IMG/VR virus record: IMGVR_UViG_3300037258_000549
Coordinates: 1 to 64,000 of that record
Source: a virus
Taxonomy: Duplodnaviria > Heunggongvirae > Uroviricota > Caudoviricetes
DNA: 64,000 nt
Direction: 5' to 3' (one strand)
In this document: one piece after another, positions 1-64,000 of the stretch
Position numbering within the stretch: position 1 is the first letter of the stretch
How the letters are laid out: each line of letters begins with the position of its first letter
Translations under genes and position numbers: made by a program
The notes under the pieces: model-generated
What the model saw: the letters and a program-made list of their open reading frames with translations, nothing else
What the model was told of the DNA's origin: nothing
The model's database searches: none

Positions 1-1320
1 AGGGCAGGCGGGACTGGGACCGGGGCGGAAAGTCGGTGTGGAACGGGCTGGGCAGGGGCGGGTCGGCCAGGCAAGTCGGTGTGAGATGGGTTGATTGGAG
101 GCGATCAGGGCTGGCAAGTCGGTATGGTGCGGCCAGGAACGTGATGGGTCGAGACGTCGGTGTGGGTCGGGACGAAGCGGTACGGGGTGGGTAGTCGGCC
201 TGGGGCGGGTCGGCTGGGTCTGGGCGGGGCTGGATGGTGTAGTCGTACGGGCTGGCTCGGATTGGGCTGGGTAGGGCAGGTAAGTCGGGGTGGTGCGGAC
301 GGGAACGGAATGGTAAGTCGGCGCGGGCTGGTTCGGTGCGTGATGATCCGGGAAGTCGGTAGGGGCCGGGCGGGGTAGGGGCGGATCGGGGTGGCTTGTC
401 GGTATGGAACGGACGGGGCAGGTATGGCAAGTCAGTACGGGGCGGGGCGGACCGGGGTGGCTTGTCGGCAGCGGCCAGGCAGGGGCGTTTCGGCTCGTCG
501 GTGTGGGGTGGGTTGGGCTGGGTTGGGTGGTCGGGGCCGGTTGGCTTGTCGGCAGGAGGGGGCTGGTGTGGTGCGGCTTGTCGGCTCGGCGCGGACCTGG
601 GGTGACGTGGTTCGCTTGGGATGGCTCGGCTAGTCGGGCAGGTGGGGGTCGGACGGGGGTGGCGTGGCTCGTCGGGGAGGTGAGGCTTGCTGCGGGCCGG
701 GCTGGCGTGGCGAGTCACGGGTGCGGACGGGTTTGGGTTGGTAAGTCGGTGCGGGCAGGTGAGGCACGAGGTGGCCTGTCGGCTTGGCCTGGGGCGGCGC
801 GTGATGGACGGGCGTGTCGGCCTGGGCTGGAGTGTAATGGACTGGCGCGTCGGCGGGGGCCGGGTAGGGGTGGGTCGAGACGGTTCGTCGACGTGGGAAG
901 GAGTGAAGCGGTGTGGGCGGGACAGAGCTGGGTGGTCGGTGTGGCCTGGCGGGGGCTGAGGCGGGTTGGGCTGTGAAGGATAGTCGGTACGGTGCGGTTC
1001 GGGCTGGAGCGGGTTGTCGGTGTGGCCTGGCGGGGGCTGAGGCGGGTTGGGCTGTGAAGGGTAGTCGGTGCGGGCAGGTGAGGCACGGGGTGGCATGAGA
1101 AGTCGGTACGGTGCGGTTCGGAAAGGGAGGACAAGTCGGCGGGGGAGGGATCGGGCAGTCTCGGCTCGTCGGGGAGGGGTGAGCGGGCCGGGTTTGGCTG
1201 GTGATGACAAGTTGGTGCGGGCCGGATTTGGCTGGGGTGGGATGGCCGGATGCGTCGGGTAAGCCGGACAGGTGCTGGGATGTCGGCGCGGGGAGGGCCA
1301 GGAGAAGTCGATGAGGTTTG
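1..1320. repeat. Block B1 of degenerate RGTCGGYRCGG repeats (G-rich on + strand); runs off the left edge of the window
   Basis: Dozens of GTCGG(T/C)(A/G)CGG motifs separated by GGG-rich, A/T-poor spacers. No consistent reading frame. Confidence 0.8.
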
Positions 1321-1426
1321 TGTAGCCGCCCTGATGCGGCGTAGCGGTAGCACTAGACCGTATGATACCTTCTGCTCCAGCGACCGCAAATTAGCTGTAA
1401 GGCAACAGTTGCACCCTCTCCTGCGG

Positions 1427-1441
1427 TCTGTTACAGTATAG
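1427..1441 (+). promoter_or_regulatory. Promoter-like motif TCTGTTACAGTATAG (copy a), preceded by AACAGTT
   Basis: About 36 nt upstream of the 1463 ATG. The same 15-mer family recurs at 3910, 12410, 13805, 20364, 52889 and 54263. Confidence 0.4.
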
Positions 1442-1462
1442 AACGAGCCCAAGGAGGGGAGC

Positions 1463-2173
1463 ATGACACCATCGAGTGAGCGCGATTACCTGGACGAAGT
1501 GGCCGAGGAGGTCGCTAAGTACCTCGACGGCCACGATCACGTTATCTCAGCGGAGGCAGCCAGTGAGCTGATCGCCCGCTGGGAGGCGGAAAACCCCGGC
1601 CTGCTGATCGGCTGGCTGCGCGTCCGGGCACAGCAGGTGCTGAAGGATTACATTTACACGGTCACCCTGAGCCGGGGCGCCCGCCGCCGCGGGGAAGAGC
1701 AACGCGGCCGGTTCGCCAAGTTCGCCGATGGCTTCCACGACGCGCTGAATGAGGGAGCGGAGAAAGGGCGGGAGTTTTACCGCTACCACAGCGTGACGGA
1801 AGGAGCGCTGCTGATCAGGAAGCCACTCGGTGACCTGACCGCCAAGCAGGTCCAGGAGGTGCGTGACCGCTACCACCAGGCGGCCCGGGACAGCGGGTTC
1901 TACGCCCGGGTTTACGAGAAGGTCCGGCTGCGGGTAGTCGCAAAGGGGTCGGAGGCGGTCGTCGCTGACGTCTATACCCCGGAGCAGCTGGAGAACATGT
2001 TCAAGCGGGGGGACCGGTCGCCGCTGGTAGCGGAGGACCTCCGCGCGGCCTCCGATCGACAGCAGTCGTCGACAGGCGCCGGGGAAGCCGGGCCGCCGGC
2101 CGTTGGTGCCGGGGAAGCCGGGCCGCCGCAGCAAGACGCCGTAGCGGAAGTGCGCTTTCAGCCTGGGGTGTAA
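1463..2173 (+). CDS. Hypothetical protein
   Basis: RBS AAGGAGGGGA then ATG. GC3-rich coding. Contains an internal 30-bp tandem duplication (GAGEAGPP x2) at ~2078-2137. Confidence 0.6.
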   Translation: MTPSSERDYLDEVAEEVAKYLDGHDHVISAEAASELIARWEAENPGLLIGWLRVRAQQVLKDYIYTVTLSRGARRRGEEQRGRFAKFADGFHDALNEGAEKGREFYRYHSVTEGALLIRKPLGDLTAKQVQEVRDRYHQAARDSGFYARVYEKVRLRVVAKGSEAVVADVYTPEQLENMFKRGDRSPLVAEDLRAASDRQQSSTGAGEAGPPAVGAGEAGPPQQDAVAEVRFQPGV

Positions 2174-2257
2174 ACGGCAACCAGGGGATAAGAAAATAAG
2201 CACAGCGATGATCCGGGGAATCACCCGGGTCAGGAAAAGCACAGGAGAGCGGCAGTA

Positions 2258-2980
2258 ATGAGCAGTGGAGTGTTCGAGAAGTACAGCAATGACGCCTTCC
2301 CGTACTGGTACGCGGGTGAGCTGAAGGTCGGGATTCTCGCCGGCGGCATCCCGCAGGACCCGAACGTCGTCGAGTCGTGGATTAAGACGAAGCTGCGCGA
2401 TATCCGCAGCGACGCCGAGATCCAGGAGGTCATCGCGACCACCATGGCCGAGCTGGGCCTGGACGAGGAAGAGGCGGTTAAGAAGGCGTCGACTCAGATG
2501 GTCGGCATGAACGGCTTCAAGCGGGACGAGACGGGCCTGCTAGTGGAAGGCCGCCAGCTGAAGGCGGCAATGAAGGAAGCGGTCATGGTCGCCGCTAACG
2601 CCGGTAAGATCGAGACCGGCAAATGGGGCTCACCGGACAACGCGTCCTACAAGAAGCAAATCAAAGGATGGTTTCCGGAGCATTTCTTTATTGTTCAGGA
2701 ATACCTGCATATCTTCCGTGACGGTGAGCCGGTCAAGATTCATGACGGCGTCACGCAAAAGTTTGTCCATACGCACCGCGGCGACTCGATCTCCTACGAG
2801 CAGTACGTCAAGGATGCCATCGTGCCCTTCACTTTGAAGTCTGACTTCGAATTGAAGGAGCAACAGTGGGCAATGATCTGGCTGACTGGTCAGATGCAGG
2901 GATTTGGTGCTTCTCGGTCCCAGGAGTACGGCCGGTACGAAATGACTCGCTGGGAGCAGATTGAGCCGCAAGGGAACTGA
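2258..2980 (+). CDS. Hypothetical protein
   Basis: RBS ACAGGAGAG then ATG. 240-aa ORF followed by an intrinsic terminator. Confidence 0.6.
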   Translation: MSSGVFEKYSNDAFPYWYAGELKVGILAGGIPQDPNVVESWIKTKLRDIRSDAEIQEVIATTMAELGLDEEEAVKKASTQMVGMNGFKRDETGLLVEGRQLKAAMKEAVMVAANAGKIETGKWGSPDNASYKKQIKGWFPEHFFIVQEYLHIFRDGEPVKIHDGVTQKFVHTHRGDSISYEQYVKDAIVPFTLKSDFELKEQQWAMIWLTGQMQGFGASRSQEYGRYEMTRWEQIEPQGN

Positions 2981-3005
2981 GTTTAATCGCCGGGAATACC
3001 AAGCA

Positions 3006-3041
3006 GGCCGCGTCACCGGAATTCGGTGGCGCGGCCTTTTT
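3006..3041 (+). terminator. Rho-independent terminator
   Basis: GGCCGCGTCACCG-GAAT-TCGGTGGCGCGGCC, a 13-bp GC-rich stem, followed by TTTTT. Confidence 0.7.
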
Positions 3042-3840
3042 GCGTGGTAAGGGCGGGCTGGAGGTGGTCCGGTTAGTCGGCGTGGGACGGACAGGGCAGG
3101 CACGTCGGTACGGAGCGGTTAGTCGGCGTGGCCAGGGTGGGCGGGGGATGGTCCGGTTAGTCGGCGGGGAACGGAGGGGCGGCCTGGGTAGTCGTCGACA
3201 GGGAATGGCATGTCGGCGTGTGCTGGCCGGGGCAGGTTTGGCTTGGCACGTCGGTACGGGGTGGGACGGCTCGTAATGAGGTGGGCGGGCTTGTCGGGCG
3301 GGTCGGAAACGGGTCGGGATGCGGTGGGATGGCTTGTCGGCGGGGGCTGGGACGGGCCGATAAGGGCAGGCATGGGAAGGCCAGTCGGCGGGGGCCAGGG
3401 ATGGCAGGGGTAGTCACCGGGGTGGGCGGGGGTTGGGAGGAGCTGTCGACGGAGAGGGTCGTCCTGGATTGGGTCGGCCAGTCGGAGTGGGCAGGCACGG
3501 GGCGGACTGTGGCGGTTGGGTACGTCGGTGCGGGGCGGTGGGGTTCGGCATGGTCGGTCGGCGCAGGCAGGCACGGGGCGGACGGTCGGCGCGGGCGGGT
3601 ACGGACAGGACCGGCGAGGCTTGTCGGCAGGGGCCGGGGCGGAACGACTGGTGATGGGTTGTCGATGCGGGCTGGGGCGGATCGGAATGGTCAGTCGGCA
3701 AGGAATGGCGGGGCCAGGGACGGGAGGAGTAGTCGGCGGGGCTGGGACGGGCGGGAACGGGTCGGGATGCGGTGGGATGGCTTGTCGGGGCGGTCAGGGG
3801 CGGGTCGGGCTGTAAAGGAGTGGATCGTCGGTCAAAGCTT
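3042..3840. repeat. Block B2 of RGTCGGYRCGG repeats (G-rich on + strand)
   Basis: Same motif family as B1. Starts immediately after the terminator and ends in the conserved boundary followed by the 3910 motif. Confidence 0.8.
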
Positions 3841-3909
3841 GGTTTGGTTTGGTTAGCCGTCACATTCAGGCGTCATTTTTAAAGTATCATGAACGCTGGC
3901 GTATTGGAG

Positions 3910-3924
3910 TCTCTTGCAGTATAG
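3910..3924 (+). promoter_or_regulatory. Promoter-like motif TCTCTTGCAGTATAG (copy b)
   Basis: Member of the conserved 15-mer family. Lies in an AT-richer spacer upstream of the 3972 gene. Confidence 0.4.
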
Positions 3925-3971
3925 TAAAGAGGTCCCCCGGATAACCAGGGGCACAACGACGGGAATCACCA

Positions 3972-4346
3972 GTGCGAGTTACTACGGTCGCTGCGGCTGC
4001 TGCTGCAGCTGGACTTATCACCCTAGCGGTCGGCTGCGGGCCGGGCGGCAGTACGCTGACCGCGGGCGCCGTCGCAGGCAGCACTACCCGGGTTTCGTTC
4101 GGCGCGCAGGCCGTCGGGGCGGACCCGTACCGGACAGCAGCTCAGCAGCTCATTAAGCCGTGCTTTACCGCTACGCACCTGGTGGCAGCCCGGTCGTGCA
4201 TTGCGGGCAAGGTAGCGCCGACTGAGCGCAAGGCGCTCACGGACTGCCTGACTACTAAGGTAGCGGGCTCGGTCGGTAAGCGGGGTGCCTCGGCTGCGTT
4301 TAAGACGGGCGCTGAGACGTGCACCGCGACAGCGCTGCGGTCATGA
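3972..4346 (+). CDS. Putative lipoprotein
   Basis: GTG start. N-terminal Ala-run signal peptide with an LAVGC lipobox. Confidence 0.5.
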   Translation: MRVTTVAAAAAAAGLITLAVGCGPGGSTLTAGAVAGSTTRVSFGAQAVGADPYRTAAQQLIKPCFTATHLVAARSCIAGKVAPTERKALTDCLTTKVAGSVGKRGASAAFKTGAETCTATALRS

Positions 4347-4552
4347 TTCGGCAGCACGGTGAAAGGCCGGTTTACGCCGCGCCCGCCACCACCACGGTCA
4401 CTATTACCGCTCAGGTCGACGTGGCGGCGCTGGCGGTCGCAGTGGCGTTCGGTGTCATTGTCGGCCTGCTGACCGCAGTGCCCTGGTGGGCGATAGCGCC
4501 CGGCGCCCTGGCGGCCTACTTCTTCTTTCGCTTTGTCGGGCGGCAGGCATGA
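4343..4552 (+). CDS. Small membrane protein
   Basis: ATGA start/stop overlap with the upstream gene. Hydrophobic TM segment (AVAFGVIVGLLTAVPWWAIAPGALAAYFFF). Confidence 0.45.
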   Translation: MIRQHGERPVYAAPATTTVTITAQVDVAALAVAVAFGVIVGLLTAVPWWAIAPGALAAYFFFRFVGRQA

Positions 4553-4851
4553 GACGGGCGCGCAATCACAGCGCCCCGTTCCCGCCATCCGGGCCACTAA
4601 GTGCGGGTCACCAGCTGCACGACCGCGAGCGCGGGCTCCCCTGGCAGGACGATCACGGGTTTCTTGGCCCGGAGGAAGCAGCCAAGCACGCGATCGTGGT
4701 GCAGGGCGGATTCAGCACACCGCCGATTGAGGCGTACCGGATGATTCGTGACGGCGGGGTGATGCGCGAGCGCGCGCTGGCCTGGCTGGGCGAGCACGGC
4801 CTGGACCCGGCTGACCCGCGCGAGGGCAAGGATACGCCGTGGCCACGATGA
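4549..4851 (+). CDS. Hypothetical protein
   Basis: ATGA overlap start. GC3-rich. Confidence 0.45.
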   Translation: MRRARNHSAPFPPSGPLSAGHQLHDRERGLPWQDDHGFLGPEEAAKHAIVVQGGFSTPPIEAYRMIRDGGVMRERALAWLGEHGLDPADPREGKDTPWPR

Positions 4852-5036
4852 CAAAGGACGCGTTCATCAAGGAAGTCGCGCAGCTGCTCGCCGGACTCCA
4901 GGTGCCTATATCACTAAAGTTGCCGCTCGGGGCAGCGGCCCCCGCCTGGACACAGCTGCACCGCGGCTTGTATGGCTTTGGCTGGGCGAGCGCCGACGAC
5001 TACGAGGCGCGCATCAACGAGGTGCTGGAACCGTGA
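4848..5036 (+). CDS. Hypothetical protein
   Basis: ATGA overlap start (alternative GTG at 4839). Confidence 0.4.
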   Translation: MTKDAFIKEVAQLLAGLQVPISLKLPLGAAAPAWTQLHRGLYGFGWASADDYEARINEVLEP

Positions 5037-5275
5037 CCCGGCCGCAGTGCTGGGATAACGGGGAACTTGATGCACTGGAGCTAGGCGAGCGGGTGGCTGA
5101 TTGCTTGTTCGCAGAGAACTTGAGCGCGGTGTACCCGAGCGCTGGGGATCGCACCCGGAGCATGGTGCTGCACCTGTTCGGCTTTGTCACCGTGGCCGCG
5201 GATGACGCCGGGCGGGAAGTACCGGATGACTGGCGGCCGACCTTCGACAAGTACGGGAGGTGGCAGTTGCCATGA
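5033..5275 (+). CDS. Hypothetical protein
   Basis: GTGA overlap start. Confidence 0.45.
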   Translation: MTRPQCWDNGELDALELGERVADCLFAENLSAVYPSAGDRTRSMVLHLFGFVTVAADDAGREVPDDWRPTFDKYGRWQLP

Positions 5276-5499
5276 TAACGAGGGAGCTGCTGCGTCTGGC
5301 AGCGGACGCGCTGGATAACGGCGTTGATCCGTTCAGTAGTGTTTTCCTGGGTGATCATGAGGTTACTTCTGACCAGTGTTTTTCCCTGGCGCAGCAGCTA
5401 GCCGTCGGGGCCAGGGTGGTGGCAGCGGGCATCGAGAGCCCGACGTCAGTGCAGGGCATTGCAATGCTGCTGGCCATCGGGGAAAGCGCGCTGCGATGA
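5272..5499 (+). CDS. Hypothetical protein
   Basis: ATGA overlap start. Confidence 0.45.
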   Translation: MITRELLRLAADALDNGVDPFSSVFLGDHEVTSDQCFSLAQQLAVGARVVAAGIESPTSVQGIAMLLAIGESALR

Positions 5500-5651
5500 C
5501 TAGGTGCAAACGAGCGACAGGCGCCGCCGCGGCTGCTAACCTAGCGGGGCAGTACACACGCGAGAGCGCACGTCTGCAGAAGATGCGCGGAGTCCCGCCT
5601 TGGCTGTCGCAGACCAGGGTGGGGCTTTGCATCCCTGGGGCCGTGTCATGA
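5496..5651 (+). CDS. Small hypothetical protein
   Basis: ATGA overlap start. 51 aa. Confidence 0.3.
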   Translation: MTRCKRATGAAAAANLAGQYTRESARLQKMRGVPPWLSQTRVGLCIPGAVS

Positions 5652-6535
5652 CCATCCCGGTGGCAGTGCCTCGCGAGATCCCGGTGAACGGTAGAGTTAT
5701 CACGTTCCGCCGGGAGCAGATGCTGGGCTGGTCAGTGATTGCCGGGTTCGCCGGGGCCTGCCTCGCGGCCGGCGTGTACCTGCTGTGGCTAGAAGTTGAC
5801 TGGCATATTCATCTGGGCAGCTTCAACCACGGTTCCTCGTTGAAGCTGTGGTGGGATAACCTGTTCAGTTTCAAGAGCTGGGTGCTGTACCGGCACGGGC
5901 TGCGTGACCTGGGCGAGCCGGCCGCGGCGGTGATCGGCGTCAAGACACTGCTTACTAAACCGAGATGGTGGACGTTCCGGGCAAGCACCGGGCAGCTGCT
6001 GGCCATTACGGCACTGCTGGCGGTATCGGCGGTCGCGCTGATCGTCGGCGGCATGTGGCTGATCAACTTCGGGCTGCCGGACGCCTGGCACTGGGCATTC
6101 GGCTCGTACCGGGTCACCGGCCCCGGCTGGATTGCGCATTCATCCTGGGAGAACCTGGCACTCGGGCTGCTGGTCATCGGCCCGGTACTGCACTACATCT
6201 GGGCGCCGGCCGGCGCGACCTTGCAGGGCTACCAGATCGACGCGGCGGTCGACCGGACGCTGCGTACCGGGCACTTCCCGCTGTGGGTTGACTTCCCGGT
6301 GGTACCCCCGGTGATCCGTGAGCGGTACAGCTGGGACCTGGCCCGGCAGAAAGAGCGCATCCTGCGTGAGTCGCACGGGGTGATGCAGCCGGGTCAGCGC
6401 CGCCGCCGGACGAGCCGTAGCACCCGGGTCCTGGTAGCCGTCTTGGTTACCGTCGGCGTGCTCGTCACCGCGGTCGGCGTGATCGCTAAATTCTGGATTG
6501 CCACCCATCATGGTTTTTGGTACTTGACGCCATGA
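5648..6535 (+). CDS. Polytopic membrane protein
   Basis: ATGA overlap start. Several hydrophobic segments. Confidence 0.55.
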   Translation: MTIPVAVPREIPVNGRVITFRREQMLGWSVIAGFAGACLAAGVYLLWLEVDWHIHLGSFNHGSSLKLWWDNLFSFKSWVLYRHGLRDLGEPAAAVIGVKTLLTKPRWWTFRASTGQLLAITALLAVSAVALIVGGMWLINFGLPDAWHWAFGSYRVTGPGWIAHSSWENLALGLLVIGPVLHYIWAPAGATLQGYQIDAAVDRTLRTGHFPLWVDFPVVPPVIRERYSWDLARQKERILRESHGVMQPGQRRRRTSRSTRVLVAVLVTVGVLVTAVGVIAKFWIATHHGFWYLTP

Positions 6536-7020
6536 CCGGCGAAAGCAGTAAGCCACTAGGGGAGCAGCACCCGCCAGGCATTAGCTCCGATTCCGTGCGC
6601 CAGCGTATTACCACCGGGTTTGCGACGCGGGAGATGTTTGAAGCGTACCGCGGCTGGCTGGAGTCCGGTGTGGCACATGAGGCGTTCGGCAACTGGGCTG
6701 ATGGTAGAGGCGTTGAGCACGAGCAGGAACGTGTTAATCGCCGAAGTATGCGACGCTGCCCGTGCAGTGTCATCAGGGAACCGCATGCGTACGGTGATCA
6801 CGAGGAGAAACAAGGAGATCACATGCCGACAGGTAGTTTGTGTGAGTTTGAGCGCGGTAACGCGACCGTCTGTGCAGACACGGCTGACTGGCGGGTCAGC
6901 GTTGGTACCCGGGCAGCGGACGCACAACTGACCTGTGGTACGCACCTAGCTGAGACGTGCATGGCAATGTACGAGGCCGAGGGGCGCAGGGGAGTAGTTC
7001 TGCAGGTGATGTTGCCGTGA
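6532..7020 (+). CDS. Hypothetical protein
   Basis: ATGA overlap start. Confidence 0.5.
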   Translation: MTGESSKPLGEQHPPGISSDSVRQRITTGFATREMFEAYRGWLESGVAHEAFGNWADGRGVEHEQERVNRRSMRRCPCSVIREPHAYGDHEEKQGDHMPTGSLCEFERGNATVCADTADWRVSVGTRAADAQLTCGTHLAETCMAMYEAEGRRGVVLQVMLP

Positions 7021-7238
7021 ATGAGGATATCGACTTCGCCCCGTTCATCGCGTCGCACCCGGCGATGTGGAGTGCGATGGCTGAGCAAGGCTGGAACTCA
7101 CTGGACGGGCTGCAAGCGCCGGTACTTGGTGGCTACGGGACTGGCTGGGCAGCGCTGCTGGAGCTGCCGCACGTTGGCCCGCGGCGGGTACTTGACCTGG
7201 TGAACTTCATCCGCGATCACGGGGTAGAGCTGCCCTGA
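7017..7238 (+). CDS. Hypothetical protein
   Basis: GTGA overlap start. Confidence 0.4.
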   Translation: MNEDIDFAPFIASHPAMWSAMAEQGWNSLDGLQAPVLGGYGTGWAALLELPHVGPRRVLDLVNFIRDHGVELP

Positions 7239-7325
7239 TTCGCTGACTGGGACTTGTTCAGCGCGAGCTGGACGTACTTGGAGGGCTGTCGCCGGGCGGA
7301 CCCGGTAAAAGAGGGGTGAATTTCC

Positions 7326-7649
7326 GTGGGTGACGTGATTTTGCTGTTCGTCGCCTTCGTTGTCGTGCTGGTCGGCGCAGTGCCCGTCATGCTGACCGTG
7401 CGCGCGGCCCGGCGCAAACGGGCACTCGAACCCCGGATCAGGGAAAAGCGCATCCGCGCGGAAAACGAGTACCTGGACCGCTATCTTGCCCGCCTCGACC
7501 AGGCCGAGGACGGGACTGAGATCGACTGCCTGGAAGAAGAAAAGGACGATCGCAAGTGGCTCAGTTTATCTTCGCCATCATTTTCTGGCTCGCGGCGGTT
7601 ATCGCGGTGCTCTATGGTGTTTTCCTCGCGGAAGGCAACCGGGGCCTAG
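7326..7649 (+). CDS. Small membrane protein
   Basis: GTG start. N-terminal TM helix followed by a charged coiled region. Its 3' end overlaps the next gene. Confidence 0.4.
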   Translation: MGDVILLFVAFVVVLVGAVPVMLTVRAARRKRALEPRIREKRIRAENEYLDRYLARLDQAEDGTEIDCLEEEKDDRKWLSLSSPSFSGSRRLSRCSMVFSSRKATGA

Positions 7650-8473
7650 TGATCACTGCCAGTGTCATCGCGGCCTTGCTCGGCTTCGGCCTGTTCGCCT
7701 GGGGCGGGGTCAAGTCCGTTCCGGTGAAGAACATCGGCATCCCGCAGTCGTTCGGGGCTATCGGGAGCAGCGTGTACCAGCCGGGGGCACATGAGACCTG
7801 GACGCCGTGGATGTCGATCACCGATATCAACGAGACTATCCAGACTACTACCTTCGAGGACAAGGGGAATGACAACGGTACCTCGTGCAATGGCGGCCTC
7901 CCGGTGCGGATCGGTGGCCAGCAGACCGCTTGCGCGGACGTTACCATCCAGTGGCAGATCCGGCCGCAGGCGGCGGCGTCGCTGTTCAGTGACTACGCCA
8001 ACCAGGGCAATTTCATGGCGGAGATCACTAACGCGGTGGTCGTCCGGGAACTGAAGCAGGTGGTCAACAACGACCTGGGTGACTATAACCCGATTACTGA
8101 CGTGCAGGCCGTCACCAGCACTGGGACGCAGACCAGCCAGTTCACCACGCTCGGTCCGAAGATCCTCAGCGACATGAAGGCCGATATCGGCAACCGGGTG
8201 AACATCCTGACGCTGCTGCTCCCGCAGCTGCACTACGCGACGCCGCTAGAAAACAAGCTGTCCGGCATCCAGCAGTCTTACGCTGACTTCGCTGTCGCGC
8301 AGGAGAACGTCAAGGTGGCGCAGCAGGAGCAGCTGGCGCTGGTTGCGCTTAAGAACCCGTCGCTGAACCAGCTGATCGCGCAGTGCCTGGTGGACAGCAA
8401 GACGGATACCAATCTTCAGTGTATCCCGGGAGCGACAAGCAACCTGCAGCTGTCAGGAGGCGCTGCGAAGTAA
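7556..8473 (+). CDS. Membrane protein, possibly SPFH/band-7-like
   Basis: Two N-terminal TM helices followed by a ~250-aa soluble domain. Confidence 0.5.
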   Translation: MAQFIFAIIFWLAAVIAVLYGVFLAEGNRGLVITASVIAALLGFGLFAWGGVKSVPVKNIGIPQSFGAIGSSVYQPGAHETWTPWMSITDINETIQTTTFEDKGNDNGTSCNGGLPVRIGGQQTACADVTIQWQIRPQAAASLFSDYANQGNFMAEITNAVVVRELKQVVNNDLGDYNPITDVQAVTSTGTQTSQFTTLGPKILSDMKADIGNRVNILTLLLPQLHYATPLENKLSGIQQSYADFAVAQENVKVAQQEQLALVALKNPSLNQLIAQCLVDSKTDTNLQCIPGATSNLQLSGGAAK

Positions 8474-8487
8474 CCCGGGAAAAAGAC

Positions 8488-8517
8488 TTGACCGGGTGAG
8501 CAGTAAGCCGTTACGGT
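8488..8517 (+). promoter_or_regulatory. Candidate sigma-70-like promoter for the ncRNA array
   Basis: TTGACC, 18-nt spacer, TACGGT (TAnnnT class). Directly upstream of the first repeat unit. Confidence 0.3.
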
Positions 8518-8552
8518 TGGTCTTGCTTAAGAGAGGCCTCCGGTCGGGCAAC

Positions 8553-8719
8553 GGGCCGGAAGAGAATCGGTTATCCATGCGGAGGACGAGGTCGCGGGGT
8601 GCAACTCCTCGCCACCTGGGTTAATCTCAGGTGTAGCTCAGCACAGAGCGCGTAAACCCCGGTTTTCATACACATGCCCGTTGCTCGACCAGGCTGATTT
8701 TGATAACTACATAGCTGGC
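8553..8719 (+). ncRNA. Y-RNA-like module 1
   Basis: Conserved 23-mer, GGTGCAACTCC T-arm-like segment, GGTGTAGCTCAGCACAGAGCGC D-arm-like segment. Confidence 0.35.
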
Positions 8720-8885
8720 GGGCCGGACGAGAATCGGTTATCGCCTTACAAGCGAGTGGTTGCAGGTTCAAGTCCTGTCATCCGGGAGAAATTTTGGGTG
8801 TAGCTCAAATGGCAGAGCGCTTAAACCCGGTTTTCACTCACACGCCTGCCAGTCTTACGACAATTACATAGACTATATAGCAAAC
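8720..8885 (+). ncRNA. Y-RNA-like module 2
   Basis: Conserved 23-mer. T-arm GCAGG-TTCAAGT-CCTGT, then TCATCCGGG pairing with the CCGGACGA of the 23-mer as an acceptor-like stem. D-arm-like segment. Confidence 0.4.
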
Positions 8886-9042
8886 GGGCCGGACGAGAAT
8901 CGGTTACCCACATTTAATGGAGAAGGCGCGAGGGTGTAAGTCCCTCGCCACCTGGAGGTAGACGGGTGTAGCTCAGGACAGAGCGCTTAAACCCCGGTAC
9001 TCACTAACATGCCCGTCTGCTTAACAACTGCACAGCGCTAGC
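8886..9042 (+). ncRNA. Y-RNA-like module 3
   Basis: Conserved 23-mer. T-arm-like GAGGG-TGTAAGT-CCCTC. Hairpin GACGGGT...GCCCGTC enclosing the D-arm-like segment. Confidence 0.35.
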
Positions 9043-9461
9043 GGGCCGGAATCGGTCGGTTACCCTTCAAACAGCACACTCGGTCGGTGTACCCACGCCC
9101 GCTAGCCCATAATTACATAGGAAGCCTGGCGGGCCGGACGAGGATCGGTTATCGATGGTTCGACTCCACCTGCTGGTGTCACAGCTGGCAAAGCCCGATG
9201 GCGGGCACTGCTCTCGTTTAGACGGGAGTTTTCCCCGGTACTCAAGGACCCATGCCTGCCAGGCTTCACCGTAGTGTCGGCCTCTTCAATAAGTCCTTCG
9301 CACGGCGGAGTGCACCCAACCGGGAGGCCGATGGTTAAGGGGCACACGACGGCTCGCGGGCCGGATAACGGTCGGTTATCTCCCTTTCAACAGAGAACAC
9401 AACCCGGCAGTCGGTTACACGCCCGCGAGCCTTCTTTTACGCCACATCAGACAGGATCATC

Positions 9462-9809
9462 ATGAGTGACTGCACTCCCCGGCGGCGCTACGCCGAGCGG
9501 GAGGCGGCCGAGCAAGCTAAGGCTGCAGCTGTGGAGGCAGCCCGGTGGAAGGACCCGTTTACCCCGCTGGAACGATGGTTCTCCCGGCTGCCGAATACCT
9601 TTCTGGAAGAGAAGTGCCATTGCGGGTCGGGTAAGCCGCTCCTGTACTGGTCGCCGGAGGATGGCGACGGCTGCAAGGATTGCGCTGGGTCACTGCATGT
9701 ATATATTCCTGAAGCAGTGATGTACAACGTAATGGATAAGTTTGGTATTACCGGGGACGTCCGGGCGCAGGTTTATGCTCAGATCGAGAAGTCGCGAGAG
9801 GAGAGGTAG
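9462..9809 (+). CDS. Cys-rich hypothetical protein
   Basis: RBS and ATG. CHCGSG...CKDC motif. Confidence 0.5.
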   Translation: MSDCTPRRRYAEREAAEQAKAAAVEAARWKDPFTPLERWFSRLPNTFLEEKCHCGSGKPLLYWSPEDGDGCKDCAGSLHVYIPEAVMYNVMDKFGITGDVRAQVYAQIEKSREER

Positions 9810-9810
9810 C

Positions 9811-11481
9811 ATGAACGATCCGCTGAAGCAGGTCATCACCCGGGTTACTCCTCAGAGTGAGCAGGCCGATTCGCGTCAGGTTCTCAACAATGCGGGCGGC
9901 TACGGGTTCCAGGTCACCGGTGACGCGCGACTCCACCGATTTCTGACACTAGGCACTTCATCAGGCACTTACTACGTGCGCGAGCAGGACCTTACCAAGC
10001 AGAACGCTGCGGTCGTACTCGACTGGGCGAAGAACCGGCCGGGTGAGCTAGTGGAGAAGCTTACTGAGGTTTCCGTGCAGGGCCGGGCCCCGCGGAACAA
10101 TGCTGCGCTGTTCGCGCTGGCCGCCGCGGCGGGGCTGGGCAGCGAAAACGGCCGCAAGCAGGCACTGGGCGCGCTGCCGCTGGTGGCCCGCACCGGCACC
10201 CACCTGTACACCTGGGCCGGGTACTGCCAGCAATTTCGTGGCTGGGGGCGCGGGATGCGCCGTGCGGTCAGCGACTGGTACCTGGCCAAGGACGCCGACC
10301 AGCTCGCTTACCAGATGGTTAAATATCGTGCGCGGGACGGTTGGAAGCACGCGGACCTGCTGCGGCTTGCCCACCCCGGGTACGAGAAGGGCGGGTACGC
10401 TAGCGATGCCTCGCCCGCGCACCGGGCGCTGTTCAACTTCGCCTGCGGGCGTCCGGCGGGAGATAACCTGCCGCCACTGGCCGCGGCCTACCTGGAAGCA
10501 CTTGGTATCGACCGCAGCACGGCCGGGGCTAAAGCGAAGGGCGCCGCGTACGTGCGGTTGATCGCGCAGAACCCGGGACTACCCTGGGAGGCGCTGCCGG
10601 ACGGTGCGCTGACCCAGCCGGACGTGTGGGCGGAGCTGATCCGGCACGGCCTGCCGCAGACGGCACTGCTGCGTCAGCTGCCCCGGCTGACCACCCTCGG
10701 CGTGCTGACCCAGCTGGGCGTGATCACTGACCTGGTAACCGCGCAGCTGGCTGACACCAATCGGCTGCGCAAGGCCCGGGTACACCCGATTGCCGTACTA
10801 CTTGCGGCGAAGACTTATGCGTCTGGTCACGCGGTGCGCGGTGACGGCCACTGGGCGCCGGTGCCGAAGGTAACCGATGCGCTCGATGCTGCGTTCTATG
10901 CTGCGTACGGTGCGATTGAGCCAGCGAACAAGCGGACAATGGTAGCGCTGGACGTGTCCGGGTCGATGGGTGCCGCGGTCGGCGGGCTGCCACTCACCTG
11001 CCGGGAAGCTTCGACGGCGCTGGCCCTGGTCACCGCTGCGACTGAATCGCAGGTGCTGATTACCGGGTTCACTGCGGGTAGCAGACCGTCCCGGTGGGGA
11101 GCTAGTTACGGTACGGCAATTAGTCTGCTGAACATCAGCCCGCGGCAGCGGCTCGACGACGCGGTCAGCGCGATCTCCGGCCTGCCGTTCGGCGGCACCG
11201 ACTGCTCACTGCCGATGCTGTGGGCGATGCAGAACAAGGTCGAAGTCGATACTTTCGAAATCATTACGGATAATGAGACGTGGGCGGGGGATATCCATCC
11301 GCATCAGGCGCTGGAGCAGTACCGGCAGCAGACTGGTATCCCGGCTCGGCTCGCTGTCGCGGCAATGACCAGCACGGACTTTACCATCGCCGATCCGGAC
11401 GACCCGGGCAGCCTAGATATTTCCGGACTCGATGCCGCGGTGCCGACGCTGCTAAGCGATTTTTCTCGGGGCAGTATCTGA
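9811..11481 (+). CDS. rsr: Ro60/Rsr-like ribonucleoprotein (TROVE-like N-terminal domain plus C-terminal vWA domain)
   Basis: RBS GAGGAGAGG then ATG. ~555 aa. C-terminal MIDAS motif DVSGSM and a downstream TDC/GGTD element. The size and TROVE+vWA architecture match bacterial Rsr. Adjacent to the Y-RNA-like array. Confidence 0.6.
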   Translation: MNDPLKQVITRVTPQSEQADSRQVLNNAGGYGFQVTGDARLHRFLTLGTSSGTYYVREQDLTKQNAAVVLDWAKNRPGELVEKLTEVSVQGRAPRNNAALFALAAAAGLGSENGRKQALGALPLVARTGTHLYTWAGYCQQFRGWGRGMRRAVSDWYLAKDADQLAYQMVKYRARDGWKHADLLRLAHPGYEKGGYASDASPAHRALFNFACGRPAGDNLPPLAAAYLEALGIDRSTAGAKAKGAAYVRLIAQNPGLPWEALPDGALTQPDVWAELIRHGLPQTALLRQLPRLTTLGVLTQLGVITDLVTAQLADTNRLRKARVHPIAVLLAAKTYASGHAVRGDGHWAPVPKVTDALDAAFYAAYGAIEPANKRTMVALDVSGSMGAAVGGLPLTCREASTALALVTAATESQVLITGFTAGSRPSRWGASYGTAISLLNISPRQRLDDAVSAISGLPFGGTDCSLPMLWAMQNKVEVDTFEIITDNETWAGDIHPHQALEQYRQQTGIPARLAVAAMTSTDFTIADPDDPGSLDISGLDAAVPTLLSDFSRGSI

Positions 11482-11590
11482 GGTGGAGAGATGTAGCAAC
11501 CTGGCCTGCCTGATCTGCTACCCGTTGCAGACGAAGACAGGCCAGGTGCTGACCGGAAGCCGAGCGCGGTTACGACGTCGGGGGTACCTG

Positions 11591-11947
11591 ATGGAAGTCT
11601 GGCTGGTCTGGCTGCGGGATGGTGAGTGGGGTGACACGAACCTGATGGACCCTGCTCACCGGACCCGGGAGAGCGCGATGGCCTGGTGCAACGAGAACCG
11701 GAAGCTGTCGGATGGCGACCCGGTTCGGTGGAACAGGTCAGGGGGCGCTGACCCGGCGGACTATGGCGAGTCAGGACACGTTGTGATCCTGCCTGCTTCC
11801 CGGAAGAGCAAGGAAATCAGGGAGACGCGCCACTATTCGCTTCAGGTCATGAAGGTGGCGGACTACGAGGAACTGTTGTGCGCGGACGCTGCAGCCGTTC
11901 TTGATGACGACCTTGGTGATCTTGACGACGAGGCATTCGATGGGTGA
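11591..11947 (+). CDS. Acidic hypothetical protein
   Basis: In-frame ATG inside the 11483 ORF. Acidic C-terminus. Confidence 0.4.
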   Translation: MEVWLVWLRDGEWGDTNLMDPAHRTRESAMAWCNENRKLSDGDPVRWNRSGGADPADYGESGHVVILPASRKSKEIRETRHYSLQVMKVADYEELLCADAAAVLDDDLGDLDDEAFDG

Positions 11948-12016
11948 GGATGAGCGCCTTTTCTTGCTAGGTGCCTTGTGCGGTGTACTGGAACGGCGTC
12001 TGAGCGGGGATTAGCG

Positions 12017-12241
12017 ATGGACGTGCGTGCAGCGCTGGCCCGTGATTACCACCGGGCGGCGGCCCGGCAGGTCGAACTGGCCCGCCGGGACCGTCGGCAG
12101 CGCGACCGGCTAGTCCGGGAGCTGCGTGAGGAGGACTCCGCTAGCTGGACCTACGAGGCGCTCGCGACGGCGGTGGGTTGCTCTCCCGAGTTGATCGCTT
12201 TTATTTGCAAGAACGAGTCGGCGCCAGAGAAAGGGAGCTGA
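12017..12241 (+). CDS. Small helix-turn-helix DNA-binding protein
   Basis: In-frame ATG with an RBS. C-terminal HTH-like WTYEALATAVGCSPELI. Confidence 0.45.
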   Translation: MDVRAALARDYHRAAARQVELARRDRRQRDRLVRELREEDSASWTYEALATAVGCSPELIAFICKNESAPEKGS

Positions 12242-12243
12242 CA

Positions 12244-12360
12244 ATGGCTGAGAAGGCGAACTGCCAGGCAAAATGCGATACGTGCGGAAGCCAGTGCACT
12301 CGCTCTGAGCATTTCTGGGGTGAGCACCGCTGCTCTAAGGGGCACACCTGGAATAGCTGA
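12244..12360 (+). CDS. Small Cys-rich protein (38 aa)
   Basis: RBS AAAGGGAG then ATG. CxxxCxxC...C pattern. Confidence 0.35.
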   Translation: MAEKANCQAKCDTCGSQCTRSEHFWGEHRCSKGHTWNS

Positions 12361-12409
12361 TAACGCAGGCGTGGTCAGTTCAGGTGTTAGTTAGCTAACA
12401 GTTCAGCTG

Positions 12410-12424
12410 TCTGTTATAGTATCG
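12410..12424 (+). promoter_or_regulatory. Promoter-like motif TCTGTTATAGTATCG (copy c, free-standing), preceded by the palindrome GTTAGCTAAC and AACAGTT
   Basis: 27 nt upstream of the 12451 ATG. Closest match to copy a, including the upstream AACAGTT. Confidence 0.45.
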
Positions 12425-12450
12425 AGGGTAGTCAACCAGGAGGAGAAATC

Positions 12451-13269
12451 ATGAAGATCATCCGGGAAGAAACCCCGACCGGCGGCCCCAACCGGACTCC
12501 GCGACAGGAAATCGTCGCACTGAACACCGGCATGCGGGAGGTCGAGCCGGAAGGGTACCTGGACTTCTCTGAGTCGGAGGGCTGGCCCTGGGACAGCGAT
12601 GGCACCAAGAACACCTGGGACATCCAGATCGAGGCCGTCCGCTACTTCATCGTCCCGTTCGAGGGCTTGGATAGCCAGGCGGCAGCCGAGCAGGCAGGCG
12701 GGGACGATGACCACGGCGGGGTTTACTTCTACCCGTTCTCTAACATGTTCCTGCCTATCGGCGAGGGCGACGACGACGGTGACCTGAACACGGCCAATTT
12801 CGATGAGAAGCTGGCCGGGTTCCTGCACAAGTACGGCAAGAACGGCAAGCCGCAAGGCGGCACTGAGATCATGGCGGCGATCCGGGCCGGCGACCAGCAC
12901 TTCCTGGGCGAATTCGGTCCGGGCGGGGAAAACGAGAAGCCGCGTGACCAGCGGCCAGTTCGCGCCCGTGTTGTGTTCACCGACGGCATTCTCAACGACG
13001 CCGCCCGGTTCCGCAGCTACCTGGAGCAGGGCACCCGCAGCAAGGACGGCTACGGCAGTCACGGTGAGTGGGATGAAGTCTGGGCTGTCTGTATTTTGGG
13101 CGAAGGCCGCAAGTCAGACGGCAGCAACCCGGCGAAAGACGCGTATGACCAGTACGTGACCCTGGCCAAGGACCACCCGTGGATCCACACCTATTTGTTC
13201 GAAACGGTGACGAACCCAGCTGAGGTAGCTGAGGATATGGCCCTCGCGGTGGCGCCCACCCAGGGCTGA
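12451..13269 (+). CDS. Hypothetical acidic protein
   Basis: RBS AGGAGGAG then ATG. 272 aa. Confidence 0.6.
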   Translation: MKIIREETPTGGPNRTPRQEIVALNTGMREVEPEGYLDFSESEGWPWDSDGTKNTWDIQIEAVRYFIVPFEGLDSQAAAEQAGGDDDHGGVYFYPFSNMFLPIGEGDDDGDLNTANFDEKLAGFLHKYGKNGKPQGGTEIMAAIRAGDQHFLGEFGPGGENEKPRDQRPVRARVVFTDGILNDAARFRSYLEQGTRSKDGYGSHGEWDEVWAVCILGEGRKSDGSNPAKDAYDQYVTLAKDHPWIHTYLFETVTNPAEVAEDMALAVAPTQG

Positions 13270-13274
13270 CCTAT

Positions 13275-13805
13275 AAGCGGGAAGTCCGGTCGCATTAGGC
13301 GTGCGGCCGGGCTTTCGGCTTGTCTAGGCTTGGGATGTCGGCACGGGAAGGGAGGGGTAGAGGCGGGTGGGGATGGCCAGTCGGCGCGGGACGGAGGGGT
13401 GTGGGATGAGTCGGATCGTCGGTACGAGGCGGGCGGGCGTGGGCCGTGTCGTCGTCAGGGTGCGGGCAGGCTCGGGCGGGCCAGTCGGGGTGATTCGGGC
13501 CGGACTGGCGTGGCTTGTCGAAGTGGCTCGGCCTGGTGCGAGACGGGCCGGGTAGTCGGCGCGGGAGGTGACGGGAGGAGACGGGAGGGTGGGAGAAGTC
13601 GGTACGGGGTAGGGAAGGACTGAGCTGGGTCGGCGTGACCAGTCGGGGTGGAGAGGGATGGCCCGGTACGTGATGGACTGTCGGCTTGACTTGGTCAGGG
13701 TCGGCGTGGGGGGATTCGTCGGTACGGATCGGAGCAGGCCGGGGTGTAGGGGCAGACTGGTCAATGTGGAAAGGCTAGGTCCGGGTAGCCACCCTGGTGT
13801 GGCGT
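13275..13805. repeat. Block B3 of RGTCGGYRCGG repeats (G-rich on + strand), with the conserved boundary TAGCCACCCTGGTGTGGCGTG at its right end
   Basis: At least 13 GTCGG motifs. The right boundary is the reverse complement of the ACGCCACACGAGGGTGGCTA leader of the inverted blocks C1/C2. Confidence 0.8.
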
Positions 13806-13819
13806 GCTTAGAGTATAGC
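13805..13819 (+). promoter_or_regulatory. Motif TGCTTAGAGTATAGC (copy d) at the end of block B3
   Basis: Member of the 15-mer family. Immediately followed by a - strand gene. Confidence 0.35.
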
Positions 13820-13833
13820 GGAGCGCGAAGCTA

Positions 13834-14592
13834 TTACCGGATGCTCGACAGCTGTTTTCGCACTTGAAGTCCGAGAAATGAAGTCATGTACGGTGGCAGT
13901 GCTTCGGCGATATCTTCCCGGTTGCTCATCCAGGTAATATCCATCGCCTCGCGGACTGGTTCTTTTCGTTCGTGCCCGCCGACGCTGACGTACATGCCTG
14001 GCTGCCAGTGGCCTGCCCTTGCTGCAGCGACAGGGTGACTCCAGCCACATTCCCGGTTTCGCTTGACGGCCTCTAGTTGCACGGGCGCGGTGAGGGTGAG
14101 ACCGTTCCCGGGTTCGAACAGCCGGTGCCGGTAGACCGGCCGGTTAAACATTTGCCCGCACAAGGTAGTGGGATCGCGTAGCCAGGGTCGAGCACCGGAT
14201 ACGTTTTCGATGATGTACGGCACTCCGGCAGGTAGCAGCAGCTCGCGTACCGGGTCAATGAGCGCTGGATAGGAGTCAGCCAGCCCGGGACGGCACCGGC
14301 TAAGCTGAGAATATGCTTGACATGGCGGGCTAACGTGGACAAAGTCAAAGTGCCGTATGAACGACCGGTCGGCGAGCACGTCCAGGATGTCAGCGCAGAT
14401 GAACTGCTCGGCGCCGGAGGACAGGTAGTCGGTTTCTAGTCGTGCGTTATTGTCCACGCCCCAGACGGCGAACCCGGCGTCCCGGTACCCGCGGGCCGCG
14501 CCGCCCGCGCCTGAGCAACCGTCAAGTACGGTCGGCGGGGATGACGAGGGCGGCCGGGACCCACTCCATCTGCTCATGCAGGGTCTGCACAT
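13834..14592 (-). CDS. C5-cytosine DNA methyltransferase
   Basis: Motif I (LDGCSGAGG), motif IV (HVSPPCQ) and motif VI (ENV). The start may be the internal Met (MSRW). Confidence 0.7.
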   Translation of the reverse strand: MCRPCMSRWSGSRPPSSSPPTVLDGCSGAGGAARGYRDAGFAVWGVDNNARLETDYLSSGAEQFICADILDVLADRSFIRHFDFVHVSPPCQAYSQLSRCRPGLADSYPALIDPVRELLLPAGVPYIIENVSGARPWLRDPTTLCGQMFNRPVYRHRLFEPGNGLTLTAPVQLEAVKRNRECGWSHPVAAARAGHWQPGMYVSVGGHERKEPVREAMDITWMSNREDIAEALPPYMTSFLGLQVRKQLSSIR

Positions 14593-14858
14593 GAAGCTAG
14601 GCAGCAGGAGAACCGACCATGTACCGCATACCCGGCAGTAATGCTCGATGATCTCAGGGTAGCGCTAATAATCGGTCCTCCTCGCGGATGGTGGGAGTTG
14701 TATCGTAGCGTGCATGAGCTTGCTTGGCCCCTGGGTCGTTGCTGCTTACTATGGTGCGTGCGCGGACTGCAGTGTGGACATCGAACCGGGTGACCTGATC
14801 CGTGTTGGCGGCGAAGGCGACCGGTGCGAAGCATGTGGTCAGGATGAGGGAGATGGCG

Positions 14859-15491
14859 ATGACTGACCTGGGGTACCGGCATTACCTGCTGATCGTTGAC
14901 CGTTCCGGCACTATGTACGCGATCAGGGACGAAGCGCAGGATGGCATCCGGTTTTTTGTCCGGGAGCAGGCAGCCCTGCCCGGCCGGGCGACGCTGACGC
15001 TGTGCCAGTTCGATAACAAGTTCGAGGTGGTATATGATTTCGCCCCGCTGGCGGCTGCCGCTGACTACCAGCTGGTCCCGCGGAACATGACAGCATTGCT
15101 GGACGCTTGCGGCGCGTCGGTTACCAACGTTGGTGAGCGGCTGGCGGCACTGCCGGAACACGAGCGGCCGGGCAAGGTCATCGTATTGATCACCACGGAC
15201 GGGAAAGAGAACGTCTCCAGCAAGTACACGCTGGCGCAGGTCAAGGACCTCTTTACCCGTCAGCAACGGGACTACGGCTGGCAGTTCTCTTACGTGGGCG
15301 CCAACGTGGACGCATTCGCTGAAGCGGGCGGGATGGGCATGGTAAGCAGTGCAACGCTCGATTACGCGGCTACCCCAGCAGGTACGCGTAACGCGTACGC
15401 GGCGGCATCGGCGGCATCGGCTCGGTATGCACGCGGGCAGTCCACGGGCATCTCTTACACCGACGAGGAACGGGCGGCGGCCGGCCAGTGA
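14859..15491 (+). CDS. von Willebrand factor type A domain protein
   Basis: RBS GAGGGAG. MIDAS-like LLIVDRSGTM and ITDGKEN. Alternative starts at 14853 and 14844. Confidence 0.6.
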   Translation: MTDLGYRHYLLIVDRSGTMYAIRDEAQDGIRFFVREQAALPGRATLTLCQFDNKFEVVYDFAPLAAAADYQLVPRNMTALLDACGASVTNVGERLAALPEHERPGKVIVLITTDGKENVSSKYTLAQVKDLFTRQQRDYGWQFSYVGANVDAFAEAGGMGMVSSATLDYAATPAGTRNAYAAASAASARYARGQSTGISYTDEERAAAGQ

Positions 15492-15799
15492 AACTACGGG
15501 ACAAGTTTCTGGTAACCCGGCGAGATGGCACCGCACCGGACTGGCCGTATTTTGTCCTGGGTGCCCGGGACCCGGCGGTGCCTGCGGCGCTGCGTGCCTA
15601 CGCCGATGAAGCGGCTAGGCAGGGCACGGACCCGGCCTACGTCGCTGACGTGCGATGGCAGGCGGCCGACTTCGAGCGGTACCGGCGCGCGCACGGTGAC
15701 GGCGACCCGGACGCGCCGCCGCACCGGCTTGACGATCAGGAAACGGTCACTCGGATGAAAGCCGGATCGCGCCGCGTACCCGAGGCACCGGGTCAGTGA
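15488..15799 (+). CDS. Hypothetical protein
   Basis: GTGA overlap start. GC3-rich. Confidence 0.5.
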   Translation: MKLRDKFLVTRRDGTAPDWPYFVLGARDPAVPAALRAYADEAARQGTDPAYVADVRWQAADFERYRRAHGDGDPDAPPHRLDDQETVTRMKAGSRRVPEAPGQ

Positions 15800-15957
15800 G
15801 TGACAAGCAGCCGGACTGGCGGGTAGAGGTAAACCGGGTTCCCGGCGCCGGGTACGAAGCGTGCATCCGGTCGGCGACGGAACTGGTCATCATCCAGGGG
15901 CATACCCTGACGGAATTGATGGACTTGTCCGGTCAGTGGATGGCGGGCTACCGGTGA
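15796..15957 (+). CDS. Small hypothetical protein (53 aa)
   Basis: GTGA overlap start. Not in the ORF track (under 60 aa). Confidence 0.35.
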   Translation: MSDKQPDWRVEVNRVPGAGYEACIRSATELVIIQGHTLTELMDLSGQWMAGYR

Positions 15958-16187
15958 GCGCCGAGCGGATGCTGTATGGCACGATCAGGGAAATCGCTGA
16001 TCCGCTGATCGCTGCCGGGGAACCGCCGTCAGTGGTCCGTGATGCAGTGCTGTGGCAGCTGCGCGTCGGTATCGGCACTGGTGGCGGAGGACCGGATGAG
16101 AGCATTCCGCCCTGCAAGTACTGTGGTGCTTATGGTGGTGGCGGCCATGGCGGGTTCTGCCCGAACGGGGGCTACTGGAGTGAGTGA
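15954..16187 (+). CDS. Gly-rich small protein with a CKYC motif
   Basis: GTGA overlap start inside the 15861 ORF. Confidence 0.4.
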   Translation: MSAERMLYGTIREIADPLIAAGEPPSVVRDAVLWQLRVGIGTGGGGPDESIPPCKYCGAYGGGGHGGFCPNGGYWSE

Positions 16188-16368
16188 CGAGCCGACGGGT
16201 ACCTGCCAGTGCAAGCGGCAGCGGGAGATTTGCGAAAGCAGTATCACCCAGGAAGACCTGCTGTGCGATGCGTGCCGCAGCAGCTGTACCGCGGTGCGCG
16301 GGATTTTTGACGGGCCGACCAGGCACCTGCGACTGGACGCAACCGGTATCCGGGTGACTTTGAGGTGA
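16180..16368 (+). CDS. Cys-rich zinc-ribbon-like small protein
   Basis: GTGA overlap start. CQC...C...CDACRSSC. Confidence 0.4.
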   Translation: MSDEPTGTCQCKRQREICESSITQEDLLCDACRSSCTAVRGIFDGPTRHLRLDATGIRVTLR

Positions 16369-16378
16369 GTTGTTACGG

Positions 16379-16711
16379 GTGAATGACGAGTCAGGCGGAG
16401 ACCGGGTTCTCGAAGGACTGGTAGTAGATAACAGCGACGGTGATGACGAGGACCTGACGCTGGAAGAGTCGGTGCTAGTTGACCTGGCCGCGTTGCCGGT
16501 GAACATGCGCCGTGGCGGGGTGGCCGGGGTGGCGCTGATGTGCGCGAGGGCGTTGGATCAGGGGGGACTGCCCCCACGAGATGCCGCCGGGTTCGCCCGG
16601 GAGCTACGACTGTCGCTCGCTCAATTGCGGGAAATGGCGCCGGGCGAAGCTCGCGGGGACGTGACGGATGAAGTGAAGCAGCGGCGGGAAAAAAGATTGG
16701 CCGGTGAATGA
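16379..16711 (+). CDS. Acidic hypothetical protein
   Basis: GTG start (alternative TTG at 16370). Confidence 0.4.
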   Translation: MNDESGGDRVLEGLVVDNSDGDDEDLTLEESVLVDLAALPVNMRRGGVAGVALMCARALDQGGLPPRDAAGFARELRLSLAQLREMAPGEARGDVTDEVKQRREKRLAGE

Positions 16712-16741
16712 CGCGGCTGGTCAGCGGTACAGTCAAGTTTA

Positions 16742-16905
16742 ACGCCATATAAGGGTGGCTACGCAAGCCAGTCCTTCTCATGGTAACGGACCGTGCCAAT
16801 CCCAATCCGCCCCATCCGAGTTAGCCCAGCCCCTATCGCGCCGACCAGCCCTGCCTACACGCTCCCGCCCAACCCGGTCCGACGATCCCGTGCTATCCCA
16901 TCCGG
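16742..16905 (+). repeat. Block C1: inverted (C-rich, CCGAC) copy of the repeat element, with leader ACGCCATATAAGGGTGGCTACGCAAGCC
   Basis: TATAAG box then GGGTGGCTA then a CCGAC-rich tract. Same polarity as C2 and opposite to B1-B6. Confidence 0.6.
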
Positions 16906-16925
16906 AAAGTAATGGCAAAAGATCC

Positions 16926-17585
16926 GTGGAAATACGGCATTTCTATCACCTGTACCTCGACGGTGATGCGCCCTGGCGGGTGATCGCCGATGAGTACGCG
17001 GACGTCTTGCGGCTCGCGGGATTCCCGGTTGACCCGGTGGTGGGCCTGGTCGGTAAAGACCGCGGGGACGCGCGGTTGTGGGCAGCGGGCCGCCGGTGGG
17101 TAGTCGGTGCGGAAGCGGACACCGGGTTTGAGCAGGTAACCCTGGCCGTGCTGCAGGACCAGCTAGGGCAGCTGCCCGACGATACGGCGGTGCTGTACAC
17201 GCACAGTAAGGGGGCGATGCGGAACATGATCGCCGAGGACCAGTGGCGCCGGTCGATGCTCTGGCACCTGGTGTTCGGCTGGCAGCGGTGCGTGGAACTC
17301 CTGCAAGGGCACGATGTAGTGGGTTGTCACTGGCGGCATGGTAATCACTTCGCAGGGAACTTCTGGTGGGCGCGGGCGCGGTTCCTGCGAACCCTGCCGC
17401 TGGTGGATGCGGCGGAAGCTGACCGGTACTCCGCTGAGCTGTGGCTTGGCAGCGGGCGCCCGGGGCGGGTGGCCAACCTGGTGGAGGGCTTCCCTCCGGA
17501 CGGAACACGGGACGGGGCCATCTTGCTGTCAGAGCGGCTGCCGCGGAAATTTACCCGGCAGCGGCATATCTGGCCGCGCGGGTAA
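16926..17585 (+). CDS. Hypothetical protein, paralog of the 36768 gene
   Basis: GTG start. Shared motifs with the paralog: RH(F/Y)YH(L/I)Y-DG, Y(T/A)H(S/T)KGA, HD-VGCHW, AGNFWWA. The ORF track extends it upstream through the C-rich block (16755), which I consider unlikely. Confidence 0.5.
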   Translation: MEIRHFYHLYLDGDAPWRVIADEYADVLRLAGFPVDPVVGLVGKDRGDARLWAAGRRWVVGAEADTGFEQVTLAVLQDQLGQLPDDTAVLYTHSKGAMRNMIAEDQWRRSMLWHLVFGWQRCVELLQGHDVVGCHWRHGNHFAGNFWWARARFLRTLPLVDAAEADRYSAELWLGSGRPGRVANLVEGFPPDGTRDGAILLSERLPRKFTRQRHIWPRG

Positions 17586-17652
17586 TACTCTAGTAAGGAA
17601 AGCGCCCGGCCCCGCACGGGGAGCGGCTCAGCATCAAGTACATCGAGTTCTC

Positions 17653-19338
17653 GTGACCGCTGCTGAGTATCGTCTTCACGCTGTACCCGACGTTTTCCTG
17701 CCGGATGGCTCGGTGCTGCACGACTCACTTGTCGGCAGCCAGCGGCCCCGGTTCTGGACGGCCCCGCCGCGGCACCGGGATAAGCAGCCCGGGTGCACGT
17801 CCTGCGCGAAAGACGGCTATCGAGCGGGCTGCGGCGATTACGCAGCTGAGGAGCTGCTCGACTGGTGCCCGTCTTACGGGTACGAGCTGGACTCGTGGCA
17901 GCAGTGGTGGCTGAGCGAGGCGTGCGGGGTGCGCCCGGATGGCCGGTGGGCTGCATTCGAGTGCGCAAACGTAGCGTCCCGGCAGAATGGAAAAAACGTT
18001 CTACTGGAGGTTCGCGAGCTAGGCGGACTGTTCGTGTTCGGCGAGTCGATGATTATTCATACCGCCCATGAGTTCAAGGCGGCGGCCGAGCATTTCCGCC
18101 GGGTACGGGACACCATCACCGCTTACGATGACTTGTCGCGCCGGGTAAAGCGGATCATGACCAGCCACGGTGACGAGGCTATCGAGCTGCGCCCGGCACC
18201 CACGTTGATCTTCGGCGCCGGGGGCAAGCGGGTGCGCCGCAATATCGGTGGCCGACTGCGCTTCCTGGCCCGCTCCCGCGGCTCTGGGCGCTCGTTTACC
18301 GCTGACCTTGTTGTTTACGACGAGTCGATGTTCTTGTCGGATGAGCAGGTGGGCGCGTCTATGCCGACCATGTCCGCGGTGGCTAACCCGCAGATGATTT
18401 ACACGGCGTCAGCCGGCTACCACGACTCGGTGCAGCTGGCCATGGTGCGCCGTCGGATGCTGCGGCATGACCAGTCGCTGATGGGCGCGGAGTGGAGCAT
18501 CGACCCGCATACTGACCTGTGCCCCCGCGATGAGGTTCTCGGCCGGAAAACTAACCGGTACGTCATCTGCGACCGGCACGACGACCGCGATGACCCGCGC
18601 TCGTGGGCGAAGGCTAACCCGGCGTTCGGCACCCGGATCTCCTATGAGCACGTGCAGAAAGAGTTCAAGTCCATGTCGGCTGCCGCGTTCGACCGGGAGC
18701 GGCTGGGCGTCGGGGACTGGCCCGAGGAGGAGGAAAGCTGGACAGTCATCTCCGAGGAAAGCTGGGAGCGGTGCGCGCTGCCTGACCCGGGCGGCGCCGT
18801 GCGCCCGCTGGCCTTTGCCGTAGACGTGGACCCGCAAATGCGCTACTCCACCATTTCGGCGGCGTGGCAGCGGCCTGAGCTAGTCGGCGGGCCGCCGCGT
18901 ACCGTGCTGGAAATTCCACGCGGCTGCTCGAAAGAGGGGACCGGCTGGGTTATCCAGCGGCTGGTGGAGCTGCGGAGGCAATGGCGCCCGATCGCAGTGT
19001 GCTTCCCCAAGAACGGCCCCGCGGCTGGACTCGCTGACCAGGCTGAAAATGCCGGGCTAGAGGTCGTGCGTGCGAGCAGCGGGGATGAAGCTGAGGCGTT
19101 TTCACAGATGATTACCGCAATTAAAAGCAGGACGATCATCCACCTGGGTAAAGAGCAAGCCCCCGCACTCTGGAGCGCTATCGCCAGCGCAGAAACTAGG
19201 GTGGTGGGAGACGGCGGGCAGGCCTGGTCACGGAAGGATTCCGAAAGCGATATCACGCCTATCGTTGCGGCGACCCTGGCTAACTGGGCGCTGGGAAAGA
19301 AGCGCAGAAATTATGACCCCCGGAAATCCGTAGGTTAG
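17653..19338 (+). CDS. Terminase large subunit
   Basis: Conserved terminase ATPase/nuclease architecture (...LVVYDESMF..., ...IYTASAGYHD...). The N-terminal ~100 codons of the ORF look non-coding, so the start is placed at the in-frame GTG at 17653 (uncertain). Confidence 0.75.
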   Translation: MTAAEYRLHAVPDVFLPDGSVLHDSLVGSQRPRFWTAPPRHRDKQPGCTSCAKDGYRAGCGDYAAEELLDWCPSYGYELDSWQQWWLSEACGVRPDGRWAAFECANVASRQNGKNVLLEVRELGGLFVFGESMIIHTAHEFKAAAEHFRRVRDTITAYDDLSRRVKRIMTSHGDEAIELRPAPTLIFGAGGKRVRRNIGGRLRFLARSRGSGRSFTADLVVYDESMFLSDEQVGASMPTMSAVANPQMIYTASAGYHDSVQLAMVRRRMLRHDQSLMGAEWSIDPHTDLCPRDEVLGRKTNRYVICDRHDDRDDPRSWAKANPAFGTRISYEHVQKEFKSMSAAAFDRERLGVGDWPEEEESWTVISEESWERCALPDPGGAVRPLAFAVDVDPQMRYSTISAAWQRPELVGGPPRTVLEIPRGCSKEGTGWVIQRLVELRRQWRPIAVCFPKNGPAAGLADQAENAGLEVVRASSGDEAEAFSQMITAIKSRTIIHLGKEQAPALWSAIASAETRVVGDGGQAWSRKDSESDITPIVAATLANWALGKKRRNYDPRKSVG

Positions 19339-19342
19339 GGGG

Positions 19343-19905
19343 TATAATCGAGTCTGACGCCACACGAGGGTGGCTAGGCAAACCATCCCGGTACTGACGG
19401 GTCATTCCAGATCACCCCCACCCGGACCACCCCGACGTACCCGCCCTCCTCCGGCCCCATCTACTCCGCGCCCTACCGCGCCGACTTCTCACGCCTGCGC
19501 ATCCCAGCCCCGGCCCGTCCGACAAGCCACGCCTGATCAAGCCAACCCATGCCGACGTACCAGGCCTGTCCCAGCCAATCCGTCCCGGCCGACGTCCCAT
19601 CTCGGCCCTTGCCCAGCCATCCCTCGCCGACCAGCCCGGTCACGCCTGTCCTTGCCACACCCGGTCGACGTTCCATACCAGGCCGTTCCACTCCGACTGG
19701 CCATCCCGAGTCCAGCCGCCCCAAGTCACGCCGACAGCTCACAGCACGCCGTTCCCAGCCAGTCCGCACCGACGAACCAGGCCAGTCCCCCTCCTCCCGT
19801 CCCGGGCCGACGGTCCCTCCCAGTTCTTTCCGGTCCCTCCCATTCCTGCCCGACAAGCCACCCCATCCCACGTCCTCCCACCCCAGCTGACGGGCCACTT
19901 CACGA
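19343..19905 (+). repeat. Block C2: inverted (C-rich) copy of the repeat element, with perfect TATAAT and leader ACGCCACACGAGGGTGGCTAGGCAAACC
   Basis: GGGGGTATAATCGAGTCTG then the leader, then a ~530-bp CCGAC-rich tract. Lies just after the terminase stop. Confidence 0.7.
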
Positions 19906-20065
19906 CAGGAGCCGACGAACGAGCAGGAATAAGCTGTTGCTGGCGGGCATCGTGGTGTTCCTGGTTTTCGTTTTCCAGGACCCGGTGGGTACCGCGCACG
20001 CGCTGTCAACGGCCTGGCACCGCATCGTGGTGTTCATTGACAACGTGTGACACTAAGCTGGCGTC

Positions 20066-20362
20066 ATGGCTACTACGTCACCGCCGGTCACCCGGGCGGA
20101 TATCCCGGCCATCACCGATGACGTCCTGGCACGCGCCCGCTCGGTACGGCCTTCTCGTGTCCTGCTCACGGTGCTGGGAGCGATCGGCACGGTGCTCGGC
20201 TGGGTGCCCGGCCGGGCGTTTGTTGCCATTGGCTGGCTGGCCGGGCGCAGTTTCCTGATCGGCGCATTCTTCGTCGAGGCGGTCATTTACGGGTTCCGTC
20301 AAGGCGCGATGCTCGGGCCGAGGCAGCCAGAACAGCCGCCTAAGCCGCCAGAGTCTCGTTAA
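20066..20362 (+). CDS. Small membrane protein
   Basis: ATG start. Two hydrophobic helices. Confidence 0.45.
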   Translation: MATTSPPVTRADIPAITDDVLARARSVRPSRVLLTVLGAIGTVLGWVPGRAFVAIGWLAGRSFLIGAFFVEAVIYGFRQGAMLGPRQPEQPPKPPESR

Positions 20363-20363
20363 G

Positions 20364-20378
20364 TCTGCTGCAGTATCG
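20364..20378 (+). promoter_or_regulatory. Motif TCTGCTGCAGTATCG (copy e, free-standing), directly after the 20362 stop
   Basis: Member of the 15-mer family. The next downstream feature is a - strand HNH gene. Confidence 0.35.
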
Positions 20379-20539
20379 AATAATCCGCTGCTATGTGCGA
20401 AATCTGTTCAATGCGCGTACGCTAGGCGAGAATAGCTTTTTGCCCGCGGCCAGCGTAGGAGCCGGGCTCCGTTGCAAGCGGAGGGTTCCGGCGTCCGTTG
20501 AGTCAGGTTGGGGTAGGCACAGGCGCGCTAGTCGGCGTG

Positions 20540-21217
20540 TCAGCTGCTGCGTCGACTGCAATCCTTCCCGCTCAGTGCACGCGATATCGTCCCCCGGGCC
20601 AAGCTCATCCGCGTAGCGATAGCGTCCAATGTCATTCCGGTTGTACGCAACCGTTTTATCTCGGTGATGACTTCCGGGAACAGTTTGAAAGCTCGACTGT
20701 TCACCATCTGCTCGTGTGGAGTAGCCCAGCGGCAGTTACCGGGTTCGTAGTTTCCGGCACCATTAGGATAACGGTCGAGGGTCATACCGGACGGACGCTC
20801 ACCCATATCAGCCAGAAACGTGGGATAGTCCAGCCAGCGCTCGCATACGGCAATGCCACGTCCGCCGTAATTGACATAACGAGGGTCATCCTTCGGGTAG
20901 TTGACTCGCTGCAGCATCATCTTCCAGCTGTCGTACGTAGGGGTGTTCGACAGTCCGTGCGTGGTGTTGTAGGCAGTAGTCACGTCATGTCGCAGGCAGC
21001 CGCAGCTTTTGGTATTACCCGAGCGCAGCAAGCCGCCAGCAACGACCGTCTCAGCTCCGAAGTCGCAAATACATTGCCAGCGGGTTGTTCCGTGCGCGCC
21101 AGGTATGCGCGGTACTGGAGAAAGAGCTATCAGCCGTCCGAATCTCTGTCCCGTTATGTCGGGCGCTCGCTTGCCTGCCACATGGTTAATAATAGGTGGT
21201 ATTTCTACCTTCCTCAA
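20540..21217 (-). CDS. HNH endonuclease (HNH_3-like)
   Basis: Motif TLDRYPNGAGNYEPGNCRWATPHEQMVN resembles the HNH_3 core. Lies between the terminase and portal genes on the opposite strand. Confidence 0.55.
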   Translation of the reverse strand: MRKVEIPPIINHVAGKRAPDITGQRFGRLIALSPVPRIPGAHGTTRWQCICDFGAETVVAGGLLRSGNTKSCGCLRHDVTTAYNTTHGLSNTPTYDSWKMMLQRVNYPKDDPRYVNYGGRGIAVCERWLDYPTFLADMGERPSGMTLDRYPNGAGNYEPGNCRWATPHEQMVNSRAFKLFPEVITEIKRLRTTGMTLDAIATRMSLARGTISRALSGKDCSRRSS

Positions 21218-21240
21218 GCGCTTGGAAGGGGTGATGCGGC

Positions 21241-24219
21241 GTGGGCCTTATCGAACGTATAATGTCGGAGAGGCGTGCGGAGTCCAGAGCCCTGGGAGGC
21301 GTACCTTGGAAACCTTGGGACGATCCCCGGTGGCGTTTTAGCCAAGGCGGGCCGATTCATCCGACCCGCGCGATATACGGTACTGACAAAGCACTCGGCT
21401 TGCCCGCCTTGTACGCGTGCGTTCGGCTGATCGCTGACTCGACTGCTTCCCTGCCGCTGAAGATTTACACGACTGCTGGCTCGACGGGGCGCGGCGTTCG
21501 CTATGAGGGGCCGTCCATTTTCGATCAGCCTTCGGCGGATGGCACTATCTATGACTGGATTTTCCAGTGTATGACCTCGCTACTGCTGCATGGTAATGCC
21601 TGGGGACTGATTACCGGTCGCGACGGGTACGGCTTCCCGACCGGGATCGAGTGGCTGCCGCCGGACATGGTGGACGTGCAGGATGACCCGCAGCAGCCGT
21701 GGAATAAGATGCGCACCCGGGTGTTTGTATTCGGCCGTCAGATGGCTGACTGGCGCAATGAGTTGTTCCACGTTAAGGCGTTCTCACTACCCGGCCGGAC
21801 CGAGGGGATCTCGCCGCTGCGCGCGTTTGCGCTGACCATCCTTAACGGGATGGAGGCCGCCCGGTACGGCACCGACTGGTTCGCGGCCGGCGGCTTTCCA
21901 CCCGGCACCTTCCAAAACTGCGTTGACACTGAGACGGAGTTGCTAAGCCGCGACGGCTGGCTACGGTACGACCAGGTGAAACCCGGTACCGAGGCACTGA
22001 CGCTGAATACGGAAACAAGTCAGTCCGAATGGCAGCCGGTTAAGCGCGTGTACGTGAATGAGGGGCCGAACGAGGTCGTAGCGATGCGGAATCTTTCGCA
22101 CTCGTCGGTCTCCACGCCGAACCACCGCTGGCCCGCTGTAGCTCCCGGGGCAGCCGAAATTGCGTGGTACAGGACTTCGACGTTGCCTCTGGATGCGCAA
22201 CTGCTCATCAGTGAGACGGAGCGAACCGACAAGGTAGCTGACCTGGCTGTTAGGCAGGAGACGATTGACGGTCCGGTTTGGTGCCCGGTGACTGAGAATA
22301 AGACCTGGTTCGCCCGCCGGGATGGTACCTGCTATTTCACTGGCAATACCGAAATTGAGATTGATTCTACCGCCGCCGCCGAGATCCGTGAATCGCTAAC
22401 CACAGCCATTAGGAACAGGCAGCCGCTGGTTTACGGGCGGGACTGGGATTACAAGCCGGTTGTGGTGCCGCCGTCAGAGGCTCAATTTATCGAAAGCCTG
22501 CAACTTAATGCTACGCAAATTGCTGCCATTTACGGATTGCCCGCGGAAAGGGTTGGCGGCCTCAAGAGTTCGTCACTGACCTACTGCGCGGACGGTGAAA
22601 CGGAGATCCTGACCCGGCGTGGCTGGCTGCGTTATGACCAGGTGACGACCGCAGATACCTGCTTGGGCCTGGATATCAAAACGGGGCTGTCGCGGTGGCA
22701 GCGGGTTCAGGCGGTAAACGTCTTTGATGACGGCCCGTACGACGTGATCCGCCTGGAGAACAGTACGCACTCCTCGGTGACGACGCCGAACCACCGCTGG
22801 CCGATAATGCTGTCTGGCGTGACCCGGACTCGGGAGGGCTGGCAGTGGCGGACTACGGAGACGCTGCCCGCGGACGCCCGGATCTGCGCGGCGGCCCCGG
22901 TCGAAGCGCCTGAGCCGAAGTGGTCGGATGCGACGGTAGAGCTGGTGGCCTGGTTGTGGACAGAGGGCCATATCGATCCGTACGGAGGCGTGCAGCTAAC
23001 CCAGTCGCAGCGAGTTAATCCGGGGAACGTGGCGCGAATCCGGGCTGCACTGACTGAGATATTCGGCCCGGCGGCGGAGAAGTTGCATGTCCGGTCCCGG
23101 CCGTCGTGGCGGGAAGATTATCACGACGACCGTGGAATCGTTCAGTTTCGGTTGAATGCTTTGGCTGGAGCAGTACTAACGCAGCATGCACCCGGCAAGG
23201 TAGTGAGCACGGAGTTCCTGGCATCGCTGACCCGGGCGCAGCTGGAATTGTTTTACCAGGTGTCGATAGATGCGGACGGGTGGCGGCGGCTTAATGGCCG
23301 GGCGTCCAGCTTGGCACAGAAAGACCGTGCCCGCCTTGACGCGTTCCAGATCGCGTGCGCGCTGACCGGTCGCTCGGGAGTAGTGCGTCAGCTTCCCACA
23401 AGCGGCCAGTGGTATATGGCCGTGCAAGTCACATCCTGGCGTAAGCCAGCCGGTCACCCGGAGTACAAGAGCCGAGAAACGGTGCCGCTGGTCTGGTGCC
23501 CGACGACGCCGAGCGGGACGTGGTTCGCCCGGCGCAACGGGACCACGTACTTTACCGGAAATACTAATGTCGAGATGTCGGCGCTGCAGATCATTGAGGC
23601 GCTGCGCCCGTGGCTGGTCCGGCTGGAGACGGCGTTTTTCGCGTTGCTGCCAACCAGTCGTTACACCCGGTTCTACACCGACGCGCTGCTGAAGACCGAC
23701 CTGGCGTCCCGGGCGAACATTTACAAGATCTTCCGGGATGTCGGCATCCGCACTGTTGATGAGCTGCGCGAGCTGGAAGACCTGGAGCCGATGCCGAAAG
23801 GCGTGGGTTCGGAGGCGATTCCGCACGAGATCATGGTCCAGCTGGTCCGGGCTGGCGTGGTGCAGGGCGTGCCCACCTCGCTGCTGCCCGCGCTCACCCT
23901 GGACACTGACCTGCTCGTCCCGGTGCTGGAGAAGCTGCAGGCGCAGGGCCTGGCCGCGGCGGCCGTACCAGGTAAGGCGCCGGTGCAGGAAAGCCCGCAG
24001 GGCCAGGTTGGCATGTCTATCGACAAGCTGCGCGGCTTCGGGGACATCGATCCTGTTGACGTGGACCAGATGGTCGCCATCTTGCAGAAGGCAGCGCGTA
24101 AGCAGCGGCTGCGTGAGCAGCAGGCAAGCGGCCCGGATTACATCGGCCCGTGGATTCCGTCCGAGGAAGAGCTGGCCCGGCTGACCGCGGCCAATGGCAA
24201 CGGAAACGGCAGGCACTGA
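21241..24219 (+). CDS. Portal protein precursor with two inteins (mature exteins total ~523 aa)
   Basis: Portal-like N- and C-terminal exteins. The ORF is interrupted in-frame by two self-splicing elements (next two features). GTG start (alternative ATG at 21262). Confidence 0.8.
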   Translation: MGLIERIMSERRAESRALGGVPWKPWDDPRWRFSQGGPIHPTRAIYGTDKALGLPALYACVRLIADSTASLPLKIYTTAGSTGRGVRYEGPSIFDQPSADGTIYDWIFQCMTSLLLHGNAWGLITGRDGYGFPTGIEWLPPDMVDVQDDPQQPWNKMRTRVFVFGRQMADWRNELFHVKAFSLPGRTEGISPLRAFALTILNGMEAARYGTDWFAAGGFPPGTFQNCVDTETELLSRDGWLRYDQVKPGTEALTLNTETSQSEWQPVKRVYVNEGPNEVVAMRNLSHSSVSTPNHRWPAVAPGAAEIAWYRTSTLPLDAQLLISETERTDKVADLAVRQETIDGPVWCPVTENKTWFARRDGTCYFTGNTEIEIDSTAAAEIRESLTTAIRNRQPLVYGRDWDYKPVVVPPSEAQFIESLQLNATQIAAIYGLPAERVGGLKSSSLTYCADGETEILTRRGWLRYDQVTTADTCLGLDIKTGLSRWQRVQAVNVFDDGPYDVIRLENSTHSSVTTPNHRWPIMLSGVTRTREGWQWRTTETLPADARICAAAPVEAPEPKWSDATVELVAWLWTEGHIDPYGGVQLTQSQRVNPGNVARIRAALTEIFGPAAEKLHVRSRPSWREDYHDDRGIVQFRLNALAGAVLTQHAPGKVVSTEFLASLTRAQLELFYQVSIDADGWRRLNGRASSLAQKDRARLDAFQIACALTGRSGVVRQLPTSGQWYMAVQVTSWRKPAGHPEYKSRETVPLVWCPTTPSGTWFARRNGTTYFTGNTNVEMSALQIIEALRPWLVRLETAFFALLPTSRYTRFYTDALLKTDLASRANIYKIFRDVGIRTVDELRELEDLEPMPKGVGSEAIPHEIMVQLVRAGVVQGVPTSLLPALTLDTDLLVPVLEKLQAQGLAAAAVPGKAPVQESPQGQVGMSIDKLRGFGDIDPVDVDQMVAILQKAARKQRLREQQASGPDYIGPWIPSEEELARLTAANGNGNGRH
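21919..22347 (+). mobile_element. Mini-intein 1 in the portal (143 aa)
   Basis: Begins with Cys (CVDTETELLSRDGW). Block B TPNH. Ends in ...YFTGN followed by Thr (+1). Confidence 0.65.
22585..23562 (+). mobile_element. Intein 2 in the portal (326 aa), with a LAGLIDADG-type homing-endonuclease domain
   Basis: Begins with CADGETEILTRRGW. Block B TPNH. Internal LWTEGHIDPYGG and YQVSIDADGW (LAGLIDADG-like). Ends in ...YFTGN followed by Thr. Paralogous to intein 1. Confidence 0.65.
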
Positions 24220-24240
24220 TGCCGTCGAAAGGAAATTAAA

Positions 24241-25275
24241 ATGGATGAGCACAGGGCCGCTATGTCAGCTGCTGATATGAACAATCTTCCCGATGAGGCA
24301 TTCGCCTATGTGGAGCCGGGTGGGAAAAAAGACGCGGGCGGTAAGACGATCCCGCGGAGCAAGCGGCATTTCCCGATTCACGACGAGGCGCACGTCCGGA
24401 ATGCCTTGTCGCGCGCGCCGCAGAGTCCGTTCGGTAAGCTGGCGCTGCCCAAGATCATGTCCGCAGCCAAGCGCTTTAACGTCAAGGTTTCCGGCGCGCA
24501 GCGGTCCGCCTTCGGCGAGACGTCGATTCAGGAGAGCAGCGCCTTCCCCGAGCGCCGGTTCACCCGGTTCCCGCTGGAGGTGCGCACCGAGCCGAACGGC
24601 GGCCCAAAGCACATTTACGGCTACGCGGCCTGCTTCAACAAGCTGAGCCGCAAGCTGGGCGGGTTCGTCGAGCAGGTGAACAACACGGCATTCAATGAGT
24701 CCCGGCATGACAACTGGCCGGATGTGGTGTGCCGGTTCAACCACAAGGACGACCTGCTGCTCGGTACCACGCACGCGCACACCCTGGACCTGAAGCTTGA
24801 CGACACCGGGCTGGCTTATAACGTGATCCCGCCGCAGTCGCGGGCTGACATCCTGGAGTACGTGGACCGCGGTGACGTGCGGCACTCTAGCTTCGCGTTC
24901 CGGGTTTTCCCCGGCGGGGACGAGTGGGGCGTGTCGGAGTTCAACTACCCGATGCGCACCCTGACCTCGGTGCAGCTGGTGGACGTGGCCCCGGTGCTCG
25001 ACCCCGCCTACCCCGACTCGACGGCCGCCGCGCGGGCGCTCAACGGCGCGGTGGAGTCACTGGCCAGCTGGGTACAGGGCGATACCGAGGAGGTCCGGTC
25101 CCGGTTGTCGGAGGGGCGCGCGATGGAGTTCTTCAAGCGTACCGACAACATCGGCCCGGCCGCCCAGCAGCGCCAGCTGGTCAAGACGCCCGCTAAGCCG
25201 GTGCTGTCCGGCGCACAAGCGATGCTCACCATGCTGGCCAACATGGAAGACCCGTACGCTGACGACGAGGGTTAA
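24241..25275 (+). CDS. Prohead (capsid maturation) protease, HK97 S78 family
   Basis: RBS AAAGGAAA then ATG. N-terminal KRHFPIHDEAHVRNALSR domain. Protease core ...LLGTTHAHTLDLKLDDTGL...GDVRHSSFAF. Confidence 0.7.
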   Translation: MDEHRAAMSAADMNNLPDEAFAYVEPGGKKDAGGKTIPRSKRHFPIHDEAHVRNALSRAPQSPFGKLALPKIMSAAKRFNVKVSGAQRSAFGETSIQESSAFPERRFTRFPLEVRTEPNGGPKHIYGYAACFNKLSRKLGGFVEQVNNTAFNESRHDNWPDVVCRFNHKDDLLLGTTHAHTLDLKLDDTGLAYNVIPPQSRADILEYVDRGDVRHSSFAFRVFPGGDEWGVSEFNYPMRTLTSVQLVDVAPVLDPAYPDSTAAARALNGAVESLASWVQGDTEEVRSRLSEGRAMEFFKRTDNIGPAAQQRQLVKTPAKPVLSGAQAMLTMLANMEDPYADDEG

Positions 25276-25420
25276 TTCGAACTTCCCGGGTTTATTCTGG
25301 GAGCACAAGAAAAAATTGCCGTGGCCGTAGCTGCCCTTCCTGGGGTGTGGACGGAGCCGGTGACGAAAGCGCTGGATACTCAGCGCGTAGTCACGTAAGC
25401 TCTCGAAAGGAGCAGCGAAA

Positions 25421-26683
25421 ATGGCCTCTGAGGTGGCAAAACGCCTCCGTGATAGAAGGCTCTCCGTCTGGAATGAGGCGAAGAAAATCGCCGAGGACGC
25501 GGCCGGCGAGAACCGTTCCTTCAGCCCGGAAGAGCAGGGCCGCTGGGACGCGATGCAGGAAGAGATGTCCACCCTGGACACTCGCATCAAGGCCGTCCTG
25601 GACACCGAGAAGCGCGCTAAGGACGCCGACGACAGCTACAACGCGCTGACGGAAAAGCCGACTGAGCGCGGTACTCCGGCGCAGTCCGCTGCCGCGGACG
25701 AGATCCGCAAGTGGGCGCGGGGTGAGTCCGGTCCCAAGTCGATGGAGTTCCGGCACAACACCGACGCCACCGGTCCGATCAACTACCGCGTGCTGACTAC
25801 CGCCGGGCAGTCTAGTGGCACCAACGCCAGCTCCATCGTGCCGACCGACTTCTACGACATGCTGATCGCGCACCTCATTGAGGTGTCCGGCGTCATGCAG
25901 TGCGGACCTACCGTGCTGAACACCGGCGGCGGCGAGACGCTGCAGATCCCGAAGACCACGGCGCACACCGCGGTGACCGCGCAGTCGACGCAGGCGGGCA
26001 ACCTGCTGACCGGCGTTGACCCGGCGTTCTCGATGGCCACCCTGTCGGCGTATAAGTACGGCGTGCTCATCCAGGTGGCCCGCGAGCTGATTGACGATAC
26101 GGCGGTCGATTTGCTCGGCTACCTGGCCATGCAGGCCGGCCGTGCGCTCGGTAACAAGTTCGGTTCTGATCTGGTCAACAGCACCAGCGCGCCGACCGGG
26201 CTGCTCACCGGGACCGTGACCTCCAGCCCGGGTGTGACCGGGGCGACCACCGGCGCGGGCGGCGCGCCCAGCTACGCCAACCTGGTGGACCTGGAGTACT
26301 CGGTCATCGCGCCGTACCGTCAGTCCCGGTCCTGCTACTGGCTGGCCGCCGACAAGACAATTGGCGGGTTCCGCAAGATCACCGACACCGTCGGGCGCCC
26401 CATCTGGGAGCCTTCGGCGGTGCTCGGCTCGCCCGACTTGCTGCTCGGCAAGCCGCTCGTCGCTGACCCGTTCATGCCGGCCCAGGCGACCAGTGCGTTC
26501 TCCATCGTCTTCGGTGACTTCAGCCAGTTCTTCGTTCGCCTGGTGGGTGGCGTTCGATTCGAACGTAGTGACGACTTCGCCTTCGGTTCGGACCTCGTTT
26601 CGTTTAGGGCCATCCTTCGTGGGGACGGTACCCTAGTCGACCAAACCGGGGCGATAAAATCCTATAAAGGTGCATCTGCCTGA
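25421..26683 (+). CDS. Major capsid protein (HK97 fold) with an N-terminal delta/scaffold-like coiled coil
   Basis: RBS AAAGGAG then ATG. 420 aa. Charged coiled-coil N-terminus followed by HK97-like core. Lies downstream of the protease. Confidence 0.8.
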   Translation: MASEVAKRLRDRRLSVWNEAKKIAEDAAGENRSFSPEEQGRWDAMQEEMSTLDTRIKAVLDTEKRAKDADDSYNALTEKPTERGTPAQSAAADEIRKWARGESGPKSMEFRHNTDATGPINYRVLTTAGQSSGTNASSIVPTDFYDMLIAHLIEVSGVMQCGPTVLNTGGGETLQIPKTTAHTAVTAQSTQAGNLLTGVDPAFSMATLSAYKYGVLIQVARELIDDTAVDLLGYLAMQAGRALGNKFGSDLVNSTSAPTGLLTGTVTSSPGVTGATTGAGGAPSYANLVDLEYSVIAPYRQSRSCYWLAADKTIGGFRKITDTVGRPIWEPSAVLGSPDLLLGKPLVADPFMPAQATSAFSIVFGDFSQFFVRLVGGVRFERSDDFAFGSDLVSFRAILRGDGTLVDQTGAIKSYKGASA

Positions 26684-26727
26684 TCCAGTCTGATCAGCAA
26701 GAGTTACCCGGTAGGGAAGGCTCCCGG

Positions 26728-26997
26728 ATGAGCAATACGCGCAAGATTGGCAAGGTCCGCCATAAGGTGAACTGCGCCATTTGCGGCGGTAACGCCAGCC
26801 GGGAGCCGACCCCGCTGCCCGACGGCCGTAGCGTCTGCCGCCGGTGCCGGGAGGAGGGCCGCCTTTTGCACCGGCTGCCGTGCGGGCACCAGACCGTTCC
26901 GGGGTTGCTGGTGATCAGTGACAGCACTGAAGGCAATTTTCAGTGTGTTCAGTGCACGTCTTATTCAGCAGCGAAGTTCCTGGGAAGGAGGGGTTAA
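26728..26997 (+). CDS. Cys-rich zinc-finger-like small protein
   Basis: CAICGG...CRRC...C..H...CVQC. Confidence 0.5.
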   Translation: MSNTRKIGKVRHKVNCAICGGNASREPTPLPDGRSVCRRCREEGRLLHRLPCGHQTVPGLLVISDSTEGNFQCVQCTSYSAAKFLGRRG

Positions 26998-27363
26998 ATG
27001 ACAGCGTGGACAGAGCCCAGCAGTAGTTTCACGGCGACGGTAATCGACGGGCCGACTACTGGCCCGGCCTGGGGCGGACTGGTTACCGGGGACGTAATTA
27101 ATTATGAGCGGGTGATGAATTCACACGCCATGCAAATGATTGTCAGTATGACAGGCGCGGGCGGATACCAGATGTTCTTGCAAGGGTCGCTGGACGGAAC
27201 TAATTTTTACAATCTTGGCGGCCCGTACGGCGGCGGAATGGCGGTCGTAGAGAATGAGCCGGCCCAGTTCGTGAGAACAACGCTTTCCCCTTACACAGAT
27301 AGCGGCCCGCCGGGATCCGTATTTACTGCCACCACCCTCGTGATCGCCCAGGAAAGTGCGTAG
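26998..27363 (+). CDS. Hypothetical virion-associated protein
   Basis: RBS GGAAGGAGGGG then ATG. Confidence 0.5.
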   Translation: MTAWTEPSSSFTATVIDGPTTGPAWGGLVTGDVINYERVMNSHAMQMIVSMTGAGGYQMFLQGSLDGTNFYNLGGPYGGGMAVVENEPAQFVRTTLSPYTDSGPPGSVFTATTLVIAQESA

Positions 27364-27369
27364 CGCGTT

Positions 27370-27792
27370 ATGATCATCCAGATGATCTTGCAGATGTCCG
27401 GCGGCCGGTACGACGACCGCAGCTGGCCGCCACCTTGGACGGACTTTGAGGTGCCGGATGAGGAAGGCCGCGGGCTGATTGACAGCGGAGTAGCGGCCTG
27501 GGTAGCCGACCGGGCGGTTCCGGTTAAGCCCGCCCCGGTAACCAAGTCGGCCACTGAAACCGTCGCCCTGACGGCGAAAGCAGCCGGGTCGGCGACCGAG
27601 ACGACGGCACTGGCCGCGCAGCCTGCCGAGCCTGCCACCGCGGTAAAGCCAGTTACCCATGTTAACGTCCCGGTGCCCGCCGATCCGAAGGCCGCTTGGG
27701 TGGAGTACGCGGTCAGCCGGGGCGCGGCCCAGGCGGAGGCGGAAGCCATGACAAAAAGCCAGTTGCAAATCGCGTACGGTGGTCGGCTGTGA
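27370..27792 (+). CDS. Hypothetical protein (Ala/Pro-rich middle region)
   Basis: ATG start. GC3-rich. Confidence 0.45.
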   Translation: MIIQMILQMSGGRYDDRSWPPPWTDFEVPDEEGRGLIDSGVAAWVADRAVPVKPAPVTKSATETVALTAKAAGSATETTALAAQPAEPATAVKPVTHVNVPVPADPKAAWVEYAVSRGAAQAEAEAMTKSQLQIAYGGRL

Positions 27793-27870
27793 CGAGGCAG
27801 GGATTGTCGGTATGGGACGGTAAGTGAAGGTCAGGGCTGGGCAGGAGTGTCGGGATGGCCGGGTTAGCCG
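27790..27870. repeat. Mini-copy of the GTCGG repeat (2-3 units)
   Basis: GATTGTCGGTATGGGACGG ... GAGTGTCGGGATGG. Confidence 0.4.
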
Positions 27871-27954
27871 CCCTCATGTGGCGTAGATGGCTAATCGTAG
27901 CACCGGATTGCCGGTTGGCCGTTATCATCAAGTGACGAGAGAAGGCCGGTAAAA

Positions 27955-28485
27955 ATGGCTGACAATGCGAACAAAACCCAGACGACTGCTCGCCCGTACT
28001 CCGGCGTTACCGAGACCGGTGACCCGACTAACGAGCCCGGTCAGTACCCGGTCAGCGGGCAGAACAATATCTTCGGCGGCCCGTTGCCGACCGGGACCGG
28101 CGCACCCGGGACGGCGGGCGCTTACCCTGGTCCGGCGGACGCGACCAATGAGCCCGGCCAGCTCGACGACGGCTTCACCGGGTTGAGCGAAGCGCAGATT
28201 ACCGGGACCGGCGCGCCCGGCACCCAGGGCGCCCAGGATCATGACGGCGGCGGTGACGCGATCACTTACACCCAGGCTAGTGACGGCATCGGCCCGTACC
28301 AGATGGCCTCCACCTCTGATGATGTGAGCGGCTCCGGGGACTGGACCGGCGCTAACGACCAGGGGTACGCGTCCGGTGGCCCGCAGCTGCCTGGAATTAA
28401 GGGCAATGAGCCGCAGGCGGGCGGCGGCCGGTTCCAGCCGGGCTCTGGCAGCGTCATGCGAGGCGGCCGATCCGTCCGAGGCTGA
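27955..28485 (+). CDS. Gly/Pro/Thr-rich low-complexity protein
   Basis: RBS GAGAAGG then ATG. Confidence 0.5.
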   Translation: MADNANKTQTTARPYSGVTETGDPTNEPGQYPVSGQNNIFGGPLPTGTGAPGTAGAYPGPADATNEPGQLDDGFTGLSEAQITGTGAPGTQGAQDHDGGGDAITYTQASDGIGPYQMASTSDDVSGSGDWTGANDQGYASGGPQLPGIKGNEPQAGGGRFQPGSGSVMRGGRSVRG

Positions 28486-28536
28486 TCACGGTCGGCGGGA
28501 GTATCCAATCTGCACCTGAAAAGAGAAGGGCTGATC

Positions 28537-28836
28537 ATGGCAGCTCCGGCGAAGAAAGCTCCTGCTGCGAAAGCGGCTCCGGCGGCGAAAGGTACGGCCC
28601 GGCCTGCCCCGACGGTGACGATGAAGCCGCCTGCTATGCCTGCTCTCGGGCCGGGTGCGAGCAATGCGCTGGCGGCATTCACTAAAGGACAGGCCGCGCA
28701 CGGGAGCCGGCTCGACGCCCACGACGGGCGGCTAGACGGTCACGACGCCTCACTGGCCAGCCACGATGACCGGCTGACCGCGCTGGAGAAAGCGTCGGCG
28801 GGCGACCAGCCGCAGGATTCGAGTGACGGCAGCTGA
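28537..28836 (+). CDS. Ala/Lys-rich small protein
   Basis: RBS then ATG. AAPAKKAPAAKAAPAAKG N-terminus. Confidence 0.45.
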   Translation: MAAPAKKAPAAKAAPAAKGTARPAPTVTMKPPAMPALGPGASNALAAFTKGQAAHGSRLDAHDGRLDGHDASLASHDDRLTALEKASAGDQPQDSSDGS

Positions 28837-28854
28837 CCGAAGGGGTGTGGAGTC

Positions 28855-29190
28855 ATGGCTGATTTTGAGTGGACCAACAACGGCAGTTGCCGGGACGTGA
28901 CGAGTCAGGTGCTCCCAGCTGGCCCGGTCAGCGCGCTGGCCCCCACGTCACAGCACGGGGGTAACCAGATCTGGGCGAACAACGCGCATACCGCACCCGG
29001 CGGCAACTCTGGTGACCTGGGTAACGACCTGAACGAAGCCGTCGTGGTGGACGCGCCGGTTATCGAGGCGCAGCCGGTTATCAAGCCGGGGACCGACGGC
29101 AAGCCGCCCGCCCGCAGCAGCGGGAGTTATACAGCGCCGGCGCCCGCCTGGGCGAAGACGTCGGTGCCGGACGTGGTGCGGGAACAGTAA
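28855..29190 (+). CDS. Hypothetical protein
   Basis: RBS GAAGGGG then ATG. Confidence 0.45.
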   Translation: MADFEWTNNGSCRDVTSQVLPAGPVSALAPTSQHGGNQIWANNAHTAPGGNSGDLGNDLNEAVVVDAPVIEAQPVIKPGTDGKPPARSSGSYTAPAPAWAKTSVPDVVREQ

Positions 29191-29766
29191 ATGATTGTCG
29201 TCAACGGCATCGTTCCCGATTCGCCGCACATCCTGTCGGGAACTAACACCCAGCGCGGGATGACGCCTGCTTACTGGGATGCCACCGATAAGGGAAACCT
29301 CGCGGGCGCGTGGCTGTCGGTGGACACCGGGAGCGGCTCGGCGAACCGGGTGGGAGACGTGGCCGGGGATTTCGAGGACGGTCCCGGGAACTGGAGGCAG
29401 ACGTTATGCTGGTGCTCCGCCGTGAAACAGCGATGCGAACCGCGCCGAACCGACGACCCGTCTCCCCCGCTTCCTCCTATTCCACACCGACTGACTATCC
29501 AAGAGGAGTACATTATGCCTGACGTTCCTAGTCCTATTACCTCTCCGCCACGGGTTCCCGGCCAGCCTTATAATGCGGCTGCGCCCGGCGCCGCTGAAGG
29601 TCAGACCGCGCCACTGACTATTTACGATGCTGCTGGTGGTTCGGGTAGCGGCAGCCCGTGGCAGAAGATCCAGGACGGCGGCTCGTGCAGCGCTGAAGGC
29701 CTGGCGGTCGCCGGCGGCTGGCCTGACAACAGTGCCTCTAGTGATGGCGGCTGGCAGCAGACGTAA
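29191..29766 (+). CDS. Hypothetical protein; possible separate product from an internal start at ~29515
   Basis: TAAATG overlap start. A strong internal RBS AGGAG precedes ATG 29515. GC3 drops between ~29400 and 29510. Confidence 0.4.
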   Translation: MIVVNGIVPDSPHILSGTNTQRGMTPAYWDATDKGNLAGAWLSVDTGSGSANRVGDVAGDFEDGPGNWRQTLCWCSAVKQRCEPRRTDDPSPPLPPIPHRLTIQEEYIMPDVPSPITSPPRVPGQPYNAAAPGAAEGQTAPLTIYDAAGGSGSGSPWQKIQDGGSCSAEGLAVAGGWPDNSASSDGGWQQT

Positions 29767-29830
29767 GTGAGCGATATCGCTGACGGGCGATAACGGTGCT
29801 TACTCGAAAAAGCCTGCTAAAGTCTAGGGT

Positions 29831-30526
29831 ATGAGCCTGGCCGTCCTAGTCCCGAGCAAGGGGCGCCCGCTGAATGCCGGGCGGCTGGCTCATGCCGTCC
29901 GCGCGACACACGGCGCGCAGTTCGCGAGCTTGACTTTCGCCCTTGATCATGACGAGCGGTCTTTCACTGACTACCTGATTCAGGTCCCGTCGTTGCCCGG
30001 TTACCATGTCGAGATGGTAGCGGCCCGGCCGCAGCGCATTGGTCCGATTCTTAACGTATTGGCCCCACCCCTGGCCCGGCACTATACGCATGTTGGTTTC
30101 ATGGGTGATGACCACCTGCCGCGTAGTCCCGGGTGGGATGAGCAGCTGGTTGATGCCCTCGGTGGCCGGCCGGGCGTTGCCTACGGGAACGACCTGGTTA
30201 AAGGCGAGACCATCCCGACGGCTGCGGTTATCTCCGCCGATATCGTTATGGCTCTCGGGTACTTGGTTCCGCCTAGACTAGAGCACTTGTATTTTGATGA
30301 TTTCTGGAAGGCCCTCGGGCAGGCGGTCGGTAACCTGGCCTACCTTCCGGGCGTAACGATTGAGCACTTGCACCCGATAGCGGGCACGGCTGACTGGGAC
30401 GACGGCTACCGGCGGGCTAACGACCCGGGACAGTTTGCCCGGGACAAGGCAGCGTACGACGAGTTCTTGAACGAGCAGTGGCCGGGTGACCTGGCCCGGT
30501 TGCGCCGGGAGCTGGGCAGTGACTGA
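29831..30526 (+). CDS. Glycosyltransferase (GT-A fold)
   Basis: VLVPSKGRP N-terminus and GDDH (DxD). Confidence 0.6.
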   Translation: MSLAVLVPSKGRPLNAGRLAHAVRATHGAQFASLTFALDHDERSFTDYLIQVPSLPGYHVEMVAARPQRIGPILNVLAPPLARHYTHVGFMGDDHLPRSPGWDEQLVDALGGRPGVAYGNDLVKGETIPTAAVISADIVMALGYLVPPRLEHLYFDDFWKALGQAVGNLAYLPGVTIEHLHPIAGTADWDDGYRRANDPGQFARDKAAYDEFLNEQWPGDLARLRRELGSD

Positions 30527-31109
30527 GTGGAAGCTGTTCGACGGCGACACCGCTTACGTTTCCACTTCGGAGTTTCACGCCGGCCGCGAGCGCGCTCCGC
30601 ATCTGGAGCAGCCCGGTCATCGTGACCGGTTGCACGCGGCGGCTGGCCTGGTCCGGTCTTGTGCTGCGCCGCAGCGAAGGTACGCTGACCTCGGCTGCGG
30701 TGACGGCGGCCTGCTCTCCTTGTGCCAGCACGTGTTTGAGCGGGCGTGGGGTTACGATTTCCAGCCGTCTAACGCGCCCGGCTGGGCGGAACGCGGAGTT
30801 ACCGCTGAGCAGCTAGACGTATTCGGGAAAGACTGGAACCGGGTTAACCTCGGCCATGTTGTTTCCTGTACTGAAGTGCTGGAGCACTTGACTGACCCGC
30901 ACGGGGCCTTGAGGCAAGTGCACAGCACCTGGCCCGTTGAGTACCTAGTCTGCTCTAGCCCGGTCAACGAGCATGCAGGTGCGCATGATGAATGTCACGC
31001 CTGGGCCTGGGATTATGACGGGTACGAGCAGTTGGTTACCGGGGCCGGGTTCCGGCTGATTGAGCACGTGCTGACCGGTTCTTACCAGTTGATCCGGGCG
31101 GTCGCATGA
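30519..31109 (+). CDS. SAM-dependent methyltransferase
   Basis: GTG overlap start. Motif I DLGCGDGG. Confidence 0.6.
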   Translation: MTEWKLFDGDTAYVSTSEFHAGRERAPHLEQPGHRDRLHAAAGLVRSCAAPQRRYADLGCGDGGLLSLCQHVFERAWGYDFQPSNAPGWAERGVTAEQLDVFGKDWNRVNLGHVVSCTEVLEHLTDPHGALRQVHSTWPVEYLVCSSPVNEHAGAHDECHAWAWDYDGYEQLVTGAGFRLIEHVLTGSYQLIRAVA

Positions 31110-31600
31110 TTGTATTCGATCTGGATGGCTGCCTGATTGACTCCGAGAAGATGATTCGGGCGTCCTACCGTGAAGCAGGTGTCGAGCCTCCGGGTAATTT
31201 TCTCTCGCTTGGTCATCATGACTGGATCGATGAAAACCGGGAGATGGTTCATGCGCGGAAGAACGCCGTGTACTTGCAGCGGCTTACCGAAGGGTGGTTT
31301 CGGCCGCTCCCGCCTTGGCGAACGGCTGAGATGCTGCATAAAGAAAGGCACGCGGTAGCATTGCTAACCATGGCGCCGGAGGGAGCAGTCCGGGTACTGG
31401 CGGAGTATGGTGCGCGGTCGTGGCCGTTTACGGCTGCCCGGTCTGTTTCTAGTTTGGTAGCAAAAACGGCCTGGCTGCGAGATTTTTCCGGCGGCGTGTA
31501 CGTCGATGACCAGCAGCACGTGACGATGCCGACGGGATGGCGGTTCGTGCACTGGACCGGGCAGGATGCCGACCAGTTGTACGCGCAGGTTACCCGGTGA
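31106..31600 (+). CDS. HAD-superfamily hydrolase/phosphatase
   Basis: ATGA overlap start. Motif I IVFDLDGCLIDSE. Confidence 0.6.
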   Translation: MIVFDLDGCLIDSEKMIRASYREAGVEPPGNFLSLGHHDWIDENREMVHARKNAVYLQRLTEGWFRPLPPWRTAEMLHKERHAVALLTMAPEGAVRVLAEYGARSWPFTAARSVSSLVAKTAWLRDFSGGVYVDDQQHVTMPTGWRFVHWTGQDADQLYAQVTR

Positions 31601-32478
31601 TACTGTGCGCGGGCGCAGCGTCGCAGCGCGTCGTCGAGGAGGCTGCCCGGCTGCGCGTGCACCAGGTGGTTGCGTCCCGGCGGCAAGTTGGCGAGACAGT
31701 GCCCGGCTACACCGGCTACACCAGTGAGACCCTCGTCGAGGCAGTGCACCGGCTGAGCGGCGGCACCACCCGGGTTGTACGTGACCACGGTGGTCCGTAC
31801 CAGAACGGTGACCCGGGTGACAACTGGACAGCCGCACTCGACGCTGATGCAGGTGCCGGGCTCGACGTGCTGCACCTGGACGTCTGTTACTTGCCCTATG
31901 ATGATCAGCCTGCCGAACTGATCCGGCTCTGCCGACGGTACCGGGATAAAGCTGTCATTGAGGTCGGCGGTGAGCGTGACACGCAGTCACGGCTGGACAT
32001 GCTGCTGGAAACCGCGCTGACCGTGTGCCAGCCGTCGGCAGCAGTCGCTGACTTCGGCGGTCATATCTGGGCTGACCGGCAGCATGGCCGGCTAATCAGT
32101 CAAGACCGGGCGGAAGAGGTTGTGGCAGCGTATGCCGTTCGGCAGGTAGCCGCCAAAGCGCATAATTTCGACTGGCTGGGTCAGCGGCGTTCTTATGGTT
32201 TGAATAGCCTTTATAATGTGGCGCCGGAATTCGGTAACGTGGAGATTGACGCCTGGCTCCACGTACTGTTTCACGCTGACGGGCAGTACCTGCTGAAATT
32301 CGCCTACGGGACGGGGTCGTGGCAGCGCTGGTTCAGTAAGGATGAAGGGACTTGGTTGGAGCGTGCTCGCGCAGCCCTCCGTTACCATCTTCATACACGA
32401 GAGGTCCGTCACGTCCTTGCCCGGTACGACGACAGCTACGTGCGGGAGGTGATCAGGGATGCCATCCGGCGTGGCTGA
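31597..32478 (+). CDS. Hypothetical enzyme in the sugar cassette
   Basis: GTGA overlap start. 293 aa, GC3-rich. Confidence 0.5.
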   Translation: MILCAGAASQRVVEEAARLRVHQVVASRRQVGETVPGYTGYTSETLVEAVHRLSGGTTRVVRDHGGPYQNGDPGDNWTAALDADAGAGLDVLHLDVCYLPYDDQPAELIRLCRRYRDKAVIEVGGERDTQSRLDMLLETALTVCQPSAAVADFGGHIWADRQHGRLISQDRAEEVVAAYAVRQVAAKAHNFDWLGQRRSYGLNSLYNVAPEFGNVEIDAWLHVLFHADGQYLLKFAYGTGSWQRWFSKDEGTWLERARAALRYHLHTREVRHVLARYDDSYVREVIRDAIRRG

Positions 32479-32827
32479 CTTGCTCGATGAGCTGCTAGCC
32501 CACACGCGGACCGACGTGCGCCCGTGGGGGTTCATGCGCTGCCTTGACGCGCCAGGCGGTAACCTTACCGTTAAGTACCTGGTTGTTCTTGAAGGTCAGC
32601 GGACTTCGCTGCAGCGGCATGACCGCAAAGACGAACTGCTGTTCATCCTTGACGGAGCTGGCCAGGTGGAAGCTGGCGGTATCAGTCATCAAGGTCTCGG
32701 GTGCGGGGTACGAGTGCCGCCAGGGACCGCTCACCGGGTCACCGGGCCGCTCGCCTACCTGGAAGTGTCGTCCTACGACGACAATACAGATACGGTCCGT
32801 TTTACTGATGACTACGGTCGCGCGTAG
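32459..32827 (+). CDS. Cupin-domain protein
   Basis: RPWGF...SLQRH...VPPGTAHR cupin motifs. Confidence 0.5.
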   Translation: MPSGVADLLDELLAHTRTDVRPWGFMRCLDAPGGNLTVKYLVVLEGQRTSLQRHDRKDELLFILDGAGQVEAGGISHQGLGCGVRVPPGTAHRVTGPLAYLEVSSYDDNTDTVRFTDDYGRA

Positions 32828-32851
32828 TGCTGAACGAGGAGGGTAGCCACC

Positions 32852-33616
32852 ATGCCATTGCCTGACCTGCCATTGTTCAGCTCGCATAATGTTGTGCTGC
32901 CGAACGGCAGGCTAACCGCCCCGGGTCTGCCTCTAGTATCTGATTCGTATGCCTGTCGTGCTGCACTGCGCGCGCTGGATCAGGTGTTCGGGGATGCCCG
33001 CGAGGGAGTTACCGTTGCTGATCTCGGCTCTCTAGAGGGTGGTTATGCCGCTGCGTTCGCCCGTGCCGGGTACGACGTAACTGGTTTTGAGGCAAGGCAG
33101 GAAAATCACGACAATGCGGTATGGCTTCAGGAGGCCCTGGGACTGCCGAACCTTCGCTTCGTCCAGGGTGACGCCCGCGAGCTACTAGAGGGCAGGCAGT
33201 TCGACGTAGTGTTCTGTTCCGGGCTGCTCTACCATCTCGACAAGCCAGTAGCTTTTCTGAAACTGCTTGGCCAGGTGACCCGGCGCATGCTCGTCTTGAA
33301 TACTAACGTCTCGCAGCCGGGCACGGGTCACCCGGAAACGGCGCACCATCCGGGCAGCGGGTGTGATTATGGCGCTTATGAAAACGAGGGACGTCAGGGG
33401 CACTGGTACCGCGAGAGTGTTACCCGCTGGGACAGTTACGGCAATTCGCTGTCGTTCTGGCTGCGTAGGGACGACCTCATGGACAGCCTCCGAGAAGACG
33501 CCGGGTTTGCCACGGTGACTGAAATACCCGACTGGCGTGACGGCTCTCTCAAGGATCATGTTCCGGGAGGTGCCGGGCCTTTCGCTGACCGGCGCATGTT
33601 CACGGCGCTCAAGTGA
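32852..33616 (+). CDS. Class I SAM-dependent methyltransferase
   Basis: RBS GAGGAGGG then ATG. VADLGSLEGG motif I. Confidence 0.6.
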   Translation: MPLPDLPLFSSHNVVLPNGRLTAPGLPLVSDSYACRAALRALDQVFGDAREGVTVADLGSLEGGYAAAFARAGYDVTGFEARQENHDNAVWLQEALGLPNLRFVQGDARELLEGRQFDVVFCSGLLYHLDKPVAFLKLLGQVTRRMLVLNTNVSQPGTGHPETAHHPGSGCDYGAYENEGRQGHWYRESVTRWDSYGNSLSFWLRRDDLMDSLREDAGFATVTEIPDWRDGSLKDHVPGGAGPFADRRMFTALK

Positions 33617-35109
33617 CCGCCTTCGTCATCCTCGCCGCCGGCCCCGGCACCCGGATGGGCCGGCCGGGCGATACGCTGCACAAGGCGCTAGTGCCATTGG
33701 GTAGCCAAGCGGTTATCTCGCGCCAAATCGGCCTCGCGCCGCCGGGCGCCCGGGTCATCGTGTGCACCGGCAGCCGGGCGCAGCAGGTCCGCGGCTACCT
33801 GGAGCTTGCCCATCCGGACCTGCCGGTGACGTTCGTGAACGTACCGGACTGGGACCAGCCGGAGAACGGGCCGGGAGCGTCGCTGCTGGCCGCGCGGGAT
33901 GCGATCAATGGCGACGACCTGGTTTTCACCGCATGCGACACGCTATGGCGGGCAGATGAGTCGCTGTGGAAGGCGGATGCGTCCTGGTCTGCCGTCGCGC
34001 CCGTCCCGGCGGGTACCCCTTTGGCGCGCTGGTGCCGGATCGGCGTTTTTGACGGCGACCGGGCCTGGGGGATTCTCGACAAGATCCCGGATTACGCCGG
34101 GGCAGGCGACGCGTACACCGGACTGTCTATGATCCTGCGGGGCGACCTAGGCGTCTTCTGGGCAGGCATCGAGAACTCGGGCCTGTCAGGCGGCGAGAAG
34201 CGAGACGTGGCGGGCCTGGCCGCGCTGACCATGAACGGCGCCCTGGCTGTACGGCGTATCACCTGGACGGACACCGGAGACGAGGCCGCCTACCAGCGCG
34301 CGGTCGCTGCCTGGTCTGGCTACGACTGGTCCAAGCCCGATGAGGTGACCTACGTGCTGCCCGAGCAGGGCCGCGTCGTCAAATTCCGGGCAGACCAGGG
34401 GTCAGTCACACGGCGCGTGCAGCGGCAGGCGACGATCGCTGCCGCGGTCCCAGTGCTGACAGGCACGCGTCCGGGCCTGTTTGCTTACGAGTACGTATCG
34501 GGGGTGACCGGTTACACTGCCGCTGAGAGCGATCCGGAGCTGGTGCCGCGGCTGCTGGACTGGGCGCAGGCGAACCTGTGGCGTCCCGTGTCGTTCGCAG
34601 ACGACCTCACGCGTACGTGTGACCTGTTCTACCGGGTCAAGACCACCGCTCGCACCGGGCAGCTCCGACCGGGGCTCCAGCCGGCTGCCTGGGATGCGGC
34701 CAGCCATGTTGACTGGGACAAGCTAGTACGAGGCTGCGTACCGGTTACTTTTCACGGCGACTTCAATCTCGGCAACGTGATCGTGATGCCGGACGGTGGA
34801 TTCCGCGGCATCGACTGGCGCGAAGACTTCGGCGGCAATACCACTTGGGGTGACCTGCGCTACGACCTTGGCAAGCTAGCCGCGGGGCTGATCGTGCACT
34901 GGGAAAACGCCCAGCGCGGTGACTTCCGCCCCTGGGAAGCCGGAAAGCAGCACCTGGCCAGGCTGGCAGACTGGTTGGGCGGGACGATTCCGCATGACGT
35001 GATGCTGATCGCGGCTTTGTCGCTGCTGAACTGCGCCCCGTTGCATGCCGCGCCGCTCGACGAGATACTGGTGGTCCGCGCTATCGCACTCCTAGAGGAA
35101 CTAGCTTGA
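33613..35109 (+). CDS. Bifunctional nucleotidyltransferase (N-terminal) and APH/choline-kinase-like kinase (C-terminal)
   Basis: FVILAAGPGTRMG (sugar-phosphate nucleotidyltransferase G-loop). C-terminal HGDFNLGNVIVMPDGGFRGIDWRE kinase motif. Confidence 0.6.
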   Translation: MTAFVILAAGPGTRMGRPGDTLHKALVPLGSQAVISRQIGLAPPGARVIVCTGSRAQQVRGYLELAHPDLPVTFVNVPDWDQPENGPGASLLAARDAINGDDLVFTACDTLWRADESLWKADASWSAVAPVPAGTPLARWCRIGVFDGDRAWGILDKIPDYAGAGDAYTGLSMILRGDLGVFWAGIENSGLSGGEKRDVAGLAALTMNGALAVRRITWTDTGDEAAYQRAVAAWSGYDWSKPDEVTYVLPEQGRVVKFRADQGSVTRRVQRQATIAAAVPVLTGTRPGLFAYEYVSGVTGYTAAESDPELVPRLLDWAQANLWRPVSFADDLTRTCDLFYRVKTTARTGQLRPGLQPAAWDAASHVDWDKLVRGCVPVTFHGDFNLGNVIVMPDGGFRGIDWREDFGGNTTWGDLRYDLGKLAAGLIVHWENAQRGDFRPWEAGKQHLARLADWLGGTIPHDVMLIAALSLLNCAPLHAAPLDEILVVRAIALLEELA

Positions 35110-35876
35110 AACCCGGTGACGTATCTTTGTGGATTGTCAGCTTTCGGCGGCTGGAGGCATTGCACCGCACGGTCAGCGACTGGCTCGGATCGTTTCCGTT
35201 TGAGGCGGTCAACATTATCGCTAATGACCCGGACGTCAGTTACGAGCTGGTTGAGACCGCCTTCCCGCAGGTGAAAGTCTGGCGTAATATTTTCCGGTCG
35301 CCCTGGGAAACGGGGAGCATTGCCTGGTGCTGGAACCAGTGCATGCGGCATACCTTTGAAACACGCCAATGGTGCCTAATGTCGCAGGATGATGTAGCTG
35401 TAACGCCTGGCTGGCCTGAGCTGGTCACCGGTGATCACTGGATGTACGTTGCACCGGTCGGGGACACGATCCAGCTGCAGTCGCTGGCGGGATTTAATGT
35501 CGTCGGCTGGTTCGACGAGCGGTTCCGCGCCATCGGCGGGCCGGAGAATGACTACCTGCTCCGCGCTTTGCAGGTCTGCCCGGACCAGCTGTCGGTGCAC
35601 GACGAGCATGTCTGGCAGCTGCGGCATAACGACGTTGGGCTGGCTGACTACTGGCACGGAGTGCCGAAAGACGGCGAGGTGGGCGCGACGCGGGCGAGCT
35701 TTAACGCTCCGTTCGCTGACGCTGAGTGCTTCGCCCGGTGGACGCAGAAATGGGGTACCCCCGTGGACGACTTGTTTAACGGGCATCATTACGATATAAT
35801 GCGCCAGCCGGGCTGGGACGAGATCGACTGGTACCCGTCGTTCACCCGGCGGCTAGCGGAATTGGGGCGACGGTGA
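35106..35876 (+). CDS. Putative glycosyltransferase
   Basis: TTGA overlap start. SQDD motif. Position in the cassette. Confidence 0.4.
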   Translation: MKPGDVSLWIVSFRRLEALHRTVSDWLGSFPFEAVNIIANDPDVSYELVETAFPQVKVWRNIFRSPWETGSIAWCWNQCMRHTFETRQWCLMSQDDVAVTPGWPELVTGDHWMYVAPVGDTIQLQSLAGFNVVGWFDERFRAIGGPENDYLLRALQVCPDQLSVHDEHVWQLRHNDVGLADYWHGVPKDGEVGATRASFNAPFADAECFARWTQKWGTPVDDLFNGHHYDIMRQPGWDEIDWYPSFTRRLAELGRR

Positions 35877-36778
35877 AAACGGCACTAGTTACCGGCCACC
35901 TAGGGTTCGCCGGGCGCCACTACAAGGCCGAGCTAGAAGTCCGCGGGTGGAAAGTAGACGGTATCGATCTAGGTAGCCCGCTCGGTGGTGACGCGCGCCG
36001 GTTCTTCCTGAGCAATGATTCACGCGGCTACGACCTCGTCGTTAACTGCGCAGCTGTCGTCGGCGGCCGGGAGGTCATTGATGGTGCGCCGCTTGCGCTG
36101 GCTGCCAACCTGGAGCTGGACGCAGGGTTTTTCCAGTGGGCAGCGCGCGTTAAGCCGGGCCGTATCGTCTACCTTTCTTCTTCAGCGGTTTACCCGGTAC
36201 ACCGGCAGCAGCTGCGTGACCACCGTAAGCTCGTCGAGAGCGACGTTGACCCGATGCTGGCCGGGGATACCGTCGGCATTCCCGATCAGTTGTACGGCTG
36301 GGCAAAACTCACCGGTGAGCACCTGGCCGTGCGCGCGCGCGCCGCGGGGTTGAGCGTTACAGTCGTCCGGCCGTTTTCTGGCTACGGCAGCGACCAAGAT
36401 AAAAGCTACCCGTTTCGCGCGTTCACTGAGCGCGCTAAGGCCCGCGAGGACCCGTTCGAGATCTGGGGCAGCGGCCAGCAGGTGCGCGACTTCATTCATA
36501 TTGACGACATCGTTGCCGCTACCCTACTCATGGTTCACGAAGACCGTGACGGGCCGGTGAACCTCGGCACCGGGCGCGCGGTGTCGATGAGTGCGCTGGC
36601 CCGGATGTTCTGCGCGGCTGCCGGGTACAGTCCGTTTATCCTGCCGCGCCGGGACGCACCGACCGGAGTCAGCTACCGGGTGGCCGACTCGACGGCACTT
36701 ACGGAGTTCTACCAGCCCCGGGTTCTCCTGGAAGACGGTATCCGGCGGGCGTTGCAGGAGCGCATCGGTGCCCGGTAG
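35873..36778 (+). CDS. NAD-dependent epimerase/dehydratase (SDR)
   Basis: GTGA overlap start. ALVTGHLGFAGRH (GxxGxxG) and YGWAK (YxxxK). Confidence 0.7.
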   Translation: MKTALVTGHLGFAGRHYKAELEVRGWKVDGIDLGSPLGGDARRFFLSNDSRGYDLVVNCAAVVGGREVIDGAPLALAANLELDAGFFQWAARVKPGRIVYLSSSAVYPVHRQQLRDHRKLVESDVDPMLAGDTVGIPDQLYGWAKLTGEHLAVRARAAGLSVTVVRPFSGYGSDQDKSYPFRAFTERAKAREDPFEIWGSGQQVRDFIHIDDIVAATLLMVHEDRDGPVNLGTGRAVSMSALARMFCAAAGYSPFILPRRDAPTGVSYRVADSTALTEFYQPRVLLEDGIRRALQERIGAR

Positions 36779-37406
36779 TCAGGACCTGCCGGTCCGGCAT
36801 TACTATCACATCTACGCGGACGGTGCCTGGCCTGCGCCGGTGCGTGAGCACTTTCGGTCCCTAGGCCGGTACGCGCTAGCGACAGATATGACGGTTGGTA
36901 TAGTCGGGGCACCCGGAGACCGGGAGAAGGTCCGGGAGATGATTACCTTGCGTGCGCGCAGCCAGGCGCTCCCGGTTCCGGTGCACTGGGTGGAGGCGGA
37001 TCACGGCTGGGAGCAGCTAACCCTCCAGCAAGTCTACGATGACGTGCACCAGGCTCCGGGTGACTACGCCGTTTTTTACGCGCACACGAAAGGTGCTTTC
37101 GTAGACTCGGAGTTTAACGCTTACTGGCGCTGGTCGATCACCCGGGAACTGGTCGGGGAGTGGCGGCGCTGCACGGTGCTGCTTGCTGACCATGACATGG
37201 TGGGCTGCCACTGGATTAAGGCGCCAGAACAGGGTCACCCTAGCCGGCCGATGATCTTCGCCGGTAATTTCTGGTGGGCGACGGCGGCGTACCTGCGCCA
37301 GCTGCCACCACCGGGCAATGAAACCCGGTATGCTGCCGAAGACTGGGTAGCCCAGGGTAACCCAAAGGTTTATGATATGTTGCCCGGTTTCCCGGAGTAC
37401 TCGTAA
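36768..37406 (+). CDS. Hypothetical protein, paralog of the 16926 gene
   Basis: GTG start overlapping the epimerase stop. Shares the RHYYHIY-DG, YAHTKGA, HDMVGCHW and AGNFWWA motifs. Confidence 0.5.
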   Translation: MPGSQDLPVRHYYHIYADGAWPAPVREHFRSLGRYALATDMTVGIVGAPGDREKVREMITLRARSQALPVPVHWVEADHGWEQLTLQQVYDDVHQAPGDYAVFYAHTKGAFVDSEFNAYWRWSITRELVGEWRRCTVLLADHDMVGCHWIKAPEQGHPSRPMIFAGNFWWATAAYLRQLPPPGNETRYAAEDWVAQGNPKVYDMLPGFPEYS

Positions 37407-37413
37407 AAGGGGA

Positions 37414-37707
37414 ATGACTGTGCCGGATAACCGGGTACTGATGACCGGCGGCGGGACTGATTACCGTCCCGCGGGGGGCTGCCCGGTGGCCGGCGAGAAG
37501 TACGGGAATGGTGAGTTCATGGCGCACCAGGGAGACCCGGATTCTTTCCTGGTGGCTGAGGCGCGGGTGAAAGACGGCAGCGCAAGCGTGCGCGTCGCGG
37601 TGTGGGCCTGTGTTTTCTGCCAGGCAGAGCTGATCGGCCTCGGTAAGCCGGAAGAGCTACTGGATGCGCAGGATTTCAGCTGGTTCGAGCGGAGCAGGGG
37701 AGGCTAG
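37414..37707 (+). CDS. Small Cys-containing hypothetical protein
   Basis: RBS AAAGGGG. ATG 37414 or GTG 37420. Confidence 0.35.
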   Translation: MTVPDNRVLMTGGGTDYRPAGGCPVAGEKYGNGEFMAHQGDPDSFLVAEARVKDGSASVRVAVWACVFCQAELIGLGKPEELLDAQDFSWFERSRGG

Positions 37708-37762
37708 TCGGCATGAGTTCGCCGCTGGTGAGCATCATCTGCTCTTGAACGGGTGCTATTAA

Positions 37763-38392
37763 GTGTGCATAGTTGAAGGGTGCAACAAGCCGGTGCGATG
37801 CCGTAACCTGTGCTCGAAGCATTATAGGCGCTGGTTGCGGTACGGTGACCCACTAGGAGGTAAACCGTCTCCGGTACCGAGTCCGCTTGACGGATTGTGC
37901 ACGATTGACGACTGTAATATTTTGCATTATGCTCATGGCTGGTGTGAGATGCATTACGCGCGCTGGAGAAGGTCTGGCGATCCGTTGGTTGCGAGAAAGC
38001 GCCGTAAGGCACCGGTTGATGGTTATTGTACAGTATTTGAATGCAAGGAACAGCACCTAGCACGCGGTTTGTGTAATATGCACTATCAGCGATGGAGGGC
38101 GCATGGAGATCCGCTAATCTTTCTGGTTACGCCTTCTGGTCCGGGGGATCACCAATGGAAAGGCATGGATGCGGGTTACCTTCCGAAACACCGTCGAGTC
38201 GAGACAGCGCGTGGTAAAGCCAAGTTTGGGTCCTGTATTTGGGAAGATCTAACTGATAATTGCAAAGGTATCATGGATTGGGCTAATATGACGGGAAACT
38301 ACGACAGCGTCTGGGACTTTGAGCCTATGTGCCGAAAACATCATAATCGGTACGATGGGGCTAGGCGGAGATGTAATGTTGCCGTTGTGTAG
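37763..38392 (+). CDS. HNH endonuclease with three N-terminal CxxC...HYxRWxRxGDP zinc-binding repeats; AT-richer than its neighbours
   Basis: Three tandem repeats of C..C......C..HY.RW.R.GDP. C-terminal CRKHHNRYDG (HNH). Codons are visibly AT-richer than the flanking genes. Confidence 0.55.
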   Translation: MCIVEGCNKPVRCRNLCSKHYRRWLRYGDPLGGKPSPVPSPLDGLCTIDDCNILHYAHGWCEMHYARWRRSGDPLVARKRRKAPVDGYCTVFECKEQHLARGLCNMHYQRWRAHGDPLIFLVTPSGPGDHQWKGMDAGYLPKHRRVETARGKAKFGSCIWEDLTDNCKGIMDWANMTGNYDSVWDFEPMCRKHHNRYDGARRRCNVAVV

Positions 38393-39005
38393 TATCATAA
38401 CACCTACGTGGAAGAGAAATTCGCTTCTTCTGAACAGGTGCATCCCTAGCGTTGATGCGCAAGTATACCCGAACGTCGAGCACCTGATTATTTCGGATGG
38501 CCCTGATCCGGAGCTGGCAGAAAAGATGTTCCCGCTGCAGCGGGCGGGCCAGCGCAGCCGGTGGTTCCTTCAGCTAGCTGAGCACGACCCGGCGCCGCAC
38601 TGGGGGCACCTGGCCCGGTCGCACGGAATTGAGCTGGCAGCCGGGGAGCTGATCGGTTACGTCGATGACGATGACGCGCTGCGCCCGCAGCACGTCGAGT
38701 TGCTGGCTGCCGCGCTGGCGGCGCACCCGGAAGCGGGCTGGGCCTGCTCCGTTATGGCTTCGCACCGGCCGCCGGACGGAACAGTGACGGAGATCGGCCA
38801 CGGGCCGCCGTCCGCGGGCAATATCGGTACCCCGGTAATCGTTCACCGCCGTGAGATCCTGGAGCACGGCACGTGGGGACCGCCGTCAGCCCTGGAAGAC
38901 TGGGAAATGGTTAACCGCTGGCTGCACGTGGGAATCCCGCACGTCAAGGTGGAAGAGGTTACTGTTGACGTGTGGCCGTCGATTTATTACGGTCCTGGTC
39001 ACTAA
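38376..39005 (+). CDS. Family 2 glycosyltransferase
   Basis: RBS AGGCGGAG then ATG. CSIITPTWKRN...EHLIISDGPD and YVDDDD. Confidence 0.65.
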   Translation: MLPLCSIITPTWKRNSLLLNRCIPSVDAQVYPNVEHLIISDGPDPELAEKMFPLQRAGQRSRWFLQLAEHDPAPHWGHLARSHGIELAAGELIGYVDDDDALRPQHVELLAAALAAHPEAGWACSVMASHRPPDGTVTEIGHGPPSAGNIGTPVIVHRREILEHGTWGPPSALEDWEMVNRWLHVGIPHVKVEEVTVDVWPSIYYGPGH

Positions 39006-39020
39006 GCGGAGAGAGTCGTT

Positions 39021-39185
39021 ATGCTCGCGGTCATCGCTGGAGTCGTCTTTATTATCACTGCTGTCCTCGGCTGGACGGACAAGTCCATCTCGGTGCCGCA
39101 CTTGCTAGCCCTCGGCTTCATCGGCCTGGCCTTCCTGGCCGGCCACCTGGTCTTCCGGCTCTGGGGACCTAACGGGTACTGGTAG
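39021..39185 (+). CDS. Small two-TM membrane protein (54 aa)
   Basis: RBS GCGGAGAGAG then ATG. Not in the ORF track. Confidence 0.35.
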   Translation: MLAVIAGVVFIITAVLGWTDKSISVPHLLALGFIGLAFLAGHLVFRLWGPNGYW

Positions 39186-39280
39186 AAAAGGAGCGAGATC
39201 GTGCCGAATCTGCTGTACATCCTGCTGGGCGTGCTGGTAATCAATACCAGAATACGCGCCCTTCTTTCCGCTAAGGCGGC

Positions 39281-39523
39281 ATGATGATCGACCCGAGGGT
39301 GGTCGGCCTGGTGAAGTTCGTGGAGAGCCTGCAGCCGGGCGAGCGGGACAAGGGACTGTTCTGGGCCGCGTGCCGGGGATACGCTGATGACCTGGATACT
39401 GCTCCGCTGGTCACCGCCGCGGTCAAGACCGGCCTGCCCCGGGACAAGGCGCAGAGTACAGTGGAGTCAGCGGCTAAGCACATCGCTAAGGCGCGGGCGG
39501 AGCATCAAAAGGTGAGCGGATGA
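39281..39523 (+). CDS. Hypothetical protein
   Basis: ATG start. Confidence 0.4.
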   Translation: MMIDPRVVGLVKFVESLQPGERDKGLFWAACRGYADDLDTAPLVTAAVKTGLPRDKAQSTVESAAKHIAKARAEHQKVSG

Positions 39524-39778
39524 TGAGGCAGCCATGAAGGACCTGACCGAGGAACTGCGCCAGGACACCCAGCCGATCGCGTGGGGCTCGGGCCTGGTCG
39601 ACTACGAGCCGGCGCCGTACATCCCGCCGCTCGCCCGGGAAGAAAACAGCGGCGAGGTAGACGGGGCAGGTCGGCCGCTCGCTTACGGATGAGCTAGCCA
39701 GCGTTGCTATTATAAAACTCCAGCTCACCGCGGCCGTTAACCCACGGAGCCGGAGAGCCCGTATAGACGGGTACCCTC

Positions 39779-40813
39779 TTGGCAGCCTTGCGGATTCTCG
39801 CACTCCACGACGGTGGTTCGGGTTGCATGTATTACCGGGTAGAGCTTCCACTGCGGCAACTTGAAAAGCACGGCCATGAGGTAACCCTCCGGTCGGTTAA
39901 CGATGACGTCGGCGCTACGGTTACCGCGCGCGACATGGCCGGCTACGACGTCCTGCTCGGGCAGCGGCTTAACGTGCACCGCGGGATGGAGGCATGGCGC
40001 CGCGCCCGCGGGCCGTTCTCCCGGCTGGTTTACGATACCGACGACGACTGCTTCACCGTGAACCTGGAGAACTGGGCGGCCTACAAGCTCTATAGTCAGC
40101 CGGAAACCCAGGACGCGGTGACGCACATGGCGCAGGTTTCTGACCTGGTTACGGTGACTACCGAGCACCTGGCCGCGGTGATGCGCGAGCATACCGGCGC
40201 GGCGAACGTCACGGTGCTGCCTAATTGCATTCCGGCTTTCGTGCTGGACATGGCCCGCGAGCCGCGTGCCCGCCCGGCGATCGGCTACCAGGGCGGGGCT
40301 AGTCACGGGGCGGACGTCGGGGTGGTGGCCGCCGCGGTACGCCGGTTCCTGAAGCGCTTCCCCGGCTGGGACCTGCGGCTGGGCGGCACTGACTTCCGGC
40401 CGACGTTCCGGGCCGGCGACCGGGCACTGTTCAGCCCGTGGGTGCCGGTTTACGATGACCCGGCTGGTTACTACGCGACGCTTGATTTCGATATTGGGCT
40501 GGCCCCGCTGGCCGGGAAAGCCTTCGACGACTCGAAATCGGCGATTAAGGCGATCGAGTACGGGGCCAGGGGTATTCCGTGCATCGCCACCGATTGCGCG
40601 GTATACCGCGAATTTGTCCGGCACGGTGAGAATGGCTTCCTGGTTAAGGCCCCGCATGAATGGCTGAAATTTTTGTCGATCCTGGCCGGTGATGATACCT
40701 TGCGCGCTAAAATGGGCGATCAGGCCCGGGAAGACGCCCGGAGCTGGACTGTCGAAGGCAACTACGGGCGCTGGGAACAGGCGTACGAATGTTTGTTTAC
40801 CAGGCGGGACTAG
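39779..40813 (+). CDS. GT-B fold glycosyltransferase (GT1/GT4-like)
   Basis: C-terminal KSAIKAIEYGARGIPCIATDCAVYREFVRHGENGFLV (EX7E-like). TTG start (alternative Met at MYYRV). Confidence 0.6.
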   Translation: MAALRILALHDGGSGCMYYRVELPLRQLEKHGHEVTLRSVNDDVGATVTARDMAGYDVLLGQRLNVHRGMEAWRRARGPFSRLVYDTDDDCFTVNLENWAAYKLYSQPETQDAVTHMAQVSDLVTVTTEHLAAVMREHTGAANVTVLPNCIPAFVLDMAREPRARPAIGYQGGASHGADVGVVAAAVRRFLKRFPGWDLRLGGTDFRPTFRAGDRALFSPWVPVYDDPAGYYATLDFDIGLAPLAGKAFDDSKSAIKAIEYGARGIPCIATDCAVYREFVRHGENGFLVKAPHEWLKFLSILAGDDTLRAKMGDQAREDARSWTVEGNYGRWEQAYECLFTRRD

Positions 40814-41122
40814 CCCTTCCGGGTCTGATGCGGTAGTATCAGTGAACCTGTCCGCCCCGGTGAGTACGCACCCCCGCTCTAGTGTGCGCCCCGGCGGTAA
40901 CGGACCCCAGAGCCCCCGACCGCCGGGCGGGGCGGGCCGGGTTAACCGGCGGCAACAGGAAGGGCACTGGTGTCTGGTGGGATCTGCGGTTACACCTGGA
41001 GCCTGTGCGCTCAGCGTAGCGGTCGGGGGCACAGTAATCCGCACCTGTGCGGTGACACCAGCGGGAAGGCGCACGCGCACCGGTGCACCGCCTGTGAAGC
41101 ACCCGGATAAGCGAGGACAGTC
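40814..41122 (+). other. Structured ~310-bp non-coding region
   Basis: No credible ORF. Perfect hairpin CCGCAC-CT-GTGCGG. Palindrome GCACCGGTGC. Confidence 0.4.
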
Positions 41123-41308
41123 ATGGATGACGCTTACGTGATCGGGGAGGTCAGTGAGCCGCTGTTCCTCCTGATTAACAGCTGGCACGCGGAGCATCCT
41201 GGTGAGCCGCTGAGCCTGTCCGGAGCCAACATCGCCGAGCTAGCGGGCTGCGCCTGCCACGACGACGACGAGGAACGCCCGGTTACCACGGGGCGCCGCG
41301 GGCAGTAG
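41123..41308 (+). CDS. Small hypothetical protein
   Basis: ATG with a modest RBS. Confidence 0.4.
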   Translation: MDDAYVIGEVSEPLFLLINSWHAEHPGEPLSLSGANIAELAGCACHDDDEERPVTTGRRGQ

Positions 41309-41311
41309 CAT

Positions 41312-41578
41312 ATGGCCTGCATCAGCTGCGGCTCACCGCTGGCGGGCACGCACTACTCGTTCTGCATTACCAGGCAGGGAGGAACCGTGGGACCGTACGA
41401 GATCAGGCGCATCCCGGAGCAGGAGACCCGGGGCGGGAACCGGGTGGACTGGGCGCAAGCTAAGCCCGGTGAGCCGCTGCCCGAGCTGCCGCCGGAGGAC
41501 TACCCCGAACCCGACTCGGAGCAGTTGCCGCTCTGGGATGAAGCTGACGATGGTGATATGCCGGGCGATGAGGGATGA
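41312..41578 (+). CDS. Zn-ribbon small protein
   Basis: CISCGS...C motif. Acidic C-terminus. Confidence 0.4.
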   Translation: MACISCGSPLAGTHYSFCITRQGGTVGPYEIRRIPEQETRGGNRVDWAQAKPGEPLPELPPEDYPEPDSEQLPLWDEADDGDMPGDEG

Positions 41579-41856
41579 TCCCGCGCCGCTATGTGAGCAT
41601 CCCGCATGAGATCAGCGCGCTGTCCTGGCCGGAGGCATCCATTTCTGATCTGGAAGCCCTGATTGGCATGGAGAATGTGAACGCTATCGCGCCAGGGTGC
41701 GTTCAGGTTCGCAATGCGACTGGCGAGTGGTTCACCCTGGGTGACGGGTGGGTGGTTGGTATCAGTACGGACAGTGTCCGCGAAGTGCTTACGCCGAATT
41801 CACTGGCGGCGTTCTACCGGCTCGGTGAGAGTTCTCCCTATAGTGCATCATGCTAA
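41575..41856 (+). CDS. Hypothetical protein
   Basis: ATGA overlap start. Confidence 0.4.
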   Translation: MIPRRYVSIPHEISALSWPEASISDLEALIGMENVNAIAPGCVQVRNATGEWFTLGDGWVVGISTDSVREVLTPNSLAAFYRLGESSPYSASC

Positions 41857-41880
41857 TGAGTCAGGCCTCCTGGAGGGTCA

Positions 41881-42426
41881 GTGAGCAAGCGCACGCAGCA
41901 GATTCGCGACATGATCAGCACAACGATCAGTCTCGACAGGGAATGGCTGGGCCGGACGGGGGCCGGGCGCGACGAACCAGAACTTTACCTGCCCTGGATG
42001 CCGTTTTCCTGGCCCGACTTCATCGCACTGGTCGCTGAAGCGCTACCAGAGACAACAGGTGATAAATTCCTCGACATCGGAGCGGGCGTCGGCAGCAAGA
42101 TGATGCTCGCCGAGGAAATCTTCGGGCTGGATGTTCGCGGTATCGAGCGCGTTCCCGAGTACGTGAAAGAAGCGCGCCAGCGCGGGCTGATCGTTACCGA
42201 GGCGGACGCGCTCGGCTGGGATGGCTACTGCGACTACGACCTGATTTTCTTCAACCGGCCGTTTTTCAGTCAGCAGCGGCAAGCTGAGCTGGAGCAGCAG
42301 GTATGGGCAGACATGAAGCCTGGTGCGGTCGTCATCGGCGTTAACCTGCTCGCGCCGCCGCCCGCGACGTGGAACCTCCTCCTCGATGACGGTGAAGTCC
42401 GCCGCTGGGTCCTGCAAAAGAATTAA
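41881..42426 (+). CDS. SAM-dependent methyltransferase
   Basis: GTG start. Motif I FLDIGAGVGSKM. Confidence 0.55.
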   Translation: MSKRTQQIRDMISTTISLDREWLGRTGAGRDEPELYLPWMPFSWPDFIALVAEALPETTGDKFLDIGAGVGSKMMLAEEIFGLDVRGIERVPEYVKEARQRGLIVTEADALGWDGYCDYDLIFFNRPFFSQQRQAELEQQVWADMKPGAVVIGVNLLAPPPATWNLLLDDGEVRRWVLQKN

Positions 42427-42444
42427 GGAGAGTGCACAGTTCTC

Positions 42445-42654
42445 ATGACTGTTACTGTTCGCCCGGGTGACACGCTGATTATCGGGCGCGGCGAGCGTTT
42501 CCCGACGGAGGAAGCAGGTAACATCGCCCGGAAAAACATTGAGGAGCAGCTGCCGAGAGTCAAGATCGTACTCATTGGCGGTGTTAGCGACCTAGCTGTC
42601 TACCGGGATGCGGAAACGGCACATGATGATATTGCAGATTCAGCAGAGGAATGA
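42445..42654 (+). CDS. Small hypothetical protein
   Basis: RBS AAGGAGAG then ATG. Confidence 0.45.
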   Translation: MTVTVRPGDTLIIGRGERFPTEEAGNIARKNIEEQLPRVKIVLIGGVSDLAVYRDAETAHDDIADSAEE

Positions 42655-42685
42655 CTTCCTCGGACGCAGTGACCCCGGCAGGCAG

Positions 42686-42895
42686 ATGATTCCCGGAAGA
42701 GCCGAAACGGACCAGCAGAAGCAGGAGGTCCTCAAACACTTGCTGCACGCCTGGCGCCAGTTGCCCACCCTGCGACTCGGCCAGCTGGTCTGCGCCGCGA
42801 CGGGCGGCCGGGATATCTTTTATGACGAGGACGAGAAGCTGGCTGCTGACGTGGGGAGGTACGCGGATGGCTACCCCGCAAGTCCCGCTGATTGA
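42686..42895 (+). CDS. Small hypothetical protein
   Basis: In-frame ATG within the 42608 ORF. Confidence 0.35.
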   Translation: MIPGRAETDQQKQEVLKHLLHAWRQLPTLRLGQLVCAATGGRDIFYDEDEKLAADVGRYADGYPASPAD

Positions 42896-43154
42896 CATCG
42901 GCAACAGGCTGCTCGCGCCCGGCCCGGCGGAGTTGCATACCGGGTACCGAGATGACGCTGACGGCAGGAGAATGGACATTCTGACCATCCGTACTGCCAG
43001 TACGACGCTGACCTGTCAGTTGGGCGTTACCGGCCTGCGCGAGTGGGCGTCTTCGCTGAACAGCCTCGCCGACCAACTGTCCAACGGCATCGTAGTAGTC
43101 AGCGGGTCTGATGTCGCCGCGGTCAGCCAGTGGCCGCCGGTCAGCCGGGCCTGA
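42867..43154 (+). CDS. Hypothetical protein
   Basis: RBS GGGGAGG then ATG. Confidence 0.4.
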   Translation: MATPQVPLIDIGNRLLAPGPAELHTGYRDDADGRRMDILTIRTASTTLTCQLGVTGLREWASSLNSLADQLSNGIVVVSGSDVAAVSQWPPVSRA

Positions 43155-43167
43155 CAGGGGAAATTAG

Positions 43168-43362
43168 ATGACCGTTGATGACGAGGCTGAGGCAAGGCAG
43201 CAAGCGGCGGACGGCCTTATCCGGGACATTCTTGAGTCTGTTTGCCGGCGCGACGGACTGCCCCTTGAGAGCGCCGTTGTACCCGGTGAGGCTGCCAGGA
43301 ATTATGAACTTGCTGACCGCCTCGGTATCGGTCATGTTTTCGGCCTTCCGGGGCGGTCATGA
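43168..43362 (+). CDS. Small hypothetical protein
   Basis: RBS CAGGGGAAA then ATG. Confidence 0.4.
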   Translation: MTVDDEAEARQQAADGLIRDILESVCRRDGLPLESAVVPGEAARNYELADRLGIGHVFGLPGRS

Positions 43363-44133
43363 GCTTGACCAGGCAGAAGCTAGACCGGATGCATGACCCC
43401 CGGCTGCATGACAAGGCACGGGCCGCTGTTCTTTCACGCTCAGTGTCACCCGGACGCAGCCATGGAGGTTCAGTACGAGGCGGGGGAACTGACGGTGGCG
43501 TGCGCCCGGTGCAAGACAGTAGTAGCAGTTGTCGCGGTGCGGGCTTGAGTAACAGGGACGACATCGACGCCGGCCACCAGCGAGTGATGACGGAAAAGGA
43601 AATGACCGGCATGAACGAGGCGTTCCGGTGAAAGCCCAGATCTGGAAAGAAGACGGCTGGTGGGAATGGGCTGTCCTCGATGACCGGCCACCAGCGACAC
43701 GCTCCACCGGTACCCGGCTTACCTGGCGTGAAGCTATAGACAGTGCACTGGAGGAACTGGCTTGGCTGGCTGACCGATGACTGTCACCAGTCGGATCGTG
43801 TACGGGACGGGGTCCGGGCGGTGAGCCCGCAGCGGCCCGGTACCATCCCGACGGGCAGCTGCCTGCTGTTCTGGTCGCCCTGGTGGCGTAAAGTTACGTC
43901 CGTGATAAGGCGGAAAATCACGTGATGAGTGACGACATTGACGCCGAATGGCAGGACATCGACGAGGCGATCCGCCTGTCCTACCTGGTTACCTGGTCTG
44001 ACTGGATCAGGCAGGGTACCGCCGAGCGGTACTAGGCGTAGACTAACAGTAGCCGAGGTCTGTGGCTGCCGCATGCACGTGTGAGGTAGAGCCGGAAGCC
44101 GGGTAACCGCTCCCCGCTGGAGAGGCTCCCTCC

Positions 44134-44454
44134 GTGCGCGACATCCCGCTGCTCGGCCCGCTGTTTACGGATTACTACTGCCCTAATTGCGGGCTAGAAG
44201 AGCGCATCAAGGGATCGCTGCCGCCTGGCTCCTCCCGGTACCACACCTGCCCGCAGCTGCACATGCTGACCGCGCCGCTGGTCCGGGCCGACGTGTACGC
44301 CAAGGTAGCAGCGGAGGAGCGCGCCGACTACCTGGGCCAGGAGATTCAGGCCACCGGTGACGACGGCAGGCCGTACATGGCCGTGCGTACCACCCGCGAT
44401 GAGGGCGATGACCTGATGGTCAACGCTGGGCTCGCGCAGGGGCGGCTGAGCTAA
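44134..44454 (+). CDS. Zn-ribbon protein
   Basis: RBS GGAGAGG then GTG. CPNC...C. Confidence 0.45.
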   Translation: MRDIPLLGPLFTDYYCPNCGLEERIKGSLPPGSSRYHTCPQLHMLTAPLVRADVYAKVAAEERADYLGQEIQATGDDGRPYMAVRTTRDEGDDLMVNAGLAQGRLS

Positions 44455-44627
44455 TGGGCAACCGTCAGCAGTGCCAAGAACGCGTGCAGGTGCAGGAGCA
44501 ACGTGAGCAGCTGGCGACGGCCGTGGGGTTCACTACGGAACCGCTGGAACGCCAGGATGTGACCGTAACGGCCGGGATAGCAGCAGCATCTGGCTCAGTA
44601 AACACATCTAAGGACAGCGAGGACTGA
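44454..44627 (+). CDS. Small hypothetical protein (57 aa)
   Basis: TAATG overlap start. Not in the ORF track. Confidence 0.3.
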   Translation: MGNRQQCQERVQVQEQREQLATAVGFTTEPLERQDVTVTAGIAAASGSVNTSKDSED

Positions 44628-44630
44628 GCT

Positions 44631-45164
44631 ATGTCCTGGACGACTAATACTCCTAATAGCAGGATTTTTTCGCAGGCGATGCTTAACCCGATCGGTCGCG
44701 CGGTAAATGCAGGAACAGCGCCGACCTCGTTTGTCAGCCTTACCGCAACCAGTGAAGTATACGTCGCGCTGTACGGGAACTCCGGCACCCCGGATGCCAC
44801 GGCATTGGTAGGCCTGACCGGATATAACGCGTCTACCTCGGCCTGGGTGACAGCGAATGAGACGACTGGCACTAACTACTCAGCGGGCGGGCAGGCGCTG
44901 TCTACCCCGGGTGCGGTGACTTTCATTCAAGACAGCTCGGCCTTCTCAATTTGCTATCACGCTTCGCCCCTGGTCTGGTCGACGGCGTCCTTTACCGCGT
45001 ACGGTTGCCTGGTTTATGACAACGTGATCTCCGGTGGCACTGTGTCTAAGCAGGGCATGTGCTATAACTACTTCGGTGGATCGCAGACGGTAACTACCGG
45101 TACGTTCACGGTGAACTGGGCCACCGTAGGCGCGACGACTGCTGTCTTCAATATTGCCGTTTAG
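44631..45164 (+). CDS. Minor-tail-like protein A1, paralog of the 53501 gene
   Basis: RBS AAGGACAGCGAGG then ATG. Shared NE(T/V)TGTN(Y/W)S-GG and (Y/F)GC-(V/I)Y-N...TGTF-(V/I)-WNT-G(A/V) motifs. Confidence 0.55.
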   Translation: MSWTTNTPNSRIFSQAMLNPIGRAVNAGTAPTSFVSLTATSEVYVALYGNSGTPDATALVGLTGYNASTSAWVTANETTGTNYSAGGQALSTPGAVTFIQDSSAFSICYHASPLVWSTASFTAYGCLVYDNVISGGTVSKQGMCYNYFGGSQTVTTGTFTVNWATVGATTAVFNIAV

Positions 45165-45243
45165 AGGATTTAAATAAACGGGTGACATGCACCTGAAGTA
45201 ATAGGTACCATCCCGCCGATGACATAAACCGGGGAGGTAGCTG

Positions 45244-46104
45244 GTGCCCACGGTTTACGCGAACCAGCCGACTGGGACGGTCACGTCCGGCGGTACCACG
45301 ACGGGCAGTACGGCATTCACTGTCACCGCAACCAACGCGTTTCCGGTGGCGTCAGCGTCAGCAGAACCTCCGACGGTTTTCCACATCGCCGACCCGGCAC
45401 TGCCCACCGAGGTCATGACGGTGACTACCGCCCCGGGTGGCGCCGGCAGCGGCCAGTCGTGGACGGTGGCTCGTGGCGCGGAAGGCACCACAGCAGTGTC
45501 ACATGCGGCCAGCTGGACGTGCGTGCAAGTAGTATCCGCCGGGGACCTGACCGCGATGAAGCAGGCGACCGGGGCTATCACTGCAGGCGCGACTGTTTCT
45601 AATACGACGACTGAGACAGTGGTGTGCAGCTACCAGCCGGCGCCCGGGGAGATCGTTGCCGGGACGACGTTCGAACTGATCGCTACCGGGAGCATGCGGG
45701 CTAGTGTCACCGCGTCCCTGCTCACTTGGCGGCTGCGCTGGGGCGGTGTGTCCGGTACCGTACTCCTCGGCATGGCCAGCGGCGCCAGCGGCAGTGTCAG
45801 CGGCCTGTGGGTCTGTTCGGCGTTCAGTTCCGCCATGAGCGTCACGCAGGGCGTCCCATTCGACGTCAACGGCACGGTTACGTTCCTCAGCACCACCAGT
45901 GCCATTGCCAACCTGAACTTCTGGTTTTCCCAGGGCAGTGCCACCGGCTGCGGTACCGGGGTAGCGTCTAACGGCACGGCGATAACGGGGTTGACGGCAA
46001 ACAACGGCAGTTCTACTCCGCTCGTGCTTACCGCTCAGTGGGCTTCAGCAACGAGCATCGTCGGGCTGACCGCGCCGGCGCCGCTTGCCTACCGGGCGGC
46101 CTGA
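45244..46104 (+). CDS. Minor tail protein (Thr/Gly/Ala-rich)
   Basis: RBS GGGGAGG then GTG. MPTVYANQPTGTVTSGGTTTG-style N-terminus. Confidence 0.55.
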   Translation: MPTVYANQPTGTVTSGGTTTGSTAFTVTATNAFPVASASAEPPTVFHIADPALPTEVMTVTTAPGGAGSGQSWTVARGAEGTTAVSHAASWTCVQVVSAGDLTAMKQATGAITAGATVSNTTTETVVCSYQPAPGEIVAGTTFELIATGSMRASVTASLLTWRLRWGGVSGTVLLGMASGASGSVSGLWVCSAFSSAMSVTQGVPFDVNGTVTFLSTTSAIANLNFWFSQGSATGCGTGVASNGTAITGLTANNGSSTPLVLTAQWASATSIVGLTAPAPLAYRAA

Positions 46105-46676
46105 TGCGGGTTATGGTCAGTCATGCTGGCACCGTGCACGCGAACTGCGCTGCCGCGCTGCGCGCGCATGTCCCGGCGGCGGAGTACGTGCAGGTGGATA
46201 CCGATGACGACCAGTCCTACGCCCGGCTGATCGGGGAGCGCTGGACGGGGCGCGACGACCTGGTGCTTATCGAGCACGACAACGAGGTTACCGCTGAGGT
46301 GCTGCCGTCGTTTGCCGCCTGCCCGCAGCCGTGGTGCACCTATGAATATGAGATCTTCCCGCCGCCCTGGACCCGCTGGTGCGACACGGGGCTGGGCTGC
46401 GCCCGGTTCACCGCCGCGCTGCAGCGCGAGTTCGACTTCGCCGCCGAGATCCTGAAAGCTTGCGGAAGCTGCGGGGGCACGCATGTGCACTGGGGTACCG
46501 TTGACGTTCAACTGGCCGCCGGGCTGGCCAGTCGGCACCTGTCACCGCATGTGCACGGGCGCATCCGCCATTTTCACCCGTACCGGGCACTGGAACCGGA
46601 TGCGAACGGGGAGTTTCCGGCATTCGGTCCGCTCCTGGAAGAAGTTAACGGTGAGTTCCGCCGGGTAACAGGGTGA
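46104..46676 (+). CDS. Hypothetical Cys-rich protein
   Basis: TGATG overlap start. 190 aa. Confidence 0.45.
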   Translation: MRVMVSHAGTVHANCAAALRAHVPAAEYVQVDTDDDQSYARLIGERWTGRDDLVLIEHDNEVTAEVLPSFAACPQPWCTYEYEIFPPPWTRWCDTGLGCARFTAALQREFDFAAEILKACGSCGGTHVHWGTVDVQLAAGLASRHLSPHVHGRIRHFHPYRALEPDANGEFPAFGPLLEEVNGEFRRVTG

Positions 46677-46680
46677 GCCG

Positions 46681-49600
46681 GTGACTGTCGCCTTTGTTCA
46701 GTCTAATGACTCCAACGGCAGCACTGCCACCACGCTGTCGGCGACCGGGCTGGGCAACACCGTTGCTTACCTTATCTTCTCGTACAACGACACGGCGATT
46801 ACTTTCGCCTCGTCGTCCCCGACAGTCGGCGGGTCAGCCTACCCAGCTGCCTATCTTGCATACTCCGCGCAGACTGCGGGCGCCGAAGCCGTCTGGTTCG
46901 CGATCTGGGTGTTCCCGGATGTCCCGTCTGGCGCGACCGTATTCAGTACTACCCTTACCGCCGGCGTCATGGACACCAACGTCGGGTCGGCAGCGCTGGA
47001 ATTTAGCGGTCTCGGGGCAGCTCCGGTTGTAGACGTGGATGTATCGGCCCCCGGGACGACAGCGGGCCTGTCTTCGGGCGCGTCACCGACTAATAACTAC
47101 GCTCCCGAGCTGGTCATCGGCGCGGGTGTCGAGTACGGCGTCGTCGTTACCGCGCCGGGCGGCTCATGGCTGGGGACGCTGCAGCCAGGGGATAACGACT
47201 ACTGCATCGTCAACTACCAGATCGCCACCACGTCCGGTAACTCGTACACTTACAATCCCGGGAGCGCTTCAGGTAGCCCGTGGGTAGCAGGTCTCGTCAC
47301 CATCACGGCGGCGCTAGCACCGGTAATCACTACCACGTCCCTGCCGGGTGCAGCCCAGGGCCAGGCCTACTCGGCCACTCTGGCTGCTACTGGCGGTGCT
47401 GGCGGGTACACCTGGGCGGTTACCTCCGGGTCACTGCCCGGCTGGGCGACGCTCAGCTCCGGGGTGATCAGCGGGACTGTCTCCGGCTCAGCCGCGGTCA
47501 CCACGTTCACTGCTACGGTCACCGACTCGGCCAGCAACACCGCCTCGCAGGTGCTGACCCTGGCGGTCGAGGTCAACCTGGCGCTCACGTCGGCCATCCC
47601 CGGCAGTGCCGTGCCGGGTATATTCACCCCCGGCCAGCTGGTAGCTAGCGCCGTTAACGCGACCGCCAGTGCCGGGCTCGCTGCCGCGACCGGAGCGGCT
47701 AAGGCGCCAGCGGCTGCCATCGGTACGGCAACCGGGCTTGCTGCTGCTACTGGCGCTGCGAAACCGCCCGCGGTCCGGCTTGATGCGAATGTCACGGCCG
47801 GGCTCGCTGCCGCGACTGGAGCGGCTAAGGCGCCAGCGGCTGCCATCGGTACGGCAACCGGGCTGGCAAGTGCCACCGGCACCGCCCAGCCGCCCGCGGT
47901 CCAGCTTGATGCGAATGTCACGGCCGGGCTCGCCACCGCCGCGGGAGCAGCTAAAGCGCCAGCGGTTACGGCGGGCACGGCAACCGGACTGGCAAGTGCC
48001 ACCGGCACCGCCCAGCCGCCTGCAATTCGGCTTGATGCGACTGTCACGGCCGGGCTCGCTGCCGCGACCGGGACCGCGGGGGCTTCCCTAGCTGCCGTTG
48101 GCACAGCAGCTGCGCTCGCCGCTGCTACCGGACTCGCAAAGCCGCCCGCGGTCCGGGGGGACGTCAGTACTACGACCGGGCTGGCAAGTGCTACCGGTAC
48201 CGCCGAGCCGCCCGCGGTCCGGGGGGACGTCAGTACTACGGCCGGGCTGGCAAGTGCCACTGGCACCGCCCAGCCGCCCGCGGTCCGGCTTGATGCGAGT
48301 GTCACGGCCGGACTCGCCGTTGCCACCGGGATGGCGGGTCCACCGCTCACTACCGTTGGCACAGCAACCGGGATGGCAAGTGCCACTGGCACCGCCCAGC
48401 CGCCCGCGGTCCGGCTTGATGCGAGTGTCACGGCCGGGCTGGCAAGTACCAGTGGTGCTGCGAAGCAGCCAGCAGCCCGGGTCGACGCGAATGTCGCGGC
48501 CGGGCTGGCAAGTGCCACTGGCACCGCCCAGCCGCCCGCGGTCCGGCTGGATGCGAGTGTTACCGCTGGGCTTGCTGCTGCTACCGGGACGGCCGAGCCG
48601 TCGCCGGTCACCGTCGGTACCGCAACCGGGCTTGCTGCTGCTACCGGAGTCGCTCAGCCGCCTGCAATTCGGCTTGACGCGACTGTCGCCGCCGGACTGG
48701 CTGCTGCTACTGGAGTTGCCCAGCCGGCCTCGGTTAACACGACCGGTAACGCGACCGTCACCGCTGGGCTAGCAGCGGGCACCGGGACCGGGTCACTGCC
48801 CACCGTTCAGCTGAGCGCGGCAGCGGGACTAGCGGCGGCAACGGGTACCGGGTGGCTGGCCGCTACCGGGCGGGTGGCTGACCTGGCAGCTGCTACCGGG
48901 TCCGGGTCACCGCCAACGGCTCAGCTGACCATGGCGACCGGGCGTGCGGCGGGCACCGGGACCGCGCAGCAGCCGGCGGTGCGACTCGACGCGAGTGCCG
49001 CGGCTGGGCTGGCTACCGCTACCGGGTCCGGGCAGCCGCCCGCTGCTGTCATCGTCTTCGCCACCGGGCTGGCGGCCGGTACCGGAACCGGGTCAGCGCC
49101 AACAGCCCAGGTGGCTGCCGTAGCCGGGCTGGCGGCGGGCAGCGGGACCGCGCAGCCGGCGGCGGTGCGGCTGGATACTAGTGCTAGTGCCGGGCTCGCT
49201 GTCGCGACCGGGACCGCGCAGCAGCCGTCGGCCAATACGACGGGCAACGCGAATGTTACGGCCGGGCTTGCCGTCGCGACCGGGACCGCGCAGCCGCCTT
49301 CGGTCAGCATCACCGGTAACGCGTCCCCGGGTGCCGGACTAGCCAGCGCGACCGGAACCGGGTCAGCGCCCAGCGCCCAGGTGACAACAGCGACCGGGCT
49401 CGCTGCTGCTACCGGTGCGGCAAAGCCACCGGCGGTGCGGCTTGATGCCAGCGCCACCGCCGGGCTGGCGGCGGCCACCGGGACCGCGCAGCCGCCCTCG
49501 GTCAGCATCACCGGTAATGCTTCGCCAAGTGCTGGGCTGGCTGCTGCTACCGGGATCGCGCAGCCGCCCTCGGTTAGCACGACCGGTAACGCCTCGCCGG

Positions 49601-50217
49601 GCGCTGGGCTGGCCAGCGCAACCGGGACCAGCTCGCTGCCCGCTGCTCAGCTAACCACGGTGACCGGGCTGGCGGTTAGTACCGGGACTGCGCAGCCGCC
49701 GGGTACCACGGTAAGCGCTGCCGCCGGGCTTGCCGTCGCGACCGGGACCGCCCAGCAGCCGGCCGTCGTGGTGACGGGTAACGCGAGCGCCGTCGCTGGG
49801 CTGGCTGCCGCCATGGGTGCGGCCAGGCAGTCGGCCGCCGCGGTTACGGTTATCGCCGGGCTCGCTGCTGCTACCGGGACCGTTCCGGGAGCGGGCACCG
49901 GGCGCGTCCCCGGTGCGGCGGACGCGACCGGGACCGCGCTGGCACCCGCGCTGGCCCTGGTAGCCAGTGCGCGAGCGGCAACGGCACGGGCGACCGCCTT
50001 GGCGCCCGCGGTCAGTTCCGCGGCCAGCGTGGTCAAGGGCACGAGCGCTGGCACGTCGGTCATCCCTGCGGGTACCGCGCTGGCCACGGTGAGCAACGCA
50101 GTGCCGCCAGTGGCTACGACAGGGGAAAGCGCCGGGACGAGTGCGGCGGTCAGCAACGCGGCGGCGTCGTCGGCAGCGGTATCCGATCAAGTTCTGTCGC
50201 TGAGCGGGGTGAGCTAA
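46681..50217 (+). CDS. Giant repeat-containing tail-fibre-like protein (1178 aa) with a putative Ig-like domain and ~35-45 tandem 21-aa repeats
   Basis: N-terminal domain, then LPGAAQGQAYSATLAATGGAGGYTWAVTSGSLPGW (putative Ig-like), then the repeat unit AGLA(A/S)ATGTAQPPAVRLDASVT (63 bp). Confidence 0.65.
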   Translation: MTVAFVQSNDSNGSTATTLSATGLGNTVAYLIFSYNDTAITFASSSPTVGGSAYPAAYLAYSAQTAGAEAVWFAIWVFPDVPSGATVFSTTLTAGVMDTNVGSAALEFSGLGAAPVVDVDVSAPGTTAGLSSGASPTNNYAPELVIGAGVEYGVVVTAPGGSWLGTLQPGDNDYCIVNYQIATTSGNSYTYNPGSASGSPWVAGLVTITAALAPVITTTSLPGAAQGQAYSATLAATGGAGGYTWAVTSGSLPGWATLSSGVISGTVSGSAAVTTFTATVTDSASNTASQVLTLAVEVNLALTSAIPGSAVPGIFTPGQLVASAVNATASAGLAAATGAAKAPAAAIGTATGLAAATGAAKPPAVRLDANVTAGLAAATGAAKAPAAAIGTATGLASATGTAQPPAVQLDANVTAGLATAAGAAKAPAVTAGTATGLASATGTAQPPAIRLDATVTAGLAAATGTAGASLAAVGTAAALAAATGLAKPPAVRGDVSTTTGLASATGTAEPPAVRGDVSTTAGLASATGTAQPPAVRLDASVTAGLAVATGMAGPPLTTVGTATGMASATGTAQPPAVRLDASVTAGLASTSGAAKQPAARVDANVAAGLASATGTAQPPAVRLDASVTAGLAAATGTAEPSPVTVGTATGLAAATGVAQPPAIRLDATVAAGLAAATGVAQPASVNTTGNATVTAGLAAGTGTGSLPTVQLSAAAGLAAATGTGWLAATGRVADLAAATGSGSPPTAQLTMATGRAAGTGTAQQPAVRLDASAAAGLATATGSGQPPAAVIVFATGLAAGTGTGSAPTAQVAAVAGLAAGSGTAQPAAVRLDTSASAGLAVATGTAQQPSANTTGNANVTAGLAVATGTAQPPSVSITGNASPGAGLASATGTGSAPSAQVTTATGLAAATGAAKPPAVRLDASATAGLAAATGTAQPPSVSITGNASPSAGLAAATGIAQPPSVSTTGNASPGAGLASATGTSSLPAAQLTTVTGLAVSTGTAQPPGTTVSAAAGLAVATGTAQQPAVVVTGNASAVAGLAAAMGAARQSAAAVTVIAGLAAATGTVPGAGTGRVPGAADATGTALAPALALVASARAATARATALAPAVSSAASVVKGTSAGTSVIPAGTALATVSNAVPPVATTGESAGTSAAVSNAAASSAAVSDQVLSLSGVS
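47650..49900 (+). repeat. 63-bp (21-codon) in-frame tandem repeat array within the 46681 gene
   Basis: GTCACGGCCGGGCTGGCAAGTGCCACTGGCACCGCCCAGCCGCCCGCGGTCCGGCTTGATGCGA-like unit, reiterated with variants. Confidence 0.7.
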
Positions 50218-50218
50218 T

Positions 50219-52414
50219 GTGGCGCTGAGTGACAGCGCCGTCACCTCCAACCAGGTGGCAGCGGCCAGCGGCGTCGCCACATCCACGACGTCGTTCTCAC
50301 CGGGGGCCGGGTCCCTGGTGCTGGTGATGGTGTCGTGGATGTTCGCCACCAACGTTACGGCCACGCTGACCTGCAAGGACTCGGCTGGTACGACATACAC
50401 GGCCGGCCCGCAGAAGCAGGATACGCAGGGCATCGGCATCTCGGCCGTTTTCACGCACGTGTACGCCAGCGCACCCGGCAGCATCACGGTTAAGGCCACC
50501 TGCTCGAATACCGGCGCGGCGGACGCGATCATCTCCCCCCGGATCATCACCGGGCAGGCGAGCAGCCAGTCCGGGGCGGCTACCCTGACGACCAACAACG
50601 CATCCATTTCAACGGCGGTCCACGGGTCTATCACTACCACGGTCGCCGGCAGCCTGGTCTACGTTGCCTGCGACATCGGCGGCGTGTTCACGCTGACGGC
50701 GGTGAGCGGCATTACCACCGTGAACACCTGGGCAGATGCCAGCGCCGGGGATGCCGGGGCAACCGGGCGCACCACAAGTGTGACCGGGACACCCGGTGCG
50801 GTCACGGCCGGCTGGACGTCATCGTCATCCGGCTTCTGGGGCCTGGCCGCGCTGGAAGTCCTGCCGGTGAGCGGCATCTCCGCGAGCGCCGGGCTGGCAA
50901 CGGGCACCGGGACCGCTGAGCAGCCGTCAGTAGAAGTTGACGACAGCGGCCCGGCCGGGCTGGCCGCGGCTACCGGGGTCGCGCAGCCACCGGTAGCTAA
51001 GGCGAGTGCCGCGGCGGGGCTCGCGACGGCAACCGGGACGGCGTGGCCGGCGTCGGTGACCCTCACCGGGAACCGGACGGTATCGGCCGGGCTCGCGACC
51101 GCAACGGGGACCGCTGAACCGCCTGCCGTCCGGCTTGATGCGACGGTGACCGCCGGGCAGGCTGCGGCTACCGGGGCCGCGCTGCTGCCTGCCGTCCGGC
51201 TTGATGCGACGGTGACCACCGGGCAGGCTGCGGCTACCGGGGCGGCACGACCGGCGTCGGTGACCACCACCGGGAGTCAGTCGCCAACGGCCGGGCTGGC
51301 CGCCGCGGTGGCTGCCGCCGGGTCACCGGTCACAAAAATCGGCATCGCCGCGGGGCGGGCAGCCGGGGCCGGGAGCGGGTTGCCGGTTATTTTCTATGCA
51401 ACCTCCCCGGCGCTGGCCACCTCCGGGTTCGGCCCGTTCTCACAGGTCCCGGTGAACTCAGCGGTGCTGGCCGTCATCGCGAATATCGCCGCGTACGGCT
51501 CCGACTCGGCTATTGCCGCGCCGGTCTACGAGTTGTGGGACGGCGCGAGCGCCCGGATTGGCGCCGCGCAGCCCGGCACAGCGACCACCAGTGCGGCGAA
51601 TGTGGACAGCCTGGTGTTTCCCGGGGTGGCCTACAGCCAGCTGGCCACGCTGCAGCTGCGGGTTTACGCCCGGTCGGCGCAGCCCGGGAATTCCGGCGCA
51701 ACTGAGTCGGCCGATTACGTGGCGCTGTCGGTGGCCTGGAGCCCGGCTACTAGTGTCGTTATCACCCCGGGCGTGCAGAAAGGCAGCACGGGGTTTCCGG
51801 CACCGGCGATCGTGGCTGGCCGGACAATGACGCCTAATACGCTGGCGGTCACCCCGGCTTTTCCCGCCGTAAGTACCGGTACACTGCTACCTGGCATTAT
51901 CACCCCGGTAGTACTTGCTGCTGCCCGGTCACTTCCCGGCCCGGCGGTCAGCACCGGGACTACCGTGTTTCCCAGTGTGCTGGCGCGGCTCGCAATGTTC
52001 CCGGCGGTGCTGCCGTCGACCGCTGTTAACGTCGTCATTACCCCGGGCGTGCGGAAAGGCGGCACAGCGATCCCGGCACCGGCGATCGTGGCTGGCCGGA
52101 CGGTGCTGCCTAGCACGCTGGCGGTTACCCCGGCCTTTCCCGCTGTTAGCACCGGTACGCTGCTGCCCGGCATTATCACCCCGGTGGTGTTCGCTGCCAC
52201 CCGGTCACTTCCCGGCCCGGCGGTCAGCACCGGAACCACCGTGTTTCCCGGCGTGCTGGCGCGGCTCGCCGTATTCCCGGCGATTACCGACGTTTCCGCG
52301 CCCGGGTACGCCGCAGCGGAAAGCGTGCTGGCCGGTGGCAGCGGAAGCTGGGCTAACCCGGCGGGCATCATTGGACCGCCGGACGGGAACAGCGCGACGT
52401 GGACGGTGGCCTGA
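50219..52414 (+). CDS. Second repeat-containing tail-fibre-like protein (731 aa)
   Basis: GTG start. Same 21-aa repeats (~50880-51300). Also a ~275-bp direct duplication (~51756-52030 versus 52031-52290). Confidence 0.65.
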   Translation: MALSDSAVTSNQVAAASGVATSTTSFSPGAGSLVLVMVSWMFATNVTATLTCKDSAGTTYTAGPQKQDTQGIGISAVFTHVYASAPGSITVKATCSNTGAADAIISPRIITGQASSQSGAATLTTNNASISTAVHGSITTTVAGSLVYVACDIGGVFTLTAVSGITTVNTWADASAGDAGATGRTTSVTGTPGAVTAGWTSSSSGFWGLAALEVLPVSGISASAGLATGTGTAEQPSVEVDDSGPAGLAAATGVAQPPVAKASAAAGLATATGTAWPASVTLTGNRTVSAGLATATGTAEPPAVRLDATVTAGQAAATGAALLPAVRLDATVTTGQAAATGAARPASVTTTGSQSPTAGLAAAVAAAGSPVTKIGIAAGRAAGAGSGLPVIFYATSPALATSGFGPFSQVPVNSAVLAVIANIAAYGSDSAIAAPVYELWDGASARIGAAQPGTATTSAANVDSLVFPGVAYSQLATLQLRVYARSAQPGNSGATESADYVALSVAWSPATSVVITPGVQKGSTGFPAPAIVAGRTMTPNTLAVTPAFPAVSTGTLLPGIITPVVLAAARSLPGPAVSTGTTVFPSVLARLAMFPAVLPSTAVNVVITPGVRKGGTAIPAPAIVAGRTVLPSTLAVTPAFPAVSTGTLLPGIITPVVFAATRSLPGPAVSTGTTVFPGVLARLAVFPAITDVSAPGYAAAESVLAGGSGSWANPAGIIGPPDGNSATWTVA

Positions 52415-52890
52415 GGTTCGGGATGGCTGGTCGGTGCGGGCCGGGTAGTCGGTACGGGATGGGCCGGCGCGGGAGGGGTTGAACTGGCCAGTCGGTGGGG
52501 GTCGGGATGGCTGGTCGGTGCGGTCCGGGGGCGGGGCGGGATGGCTGGTCGAGGAGGAGCGGGCAGGAGTGAACTGGGCGGGTATGAGCTGTCGGTGCGG
52601 CTCGGCTCAGAGGGTCTGGTGGGGGTAGTCGGTCCGAGATGGGCAGGGTGGGGGCGGGTAGTCGGCGCGGGAGGGATGGACTGGGCCTGGCCTGTCGGTC
52701 CGGGACGGTTGGGGCTGGCAAGGTAAGTCGGTTCGCAACGGGCCGGGTGGGGGCGGGTAGTCGGCGCGGTCCGGAGCGGGCTGGCCTGGCATGTCGGCGC
52801 GGGAGGGATGGACTGGGGATGAGTTGTCGGTCCGTTATGGCAGGCCGTCAGAAGCGGGAAGGCCGGTATATCCGCCCTGGTTACGGAGTC
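52415..52890. repeat. Block B4 of RGTCGGYRCGG repeats with boundary CCGCCCTGGTTACGGAGTC
   Basis: Starts 1 nt after the 52414 stop. G-rich. Ends in the conserved boundary. Confidence 0.8.
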
Positions 52891-52903
52891 CTCTGGAGTA
52901 TAG
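52889..52903 (+). promoter_or_regulatory. Motif TCCTCTGGAGTATAG (copy f)
   Basis: Member of the 15-mer family. Confidence 0.35.
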
Positions 52904-52999
52904 CAAGATCGGGCGTATGCTGGAGGTGCAGCCTGCGGCCAACAATGAAGCCGGGCTAACCGGAGGAGCCGGGCATGCCTTGAACTAAGGCTGCCCTGG

Positions 53000-53224
53000 A
53001 TGTCTGAGTACTCGGATAAGTTGAAGTCGGTCGGCTACCTGTCCCGTGGCCGTACCCGCAGCCGCGAGAAATCCGGCCGGTCACACCCCGAATCCGGCCA
53101 GCCATTCAAGGCCGTGCGGGACGAACTGGGCAATGTCGTTACGGAACATTCCCAGCCGGGTTCGGGCGTGTCGTGCCGCCAGGACGTGAACCTGCATCCG
53201 GACGTGGTGCGGGGTCCGCGGTGA
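53000..53224 (+). CDS. Small hypothetical protein
   Basis: ATG start. GC3-rich. Confidence 0.45.
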   Translation: MSEYSDKLKSVGYLSRGRTRSREKSGRSHPESGQPFKAVRDELGNVVTEHSQPGSGVSCRQDVNLHPDVVRGPR

Positions 53225-53514
53225 GCCGGGAGTCGCAGGAGATCCTCTTCCGGGAGCTGAACAAGTTCCGGCCGGGAGACGACCCGGCGCCGCTGCAGGC
53301 CGCTGCCGTCGGCCACCTAGGCGCGTCCCGGCGGCTGGAAATTTTGATGGAGGAGTACGCCGCGGCGATGGACGGCCGGGAAAGCCACAACGCGGAGCAG
53401 CACGCTGCCGCTCAGCGGATCGCCGACGAGATGGCCCCGGTGAATATGGCCCGGCGCGTGACCGCGGGGCTGCTGCCGGGCGTGTCGCACGTGGCCGGAG
53501 GTGATTCCCGTTAG
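53221..53514 (+). CDS. Hypothetical protein
   Basis: GTGA overlap start. Confidence 0.45.
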   Translation: MSRESQEILFRELNKFRPGDDPAPLQAAAVGHLGASRRLEILMEEYAAAMDGRESHNAEQHAAAQRIADEMAPVNMARRVTAGLLPGVSHVAGGDSR

Positions 53515-53974
53515 TTGGACGGAAAGCGGACTGTTTTTTGCTACCTGGCGCGATATGCTTAAGGATGCCACGTCTGTTAGCTTGGTTGACACTAATAATA
53601 ACCTCGCGCTGGTCAGCAATACTGAGACGCCTGATTATATCTCAGCCACTGACCCGTCCACCTGGACAACGACTAATGAGGTAACTGGAACCAACTGGTC
53701 GTCCGGTGGGATTAACTTGAGTACCGGCAGCTACGGCCCGACGGTCACCCAGAGTCCAAGTAAGACACTGATGTGGGACATGACTAATAACGTCGCCGTG
53801 GCTAGTACTACCATTACTGGTGCATATGGCTGCTATATCTATGCCAATGGGCTAAGTCCGAAGGCAAAGATTATCGGTGTCTGGTTCGGCGGCACTGGCT
53901 ATTCCACAGTGGCGGGCACTTTTGCTATTACCTGGAATACTTTGGGCGTAGCAACTATCCAAATGGCGGCATGA
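53501..53974 (+). CDS. Minor-tail-like protein A2, paralog of the 44631 gene
   Basis: GTG start. Conserved SWT N-terminus and C-terminal motifs shared with A1. Confidence 0.55.
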   Translation: MIPVSWTESGLFFATWRDMLKDATSVSLVDTNNNLALVSNTETPDYISATDPSTWTTTNEVTGTNWSSGGINLSTGSYGPTVTQSPSKTLMWDMTNNVAVASTTITGAYGCYIYANGLSPKAKIIGVWFGGTGYSTVAGTFAITWNTLGVATIQMAA

Positions 53975-53975
53975 T

Positions 53976-54264
53976 GAATTACTGGGCTGGCGCGACGGGA
54001 TGGCTGGTCGCCTGGGATGGGCCGGAGCGAGGCGGGTCGACTGGGGTCGTCGGCGCGGGAGGGAAGGGTTCGGGTAGCCGAGGGCCGGGACGTCGGCGCG
54101 GGCTGGGTGGAGATGGCGCGGGATGGCACGTCGTTTGGGATGGACCGGGGCGGGGCGGGCCGACTGGGGTAGTCGGTGCGGGCGGGTTAGGCGTGTGCAG
54201 TCGGTGCGGGTCCGGGGCGGGATGGGTTGGGTTGGGTAGTCGTATCCGCCCTGGTTACGGAGTC
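53976..54264. repeat. Block B5 of RGTCGGYRCGG repeats with boundary CCGCCCTGGTTACGGAGTC
   Basis: G-rich GTCGG tract. The boundary is nearly identical to that of B4. Confidence 0.8.
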
Positions 54265-54277
54265 TCCTGCAGTATAC
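54263..54277 (+). promoter_or_regulatory. Motif TCTCCTGCAGTATAC (copy g), 7 nt upstream of the 54284 ATG
   Basis: If TATACC acts as a -10 box, the transcript would be leaderless or near-leaderless. Confidence 0.35.
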
Positions 54278-54283
54278 CCTTAG

Positions 54284-55231
54284 ATGGGCTTTGGTATGAC
54301 GAGCACTATTTTTTACGATGACGTTAACGAAATCGCCCTGCTCACTAACAATTTTCAGCTGAACGGCGTCAATACCGATCCGACGACGGTTTCCTGCGTG
54401 GTGACCGACCCGAGCGGTACTAGTGTTACGCACACCTACGCCGGCGCCCTCCCCGCGGATATCACTAAACCGTTGGTCGGGAAGTACTCGCTGAGCGTGC
54501 CGTGCTCGCCGGTCATTGCCGGGATCGACGGACTGTGGTCTTACGTGTGGATCGGCACCGGTGCGGTCTCTGATGTGCAGCCGGGGACCTGGCGGGTGCT
54601 GCCCGAGTCGGTGAACCAGTTTTATTGCGGGCTGGAAGAGTTGAAGGACCGGCTGGGCATTACTGATAATACTGATGACTACGCCGCGCAAATGGCGATT
54701 CAGGCTGCATCTTCATGGATCGCGGAGTACTGCGCGCAGCCATTCTATCGGCTGACCGAAACGCGTACCTTCCGGCCGCATGATATCTGGGCTTTGGATA
54801 TCGACCCGGTTATTACCGTGACCGCGCTGAATGTGGACACCGACGGCGACGGCGTCTTTGAGCAGGCCTGGGTGCAGGGCACCGATTACCAGCTGCTCGT
54901 TGGTGACAATTCTTATAATGTCAACGCTTACGGGGTCGCGCGCCCGTACCGGCGAGTGCAGGTGCTGCAAGCGGGTAAATGGTTCCCGTTCGTTTGGCCG
55001 TACAGCCACCTGGACCGCATTCAGATTTCCGGGACCTGGGGCTGGCCCGCGGTACCACCGCCCGTCGCTCAGGCGTGCCTGGTGCTGGCCGCGCAATGGT
55101 TCAAAGAGAAGGATGCGCCTTTCGGAATTTTGGGGACCTCCGATTTCGGTGTCACCCGCATACAACAGAGCCCGTGGACAGTCGAGCAGCTTCGACCCTA
55201 TATCTACACAAAACGCAAGGTGGGAGTATAA
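54284..55231 (+). CDS. Structural protein, possibly with a gp6-like head-tail connector domain
   Basis: 315 aa. The central region GITDNTDDYAAQMAIQAASSWIAEYC resembles a head-tail connector family. The assignment is tentative. Confidence 0.5.
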   Translation: MGFGMTSTIFYDDVNEIALLTNNFQLNGVNTDPTTVSCVVTDPSGTSVTHTYAGALPADITKPLVGKYSLSVPCSPVIAGIDGLWSYVWIGTGAVSDVQPGTWRVLPESVNQFYCGLEELKDRLGITDNTDDYAAQMAIQAASSWIAEYCAQPFYRLTETRTFRPHDIWALDIDPVITVTALNVDTDGDGVFEQAWVQGTDYQLLVGDNSYNVNAYGVARPYRRVQVLQAGKWFPFVWPYSHLDRIQISGTWGWPAVPPPVAQACLVLAAQWFKEKDAPFGILGTSDFGVTRIQQSPWTVEQLRPYIYTKRKVGV

Positions 55232-55234
55232 TTT

Positions 55235-55255
55235 TGATTTATTTTTTCGAATCAA
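55235..55255 (+). terminator. Weak AT-rich hairpin TTGATT-N9-AATCAA after the 55231 stop
   Basis: Inverted repeat flanking a T-rich loop. Confidence 0.25.
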
Positions 55256-55369
55256 AGTTGCTGACTGCGGAGCGACTAGGTATCCGCCAAAAGAGAGGAT
55301 AACTAGCATGCACTACCGCGCTGAGCTGCTTGAACGCCTGTGAGATACTGAGCGCGAAAGGGGGTATCA

Positions 55370-55903
55370 GTGCCTGACGATGACCGGCTGACCGCGCTGC
55401 AGCTCGCTGTCGCCGTGCAGACGGCAAACAAGAGCTTGCCGACCGCGCAGGCGGGGGACGTGACGGCGATGGCGGAGGCCTTCTACCGCTGGCTGGAAGC
55501 TCCCGTTACCCTGGTTCTCTCCTGTGATCCGCTCACTTACCCGCAGGCGTCCCCGGAAAGCCCGGGAACACCGACTGTTATGAAGGGAAGTACCGTGCAA
55601 CTCACCGATACCCAGCAGGTCACGCTCACCGTGTCCGAGCAGGACAGCAAGCAGCAGCCGGTCACCGGCGACAGCCTCGCCTGGACGGTCGACAACCCGG
55701 CCGTCGTCGTGATCACCCCGGCTGCCGACGGCTACTCGTGCCTGTGCGTGGCGGGAACCGACGGCGTGGCTACCGTTACCGTCGCGGACAACACGGTGAC
55801 GCCGCCGCTGACCGGCACGGACGTGCTCACGGTGGTCTCTTCCGCCGCGACCAGTCTCATGGTCAGCGAGGGCACCGCGGAAGACCAGCCGCCCGCAGTC
55901 TGA
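55370..55903 (+). CDS. Protein with a bacterial Ig-like (Big_2-like) domain
   Basis: RBS GAAAGGGGG then GTG. TVMKGSTVQLTDTQQVTLTV...VATVTVAD. Confidence 0.5.
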   Translation: MPDDDRLTALQLAVAVQTANKSLPTAQAGDVTAMAEAFYRWLEAPVTLVLSCDPLTYPQASPESPGTPTVMKGSTVQLTDTQQVTLTVSEQDSKQQPVTGDSLAWTVDNPAVVVITPAADGYSCLCVAGTDGVATVTVADNTVTPPLTGTDVLTVVSSAATSLMVSEGTAEDQPPAV

Positions 55904-56092
55904 GCTGTAGCTGAAGCTCCCGGGTGGCGCACCGTCCGCAGCGTGCGCTACCCGGGGCAGGACCAACTGAAGTAGCAAGGTAATAGCATGCGCGTCCTTA
56001 CCACCGCCGCCCTGTCCGGTGGCTCATTGGTTCCAGTCGACAACGTGAGGTCGAGTACGCCTCGGCCGCCGCGCACCCGAGCAGGCTGAGCG

Positions 56093-56758
56093 ATGGCCGT
56101 CGCGCCGAAGCCGAAGAAGACCGCCGCTCAGGCGAAGGCAGCGACCGCGTTCGCGGCGGCAGGCCGGGCGGCGCAGGCGGCTACCCGGGCGGCGGCGATC
56201 AAGAAGACTGGTAAGCCACCACCGGTTTCTAAGGCCCGGCATCAGGCAGCACTGAAGTGGGCGGCGGCCGGGCGCGCGTCCCAGGCAGCAGCTAAAGCCG
56301 GCAAGAAGGTAGCAAAGAAGAAGGTCGCTGCCGTTGCCCCGGAGCTGCTCCAGGCGCACCCGGGCGCGCAGTGGCCTGTCGGCTGCAACGATACTGACCC
56401 TACGTGCGCGGCGGTGGCTGTCGCCTGCCATCTGCAAGCAGTTACCGGCTTTACCATGAGCAACAAGGACATATTGAAGCTGCACCGGCTAGCCGGCGGT
56501 GAAACCGGAGCGACGATCAGCGACGTGCTGGAAGCGATGCAGGAGCACTGGGCCAGCTTTAGTAAAGGCCGGGTCAGGTTGCTGTCGTTTTTCCAGACTG
56601 ATGAGCAGTTTATTGTCGCGGGCCTGGTAGTCGGCGTCCAGCTTGGTCATGAGGGGCACGCCGTTTTGTCCTGCCCCGGGGGGATGATCACTTGGGGCCG
56701 GTACCTGCCGTGGGCGGGCGAGCCCCGTGAAGCATGGGCCATCGAGTGGGGTTTGTGA
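56093..56758 (+). CDS. Ala/Lys-rich N-terminus plus a putative Cys/His peptidase-like C-terminal domain (candidate lysis enzyme)
   Basis: N-terminal AKAATAFAAAGRAAQAA... and C-terminal ...DPTCAAVAVACHL...GHAVLSCPGGMITWG. The function is a guess. Confidence 0.45.
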   Translation: MAVAPKPKKTAAQAKAATAFAAAGRAAQAATRAAAIKKTGKPPPVSKARHQAALKWAAAGRASQAAAKAGKKVAKKKVAAVAPELLQAHPGAQWPVGCNDTDPTCAAVAVACHLQAVTGFTMSNKDILKLHRLAGGETGATISDVLEAMQEHWASFSKGRVRLLSFFQTDEQFIVAGLVVGVQLGHEGHAVLSCPGGMITWGRYLPWAGEPREAWAIEWGL

Positions 56759-56759
56759 G

Positions 56760-64000: not shown

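What the first reader, a model, noticed from the sequence alone, without database searches (positions are those of the whole stretch)
21241..24219. Portal gene carrying two paralogous inteins, the second with a LAGLIDADG-type endonuclease domain
- **Split portal.** Portal-like sequence is split into three exteins (21241-21918, 22348-22584, 23563-24219; ~523 aa spliced).
- **Shared intein features.** Both insertions start with Cys (CVDTETELLSRDGW and CADGETEILTRRGW). Both carry block-B TPNH. Both end in ...WFARR-GT-YFTGN followed by Thr (+1), with Gly in place of the usual penultimate His.
- **Intein 2** additionally contains LWTEGHIDPYGG and YQVSIDADGW (LAGLIDADG-like), which points to an active homing endonuclease.
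- Two related inteins in one structural gene implies intein duplication or ectopic homing within the same protein. Portal maturation would depend on double splicing.
Basis: partly seen in the sequence, partly recalled or inferred. Interest (0 to 1): 0.7.

Follow-up and report, generated by a model that had tools for sequence, protein, structure and literature searches.

The report
Phage portal gene with two inteins
A phage portal (DNA-entry) gene is interrupted by two related self-splicing protein elements (inteins), one small and one carrying a homing endonuclease; this is real but is a further example of a kind already known in phages of actinobacteria.

Summary
ORF 21241-24219 (+) encodes a 992-aa precursor. 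Removing aa 227-369 (143 aa) and aa 449-774 (326 aa) gives a 523-aa protein that matches the Pfam and TIGRFAM HK97-type portal models end to end in one stretch. It also aligns without gaps to 67 intein-free portal homologues across both junctions.

Both inserts are confidently predicted HINT folds (pLDDT 93.5 and 94.5). Insert 2 also contains a two-motif LAGLIDADG endonuclease domain, as conserved as the splicing domain. Homologues sit in unrelated proteins (terminase, methylase, endolysin amidase, tail tube).

The inteins are paralogous but not a recent duplication. Each belongs to a clade specific to its insertion site, with about 60% identity between them in the splicing blocks.

The family is large (3740 cluster representatives) and invisible to the Pfam and NCBIfam intein models. 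Its signature is Cys1, TxxHRW, VWC, TGN, then Ser/Thr. This is the class 3 "WCT" triplet plus a retained N-terminal Cys. The closest solved structure is a proven class 3 intein.

In 21 of 136 family representatives one protein carries two or three copies. A 95%-identical relative has site 1 empty and a mosaic mini-intein at site 2.

Verdict: a real, well-supported new member of a known kind. The splicing chemistry is unresolved.

The parts
21241..24219 (+). Portal precursor gene. It encodes 992 aa (110 kDa); the predicted spliced portal is 523 aa (57.7 kDa).
   Evidence: ORF. Pfam PF04860 and TIGR01537 matches. Masses.
21241..21918 (+). Extein 1 (aa 1-226), ending ...GGFPPGTFQN.
   Evidence: The motif GGFPPGTFQN|[STNA]EIEID is continuous in 67 intein-free homologues.
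21919..22347 (+). Intein 1, a 143-aa mini-intein with no endonuclease. Key residues: Cys1 (21919-21921), block B TPNHRW (22114-22131), block F VWC (22276-22284), and TGN followed by Thr+1 (22339-22350).
22348..22584 (+). Extein 2 (79 aa). Only 237 bp separate the two insertion sites.
22585..23562 (+). Intein 2, a 326-aa full-length intein. Key residues: Cys1 (22585-22587), block B TPNHRW (22783-22800), block F VWC (23491-23499), and TGN followed by Thr+1 (23554-23565).
   Evidence: AlphaFold2 pLDDT 94.5, pTM 0.91. Foldseek top hits are intein-endonucleases: TliVMA at E 2.8e-16, then PI-SceI and PI-PfuI.
22924..23454 (+). LAGLIDADG homing-endonuclease domain of intein 2 (about aa 114-290 of the intein). 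Motif 1 is TVELVAWLWTEGHI (22933-22974, catalytic E127). Motif 2 is QLELFYQVSIDADGW (23239-23283, catalytic D231).
   Evidence: Helix-then-strand pattern at aa 115-130 and 217-234. I-DmoI and I-Tsp061I fold matches. T126, E127, G128, D231 and G232 are invariant in the 45 full-length portal relatives; more distant family members depart from E127/D231. Mean pairwise identity is 60% in this domain against 64% in the N-terminal splicing domain.
23563..24219 (+). Extein 3 (aa 775-992 plus stop), beginning TNVEMSALQIIEALR.
   Evidence: The motif GDSLTY|[SNA][TN]VEQ is continuous in intein-free homologues.

Best explanation
This is the HK97-family portal gene of a (pro)phage of a high-GC actinobacterium. 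It is interrupted in frame by two inteins of one divergent family.

**Splicing (inferred).** The gene is translated as a 110-kDa precursor. Each insert folds into a HINT domain and excises itself, joining ...TFQN to TEIEID... and ...SLTY to TNVEMS.... The products are a 57.7-kDa portal and free inteins of 16 kDa and 36.5 kDa.

**Chemistry (inferred from conserved residues).**
- A thioester forms at the N-terminal junction, made either by Cys1 (class 1 route) or by the block-F Cys of the WCT triplet (class 3 route).
- The N-extein is transferred to Thr+1.
- The terminal Asn cyclises. Because the penultimate residue is Gly, this step is probably assisted by the invariant block-B Arg rather than a penultimate His, as shown for the AceL NrdHF intein.
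- An O-N shift completes the peptide bond.

**Mobility (inferred).** Intein 2 keeps an apparently functional LAGLIDADG homing endonuclease. It should cut intein-free portal alleles at site 2 and be copied in by repair. Intein 1 has lost its endonuclease. It persists by vertical descent, and it could be co-converted with intein 2, which lies only 237 bp away.

**Origin.** The two inteins come from site-specific lineages that diverged long ago. They were not duplicated in this genome.
For: **Host gene and insertion points**
- The spliced product matches portal profiles end to end.
- 67 intein-free homologues are gapless across both junctions.

**Both inserts are inteins**
- Confident HINT and HINT+LAGLIDADG models match solved inteins.
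- In 47 portal-borne copies these residues are invariant: C1, T/H/R/W of block B, VWC of block F, and the terminal N. The TG before it is kept in 46 of 47.
- The same signature holds in 157 copies from 136 representative proteins.

**The family is mobile**
- It occurs inside Gordonia phage Woes gp8 (annotated 'contains intein'), Belphegor portal, GMA3 TerL and Pinkcreek gp135.
- It occurs in Dorothy gp75, with the same boundaries as the published DNMT-2 intein.
- It also occurs in amidases, tail tube and other proteins.

**Origin and exchange**
- Inteins cluster by insertion site.
- The close relative L006 has site 1 empty and a mosaic mini-intein at site 2.

**Endonuclease.** The domain is as conserved as the splicing domain.

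**Asn cyclisation.** The Arg(B:11)/Gly(G:6) pairing and its role in AceL NrdHF are described in PMC7891396.
Against: - There are no biochemical data. Splicing, endonuclease cleavage and homing are all inferred.
- Neither insert matches any Pfam or NCBIfam intein, Hint or LAGLIDADG model at E<=1.
- Sequence-only searches of the PDB give only a marginal hit, Spl DnaX at E 0.025-0.05. Intein identity therefore rests on predicted fold, motif logic and comparative genomics.
- The penultimate His is missing.
- The splicing route (class 1 or class 3) is undecided.
- Co-conversion of intein 1 is speculation.
Confidence: 0.88

Rival explanations
1. Recent intragenic duplication or ectopic homing: intein 1 is a fresh copy of intein 2, or the reverse, made within this genome.
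For: - Both inteins are of the same family with the same catalytic signature.
- The target sites share AC|AC..A..T.GAGAT.
- Recombination between the two lineages has happened in a relative.
Against: - Identity is only 47% and 75% in the N- and C-terminal splicing parts, and nucleotide identity is 33-86% per 12-codon window.
- int1 is 79-86% identical to the site-1 inteins of other portals in the splicing blocks, against about 60% to int2.
- The target-site match of 15/48 (11/24 centrally) lies within the spread of other in-frame positions in the gene.
Confidence: 0.04
2. The inserts are decayed or non-splicing HINT-like domains (for example BIL-type cleavage domains, or domesticated insertions). 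The gene would then be a pseudogene, or the portal would function with the domains in place.
For: - No match to curated intein HMMs.
- No penultimate His.
- Intein 1 lacks an endonuclease.
Against: - Every catalytic position is intact in both copies and invariant across the family.
- The C-terminal Asn plus Thr+1 is the intein pattern, not the BIL pattern.
- The insertions lie inside the two most conserved portal motifs, where a 143-aa or 326-aa domain would hardly be tolerated.
- The ORF is intact.
- A penultimate Gly is documented in working inteins (PMC5050341, PMC7891396).
Confidence: 0.04
3. A rival about the chemistry only: both inteins splice by the ordinary class 1 route. Cys1 is the sole N-terminal nucleophile, and the block-F Cys plays only a structural or assisting role.
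For: - Cys1 is present in 155 of 157 copies. Classical class 3 inteins usually have a non-nucleophilic first residue: 34 of 37 in PMC2807308.
- Sequence similarity to the verified class 3 Catera gp206 intein is insignificant (E about 0.04).
- One operational definition of class 3 excludes an N-terminal Cys (PMC7891396).
Against: - The full WCT triplet is invariant and has the same F:4-to-G:7 spacing (21 residues) as Catera gp206.
- WCT inteins with Ser1 or Cys1 exist, and Catera gp206, which has Ser1, is treated as class 3.
Confidence: 0.4

Closest known systems
Actinobacteriophage portal-protein inteins (Gordonia phage Woes gp8, annotated 'contains intein'; Belphegor gp9; mycobacteriophage cluster C1 'PORT' inteins of Kelley et al. 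2016, PMC5050341; portal groups in Gosselin et al. 2025, bioRxiv 10.1101/2025.01.02.630785)
   Same: - An intein sits inside a phage portal gene of an actinobacterial phage.
- The Woes and Belphegor inteins belong to the same family (37-39% identity to int2) and share C1, TxxHRW, VWC and TGN.
   Different: - Those phages carry one intein, in a portal so different that tblastn aligned only the intein.
- Here an HK97-type portal carries two copies, at sites 226/227 and 305/306.
Mycobacteriophage DNMT-2 intein (Dorothy gp75; Kelley et al. 2016)
   Same: Same family (30% identity). My alignment boundaries reproduce the published intein coordinates 46269-47249 exactly.
   Different: The host protein is a DNA methylase, and the residue at B:12 is Val rather than Trp.
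AceL NrdHF class 3 split intein (PDB 6ZGQ; Hoffmann et al. 2020, PMC7891396)
   Same: - It shares Arg at B:11, Cys at F:4, Thr-Gly-Asn at G:5-7, a Ser/Thr at +1, and no penultimate His. It also lacks the F:13 His; by my own residue counting, not a tool result, neither intein here has a His there.
   Different: - It is naturally split and has no endonuclease.
- It has Met instead of Trp at B:12.
- It was picked out as class 3 under a definition that excludes an N-terminal Cys; I did not see its first residue.
- Sequence identity is only 13%.
Mycobacteriophage Catera gp206 (Cas4/RecB) class 3 intein
   Same: It combines the WCT triplet with an N-terminal nucleophile (Ser1), has Thr at +1, has the same Cys(F:4)-to-Asn spacing, and carries a LAGLIDADG endonuclease motif (LLGAWLGDGD).
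   Different: It keeps the penultimate His (THN). Sequence similarity to this family is insignificant (E about 0.04). Its host protein is different.
Bifunctional LAGLIDADG inteins PI-SceI, PI-PfuI and TliVMA
   Same: A HINT splicing domain with an inserted two-motif LAGLIDADG endonuclease. These are the best Foldseek matches to the int2 model (E 1e-11 to 3e-16).
   Different: They are class 1 inteins with a penultimate His and larger DNA-recognition regions. Sequence identity is 9-13%.
Proteins with two inteins, for example Mycobacterium smegmatis DnaB (DnaBi1 + DnaBi2; PMC6195587)
   Same: Two inteins must both splice out of one essential protein.
   Different: The DnaB inteins are of different classes (DnaBi1 is class 3; that DnaBi2 is class 1 I take from memory). 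Here the two are paralogues of one family.

Membership tests
Intein (HINT-domain protein-splicing element) | An in-frame insertion in a conserved host protein that is precisely absent from homologues. | tested here: met
   67 intein-free portals are gapless across both junctions. The 95%-identical P0002 has site 1 empty.
Intein (HINT-domain protein-splicing element) | A Cys/Ser/Thr at position 1, block B T-x-x-H, a C-terminal Asn, and a Cys/Ser/Thr at +1. | tested here: met
   Both copies have C1, TPNH...GN|T. These are invariant in the family.
Intein (HINT-domain protein-splicing element) | Penultimate His (block G:6). This is common but not obligatory. | tested here: not met
   Gly in both copies, and TGN in 151 of 157 family copies. 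Functional inteins with Gly here are documented (PMC5050341, PMC7891396).
Intein (HINT-domain protein-splicing element) | HINT fold. | tested here: met
   [not shown]
Intein (HINT-domain protein-splicing element) | A match to curated sequence models (Pfam Intein_splicing, Hint, Hom_end_hint; NCBIfam). | tested here: not met
   No family at E<=1 for either insert. The family profile against the PDB gives only Spl DnaX at 0.041.
Intein (HINT-domain protein-splicing element) | Autocatalytic protein splicing. | not testable with these tools
   This needs expression and mass spectrometry.
LAGLIDADG homing endonuclease (double-motif, intein-borne) | Two LAGLIDADG helices, each ending in an acidic residue, within an alpha-beta-beta-alpha-beta-beta-alpha pseudo-dimer fold. 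| tested here: met
   Helices at aa 115-127 and 217-231 are each followed by strands. E127 and D231 are invariant in the 45 full-length portal relatives. Fold matches to I-DmoI, I-Tsp061I and PI-SceI.
LAGLIDADG homing endonuclease (double-motif, intein-borne) | A match to Pfam LAGLIDADG_1, LAGLIDADG_2 or LAGLIDADG_3. | tested here: not met
   No hit at E<=1.
LAGLIDADG homing endonuclease (double-motif, intein-borne) | Site-specific cleavage of the intein-free allele. | not testable with these tools
   Only indirect support is available: the endonuclease domain is as conserved as the splicing domain.
Class 3 intein | The WCT triplet: Trp at B:12, Cys at F:4, Thr at G:5. | tested here: met
   int1 has W71, C122 and T141. 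int2 has W72, C305 and T324. The spacing equals that of Catera gp206.
Class 3 intein | A non-nucleophilic first residue (original definition; PMC2807308, PMC7891396). | tested here: not met
   Cys1 in both copies and in 155 of 157 family copies. This is not an absolute criterion: 3 of 37 WCT inteins have Ser1 or Cys1, and Catera gp206 has Ser1.
Class 3 intein | Ser or Thr at +1. | tested here: met
   Thr at both sites. In the family: Ser 82, Thr 64, Cys 10.
Class 3 intein | Common descent with known class 3 inteins. | tested here: inconclusive
   Sequence similarity to Catera gp206 is not significant. Even so, the nearest structure is the class 3 AceL NrdHF intein, which shares the R/C/TGN residues.
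Class 3 intein | A block-F branched thioester intermediate, with Cys F:4 essential and residue 1 dispensable. | not testable with these tools
   This needs mutagenesis.
HK97-family phage portal protein (PF04860 / TIGR01537) | A full-length profile match above the curated cut-off. | tested here: met
   The spliced protein scores 188.9 bits against a cut-off of 39.1, and 143.2 bits against 112.05. PDB portal hits reach E 2.5e-33. The gene lies between TerL and an S78 protease plus capsid gene.

The most novel reading that the evidence does not exclude
This large intein family has an invariant Cys1 together with an invariant class 3 WCT triplet and an Arg(B:11)/Gly(G:6) pair. It may be a mechanistic hybrid or evolutionary bridge between class 1 and class 3 inteins. 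One possibility is that both cysteines act in turn: Cys1 thioester, then Cys F:4 thioester, then the Thr+1 ester. Another is that the two cysteines form a redox switch. Either would bear on the published argument that class 3 inteins cannot have evolved stepwise from class 1 (PMC7664689). A further reading is that the shared linker of the endonuclease-less mini-inteins, found at three different insertion sites, spreads by recombination between paralogous inteins.
Probability: 0.2. Interest if true: 0.7.

Novelty: new member of a known kind. Interest (0 to 1): 0.4.

Why it matters
**As found.** This is a clean, fully delimited case of an essential virion protein whose assembly must wait for two independent protein-splicing events. 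Natural controls are at hand: empty alleles for both sites, a near-identical relative with a different intein complement, and full-length and mini forms at the same site.

**For annotation.**
- A family with thousands of members is missed by the Pfam and NCBIfam intein models. Portal, terminase, endolysin and tail genes that carry it are therefore called as over-long 'hypothetical' or 'portal' proteins.
- The public gene call for this very gene is truncated at the N-terminus: 936 aa against 992 aa.

**For intein biology.**
- The family gives a compact 143-aa mini-intein with Thr+1 and no penultimate His, which could be a useful tool.
- It is a natural test of whether the WCT triplet alone predicts the class 3 mechanism when Cys1 is retained.

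Tried and rejected
- **Curated HMMs.** Pfam and NCBIfam scans of the isolated inserts found no family at E<=1. PHROGs gave only a marginal hit to an intein-bearing thymidylate synthase family.
- **DNA similarity.** blastn of the gene against 50,697 phage records found no match.
- **Sequence searches of the PDB.** Single sequences and a family profile gave only portals and a marginal Spl DnaX hit. Intein identity had to come from predicted structure.
- **Target-site similarity.** Comparing the DNA of site 1 and site 2 as evidence for ectopic homing gave 15/48 matches overall and 11/24 centrally. This is not distinguishable from other in-frame positions of the gene, so I rejected it as evidence.
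- **Base composition.** GC and GC3 of inteins against exteins gave no clear foreign signal.
- **Bacterial genomes.** The first alignment for the search for related loci was too diverse. The second returned one 1-kb contig. I therefore could not test whether the Thermobifida fusca Tfu2914 intein belongs to this family.
- **Source contig.** Looking up P0001 returned 'not on record'.
- **Literature.** Tori & Perler 2011 (J Bacteriol 193:2035) is not held. What I say about it rests on citing papers and on memory.
- **Tandem repeats.** A scan of 19000-21300 found none.
- **Model geometry.** Coordinates are not exposed, so I could not measure the Cys1 to Cys F:4 distance.
Full report
**1. Observation**

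The window has one uninterrupted ORF at 21241-24219 (+), 992 aa, with a GTG start.
- Extein 1: aa 1-226.
- Insert 1: aa 227-369 (nt 21919-22347, 143 aa).
- Extein 2: aa 370-448.
- Insert 2: aa 449-774 (nt 22585-23562, 326 aa).
- Extein 3: aa 775-992.

Homologues align from residue 1, so the GTG at 21241 is the likely start. The public gene call P0001 (936 aa) starts 56 codons too late.

**2. The host gene is an HK97-type portal and the inserts are precise**

The unspliced protein hits Pfam Phage_portal in three pieces. The conceptually spliced 523-aa protein hits it in one piece covering profile positions 1-321 of 321 (E 1.7e-55). It hits TIGR01537 portal_HK97 over positions 3-342 of 343.

A search of 5.8 billion proteins returned many portals 50-63% identical to the spliced protein. 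Sixty-seven of them, 545-610 aa long, contain neither insert. They align without a single gap across both junctions:
- Site 1: GGFPPGTFQN|[STNA]EIEID.
- Site 2: GDSLTY|[SNA][TN]VEQ.

It has been run, and it fails to refute.

The neighbours are those expected of a head module: large terminase (17338-19338), an HNH-endonuclease-like gene on the minus strand (20540-21217), an S78 prohead protease (24241-25275) and the major capsid protein (25421-26683).

**3. The inserts are inteins**

Sequence models do not see them. There is no Pfam or NCBIfam family at E<=1, and only a marginal PDB sequence hit to the Spl DnaX mini-intein. Three independent lines of evidence do identify them.

(i) Predicted structure:
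- AlphaFold2 models built on alignments of homologues are confident. Insert 2 has pLDDT 94.5 and pTM 0.91. Insert 1 has pLDDT 93.5.
- Insert 2's best Foldseek matches are intein-endonucleases: TliVMA at E 2.8e-16, then PI-SceI and PI-PfuI. After those come free LAGLIDADG enzymes such as I-DmoI and I-Tsp061I.

(ii) Catalytic logic:
- Both copies start with Cys, carry block B T-P-N-H-R-W, and end in T-G-N followed by Thr.
- In an alignment of 47 portal-borne copies these residues are invariant: C1, T/H/R/W/P of block B, V-W-C of block F, A-R-R-x-G-T, and the terminal N. The T-G before it is kept in 46 of 47.

(iii) Mobility:
- The same element sits inside unrelated proteins of sequenced phages: Woes gp8 (annotated 'contains intein'), Belphegor portal, GMA3 TerL, Pinkcreek gp135 and Dorothy gp75 methylase.
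- For Dorothy, my boundaries reproduce exactly the coordinates published for the 'DNMT-2' intein by Kelley et al. 2016 (46269-47249).
- In metagenomes it also interrupts Amidase_2 endolysins, DPPY-motif methylases, SPP1-type portals, tail tube and other proteins.

**4. The endonuclease**

Insert 2 has two helix-then-strand units, at aa 115-130 and 217-234. They carry TVELVAWLWTEGHI and QLELFYQVSIDADGW. The acidic residues at the helix ends, E127 and D231, are invariant in all 45 full-length portal relatives; some more distant family members depart from them.

Mean pairwise identity across those 45 is 60% in the endonuclease domain, against 64% in the N-terminal and 70% in the C-terminal splicing regions. 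The domain is therefore under constraint and probably active. This is an inference.

Insert 1 has no such domain. A 36-residue linker joins block B to block F.

**5. Relationship between the two inteins**

They are paralogues, but old ones. Identity is 47% over the N-terminal 95 aa and 75% over the last 24 aa.

In a neighbour-joining tree of the splicing blocks, the inteins of this portal family form one group relative to the phage outgroups. Within that group they sort by insertion site:
- A site-1 clade: int1 with the full-length inteins of P0005 and P0038, at 79-86% identity.
- A clade at about aa 261 (RDW[DE]Y|C...).
- Several site-2 groups, using three adjacent sub-sites: SLTY|[TS]N, SLTYN|TVEQ and SM|TYANVE.

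The tree has no bootstrap support values, so the branching order among clades should not be over-read.

The DNA of the two target sites is not convincingly similar: 15/48 matches overall and 11/24 centrally.

The family has therefore switched sites within this portal more than once in the past. The two copies here most likely arrived separately, by homing or recombination from portals already carrying them.

Canonical, Pfam-detectable inteins occupy further sites at EAQF[LI]E[AS]| in P0011, P0044 and P0065. An 80-residue stretch of this portal is thus an intein hot-spot.

**6. A close relative shows gain, loss and recombination**

P0002 is a portal 95% identical over its best local alignment, which covers 24% of the query; piecewise its exteins are 91-96% identical. 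It is found on 27 metagenome contigs, and I used locus L006. L006 differs from the window in three ways:
- Site 1 is empty: GGFPPGTFVN|TEIEID. Thr+1 is kept, and there are five substitutions in the nine bases around the junction.
- Site 2 carries a 143-aa mini-intein.
- The terminase carries a 1.2-kb intein that the window's terminase lacks.

The L006 mini-intein is a mosaic:
- Codons 1-72 and 121-143 are int2-like, at 81-94% nucleotide identity.
- Codons 73-120, the linker that replaces the endonuclease, are int1-like, at 69-78% against 47-58% to int2.

At sites that distinguish int1 from int2, the counts are 11:77 in the flanks and 50:20 in the middle (Fisher p = 1.6e-14). The breakpoints were chosen after inspection.

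The same linker (..WY.T.TLP.DAQLLISE.ERTDKV.DLA..) also occurs in mini-inteins inside a 174-aa structural protein, P0171-P0174. The window's own homologue of that protein, at 44631-45164, is intein-free: TGTF|TVNW.

The endonuclease-less form is therefore a shared derived cassette, exchanged between inteins at different sites.

**7. Splicing class**

That triplet defines class 3 inteins (PMC2807308).

Evidence that points towards class 3:
- The spacing from the block-F Cys to the terminal Asn is 21 residues. This equals the spacing in the Catera gp206 intein, which has Ser1, WCT and THN|T and is treated as class 3.
- The nearest solved structure, AceL NrdHF, is a biochemically proven class 3 intein. 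It has Arg at B:11, Cys at F:4, Thr-Gly-Asn at the C-terminus and Ser+1. In it the Arg compensates for the missing penultimate His, and a Gly-to-His change abolishes activity (PMC7891396). The present family has the same Arg, Cys and TGN set.

Evidence that points away from class 3:
- Cys1 is kept in 155 of 157 family copies. Classical class 3 inteins usually lack an N-terminal nucleophile, and one operational definition requires its absence.

I rate a class 3-type role for the block-F Cys at about 0.6. I leave the function of the invariant Cys1 unexplained.

From memory only: Tori & Perler 2011 showed that WCT inteins with Ser1 or Cys1 use the class 3 route. I could not read that paper.

**8. 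Size of the family and frequency of double copies**

An exhaustive phmmer search of 1.84 billion cluster representatives with int2 found 3740 proteins at E<=1e-3 and 669 at E<=1e-30.

Of the 136 new proteins among the best 150, 21 contain two or three copies of this same family. In some the copies are only 3-12 residues apart.

Across the 157 copies in those proteins:
- Cys1 in 155.
- TGN in 151.
- TxxH[RK]W in about 143.
- The +1 residue is Ser in 82, Thr in 64 and Cys in 10.

Two paralogous inteins in one gene is therefore a recurrent habit of this family, not a peculiarity of this window.

**9. Comparison with the literature and verdict**

These points are already described:
- Inteins in actinobacteriophage portal, terminase, methylase and other genes.
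- Both splicing classes in these phages.
- Penultimate Gly.
- Mini-inteins.
- 'Extein switching'.

The sources are Kelley et al. 2016 (PMC5050341) and Gosselin et al. 2025 (bioRxiv 10.1101/2025.01.02.630785). Proteins with two inteins are also known, for example M. smegmatis DnaB (PMC6195587).

The finding is therefore a real, precisely delimited new member of a known kind.

The parts I did not find described in the papers I could read are these:
- The family-wide coupling of Cys1 with WCT and Arg/Gly.
- The family's invisibility to curated HMMs.
- The high rate of paralogous double insertions.
- The shared mini-intein linker at three sites.

These are leads, not established novelties. All functional statements (splicing, cleavage, homing, co-conversion) are inferences that need the experiments listed under next steps.

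Noticed in passing
window 58961-59035 (-) and 60038-60110 (-): ARAGORN calls a tRNA with a CTA anticodon (reported as 'tRNA-Pyl', so it would read the amber stop codon) and a tRNA-Ile(GAT). A suppressor-type tRNA in a phage-like region could signal TAG recoding.
   Followed up: no
window 20540-21217 (-): A 225-aa ORF on the opposite strand lies directly upstream of the portal start. It matches the PHROG HNH-endonuclease families (phrog_374, E 5.4e-57) and has a C-terminal HTH. It is probably a free-standing homing endonuclease between terminase and portal. In relative L006, window 20721-21240 (most of the ORF) still aligns at 81% nucleotide identity, while about 213 bp (20507-20721, its 3' end) have no counterpart and only a 79-aa gene is called there.
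   Followed up: partly
window about 17997/18004 (terminase gene 17338-19338) compared with L006:989-2209: The terminase of relative L006 carries a roughly 1.2-kb insertion with a Pfam LAGLIDADG_3 hit, so it is an intein. The insertion sits at the point corresponding to window 17997/18004. The window's terminase is the intein-free allele.
   Followed up: partly
window 44631-45164 (+): A 177-aa structural-looking protein is 50% identical to the extein of P0171-P0174. In those metagenome proteins the gene is interrupted at ...TAGTF|T[IV][IV]W by a mini-intein of the same family with the same linker as int1. The window copy is intein-free (TGTF|TVNW). A weaker paralogue lies at 53582-53947.
   Followed up: partly
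L006:8010-9098, compared with window 24219-24241: The relative has an extra 362-aa gene with no Pfam hit between the portal and the prohead protease. In the window the two genes are 21 bp apart.
   Followed up: no
P0011, P0044, P0065 (portal homologues); corresponds to window extein 2, about nt 22480-22520: Other portals of this family carry canonical inteins ending in ...VTHN|T. In P0044 and P0065 these are Pfam-detectable (LAGLIDADG_3, and Intein_splicing in P0065); the P0011 mini-intein has no precomputed Pfam intein hit. They sit at EAQF[LI]E[AS]|..|TQMNA. P0011 and P0044 thus combine two inteins of different families in one portal.
   Followed up: partly
P0207, P0268, P0308 and 18 other representatives: Twenty-one of 136 representative proteins carry two or three copies of this intein family. 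In some the copies are separated by only 3-12 extein residues, for example P0308 (680-825 and 829-1165).
   Followed up: partly
window 19370-20050: This stretch between terminase and portal has long Pro/Ser/Thr/Arg-rich ORFs in several frames on both strands. It has no tandem repeat and no Pfam hit. Only short patches are shared with L006.
   Followed up: no
window 48001-50000, inside ORF 46681-50217: GC rises to 73.5%, against about 63% elsewhere, inside a 1178-aa ORF. I did not examine this further.
   Followed up: no
L006 around 6675/6679, compared with window 21910-21918: At the empty site 1 of the 95%-identical relative, five of the nine bases around the insertion point differ from the window (TTCGTGAAT|ACG against TTCCAAAAC|ACC), changing Gln to Val. 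The surrounding 40 bp are otherwise well conserved. This could be a target-site change that protects against homing, or it could be chance.
   Followed up: no

What the first reader, a model, noticed from the sequence alone, without database searches (positions are those of the whole stretch)
29831..40813. Thirteen-gene sugar-activation and glycosylation cassette inside the virion structural region
- **Tightly coupled genes** (ATGA/GTGA/TTGA overlaps): a GT-A glycosyltransferase, two class I SAM methyltransferases, a HAD phosphatase, a cupin, a fused nucleotidyltransferase/APH-like kinase (ILAAGPGTRMG ... HGDFNLGNV..IDWRE), a putative glycosyltransferase, an SDR epimerase/dehydratase, a GT2 glycosyltransferase and a GT-B glycosyltransferase, plus an unknown 293-aa enzyme.
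- **Capacity.** The cassette can take a free sugar (or choline-like head group) through kinase and NDP-activation steps, then epimerisation/methylation, to transfer.
- **Position.** It sits between the capsid genes and Thr/Ala/Gly-rich minor-tail and fibre proteins with long Thr-rich repeats, which are plausible O-glycosylation acceptors.
- Virion glycosylation has been described for some mycobacteriophages. A self-contained activation pathway of this size, including O-methylation, is uncommon.
Basis: partly seen in the sequence, partly recalled or inferred. Interest (0 to 1): 0.7.

Follow-up and report, generated by a model that had tools for sequence, protein, structure and literature searches.

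The report
Phage sugar-activation and glycosylation gene cassette
A soil phage related to phages of actinobacteria carries, among its head genes, enzymes to make its own activated sugar plus several sugar- and methyl-adding enzymes; they most likely coat the virus particle with a methylated glycan, by an uncharacterised route.

Summary
Window 29831-40813 encodes, on one strand:
- four glycosyltransferases (two GT-A-type, one GT2, one GT-B);
- two SAM methyltransferases;
- an SDR epimerase;
- a four-gene sugar-nucleotide module.

Ten genes (29831-37406) overlap by 4-20 nt or sit 24 nt apart. Corrections:
- One of the "13 genes" is an HNH homing endonuclease.
- A third methyltransferase lies outside the range (41881-42426).

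The fused nucleotidyltransferase/kinase has the architecture of AfhE, the phage enzyme that makes UDP-arabinose. It is a distant relative of the RB69 version (hhalign 97% on the kinase part). With the HAD phosphatase and a mannose-phosphate-isomerase-type cupin, this suggests a route from a ketose phosphate through a bisphosphate to an NDP-sugar, rather than salvage of a free sugar or choline.

The cassette is conserved next to the capsid gene in about 20 related metagenomic contigs. The four-gene core recurs in many other phages and some bacteria. The acceptor is not established. Virion proteins are most likely (about 0.5). DNA glycosylation is a real rival, because a sister clade has the core inside its replication module.

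I rate it a new variant of a known kind.

The parts
29831..30526 (+). g01, 231 aa: GT-A-like glycosyltransferase (phrog_14945 family)
   Evidence: PHROG hit 2e-45. 2267 homologues in the representative library. An alignment profile weakly hits the GT2 enzymes PglI and DPMS. D93-D94 are invariant. In other proteins this domain is fused to GT2 or Methyltransf_23 domains. Homologues are annotated as glycosyltransferase in Streptomyces and Arthrobacter phages.
30519..31109 (+). g02, 196 aa: class I SAM methyltransferase (Methyltransf_23)
   Evidence: Pfam 41.4 bits against a cut-off of 27. Overlaps g01 by 8 nt. GT-plus-Methyltransf_23 fusions exist elsewhere.
31106..31600 (+). g03, 164 aa: HAD-superfamily phosphatase
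   Evidence: Weak hits to Pfam Hydrolase and TIGR01509. Motifs FDLDGC and VDD are present in the translation. HAD genes occupy this position in other clades.
31597..32478 (+). g04, 293 aa: GatZ/KbaZ-UxaE-type class II aldolase-fold barrel, a putative ketose(-phosphate) C4 epimerase
32459..32827 (+). g05, 122 aa: cupin of the type II phosphomannose-isomerase kind
   Evidence: PF01050 31 bits against a cut-off of 23.6. Matches the C-terminal domain of TIGR01479 GMP_PMI. RPW and S-x-Q-x-H-(4)-E are conserved in 55 homologues.
32852..33616 (+). g06, 254 aa: class I SAM methyltransferase (Methyltransf_11/25)
   Evidence: Pfam 40.5 bits. Conserved in 10 related loci.
33613..35109 (+). g07, 498 aa: bifunctional N-terminal nucleotidyltransferase plus C-terminal APH-fold kinase (AfhE-like architecture)
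   Evidence: NTP_transf_3 55 bits and APH 31 bits. G10, G12, R14, K24 and G382, D383, N388, D401-W402-R403 are invariant; H381 is in at least 90% of sequences. hhalign to the RB69 gp52 kinase part gives 97% probability, E 1e-10; to the gp53 NT part 83%. The PDB profile hits IPCT, RmlA, GlmU, HddC, LicC and APH(2'').
35106..35876 (+). g08, 256 aa: GT-A-fold glycosyltransferase; narrow family and the best conserved cassette gene
   Evidence: AF2 pLDDT 94. Foldseek hits WrtF fucosyltransferase, chondroitin polymerase, TarP, GalNAc-T2 and SpsA. S93-Q-D95-D96 are invariant. 68 homologues at 44% identity or more.
35873..36778 (+). g09, 301 aa: extended SDR NDP-sugar epimerase/reductase
   Evidence: PF01370 104 bits. 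Nearest solved structures: GDP-mannose 3,5-epimerase 9e-18 and GDP-L-fucose synthase 1.6e-16. NCBIfam: Fcl 2e-22 and heptose 6-epimerase 5e-13, both far below cut-off.
36768..37406 (+). g10, 212 aa: DUF8361, function unknown; has a paralogue at 16755-17585
   Evidence: Precomputed PF27674. No hit in my Pfam copy, NCBIfam, PHROGs or PDB. Absent from related cassettes. The paralogue is visible in the translation.
37420..37707 (+). g11, 95 aa: unknown, not conserved; probably not part of the pathway
   Evidence: No family hits. Found only in the identical contig L002.
37793..38392 (+). g12, 199 aa: HNH homing endonuclease inserted in the cassette; not a pathway gene
   Evidence: phrog_1271 and phrog_5351 'HNH endonuclease', about 1e-17. 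Absent from relatives. A GIY-YIG endonuclease interrupts the homologous cassette in L168.
38376..39005 (+). g13, 209 aa: GT2 glycosyltransferase
   Evidence: PF00535 44 bits against a cut-off of 23.3. Conserved in relatives at 45-55% identity.
39021..39692 (+). Three small ORFs (54, 79 and 52 aa); the first is hydrophobic. Role unknown.
   Evidence: Gene calls from L002. Hydropathy maximum 2.36 for the 54-aa ORF.
39827..40813 (+). g14, 328 aa: GT-B (GT4-like) glycosyltransferase
   Evidence: Glyco_trans_1_4 39 bits and Glycos_transf_1 33 bits. Weak MshA/BshA-type NCBIfam hits. About 42% identical in relatives; in L003 it sits at the cassette's 5' end.
   Evidence: MetW 23.8 bits and PCMT 21.9 bits, just above cut-offs. 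34-36% identical counterpart in L003 and L004.
25421..26683 (+). Major capsid protein: context and candidate acceptor
   Evidence: phrog_10 at 1.9e-56. C-terminus ...KSYKGASA; relatives end ...GPAT...GAAT or ...GNAA.
46681..52414 (+). Two proteins (1178 and 731 aa) with about 22-aa Thr/Ala/Gly/Pro repeats: candidate acceptors, role unverified
   Evidence: Translations. Tandem repeats of 66, 126 and 258 nt. 23% Ser+Thr. No significant PHROG or Pfam family.

Best explanation
**What it is.** This is a late-operon, phage-encoded glycosylation system with its own sugar-nucleotide supply.

**Step 1, inferred.** A four-gene core makes an NDP-aldose from a central ketose phosphate.
- g04, a GatZ/UxaE-type barrel, epimerises the ketose phosphate at C4.
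- g05, a PMI-type cupin, isomerises ketose to aldose.
- The kinase half of g07 phosphorylates C1 to give a sugar bisphosphate.
- g03, the HAD, removes the distal phosphate.
- The nucleotidyltransferase half of g07 makes the NDP-sugar.
- One concrete possibility is fructose-6-P to tagatose-6-P to talose- or galactose-6-P to the 1,6-bisphosphate to the 1-phosphate to the NDP-hexose. A heptose version is equally possible.

**Step 2, inferred.** The SDR g09 epimerises the NDP-sugar.

**Step 3, inferred.** Four soluble glycosyltransferases (g01, g08, g13, g14) build a short glycan. Two or three SAM methyltransferases (g02, g06, perhaps g15) O-methylate it.

**Step 4, the least certain.** The acceptor is a virion protein made from the same operon: the capsid subunit and/or the Thr-rich repeat proteins. 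This would parallel mycobacteriophages Corndog and Che8.

**Shown versus inferred.** Enzyme folds and families, motifs, synteny and conservation are shown. Substrates, order of steps, nucleotide, sugar identity and acceptor are inferred.
For: - **Enzyme identities:**
- **Catalytic motifs kept in g07:** the NT motif residues and the kinase residues G382, D383, N388 and D401-W402-R403 are invariant in 18 diverse homologues; H381 is in at least 90%.
- **Link to AfhE:** the g07 profile matches the RB69 gp52 kinase part at 97% probability and the gp53 NT part at 83%. PMC13326640 describes the AfhE/AfhF logic: isomerase, then 1-kinase, then HAD phosphatase, then pyrophosphorylase.
- **Core co-occurrence:** among 152 loci with a g07 homologue, a g04 homologue lies within 7 kb in 89, the cupin in 63 and SDR-family enzymes in 57. 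Two HAD families occur in 40 and 38.
- **Full cassette next to the capsid gene:** seen in about 20 related contigs and in a 250-kb contig.
- **Tight overlaps:** these imply co-expression with the structural genes.
- **No lipid-linked machinery:** no transmembrane enzyme, flippase, polymerase or polyprenyl-phosphate transferase is present.
- **GT-methyltransferase coupling:** g01-type domains are fused to Methyltransf_23 elsewhere.
- **Actinobacteriophage ancestry:** terminase homologues are overwhelmingly from phages of Actinomycetota.
- **Precedent:** Corndog has an O-methyltransferase plus three GT genes between its portal and protease genes (PMC4351075). Glycans on capsid and tail-tube C-termini are reported for mycobacteriophages (Freeman 2023, as cited in PMC12619734, and PMC12363180).
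Against: - There is no direct evidence for any substrate or acceptor.
- The GTs and methyltransferases show no detectable similarity to Corndog gp35-38 or Che8 gp108-110.
- The only characterised enzyme with the g07 architecture feeds DNA arabinosylation.
- In a sister clade (g07 40-53% identical) the core sits inside the replication and nucleotide-metabolism module, next to a C5 DNA methylase.
- Both GT-A and GT-B phage enzymes can glycosylate DNA, and such clusters can include epimerases and APH phosphotransferases (bioRxiv 10.1101/2023.12.21.572611).
- g01 homologues in Streptomyces phages lie among replication genes.
- The HAD assignment is below family cut-offs.
- The repeat proteins are not shown to be virion components.
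Confidence: 0.5

Rival explanations
1. **DNA hypermodification.** The same NDP-sugar and glycosyltransferases decorate a hydroxylated pyrimidine (5hmC, 5hmU or 5hoC) in phage DNA to block restriction, as in RB69/DLP3 arabinosylation or the methyltransferase-TET-GT pathways.
For: - g07 is a distant homologue of RB69 gp52:53 and has the same architecture (PMC13326640).
- Clade B phages place HAD, GatZ-like, cupin and NT/kinase between the recombination genes and dUTPase_2, dCMP deaminase and a C5 methyltransferase.
- GT-A and GT-B DNA glycosyltransferases with epimerase and APH neighbours are documented.
- The window encodes a genuine C5 cytosine methyltransferase at 13834-14592 on the minus strand.
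Against: - In the window and about 20 relatives, the cassette lies in the structural operon next to the capsid gene, not with replication genes.
- tblastn with the RB69 thymidylate-synthase homologue found nothing significant in the window.
- No TET/JBP or thymidylate-synthase domain appeared in the Pfam scans of the window ORFs I tested. About 27 kb of the source contig could not be seen.
- As far as I know, O-methylated sugars have not been reported on DNA.
- The clade B partner, a 482-aa orphan, is absent from the window.
Confidence: 0.17
2. **Modification of a host envelope polymer or lipid.** The target would be teichoic acid, arabinogalactan, a glycolipid or similar. This would resemble prophage TarP or O-antigen conversion, and would alter receptors or immune recognition of infected or lysogenic cells.
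For: - The g08 model resembles TarP, a phage-borne wall-teichoic-acid GT.
- More distant g07 homologues sit in polysaccharide-type clusters with PseB-like dehydratases, DegT aminotransferases and GT1/GT2 genes in bacteria and marine phages.
- The nearest solved relatives of the NT domain include CDP-alcohol-forming cytidylyltransferases: IPCT and LicC.
Against: - No membrane-embedded enzyme, flippase, polymerase or initiating phosphotransferase is present.
- The genes overlap within a late structural operon rather than forming a moron or lysogeny module.
- No integrase or repressor was seen in the window. This is an incomplete scan.
Confidence: 0.13
3. **The first reader's chemistry.** g07 would be a salvage enzyme of the AmgK-MurU or LicC-LicA type. 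It would phosphorylate a free sugar or amino-alcohol and activate it directly. The HAD, GatZ-like and cupin proteins would serve other steps.
For: - APH-fold kinases include choline, MurNAc/GlcNAc and glucosamine kinases, from my own knowledge and from Table 1 of PMC13326640.
- JGI annotators called some family members 'choline kinase'.
- LicC appears among the PDB hits.
Against: - The genes most often found with g07 are a ketose-epimerase-like barrel, a PMI-type cupin and HAD phosphatases. That set is what a sugar-phosphate route needs.
- The one characterised enzyme of this architecture found in the literature search here (AfhE, PMC13326640) phosphorylates a sugar 5-phosphate at C1.
- No LicD-type or other phosphocholine transferase hit was obtained for any cassette gene.
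Confidence: 0.15

Closest known systems
AfhE/AfhF/arabinose-5-P isomerase pathway of phages HY126, RB69 (gp51, gp52:53, gp55) and DLP3 (gp81-83), which makes UDP-arabinofuranose
   Same: - A fused N-terminal nucleotidyltransferase and C-terminal APH-fold kinase.
- A HAD phosphatase and a sugar-phosphate isomerase encoded alongside.
- Followed by several glycosyltransferases.
- Distant homology to g07 detected.
   Different: - The isomerase here is a cupin plus a GatZ-like barrel, not an SIS-fold KpsF/GutQ-type enzyme.
- An SDR epimerase and O-methyltransferases are added.
- No thymidylate-synthase-like 5hoC synthase was found.
- The genes lie in the head module, not among replication genes.
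- The sugar is probably not arabinose.
Virion glycosylation systems of mycobacteriophages Corndog (gp35-38) and Che8 (gp108-110)
   Same: - Actinobacteriophage lineage.
- Soluble GTs plus an O-methyltransferase.
- In Corndog the genes are embedded in the structural operon.
- Capsid C-terminal tails end in small Ser/Thr-containing residues.
   Different: - No sequence similarity between the enzymes.
- Corndog and Che8 have 3-4 genes and rely on host sugar nucleotides. Here there are about 11 genes including a complete activation pathway.
- Glycosylation here is not demonstrated.
Bacterial ADP/GDP-heptose pathway (GmhA, HldE or HddA/HddC, GmhB, HldD)
   Same: - The same logic: ketose phosphate to aldose phosphate, then 1-kinase, HAD phosphatase, nucleotidyltransferase and SDR epimerase.
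- g09 weakly hits the heptose 6-epimerase model.
- The NT profile hits HddC-like 6jq8.
   Different: Apart from the HAD phosphatase, the steps use different folds or only distantly related families: cupin instead of SIS, and an APH-fold kinase instead of a ribokinase-like or GHMP kinase. An additional GatZ-like barrel is present. No model reaches its cut-off.
GatZ/KbaZ, UxaE and tagatose 4-epimerase family (PF08013 and relatives)
   Different: g04 is 293 aa against 410-490 aa, so it lacks the C-terminal extension. It does not itself reach PF08013 in Pfam. Its substrate is unknown.
Phage methyltransferase/5mYOX/glycosyltransferase DNA hypermodification clusters (Pyle et al., bioRxiv 10.1101/2023.12.21.572611)
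   Same: GT-A or GT-B enzymes paired with an epimerase, and sometimes with an APH phosphotransferase. A C5 methyltransferase is present in the window.
   Different: No 5mYOX or thymidylate-synthase homologue was found. The methyltransferase is 15 kb away on the other strand. The cassette is flanked by structural genes.

Membership tests
AfhE-type bifunctional sugar-phosphate 1-kinase / NDP-sugar pyrophosphorylase | N-terminal nucleotidyltransferase domain with the GxGxR...K motif | tested here: met
   NTP_transf_3 55 bits. G10, G12, R14 and K24 are invariant.
AfhE-type bifunctional sugar-phosphate 1-kinase / NDP-sugar pyrophosphorylase | C-terminal APH-fold kinase with the catalytic HxDxxxxN motif and a downstream Asp | tested here: met
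   APH 31 bits. In the HGDFNxGN motif, G382, D383 and N388 are invariant and H381 is in at least 90% of sequences; D401-W402-R403 of IDWRE are invariant.
AfhE-type bifunctional sugar-phosphate 1-kinase / NDP-sugar pyrophosphorylase | Detectable homology to a described member (RB69 gp52:53) | tested here: met
   hhalign: kinase part 97% probability, E 1e-10; NT part 83%, E 9e-6. tblastn alone does not find it, so the relationship is distant.
AfhE-type bifunctional sugar-phosphate 1-kinase / NDP-sugar pyrophosphorylase | Partner HAD phosphatase (AfhF-like) encoded nearby | tested here: inconclusive
   g03 has HAD motifs and weak hits below cut-off. It shows no similarity to RB69 gp51. HADs of three different kinds accompany the family.
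AfhE-type bifunctional sugar-phosphate 1-kinase / NDP-sugar pyrophosphorylase | SIS-fold arabinose-5-phosphate isomerase partner, with arabinose-5-P as substrate | tested here: not met
   No SIS hit was obtained for any cassette gene. RB69 gp55 finds nothing in the window. A cupin and a GatZ-like barrel take its place.
Actinobacteriophage virion glycosylation system (Corndog/Che8 type) | Phage-encoded soluble glycosyltransferases, with or without an O-methyltransferase, in or next to the structural operon | tested here: met
   compared with Corndog.
Actinobacteriophage virion glycosylation system (Corndog/Che8 type) | Homology to Che8 gp108-110 or Corndog gp35-38 | tested here: not met
   blastp of all pairs gives no hit better than E = 0.017, over 27 residues.
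Actinobacteriophage virion glycosylation system (Corndog/Che8 type) | O-linked glycans on capsid or tail-tube subunits | not testable with these tools
   Needs mass spectrometry of virions. Only a short Ser/Thr-containing capsid C-terminus can be noted.
GatZ/KbaZ-UxaE ketose 4-epimerase / class II aldolase superfamily (g04) | TIM barrel superposable on GatZ or UxaE, with the conserved Asp-His metal/catalytic pair | tested here: met
GatZ/KbaZ-UxaE ketose 4-epimerase / class II aldolase superfamily (g04) | Passing Pfam PF08013 and full-length architecture (about 420 aa) | tested here: not met
   No Pfam hit for the window protein. Only some homologues carry PF08013. Length is 293 aa.
Type II phosphomannose isomerase cupin (g05) | PF01050 above cut-off, with the RPWG and SLQxHxxRxE-type signature | tested here: met
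   31 bits against 23.6. Conserved R-P-W and S-x-Q-x-H-(4)-E.
GT-A glycosyltransferase (g08) | Rossmann-like GT-A fold with an Asp-Asp metal motif | tested here: met
   AF2 pLDDT 94. Top Foldseek hits (ranks 1-36) are GT-A enzymes. D95-D96 are invariant. No Pfam family hit.
Phage DNA glycosylation cluster (ThyA-like or methyltransferase/5mYOX plus GT) | Pyrimidine hydroxylase or hydroxymethylase (ThyA homologue or TET/JBP) near the GTs | tested here: not met
   None found in the window by tblastn or in the Pfam scans of the ORFs I tested. The unseen 27 kb of the contig remains untested.

The most novel reading that the evidence does not exclude
HAD, GatZ-like barrel, PMI-type cupin and nucleotidyltransferase/kinase together form a previously undescribed and widespread biosynthetic route. 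It runs from a central ketose phosphate to a rare NDP-sugar through a C4-epimerised, C1-phosphorylated bisphosphate intermediate. Phages of several lineages carry it so that they can glycosylate either virions (this clade) or DNA (the sister clade) independently of host sugar-nucleotide pools. This phage would then make a methylated oligosaccharide coat on its head and/or repeat proteins.
Probability: 0.35. Interest if true: 0.75.

Novelty: new variant of a known kind. Interest (0 to 1): 0.55.

Why it matters
**Known background.** Virion glycosylation in phages is known from only a few mycobacteriophages, which, as far as I know, borrow host sugar nucleotides. The AfhE-type activation enzyme is known only from DNA arabinosylation.

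**What this cassette adds.**
- It joins the two: an AfhE-like activation module with different isomerases, together with four transferases and O-methyltransferases, sitting among head genes.
- If the product decorates virions, it would be the most self-sufficient phage protein-glycosylation system described so far.
- It would point to glycan shielding or adhesion in soil actinobacteriophages.

**Wider value.** The four-gene core is common in metagenomic phages and some bacteria, and I found no description of it. It is a tractable target for discovering a new NDP-sugar pathway. It could also serve as a marker for predicting whether a phage glycosylates protein or DNA.

Tried and rejected
- **Near-identity DNA search** of the cassette against GenBank phages: no match.
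- **tblastn of g07 against phages:** one uncultured, unannotated marine virus only.
- **Orthology with the proven virion-glycosylation enzymes of Corndog and Che8:** rejected.
- **Similarity of window DNA to RB69's 5hoC synthase, HAD, arabinose-5-P isomerase and GTs:** none.
- **Recovering the rest of the 90.8-kb source contig**, to look for base-hydroxylating genes: failed. Three look-ups found no exact gene product on record.
- **The conserved 482-aa partner of clade B:** no Pfam, PDB or phage hit and absent from the window, so not pursued.
- **DUF8361 (g10):** no PDB, PHROG or NCBIfam information. Only four weak tblastn hits, in a Synechococcus phage and an uncultured phage.
- **The minus-strand ORF 14574-15536** next to the C5 methyltransferase: judged a non-coding high-GC artefact, given its Arg/Pro/Cys-rich translation and lack of hits.
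- **Promoter and terminator scans** of 26.5-46 kb: no more sites than in shuffled sequence.
- **Not available:** Freeman et al. 2023 could not be read. The AlphaFold-database fold library was unavailable.
- **A lipid-linked polysaccharide pathway:** considered unlikely, for lack of any membrane enzyme.

Full report
**Setting.** The window is part of a 90.8-kb metagenomic contig. The same sequence also occurs on a 21.8-kb contig from run SRR11832711. It is a tailed phage. The morphogenesis genes are:
- large terminase at 17338-19338;
- a 992-aa portal fusion at 21241-24219;
- protease at 24241-25275;
- major capsid protein at 25421-26683;
- a connector at 27370-27792;
- a gp6-like head-tail adaptor much further on, at 54284-55231.

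No GenBank phage is close. There is no megablast hit, and the capsid protein is under 30% identical to anything. Terminase homologues come overwhelmingly from phages of Mycobacterium, Gordonia, Arthrobacter, Rhodococcus and other Actinomycetota. G+C is about 62-64%. An actinobacterial host is therefore likely, though not proven.

**The observation.** The stretch 29831-40813 is as described.
- Pfam hits above curated cut-offs identify two class I SAM methyltransferases, a mannose-phosphate-isomerase-type cupin, a fused NTP_transf_3/APH protein, an extended SDR epimerase, a GT2 and a GT-B glycosyltransferase.
- The HAD is weak in profile searches but carries the DxDG and DD motifs.
- The first gene (231 aa) belongs to phrog_14945 'glycosyltransferase' at 2e-45. 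That family has more than 2000 members. Some are fused to GT2 domains or to Methyltransf_23 domains, which mirrors the adjacent g01-g02 pair here.
- The 256-aa 'putative GT' has no Pfam family. A confident AlphaFold model (pLDDT 94) is a GT-A fold resembling WrtF fucosyltransferase, chondroitin polymerase, TarP and GalNAc-T2. It has an invariant Asp-Asp pair.
- Junctions from g01 to g10 overlap by 4-20 nt, with one 24-nt spacer.

Three corrections apply.
- 37793-38392 is an HNH homing endonuclease. Together with the DUF8361 gene and a 95-aa ORF, it is absent from related cassettes.
- The tight coupling ends at 37406.
- A third methyltransferase-like gene lies at 41881-42426.

**The unknown 293-aa enzyme.**
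- A profile of 40 homologues hits E. coli GatZ (2fiq) and a Sinorhizobium relative.
- The model has pLDDT 96.
- An Arg-Asp-His triad and a His-x-Asp motif are invariant.

It is therefore a shortened member of the ketose C4-epimerase branch of the class II aldolase superfamily.

**The fused enzyme and the pathway logic.**
- g07 keeps the nucleotidyltransferase signature and the kinase catalytic motifs across 18 diverse homologues.
- A 2026 paper (PMC13326640) describes AfhE of phage HY126 and its counterparts RB69 gp52:53 and DLP3 gp82. These have an N-terminal pyrophosphorylase and a C-terminal APH-like kinase. The kinase phosphorylates arabinose-5-P at C1. A HAD phosphatase (AfhF) removes the 5-phosphate. 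The N-terminal domain then makes UDP-arabinofuranose.
- Profile comparison links g07 to the RB69 kinase part at 97% probability (E 1e-10) and to the NT part at 83%.
- Around g07 the window encodes a HAD, a PMI-type cupin (RPW and S-x-Q-x-H-(4)-E conserved) and the GatZ-like barrel.

I infer a route from ketose phosphate through C4 epimerisation, ketose-aldose isomerisation, C1 phosphorylation and distal dephosphorylation to nucleotidyl transfer, followed by the SDR. The nearest relatives of the SDR are GDP-mannose 3,5-epimerase, GDP-fucose synthase and ADP-heptose 6-epimerase. The design is that of the ADP-heptose and Afh pathways, built largely from different folds. The identities of the sugar and the nucleotide cannot be derived from sequence. 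The NT profile hits cytidylyl-, thymidylyl-, uridylyl- and guanylyl-transferases alike.

**Conservation.** I fetched 166 loci carrying g07 relatives from viral and genome collections.
- Among 152 with usable flanks, a GatZ-like gene lies within 7 kb in 89, the cupin in 63 and SDR-family enzymes in 57. Two HAD families occur in 40 and 38. A shikimate-dehydrogenase-like protein occurs in 37. Methyltransf_23, DegT, GT2 and GT1 genes also recur.
- The core is thus a widespread module for which I found no description.
- In about 20 contigs whose capsid protein is about 60% identical to the window's, the full cassette (g01, g02, g04-g09, g13, g14) lies beside the capsid gene.
- A 250-kb contig has a similar set, interrupted by a GIY-YIG endonuclease.

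**What is glycosylated?** This is the weak point.

Evidence for virion proteins:
- The cassette sits inside the late structural operon, with overlapping genes.
- All enzymes appear soluble, and there is no lipid-carrier machinery.
- The lineage is actinobacteriophage.
- Corndog provides a precedent: an O-methyltransferase and three GTs sit between its portal and protease genes. Glycans on capsid and tail-tube C-termini are reported.
- Candidate acceptors exist. One is the capsid C-terminal tail (...KSYKGASA; relatives end ...GPAT or ...GAAT). The others are two proteins of 1178 and 731 aa with about 22-aa Thr/Ala/Gly/Pro repeats and 23% Ser+Thr.

Evidence against:
- There is no similarity to the Corndog or Che8 enzymes.
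- The only characterised relative of g07 serves DNA arabinosylation.
- In a sister clade (g07 40-53% identical) the HAD, GatZ-like, cupin and g07 genes are followed by a conserved 482-aa orphan, dUTPase_2, dCMP deaminase and a C5 DNA methylase, all within the replication module.
- Phage GT-A and GT-B enzymes with epimerase and APH neighbours do glycosylate 5hmC DNA.

In the window I found a genuine C5 methyltransferase at 13834-14592 on the minus strand. I found no thymidylate-synthase-like or TET/JBP gene. About 27 kb of the contig could not be retrieved.

**Verdict.**
- The cassette is real.
- Virion glycosylation is the best explanation, at about 0.5. DNA glycosylation stands at about 0.17 and host-envelope modification at about 0.13.
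- It is a new variant of known kinds: phage glycosylation cassettes and AfhE-type activation.
- The conserved four-gene core is the most interesting and most testable element.

Noticed in passing
window 16755-17585 (+): A 276-aa ORF just upstream of the terminase is a paralogue of the cassette's DUF8361 gene (36768-37406). Shared motifs are HxYHxYxDG, Y(T/A)H(S/T)KGA, DxVGCHW and FAGNFWWA. Function is unknown, and neither copy has a hit in my Pfam copy.
   Followed up: partly
window 13834-14592 (-): A genuine C5 cytosine DNA methyltransferase (motifs CSGAGG, PPCQ, ENV) on the opposite strand. The adjacent 320-aa minus-strand ORF (14574-15536) looks like a non-coding high-GC artefact.
   Followed up: partly
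window 9742-11481 (+): A phage-encoded Ro60-like protein (TROVE plus Ro60 vWA domains; phrog_850 at 5e-94).
   Followed up: no
window 46681-52414 (+): Two large proteins (1178 and 731 aa) are built from tandem repeats of about 22 aa, TAGLAAATGTAQPPAVRLDAxV. The DNA periods are 66, 126 and 258 nt, in a 70-73% G+C stretch. One also has an Ig-like segment. They precede the gp6-like head-tail adaptor, so they may be head fibres or decoration rather than tail fibres.
   Followed up: partly
L005, L022-L033 (for example L005:8030-16133): A sister phage clade has HAD, GatZ-like, cupin and NT/kinase followed by a conserved 480-520-aa orphan protein with no Pfam, PDB or phage hit. Then come dUTPase_2, dCMP deaminase, a C5 DNA methylase and DUF932, all within the replication module. 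This is a candidate new DNA-glycosylation system.
   Followed up: partly
window 21241-24219 (+): The portal ORF is 992 aa. The best-scoring portal-domain stretch covers only residues 1-225 (3 stretches reported). A C-terminal extension of about 700 aa carries a second phrog hit at residues 775-857, and a weak 'thymidylate synthase' phrog_85 hit at 447-571 that is probably spurious.
   Followed up: no
window 37793-38392 and L168:13207-13725: Homing endonucleases of different families interrupt the homologous cassettes at different points: HNH here, GIY-YIG in the 250-kb contig.
   Followed up: no
L169 (Streptomyces phage Annadreamy, 8381-10105) and L170 (Arthrobacter phage Mimi): Homologues of g01 in isolated Streptomyces and Arthrobacter phages sit beside a second GT and a small cytidylyltransferase-like 'nucleotidyl transferase'. 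They lie among replication and RNA-repair genes. Their acceptor is likewise unknown.
   Followed up: no
window 58961-59035 and 60038-60110 (-): ARAGORN calls a tRNA-Pyl(CTA) and a tRNA-Ile(GAT) on the minus strand, opposite to most genes. The amber-suppressor-like call may be a false positive or a suppressor tRNA.
   Followed up: no
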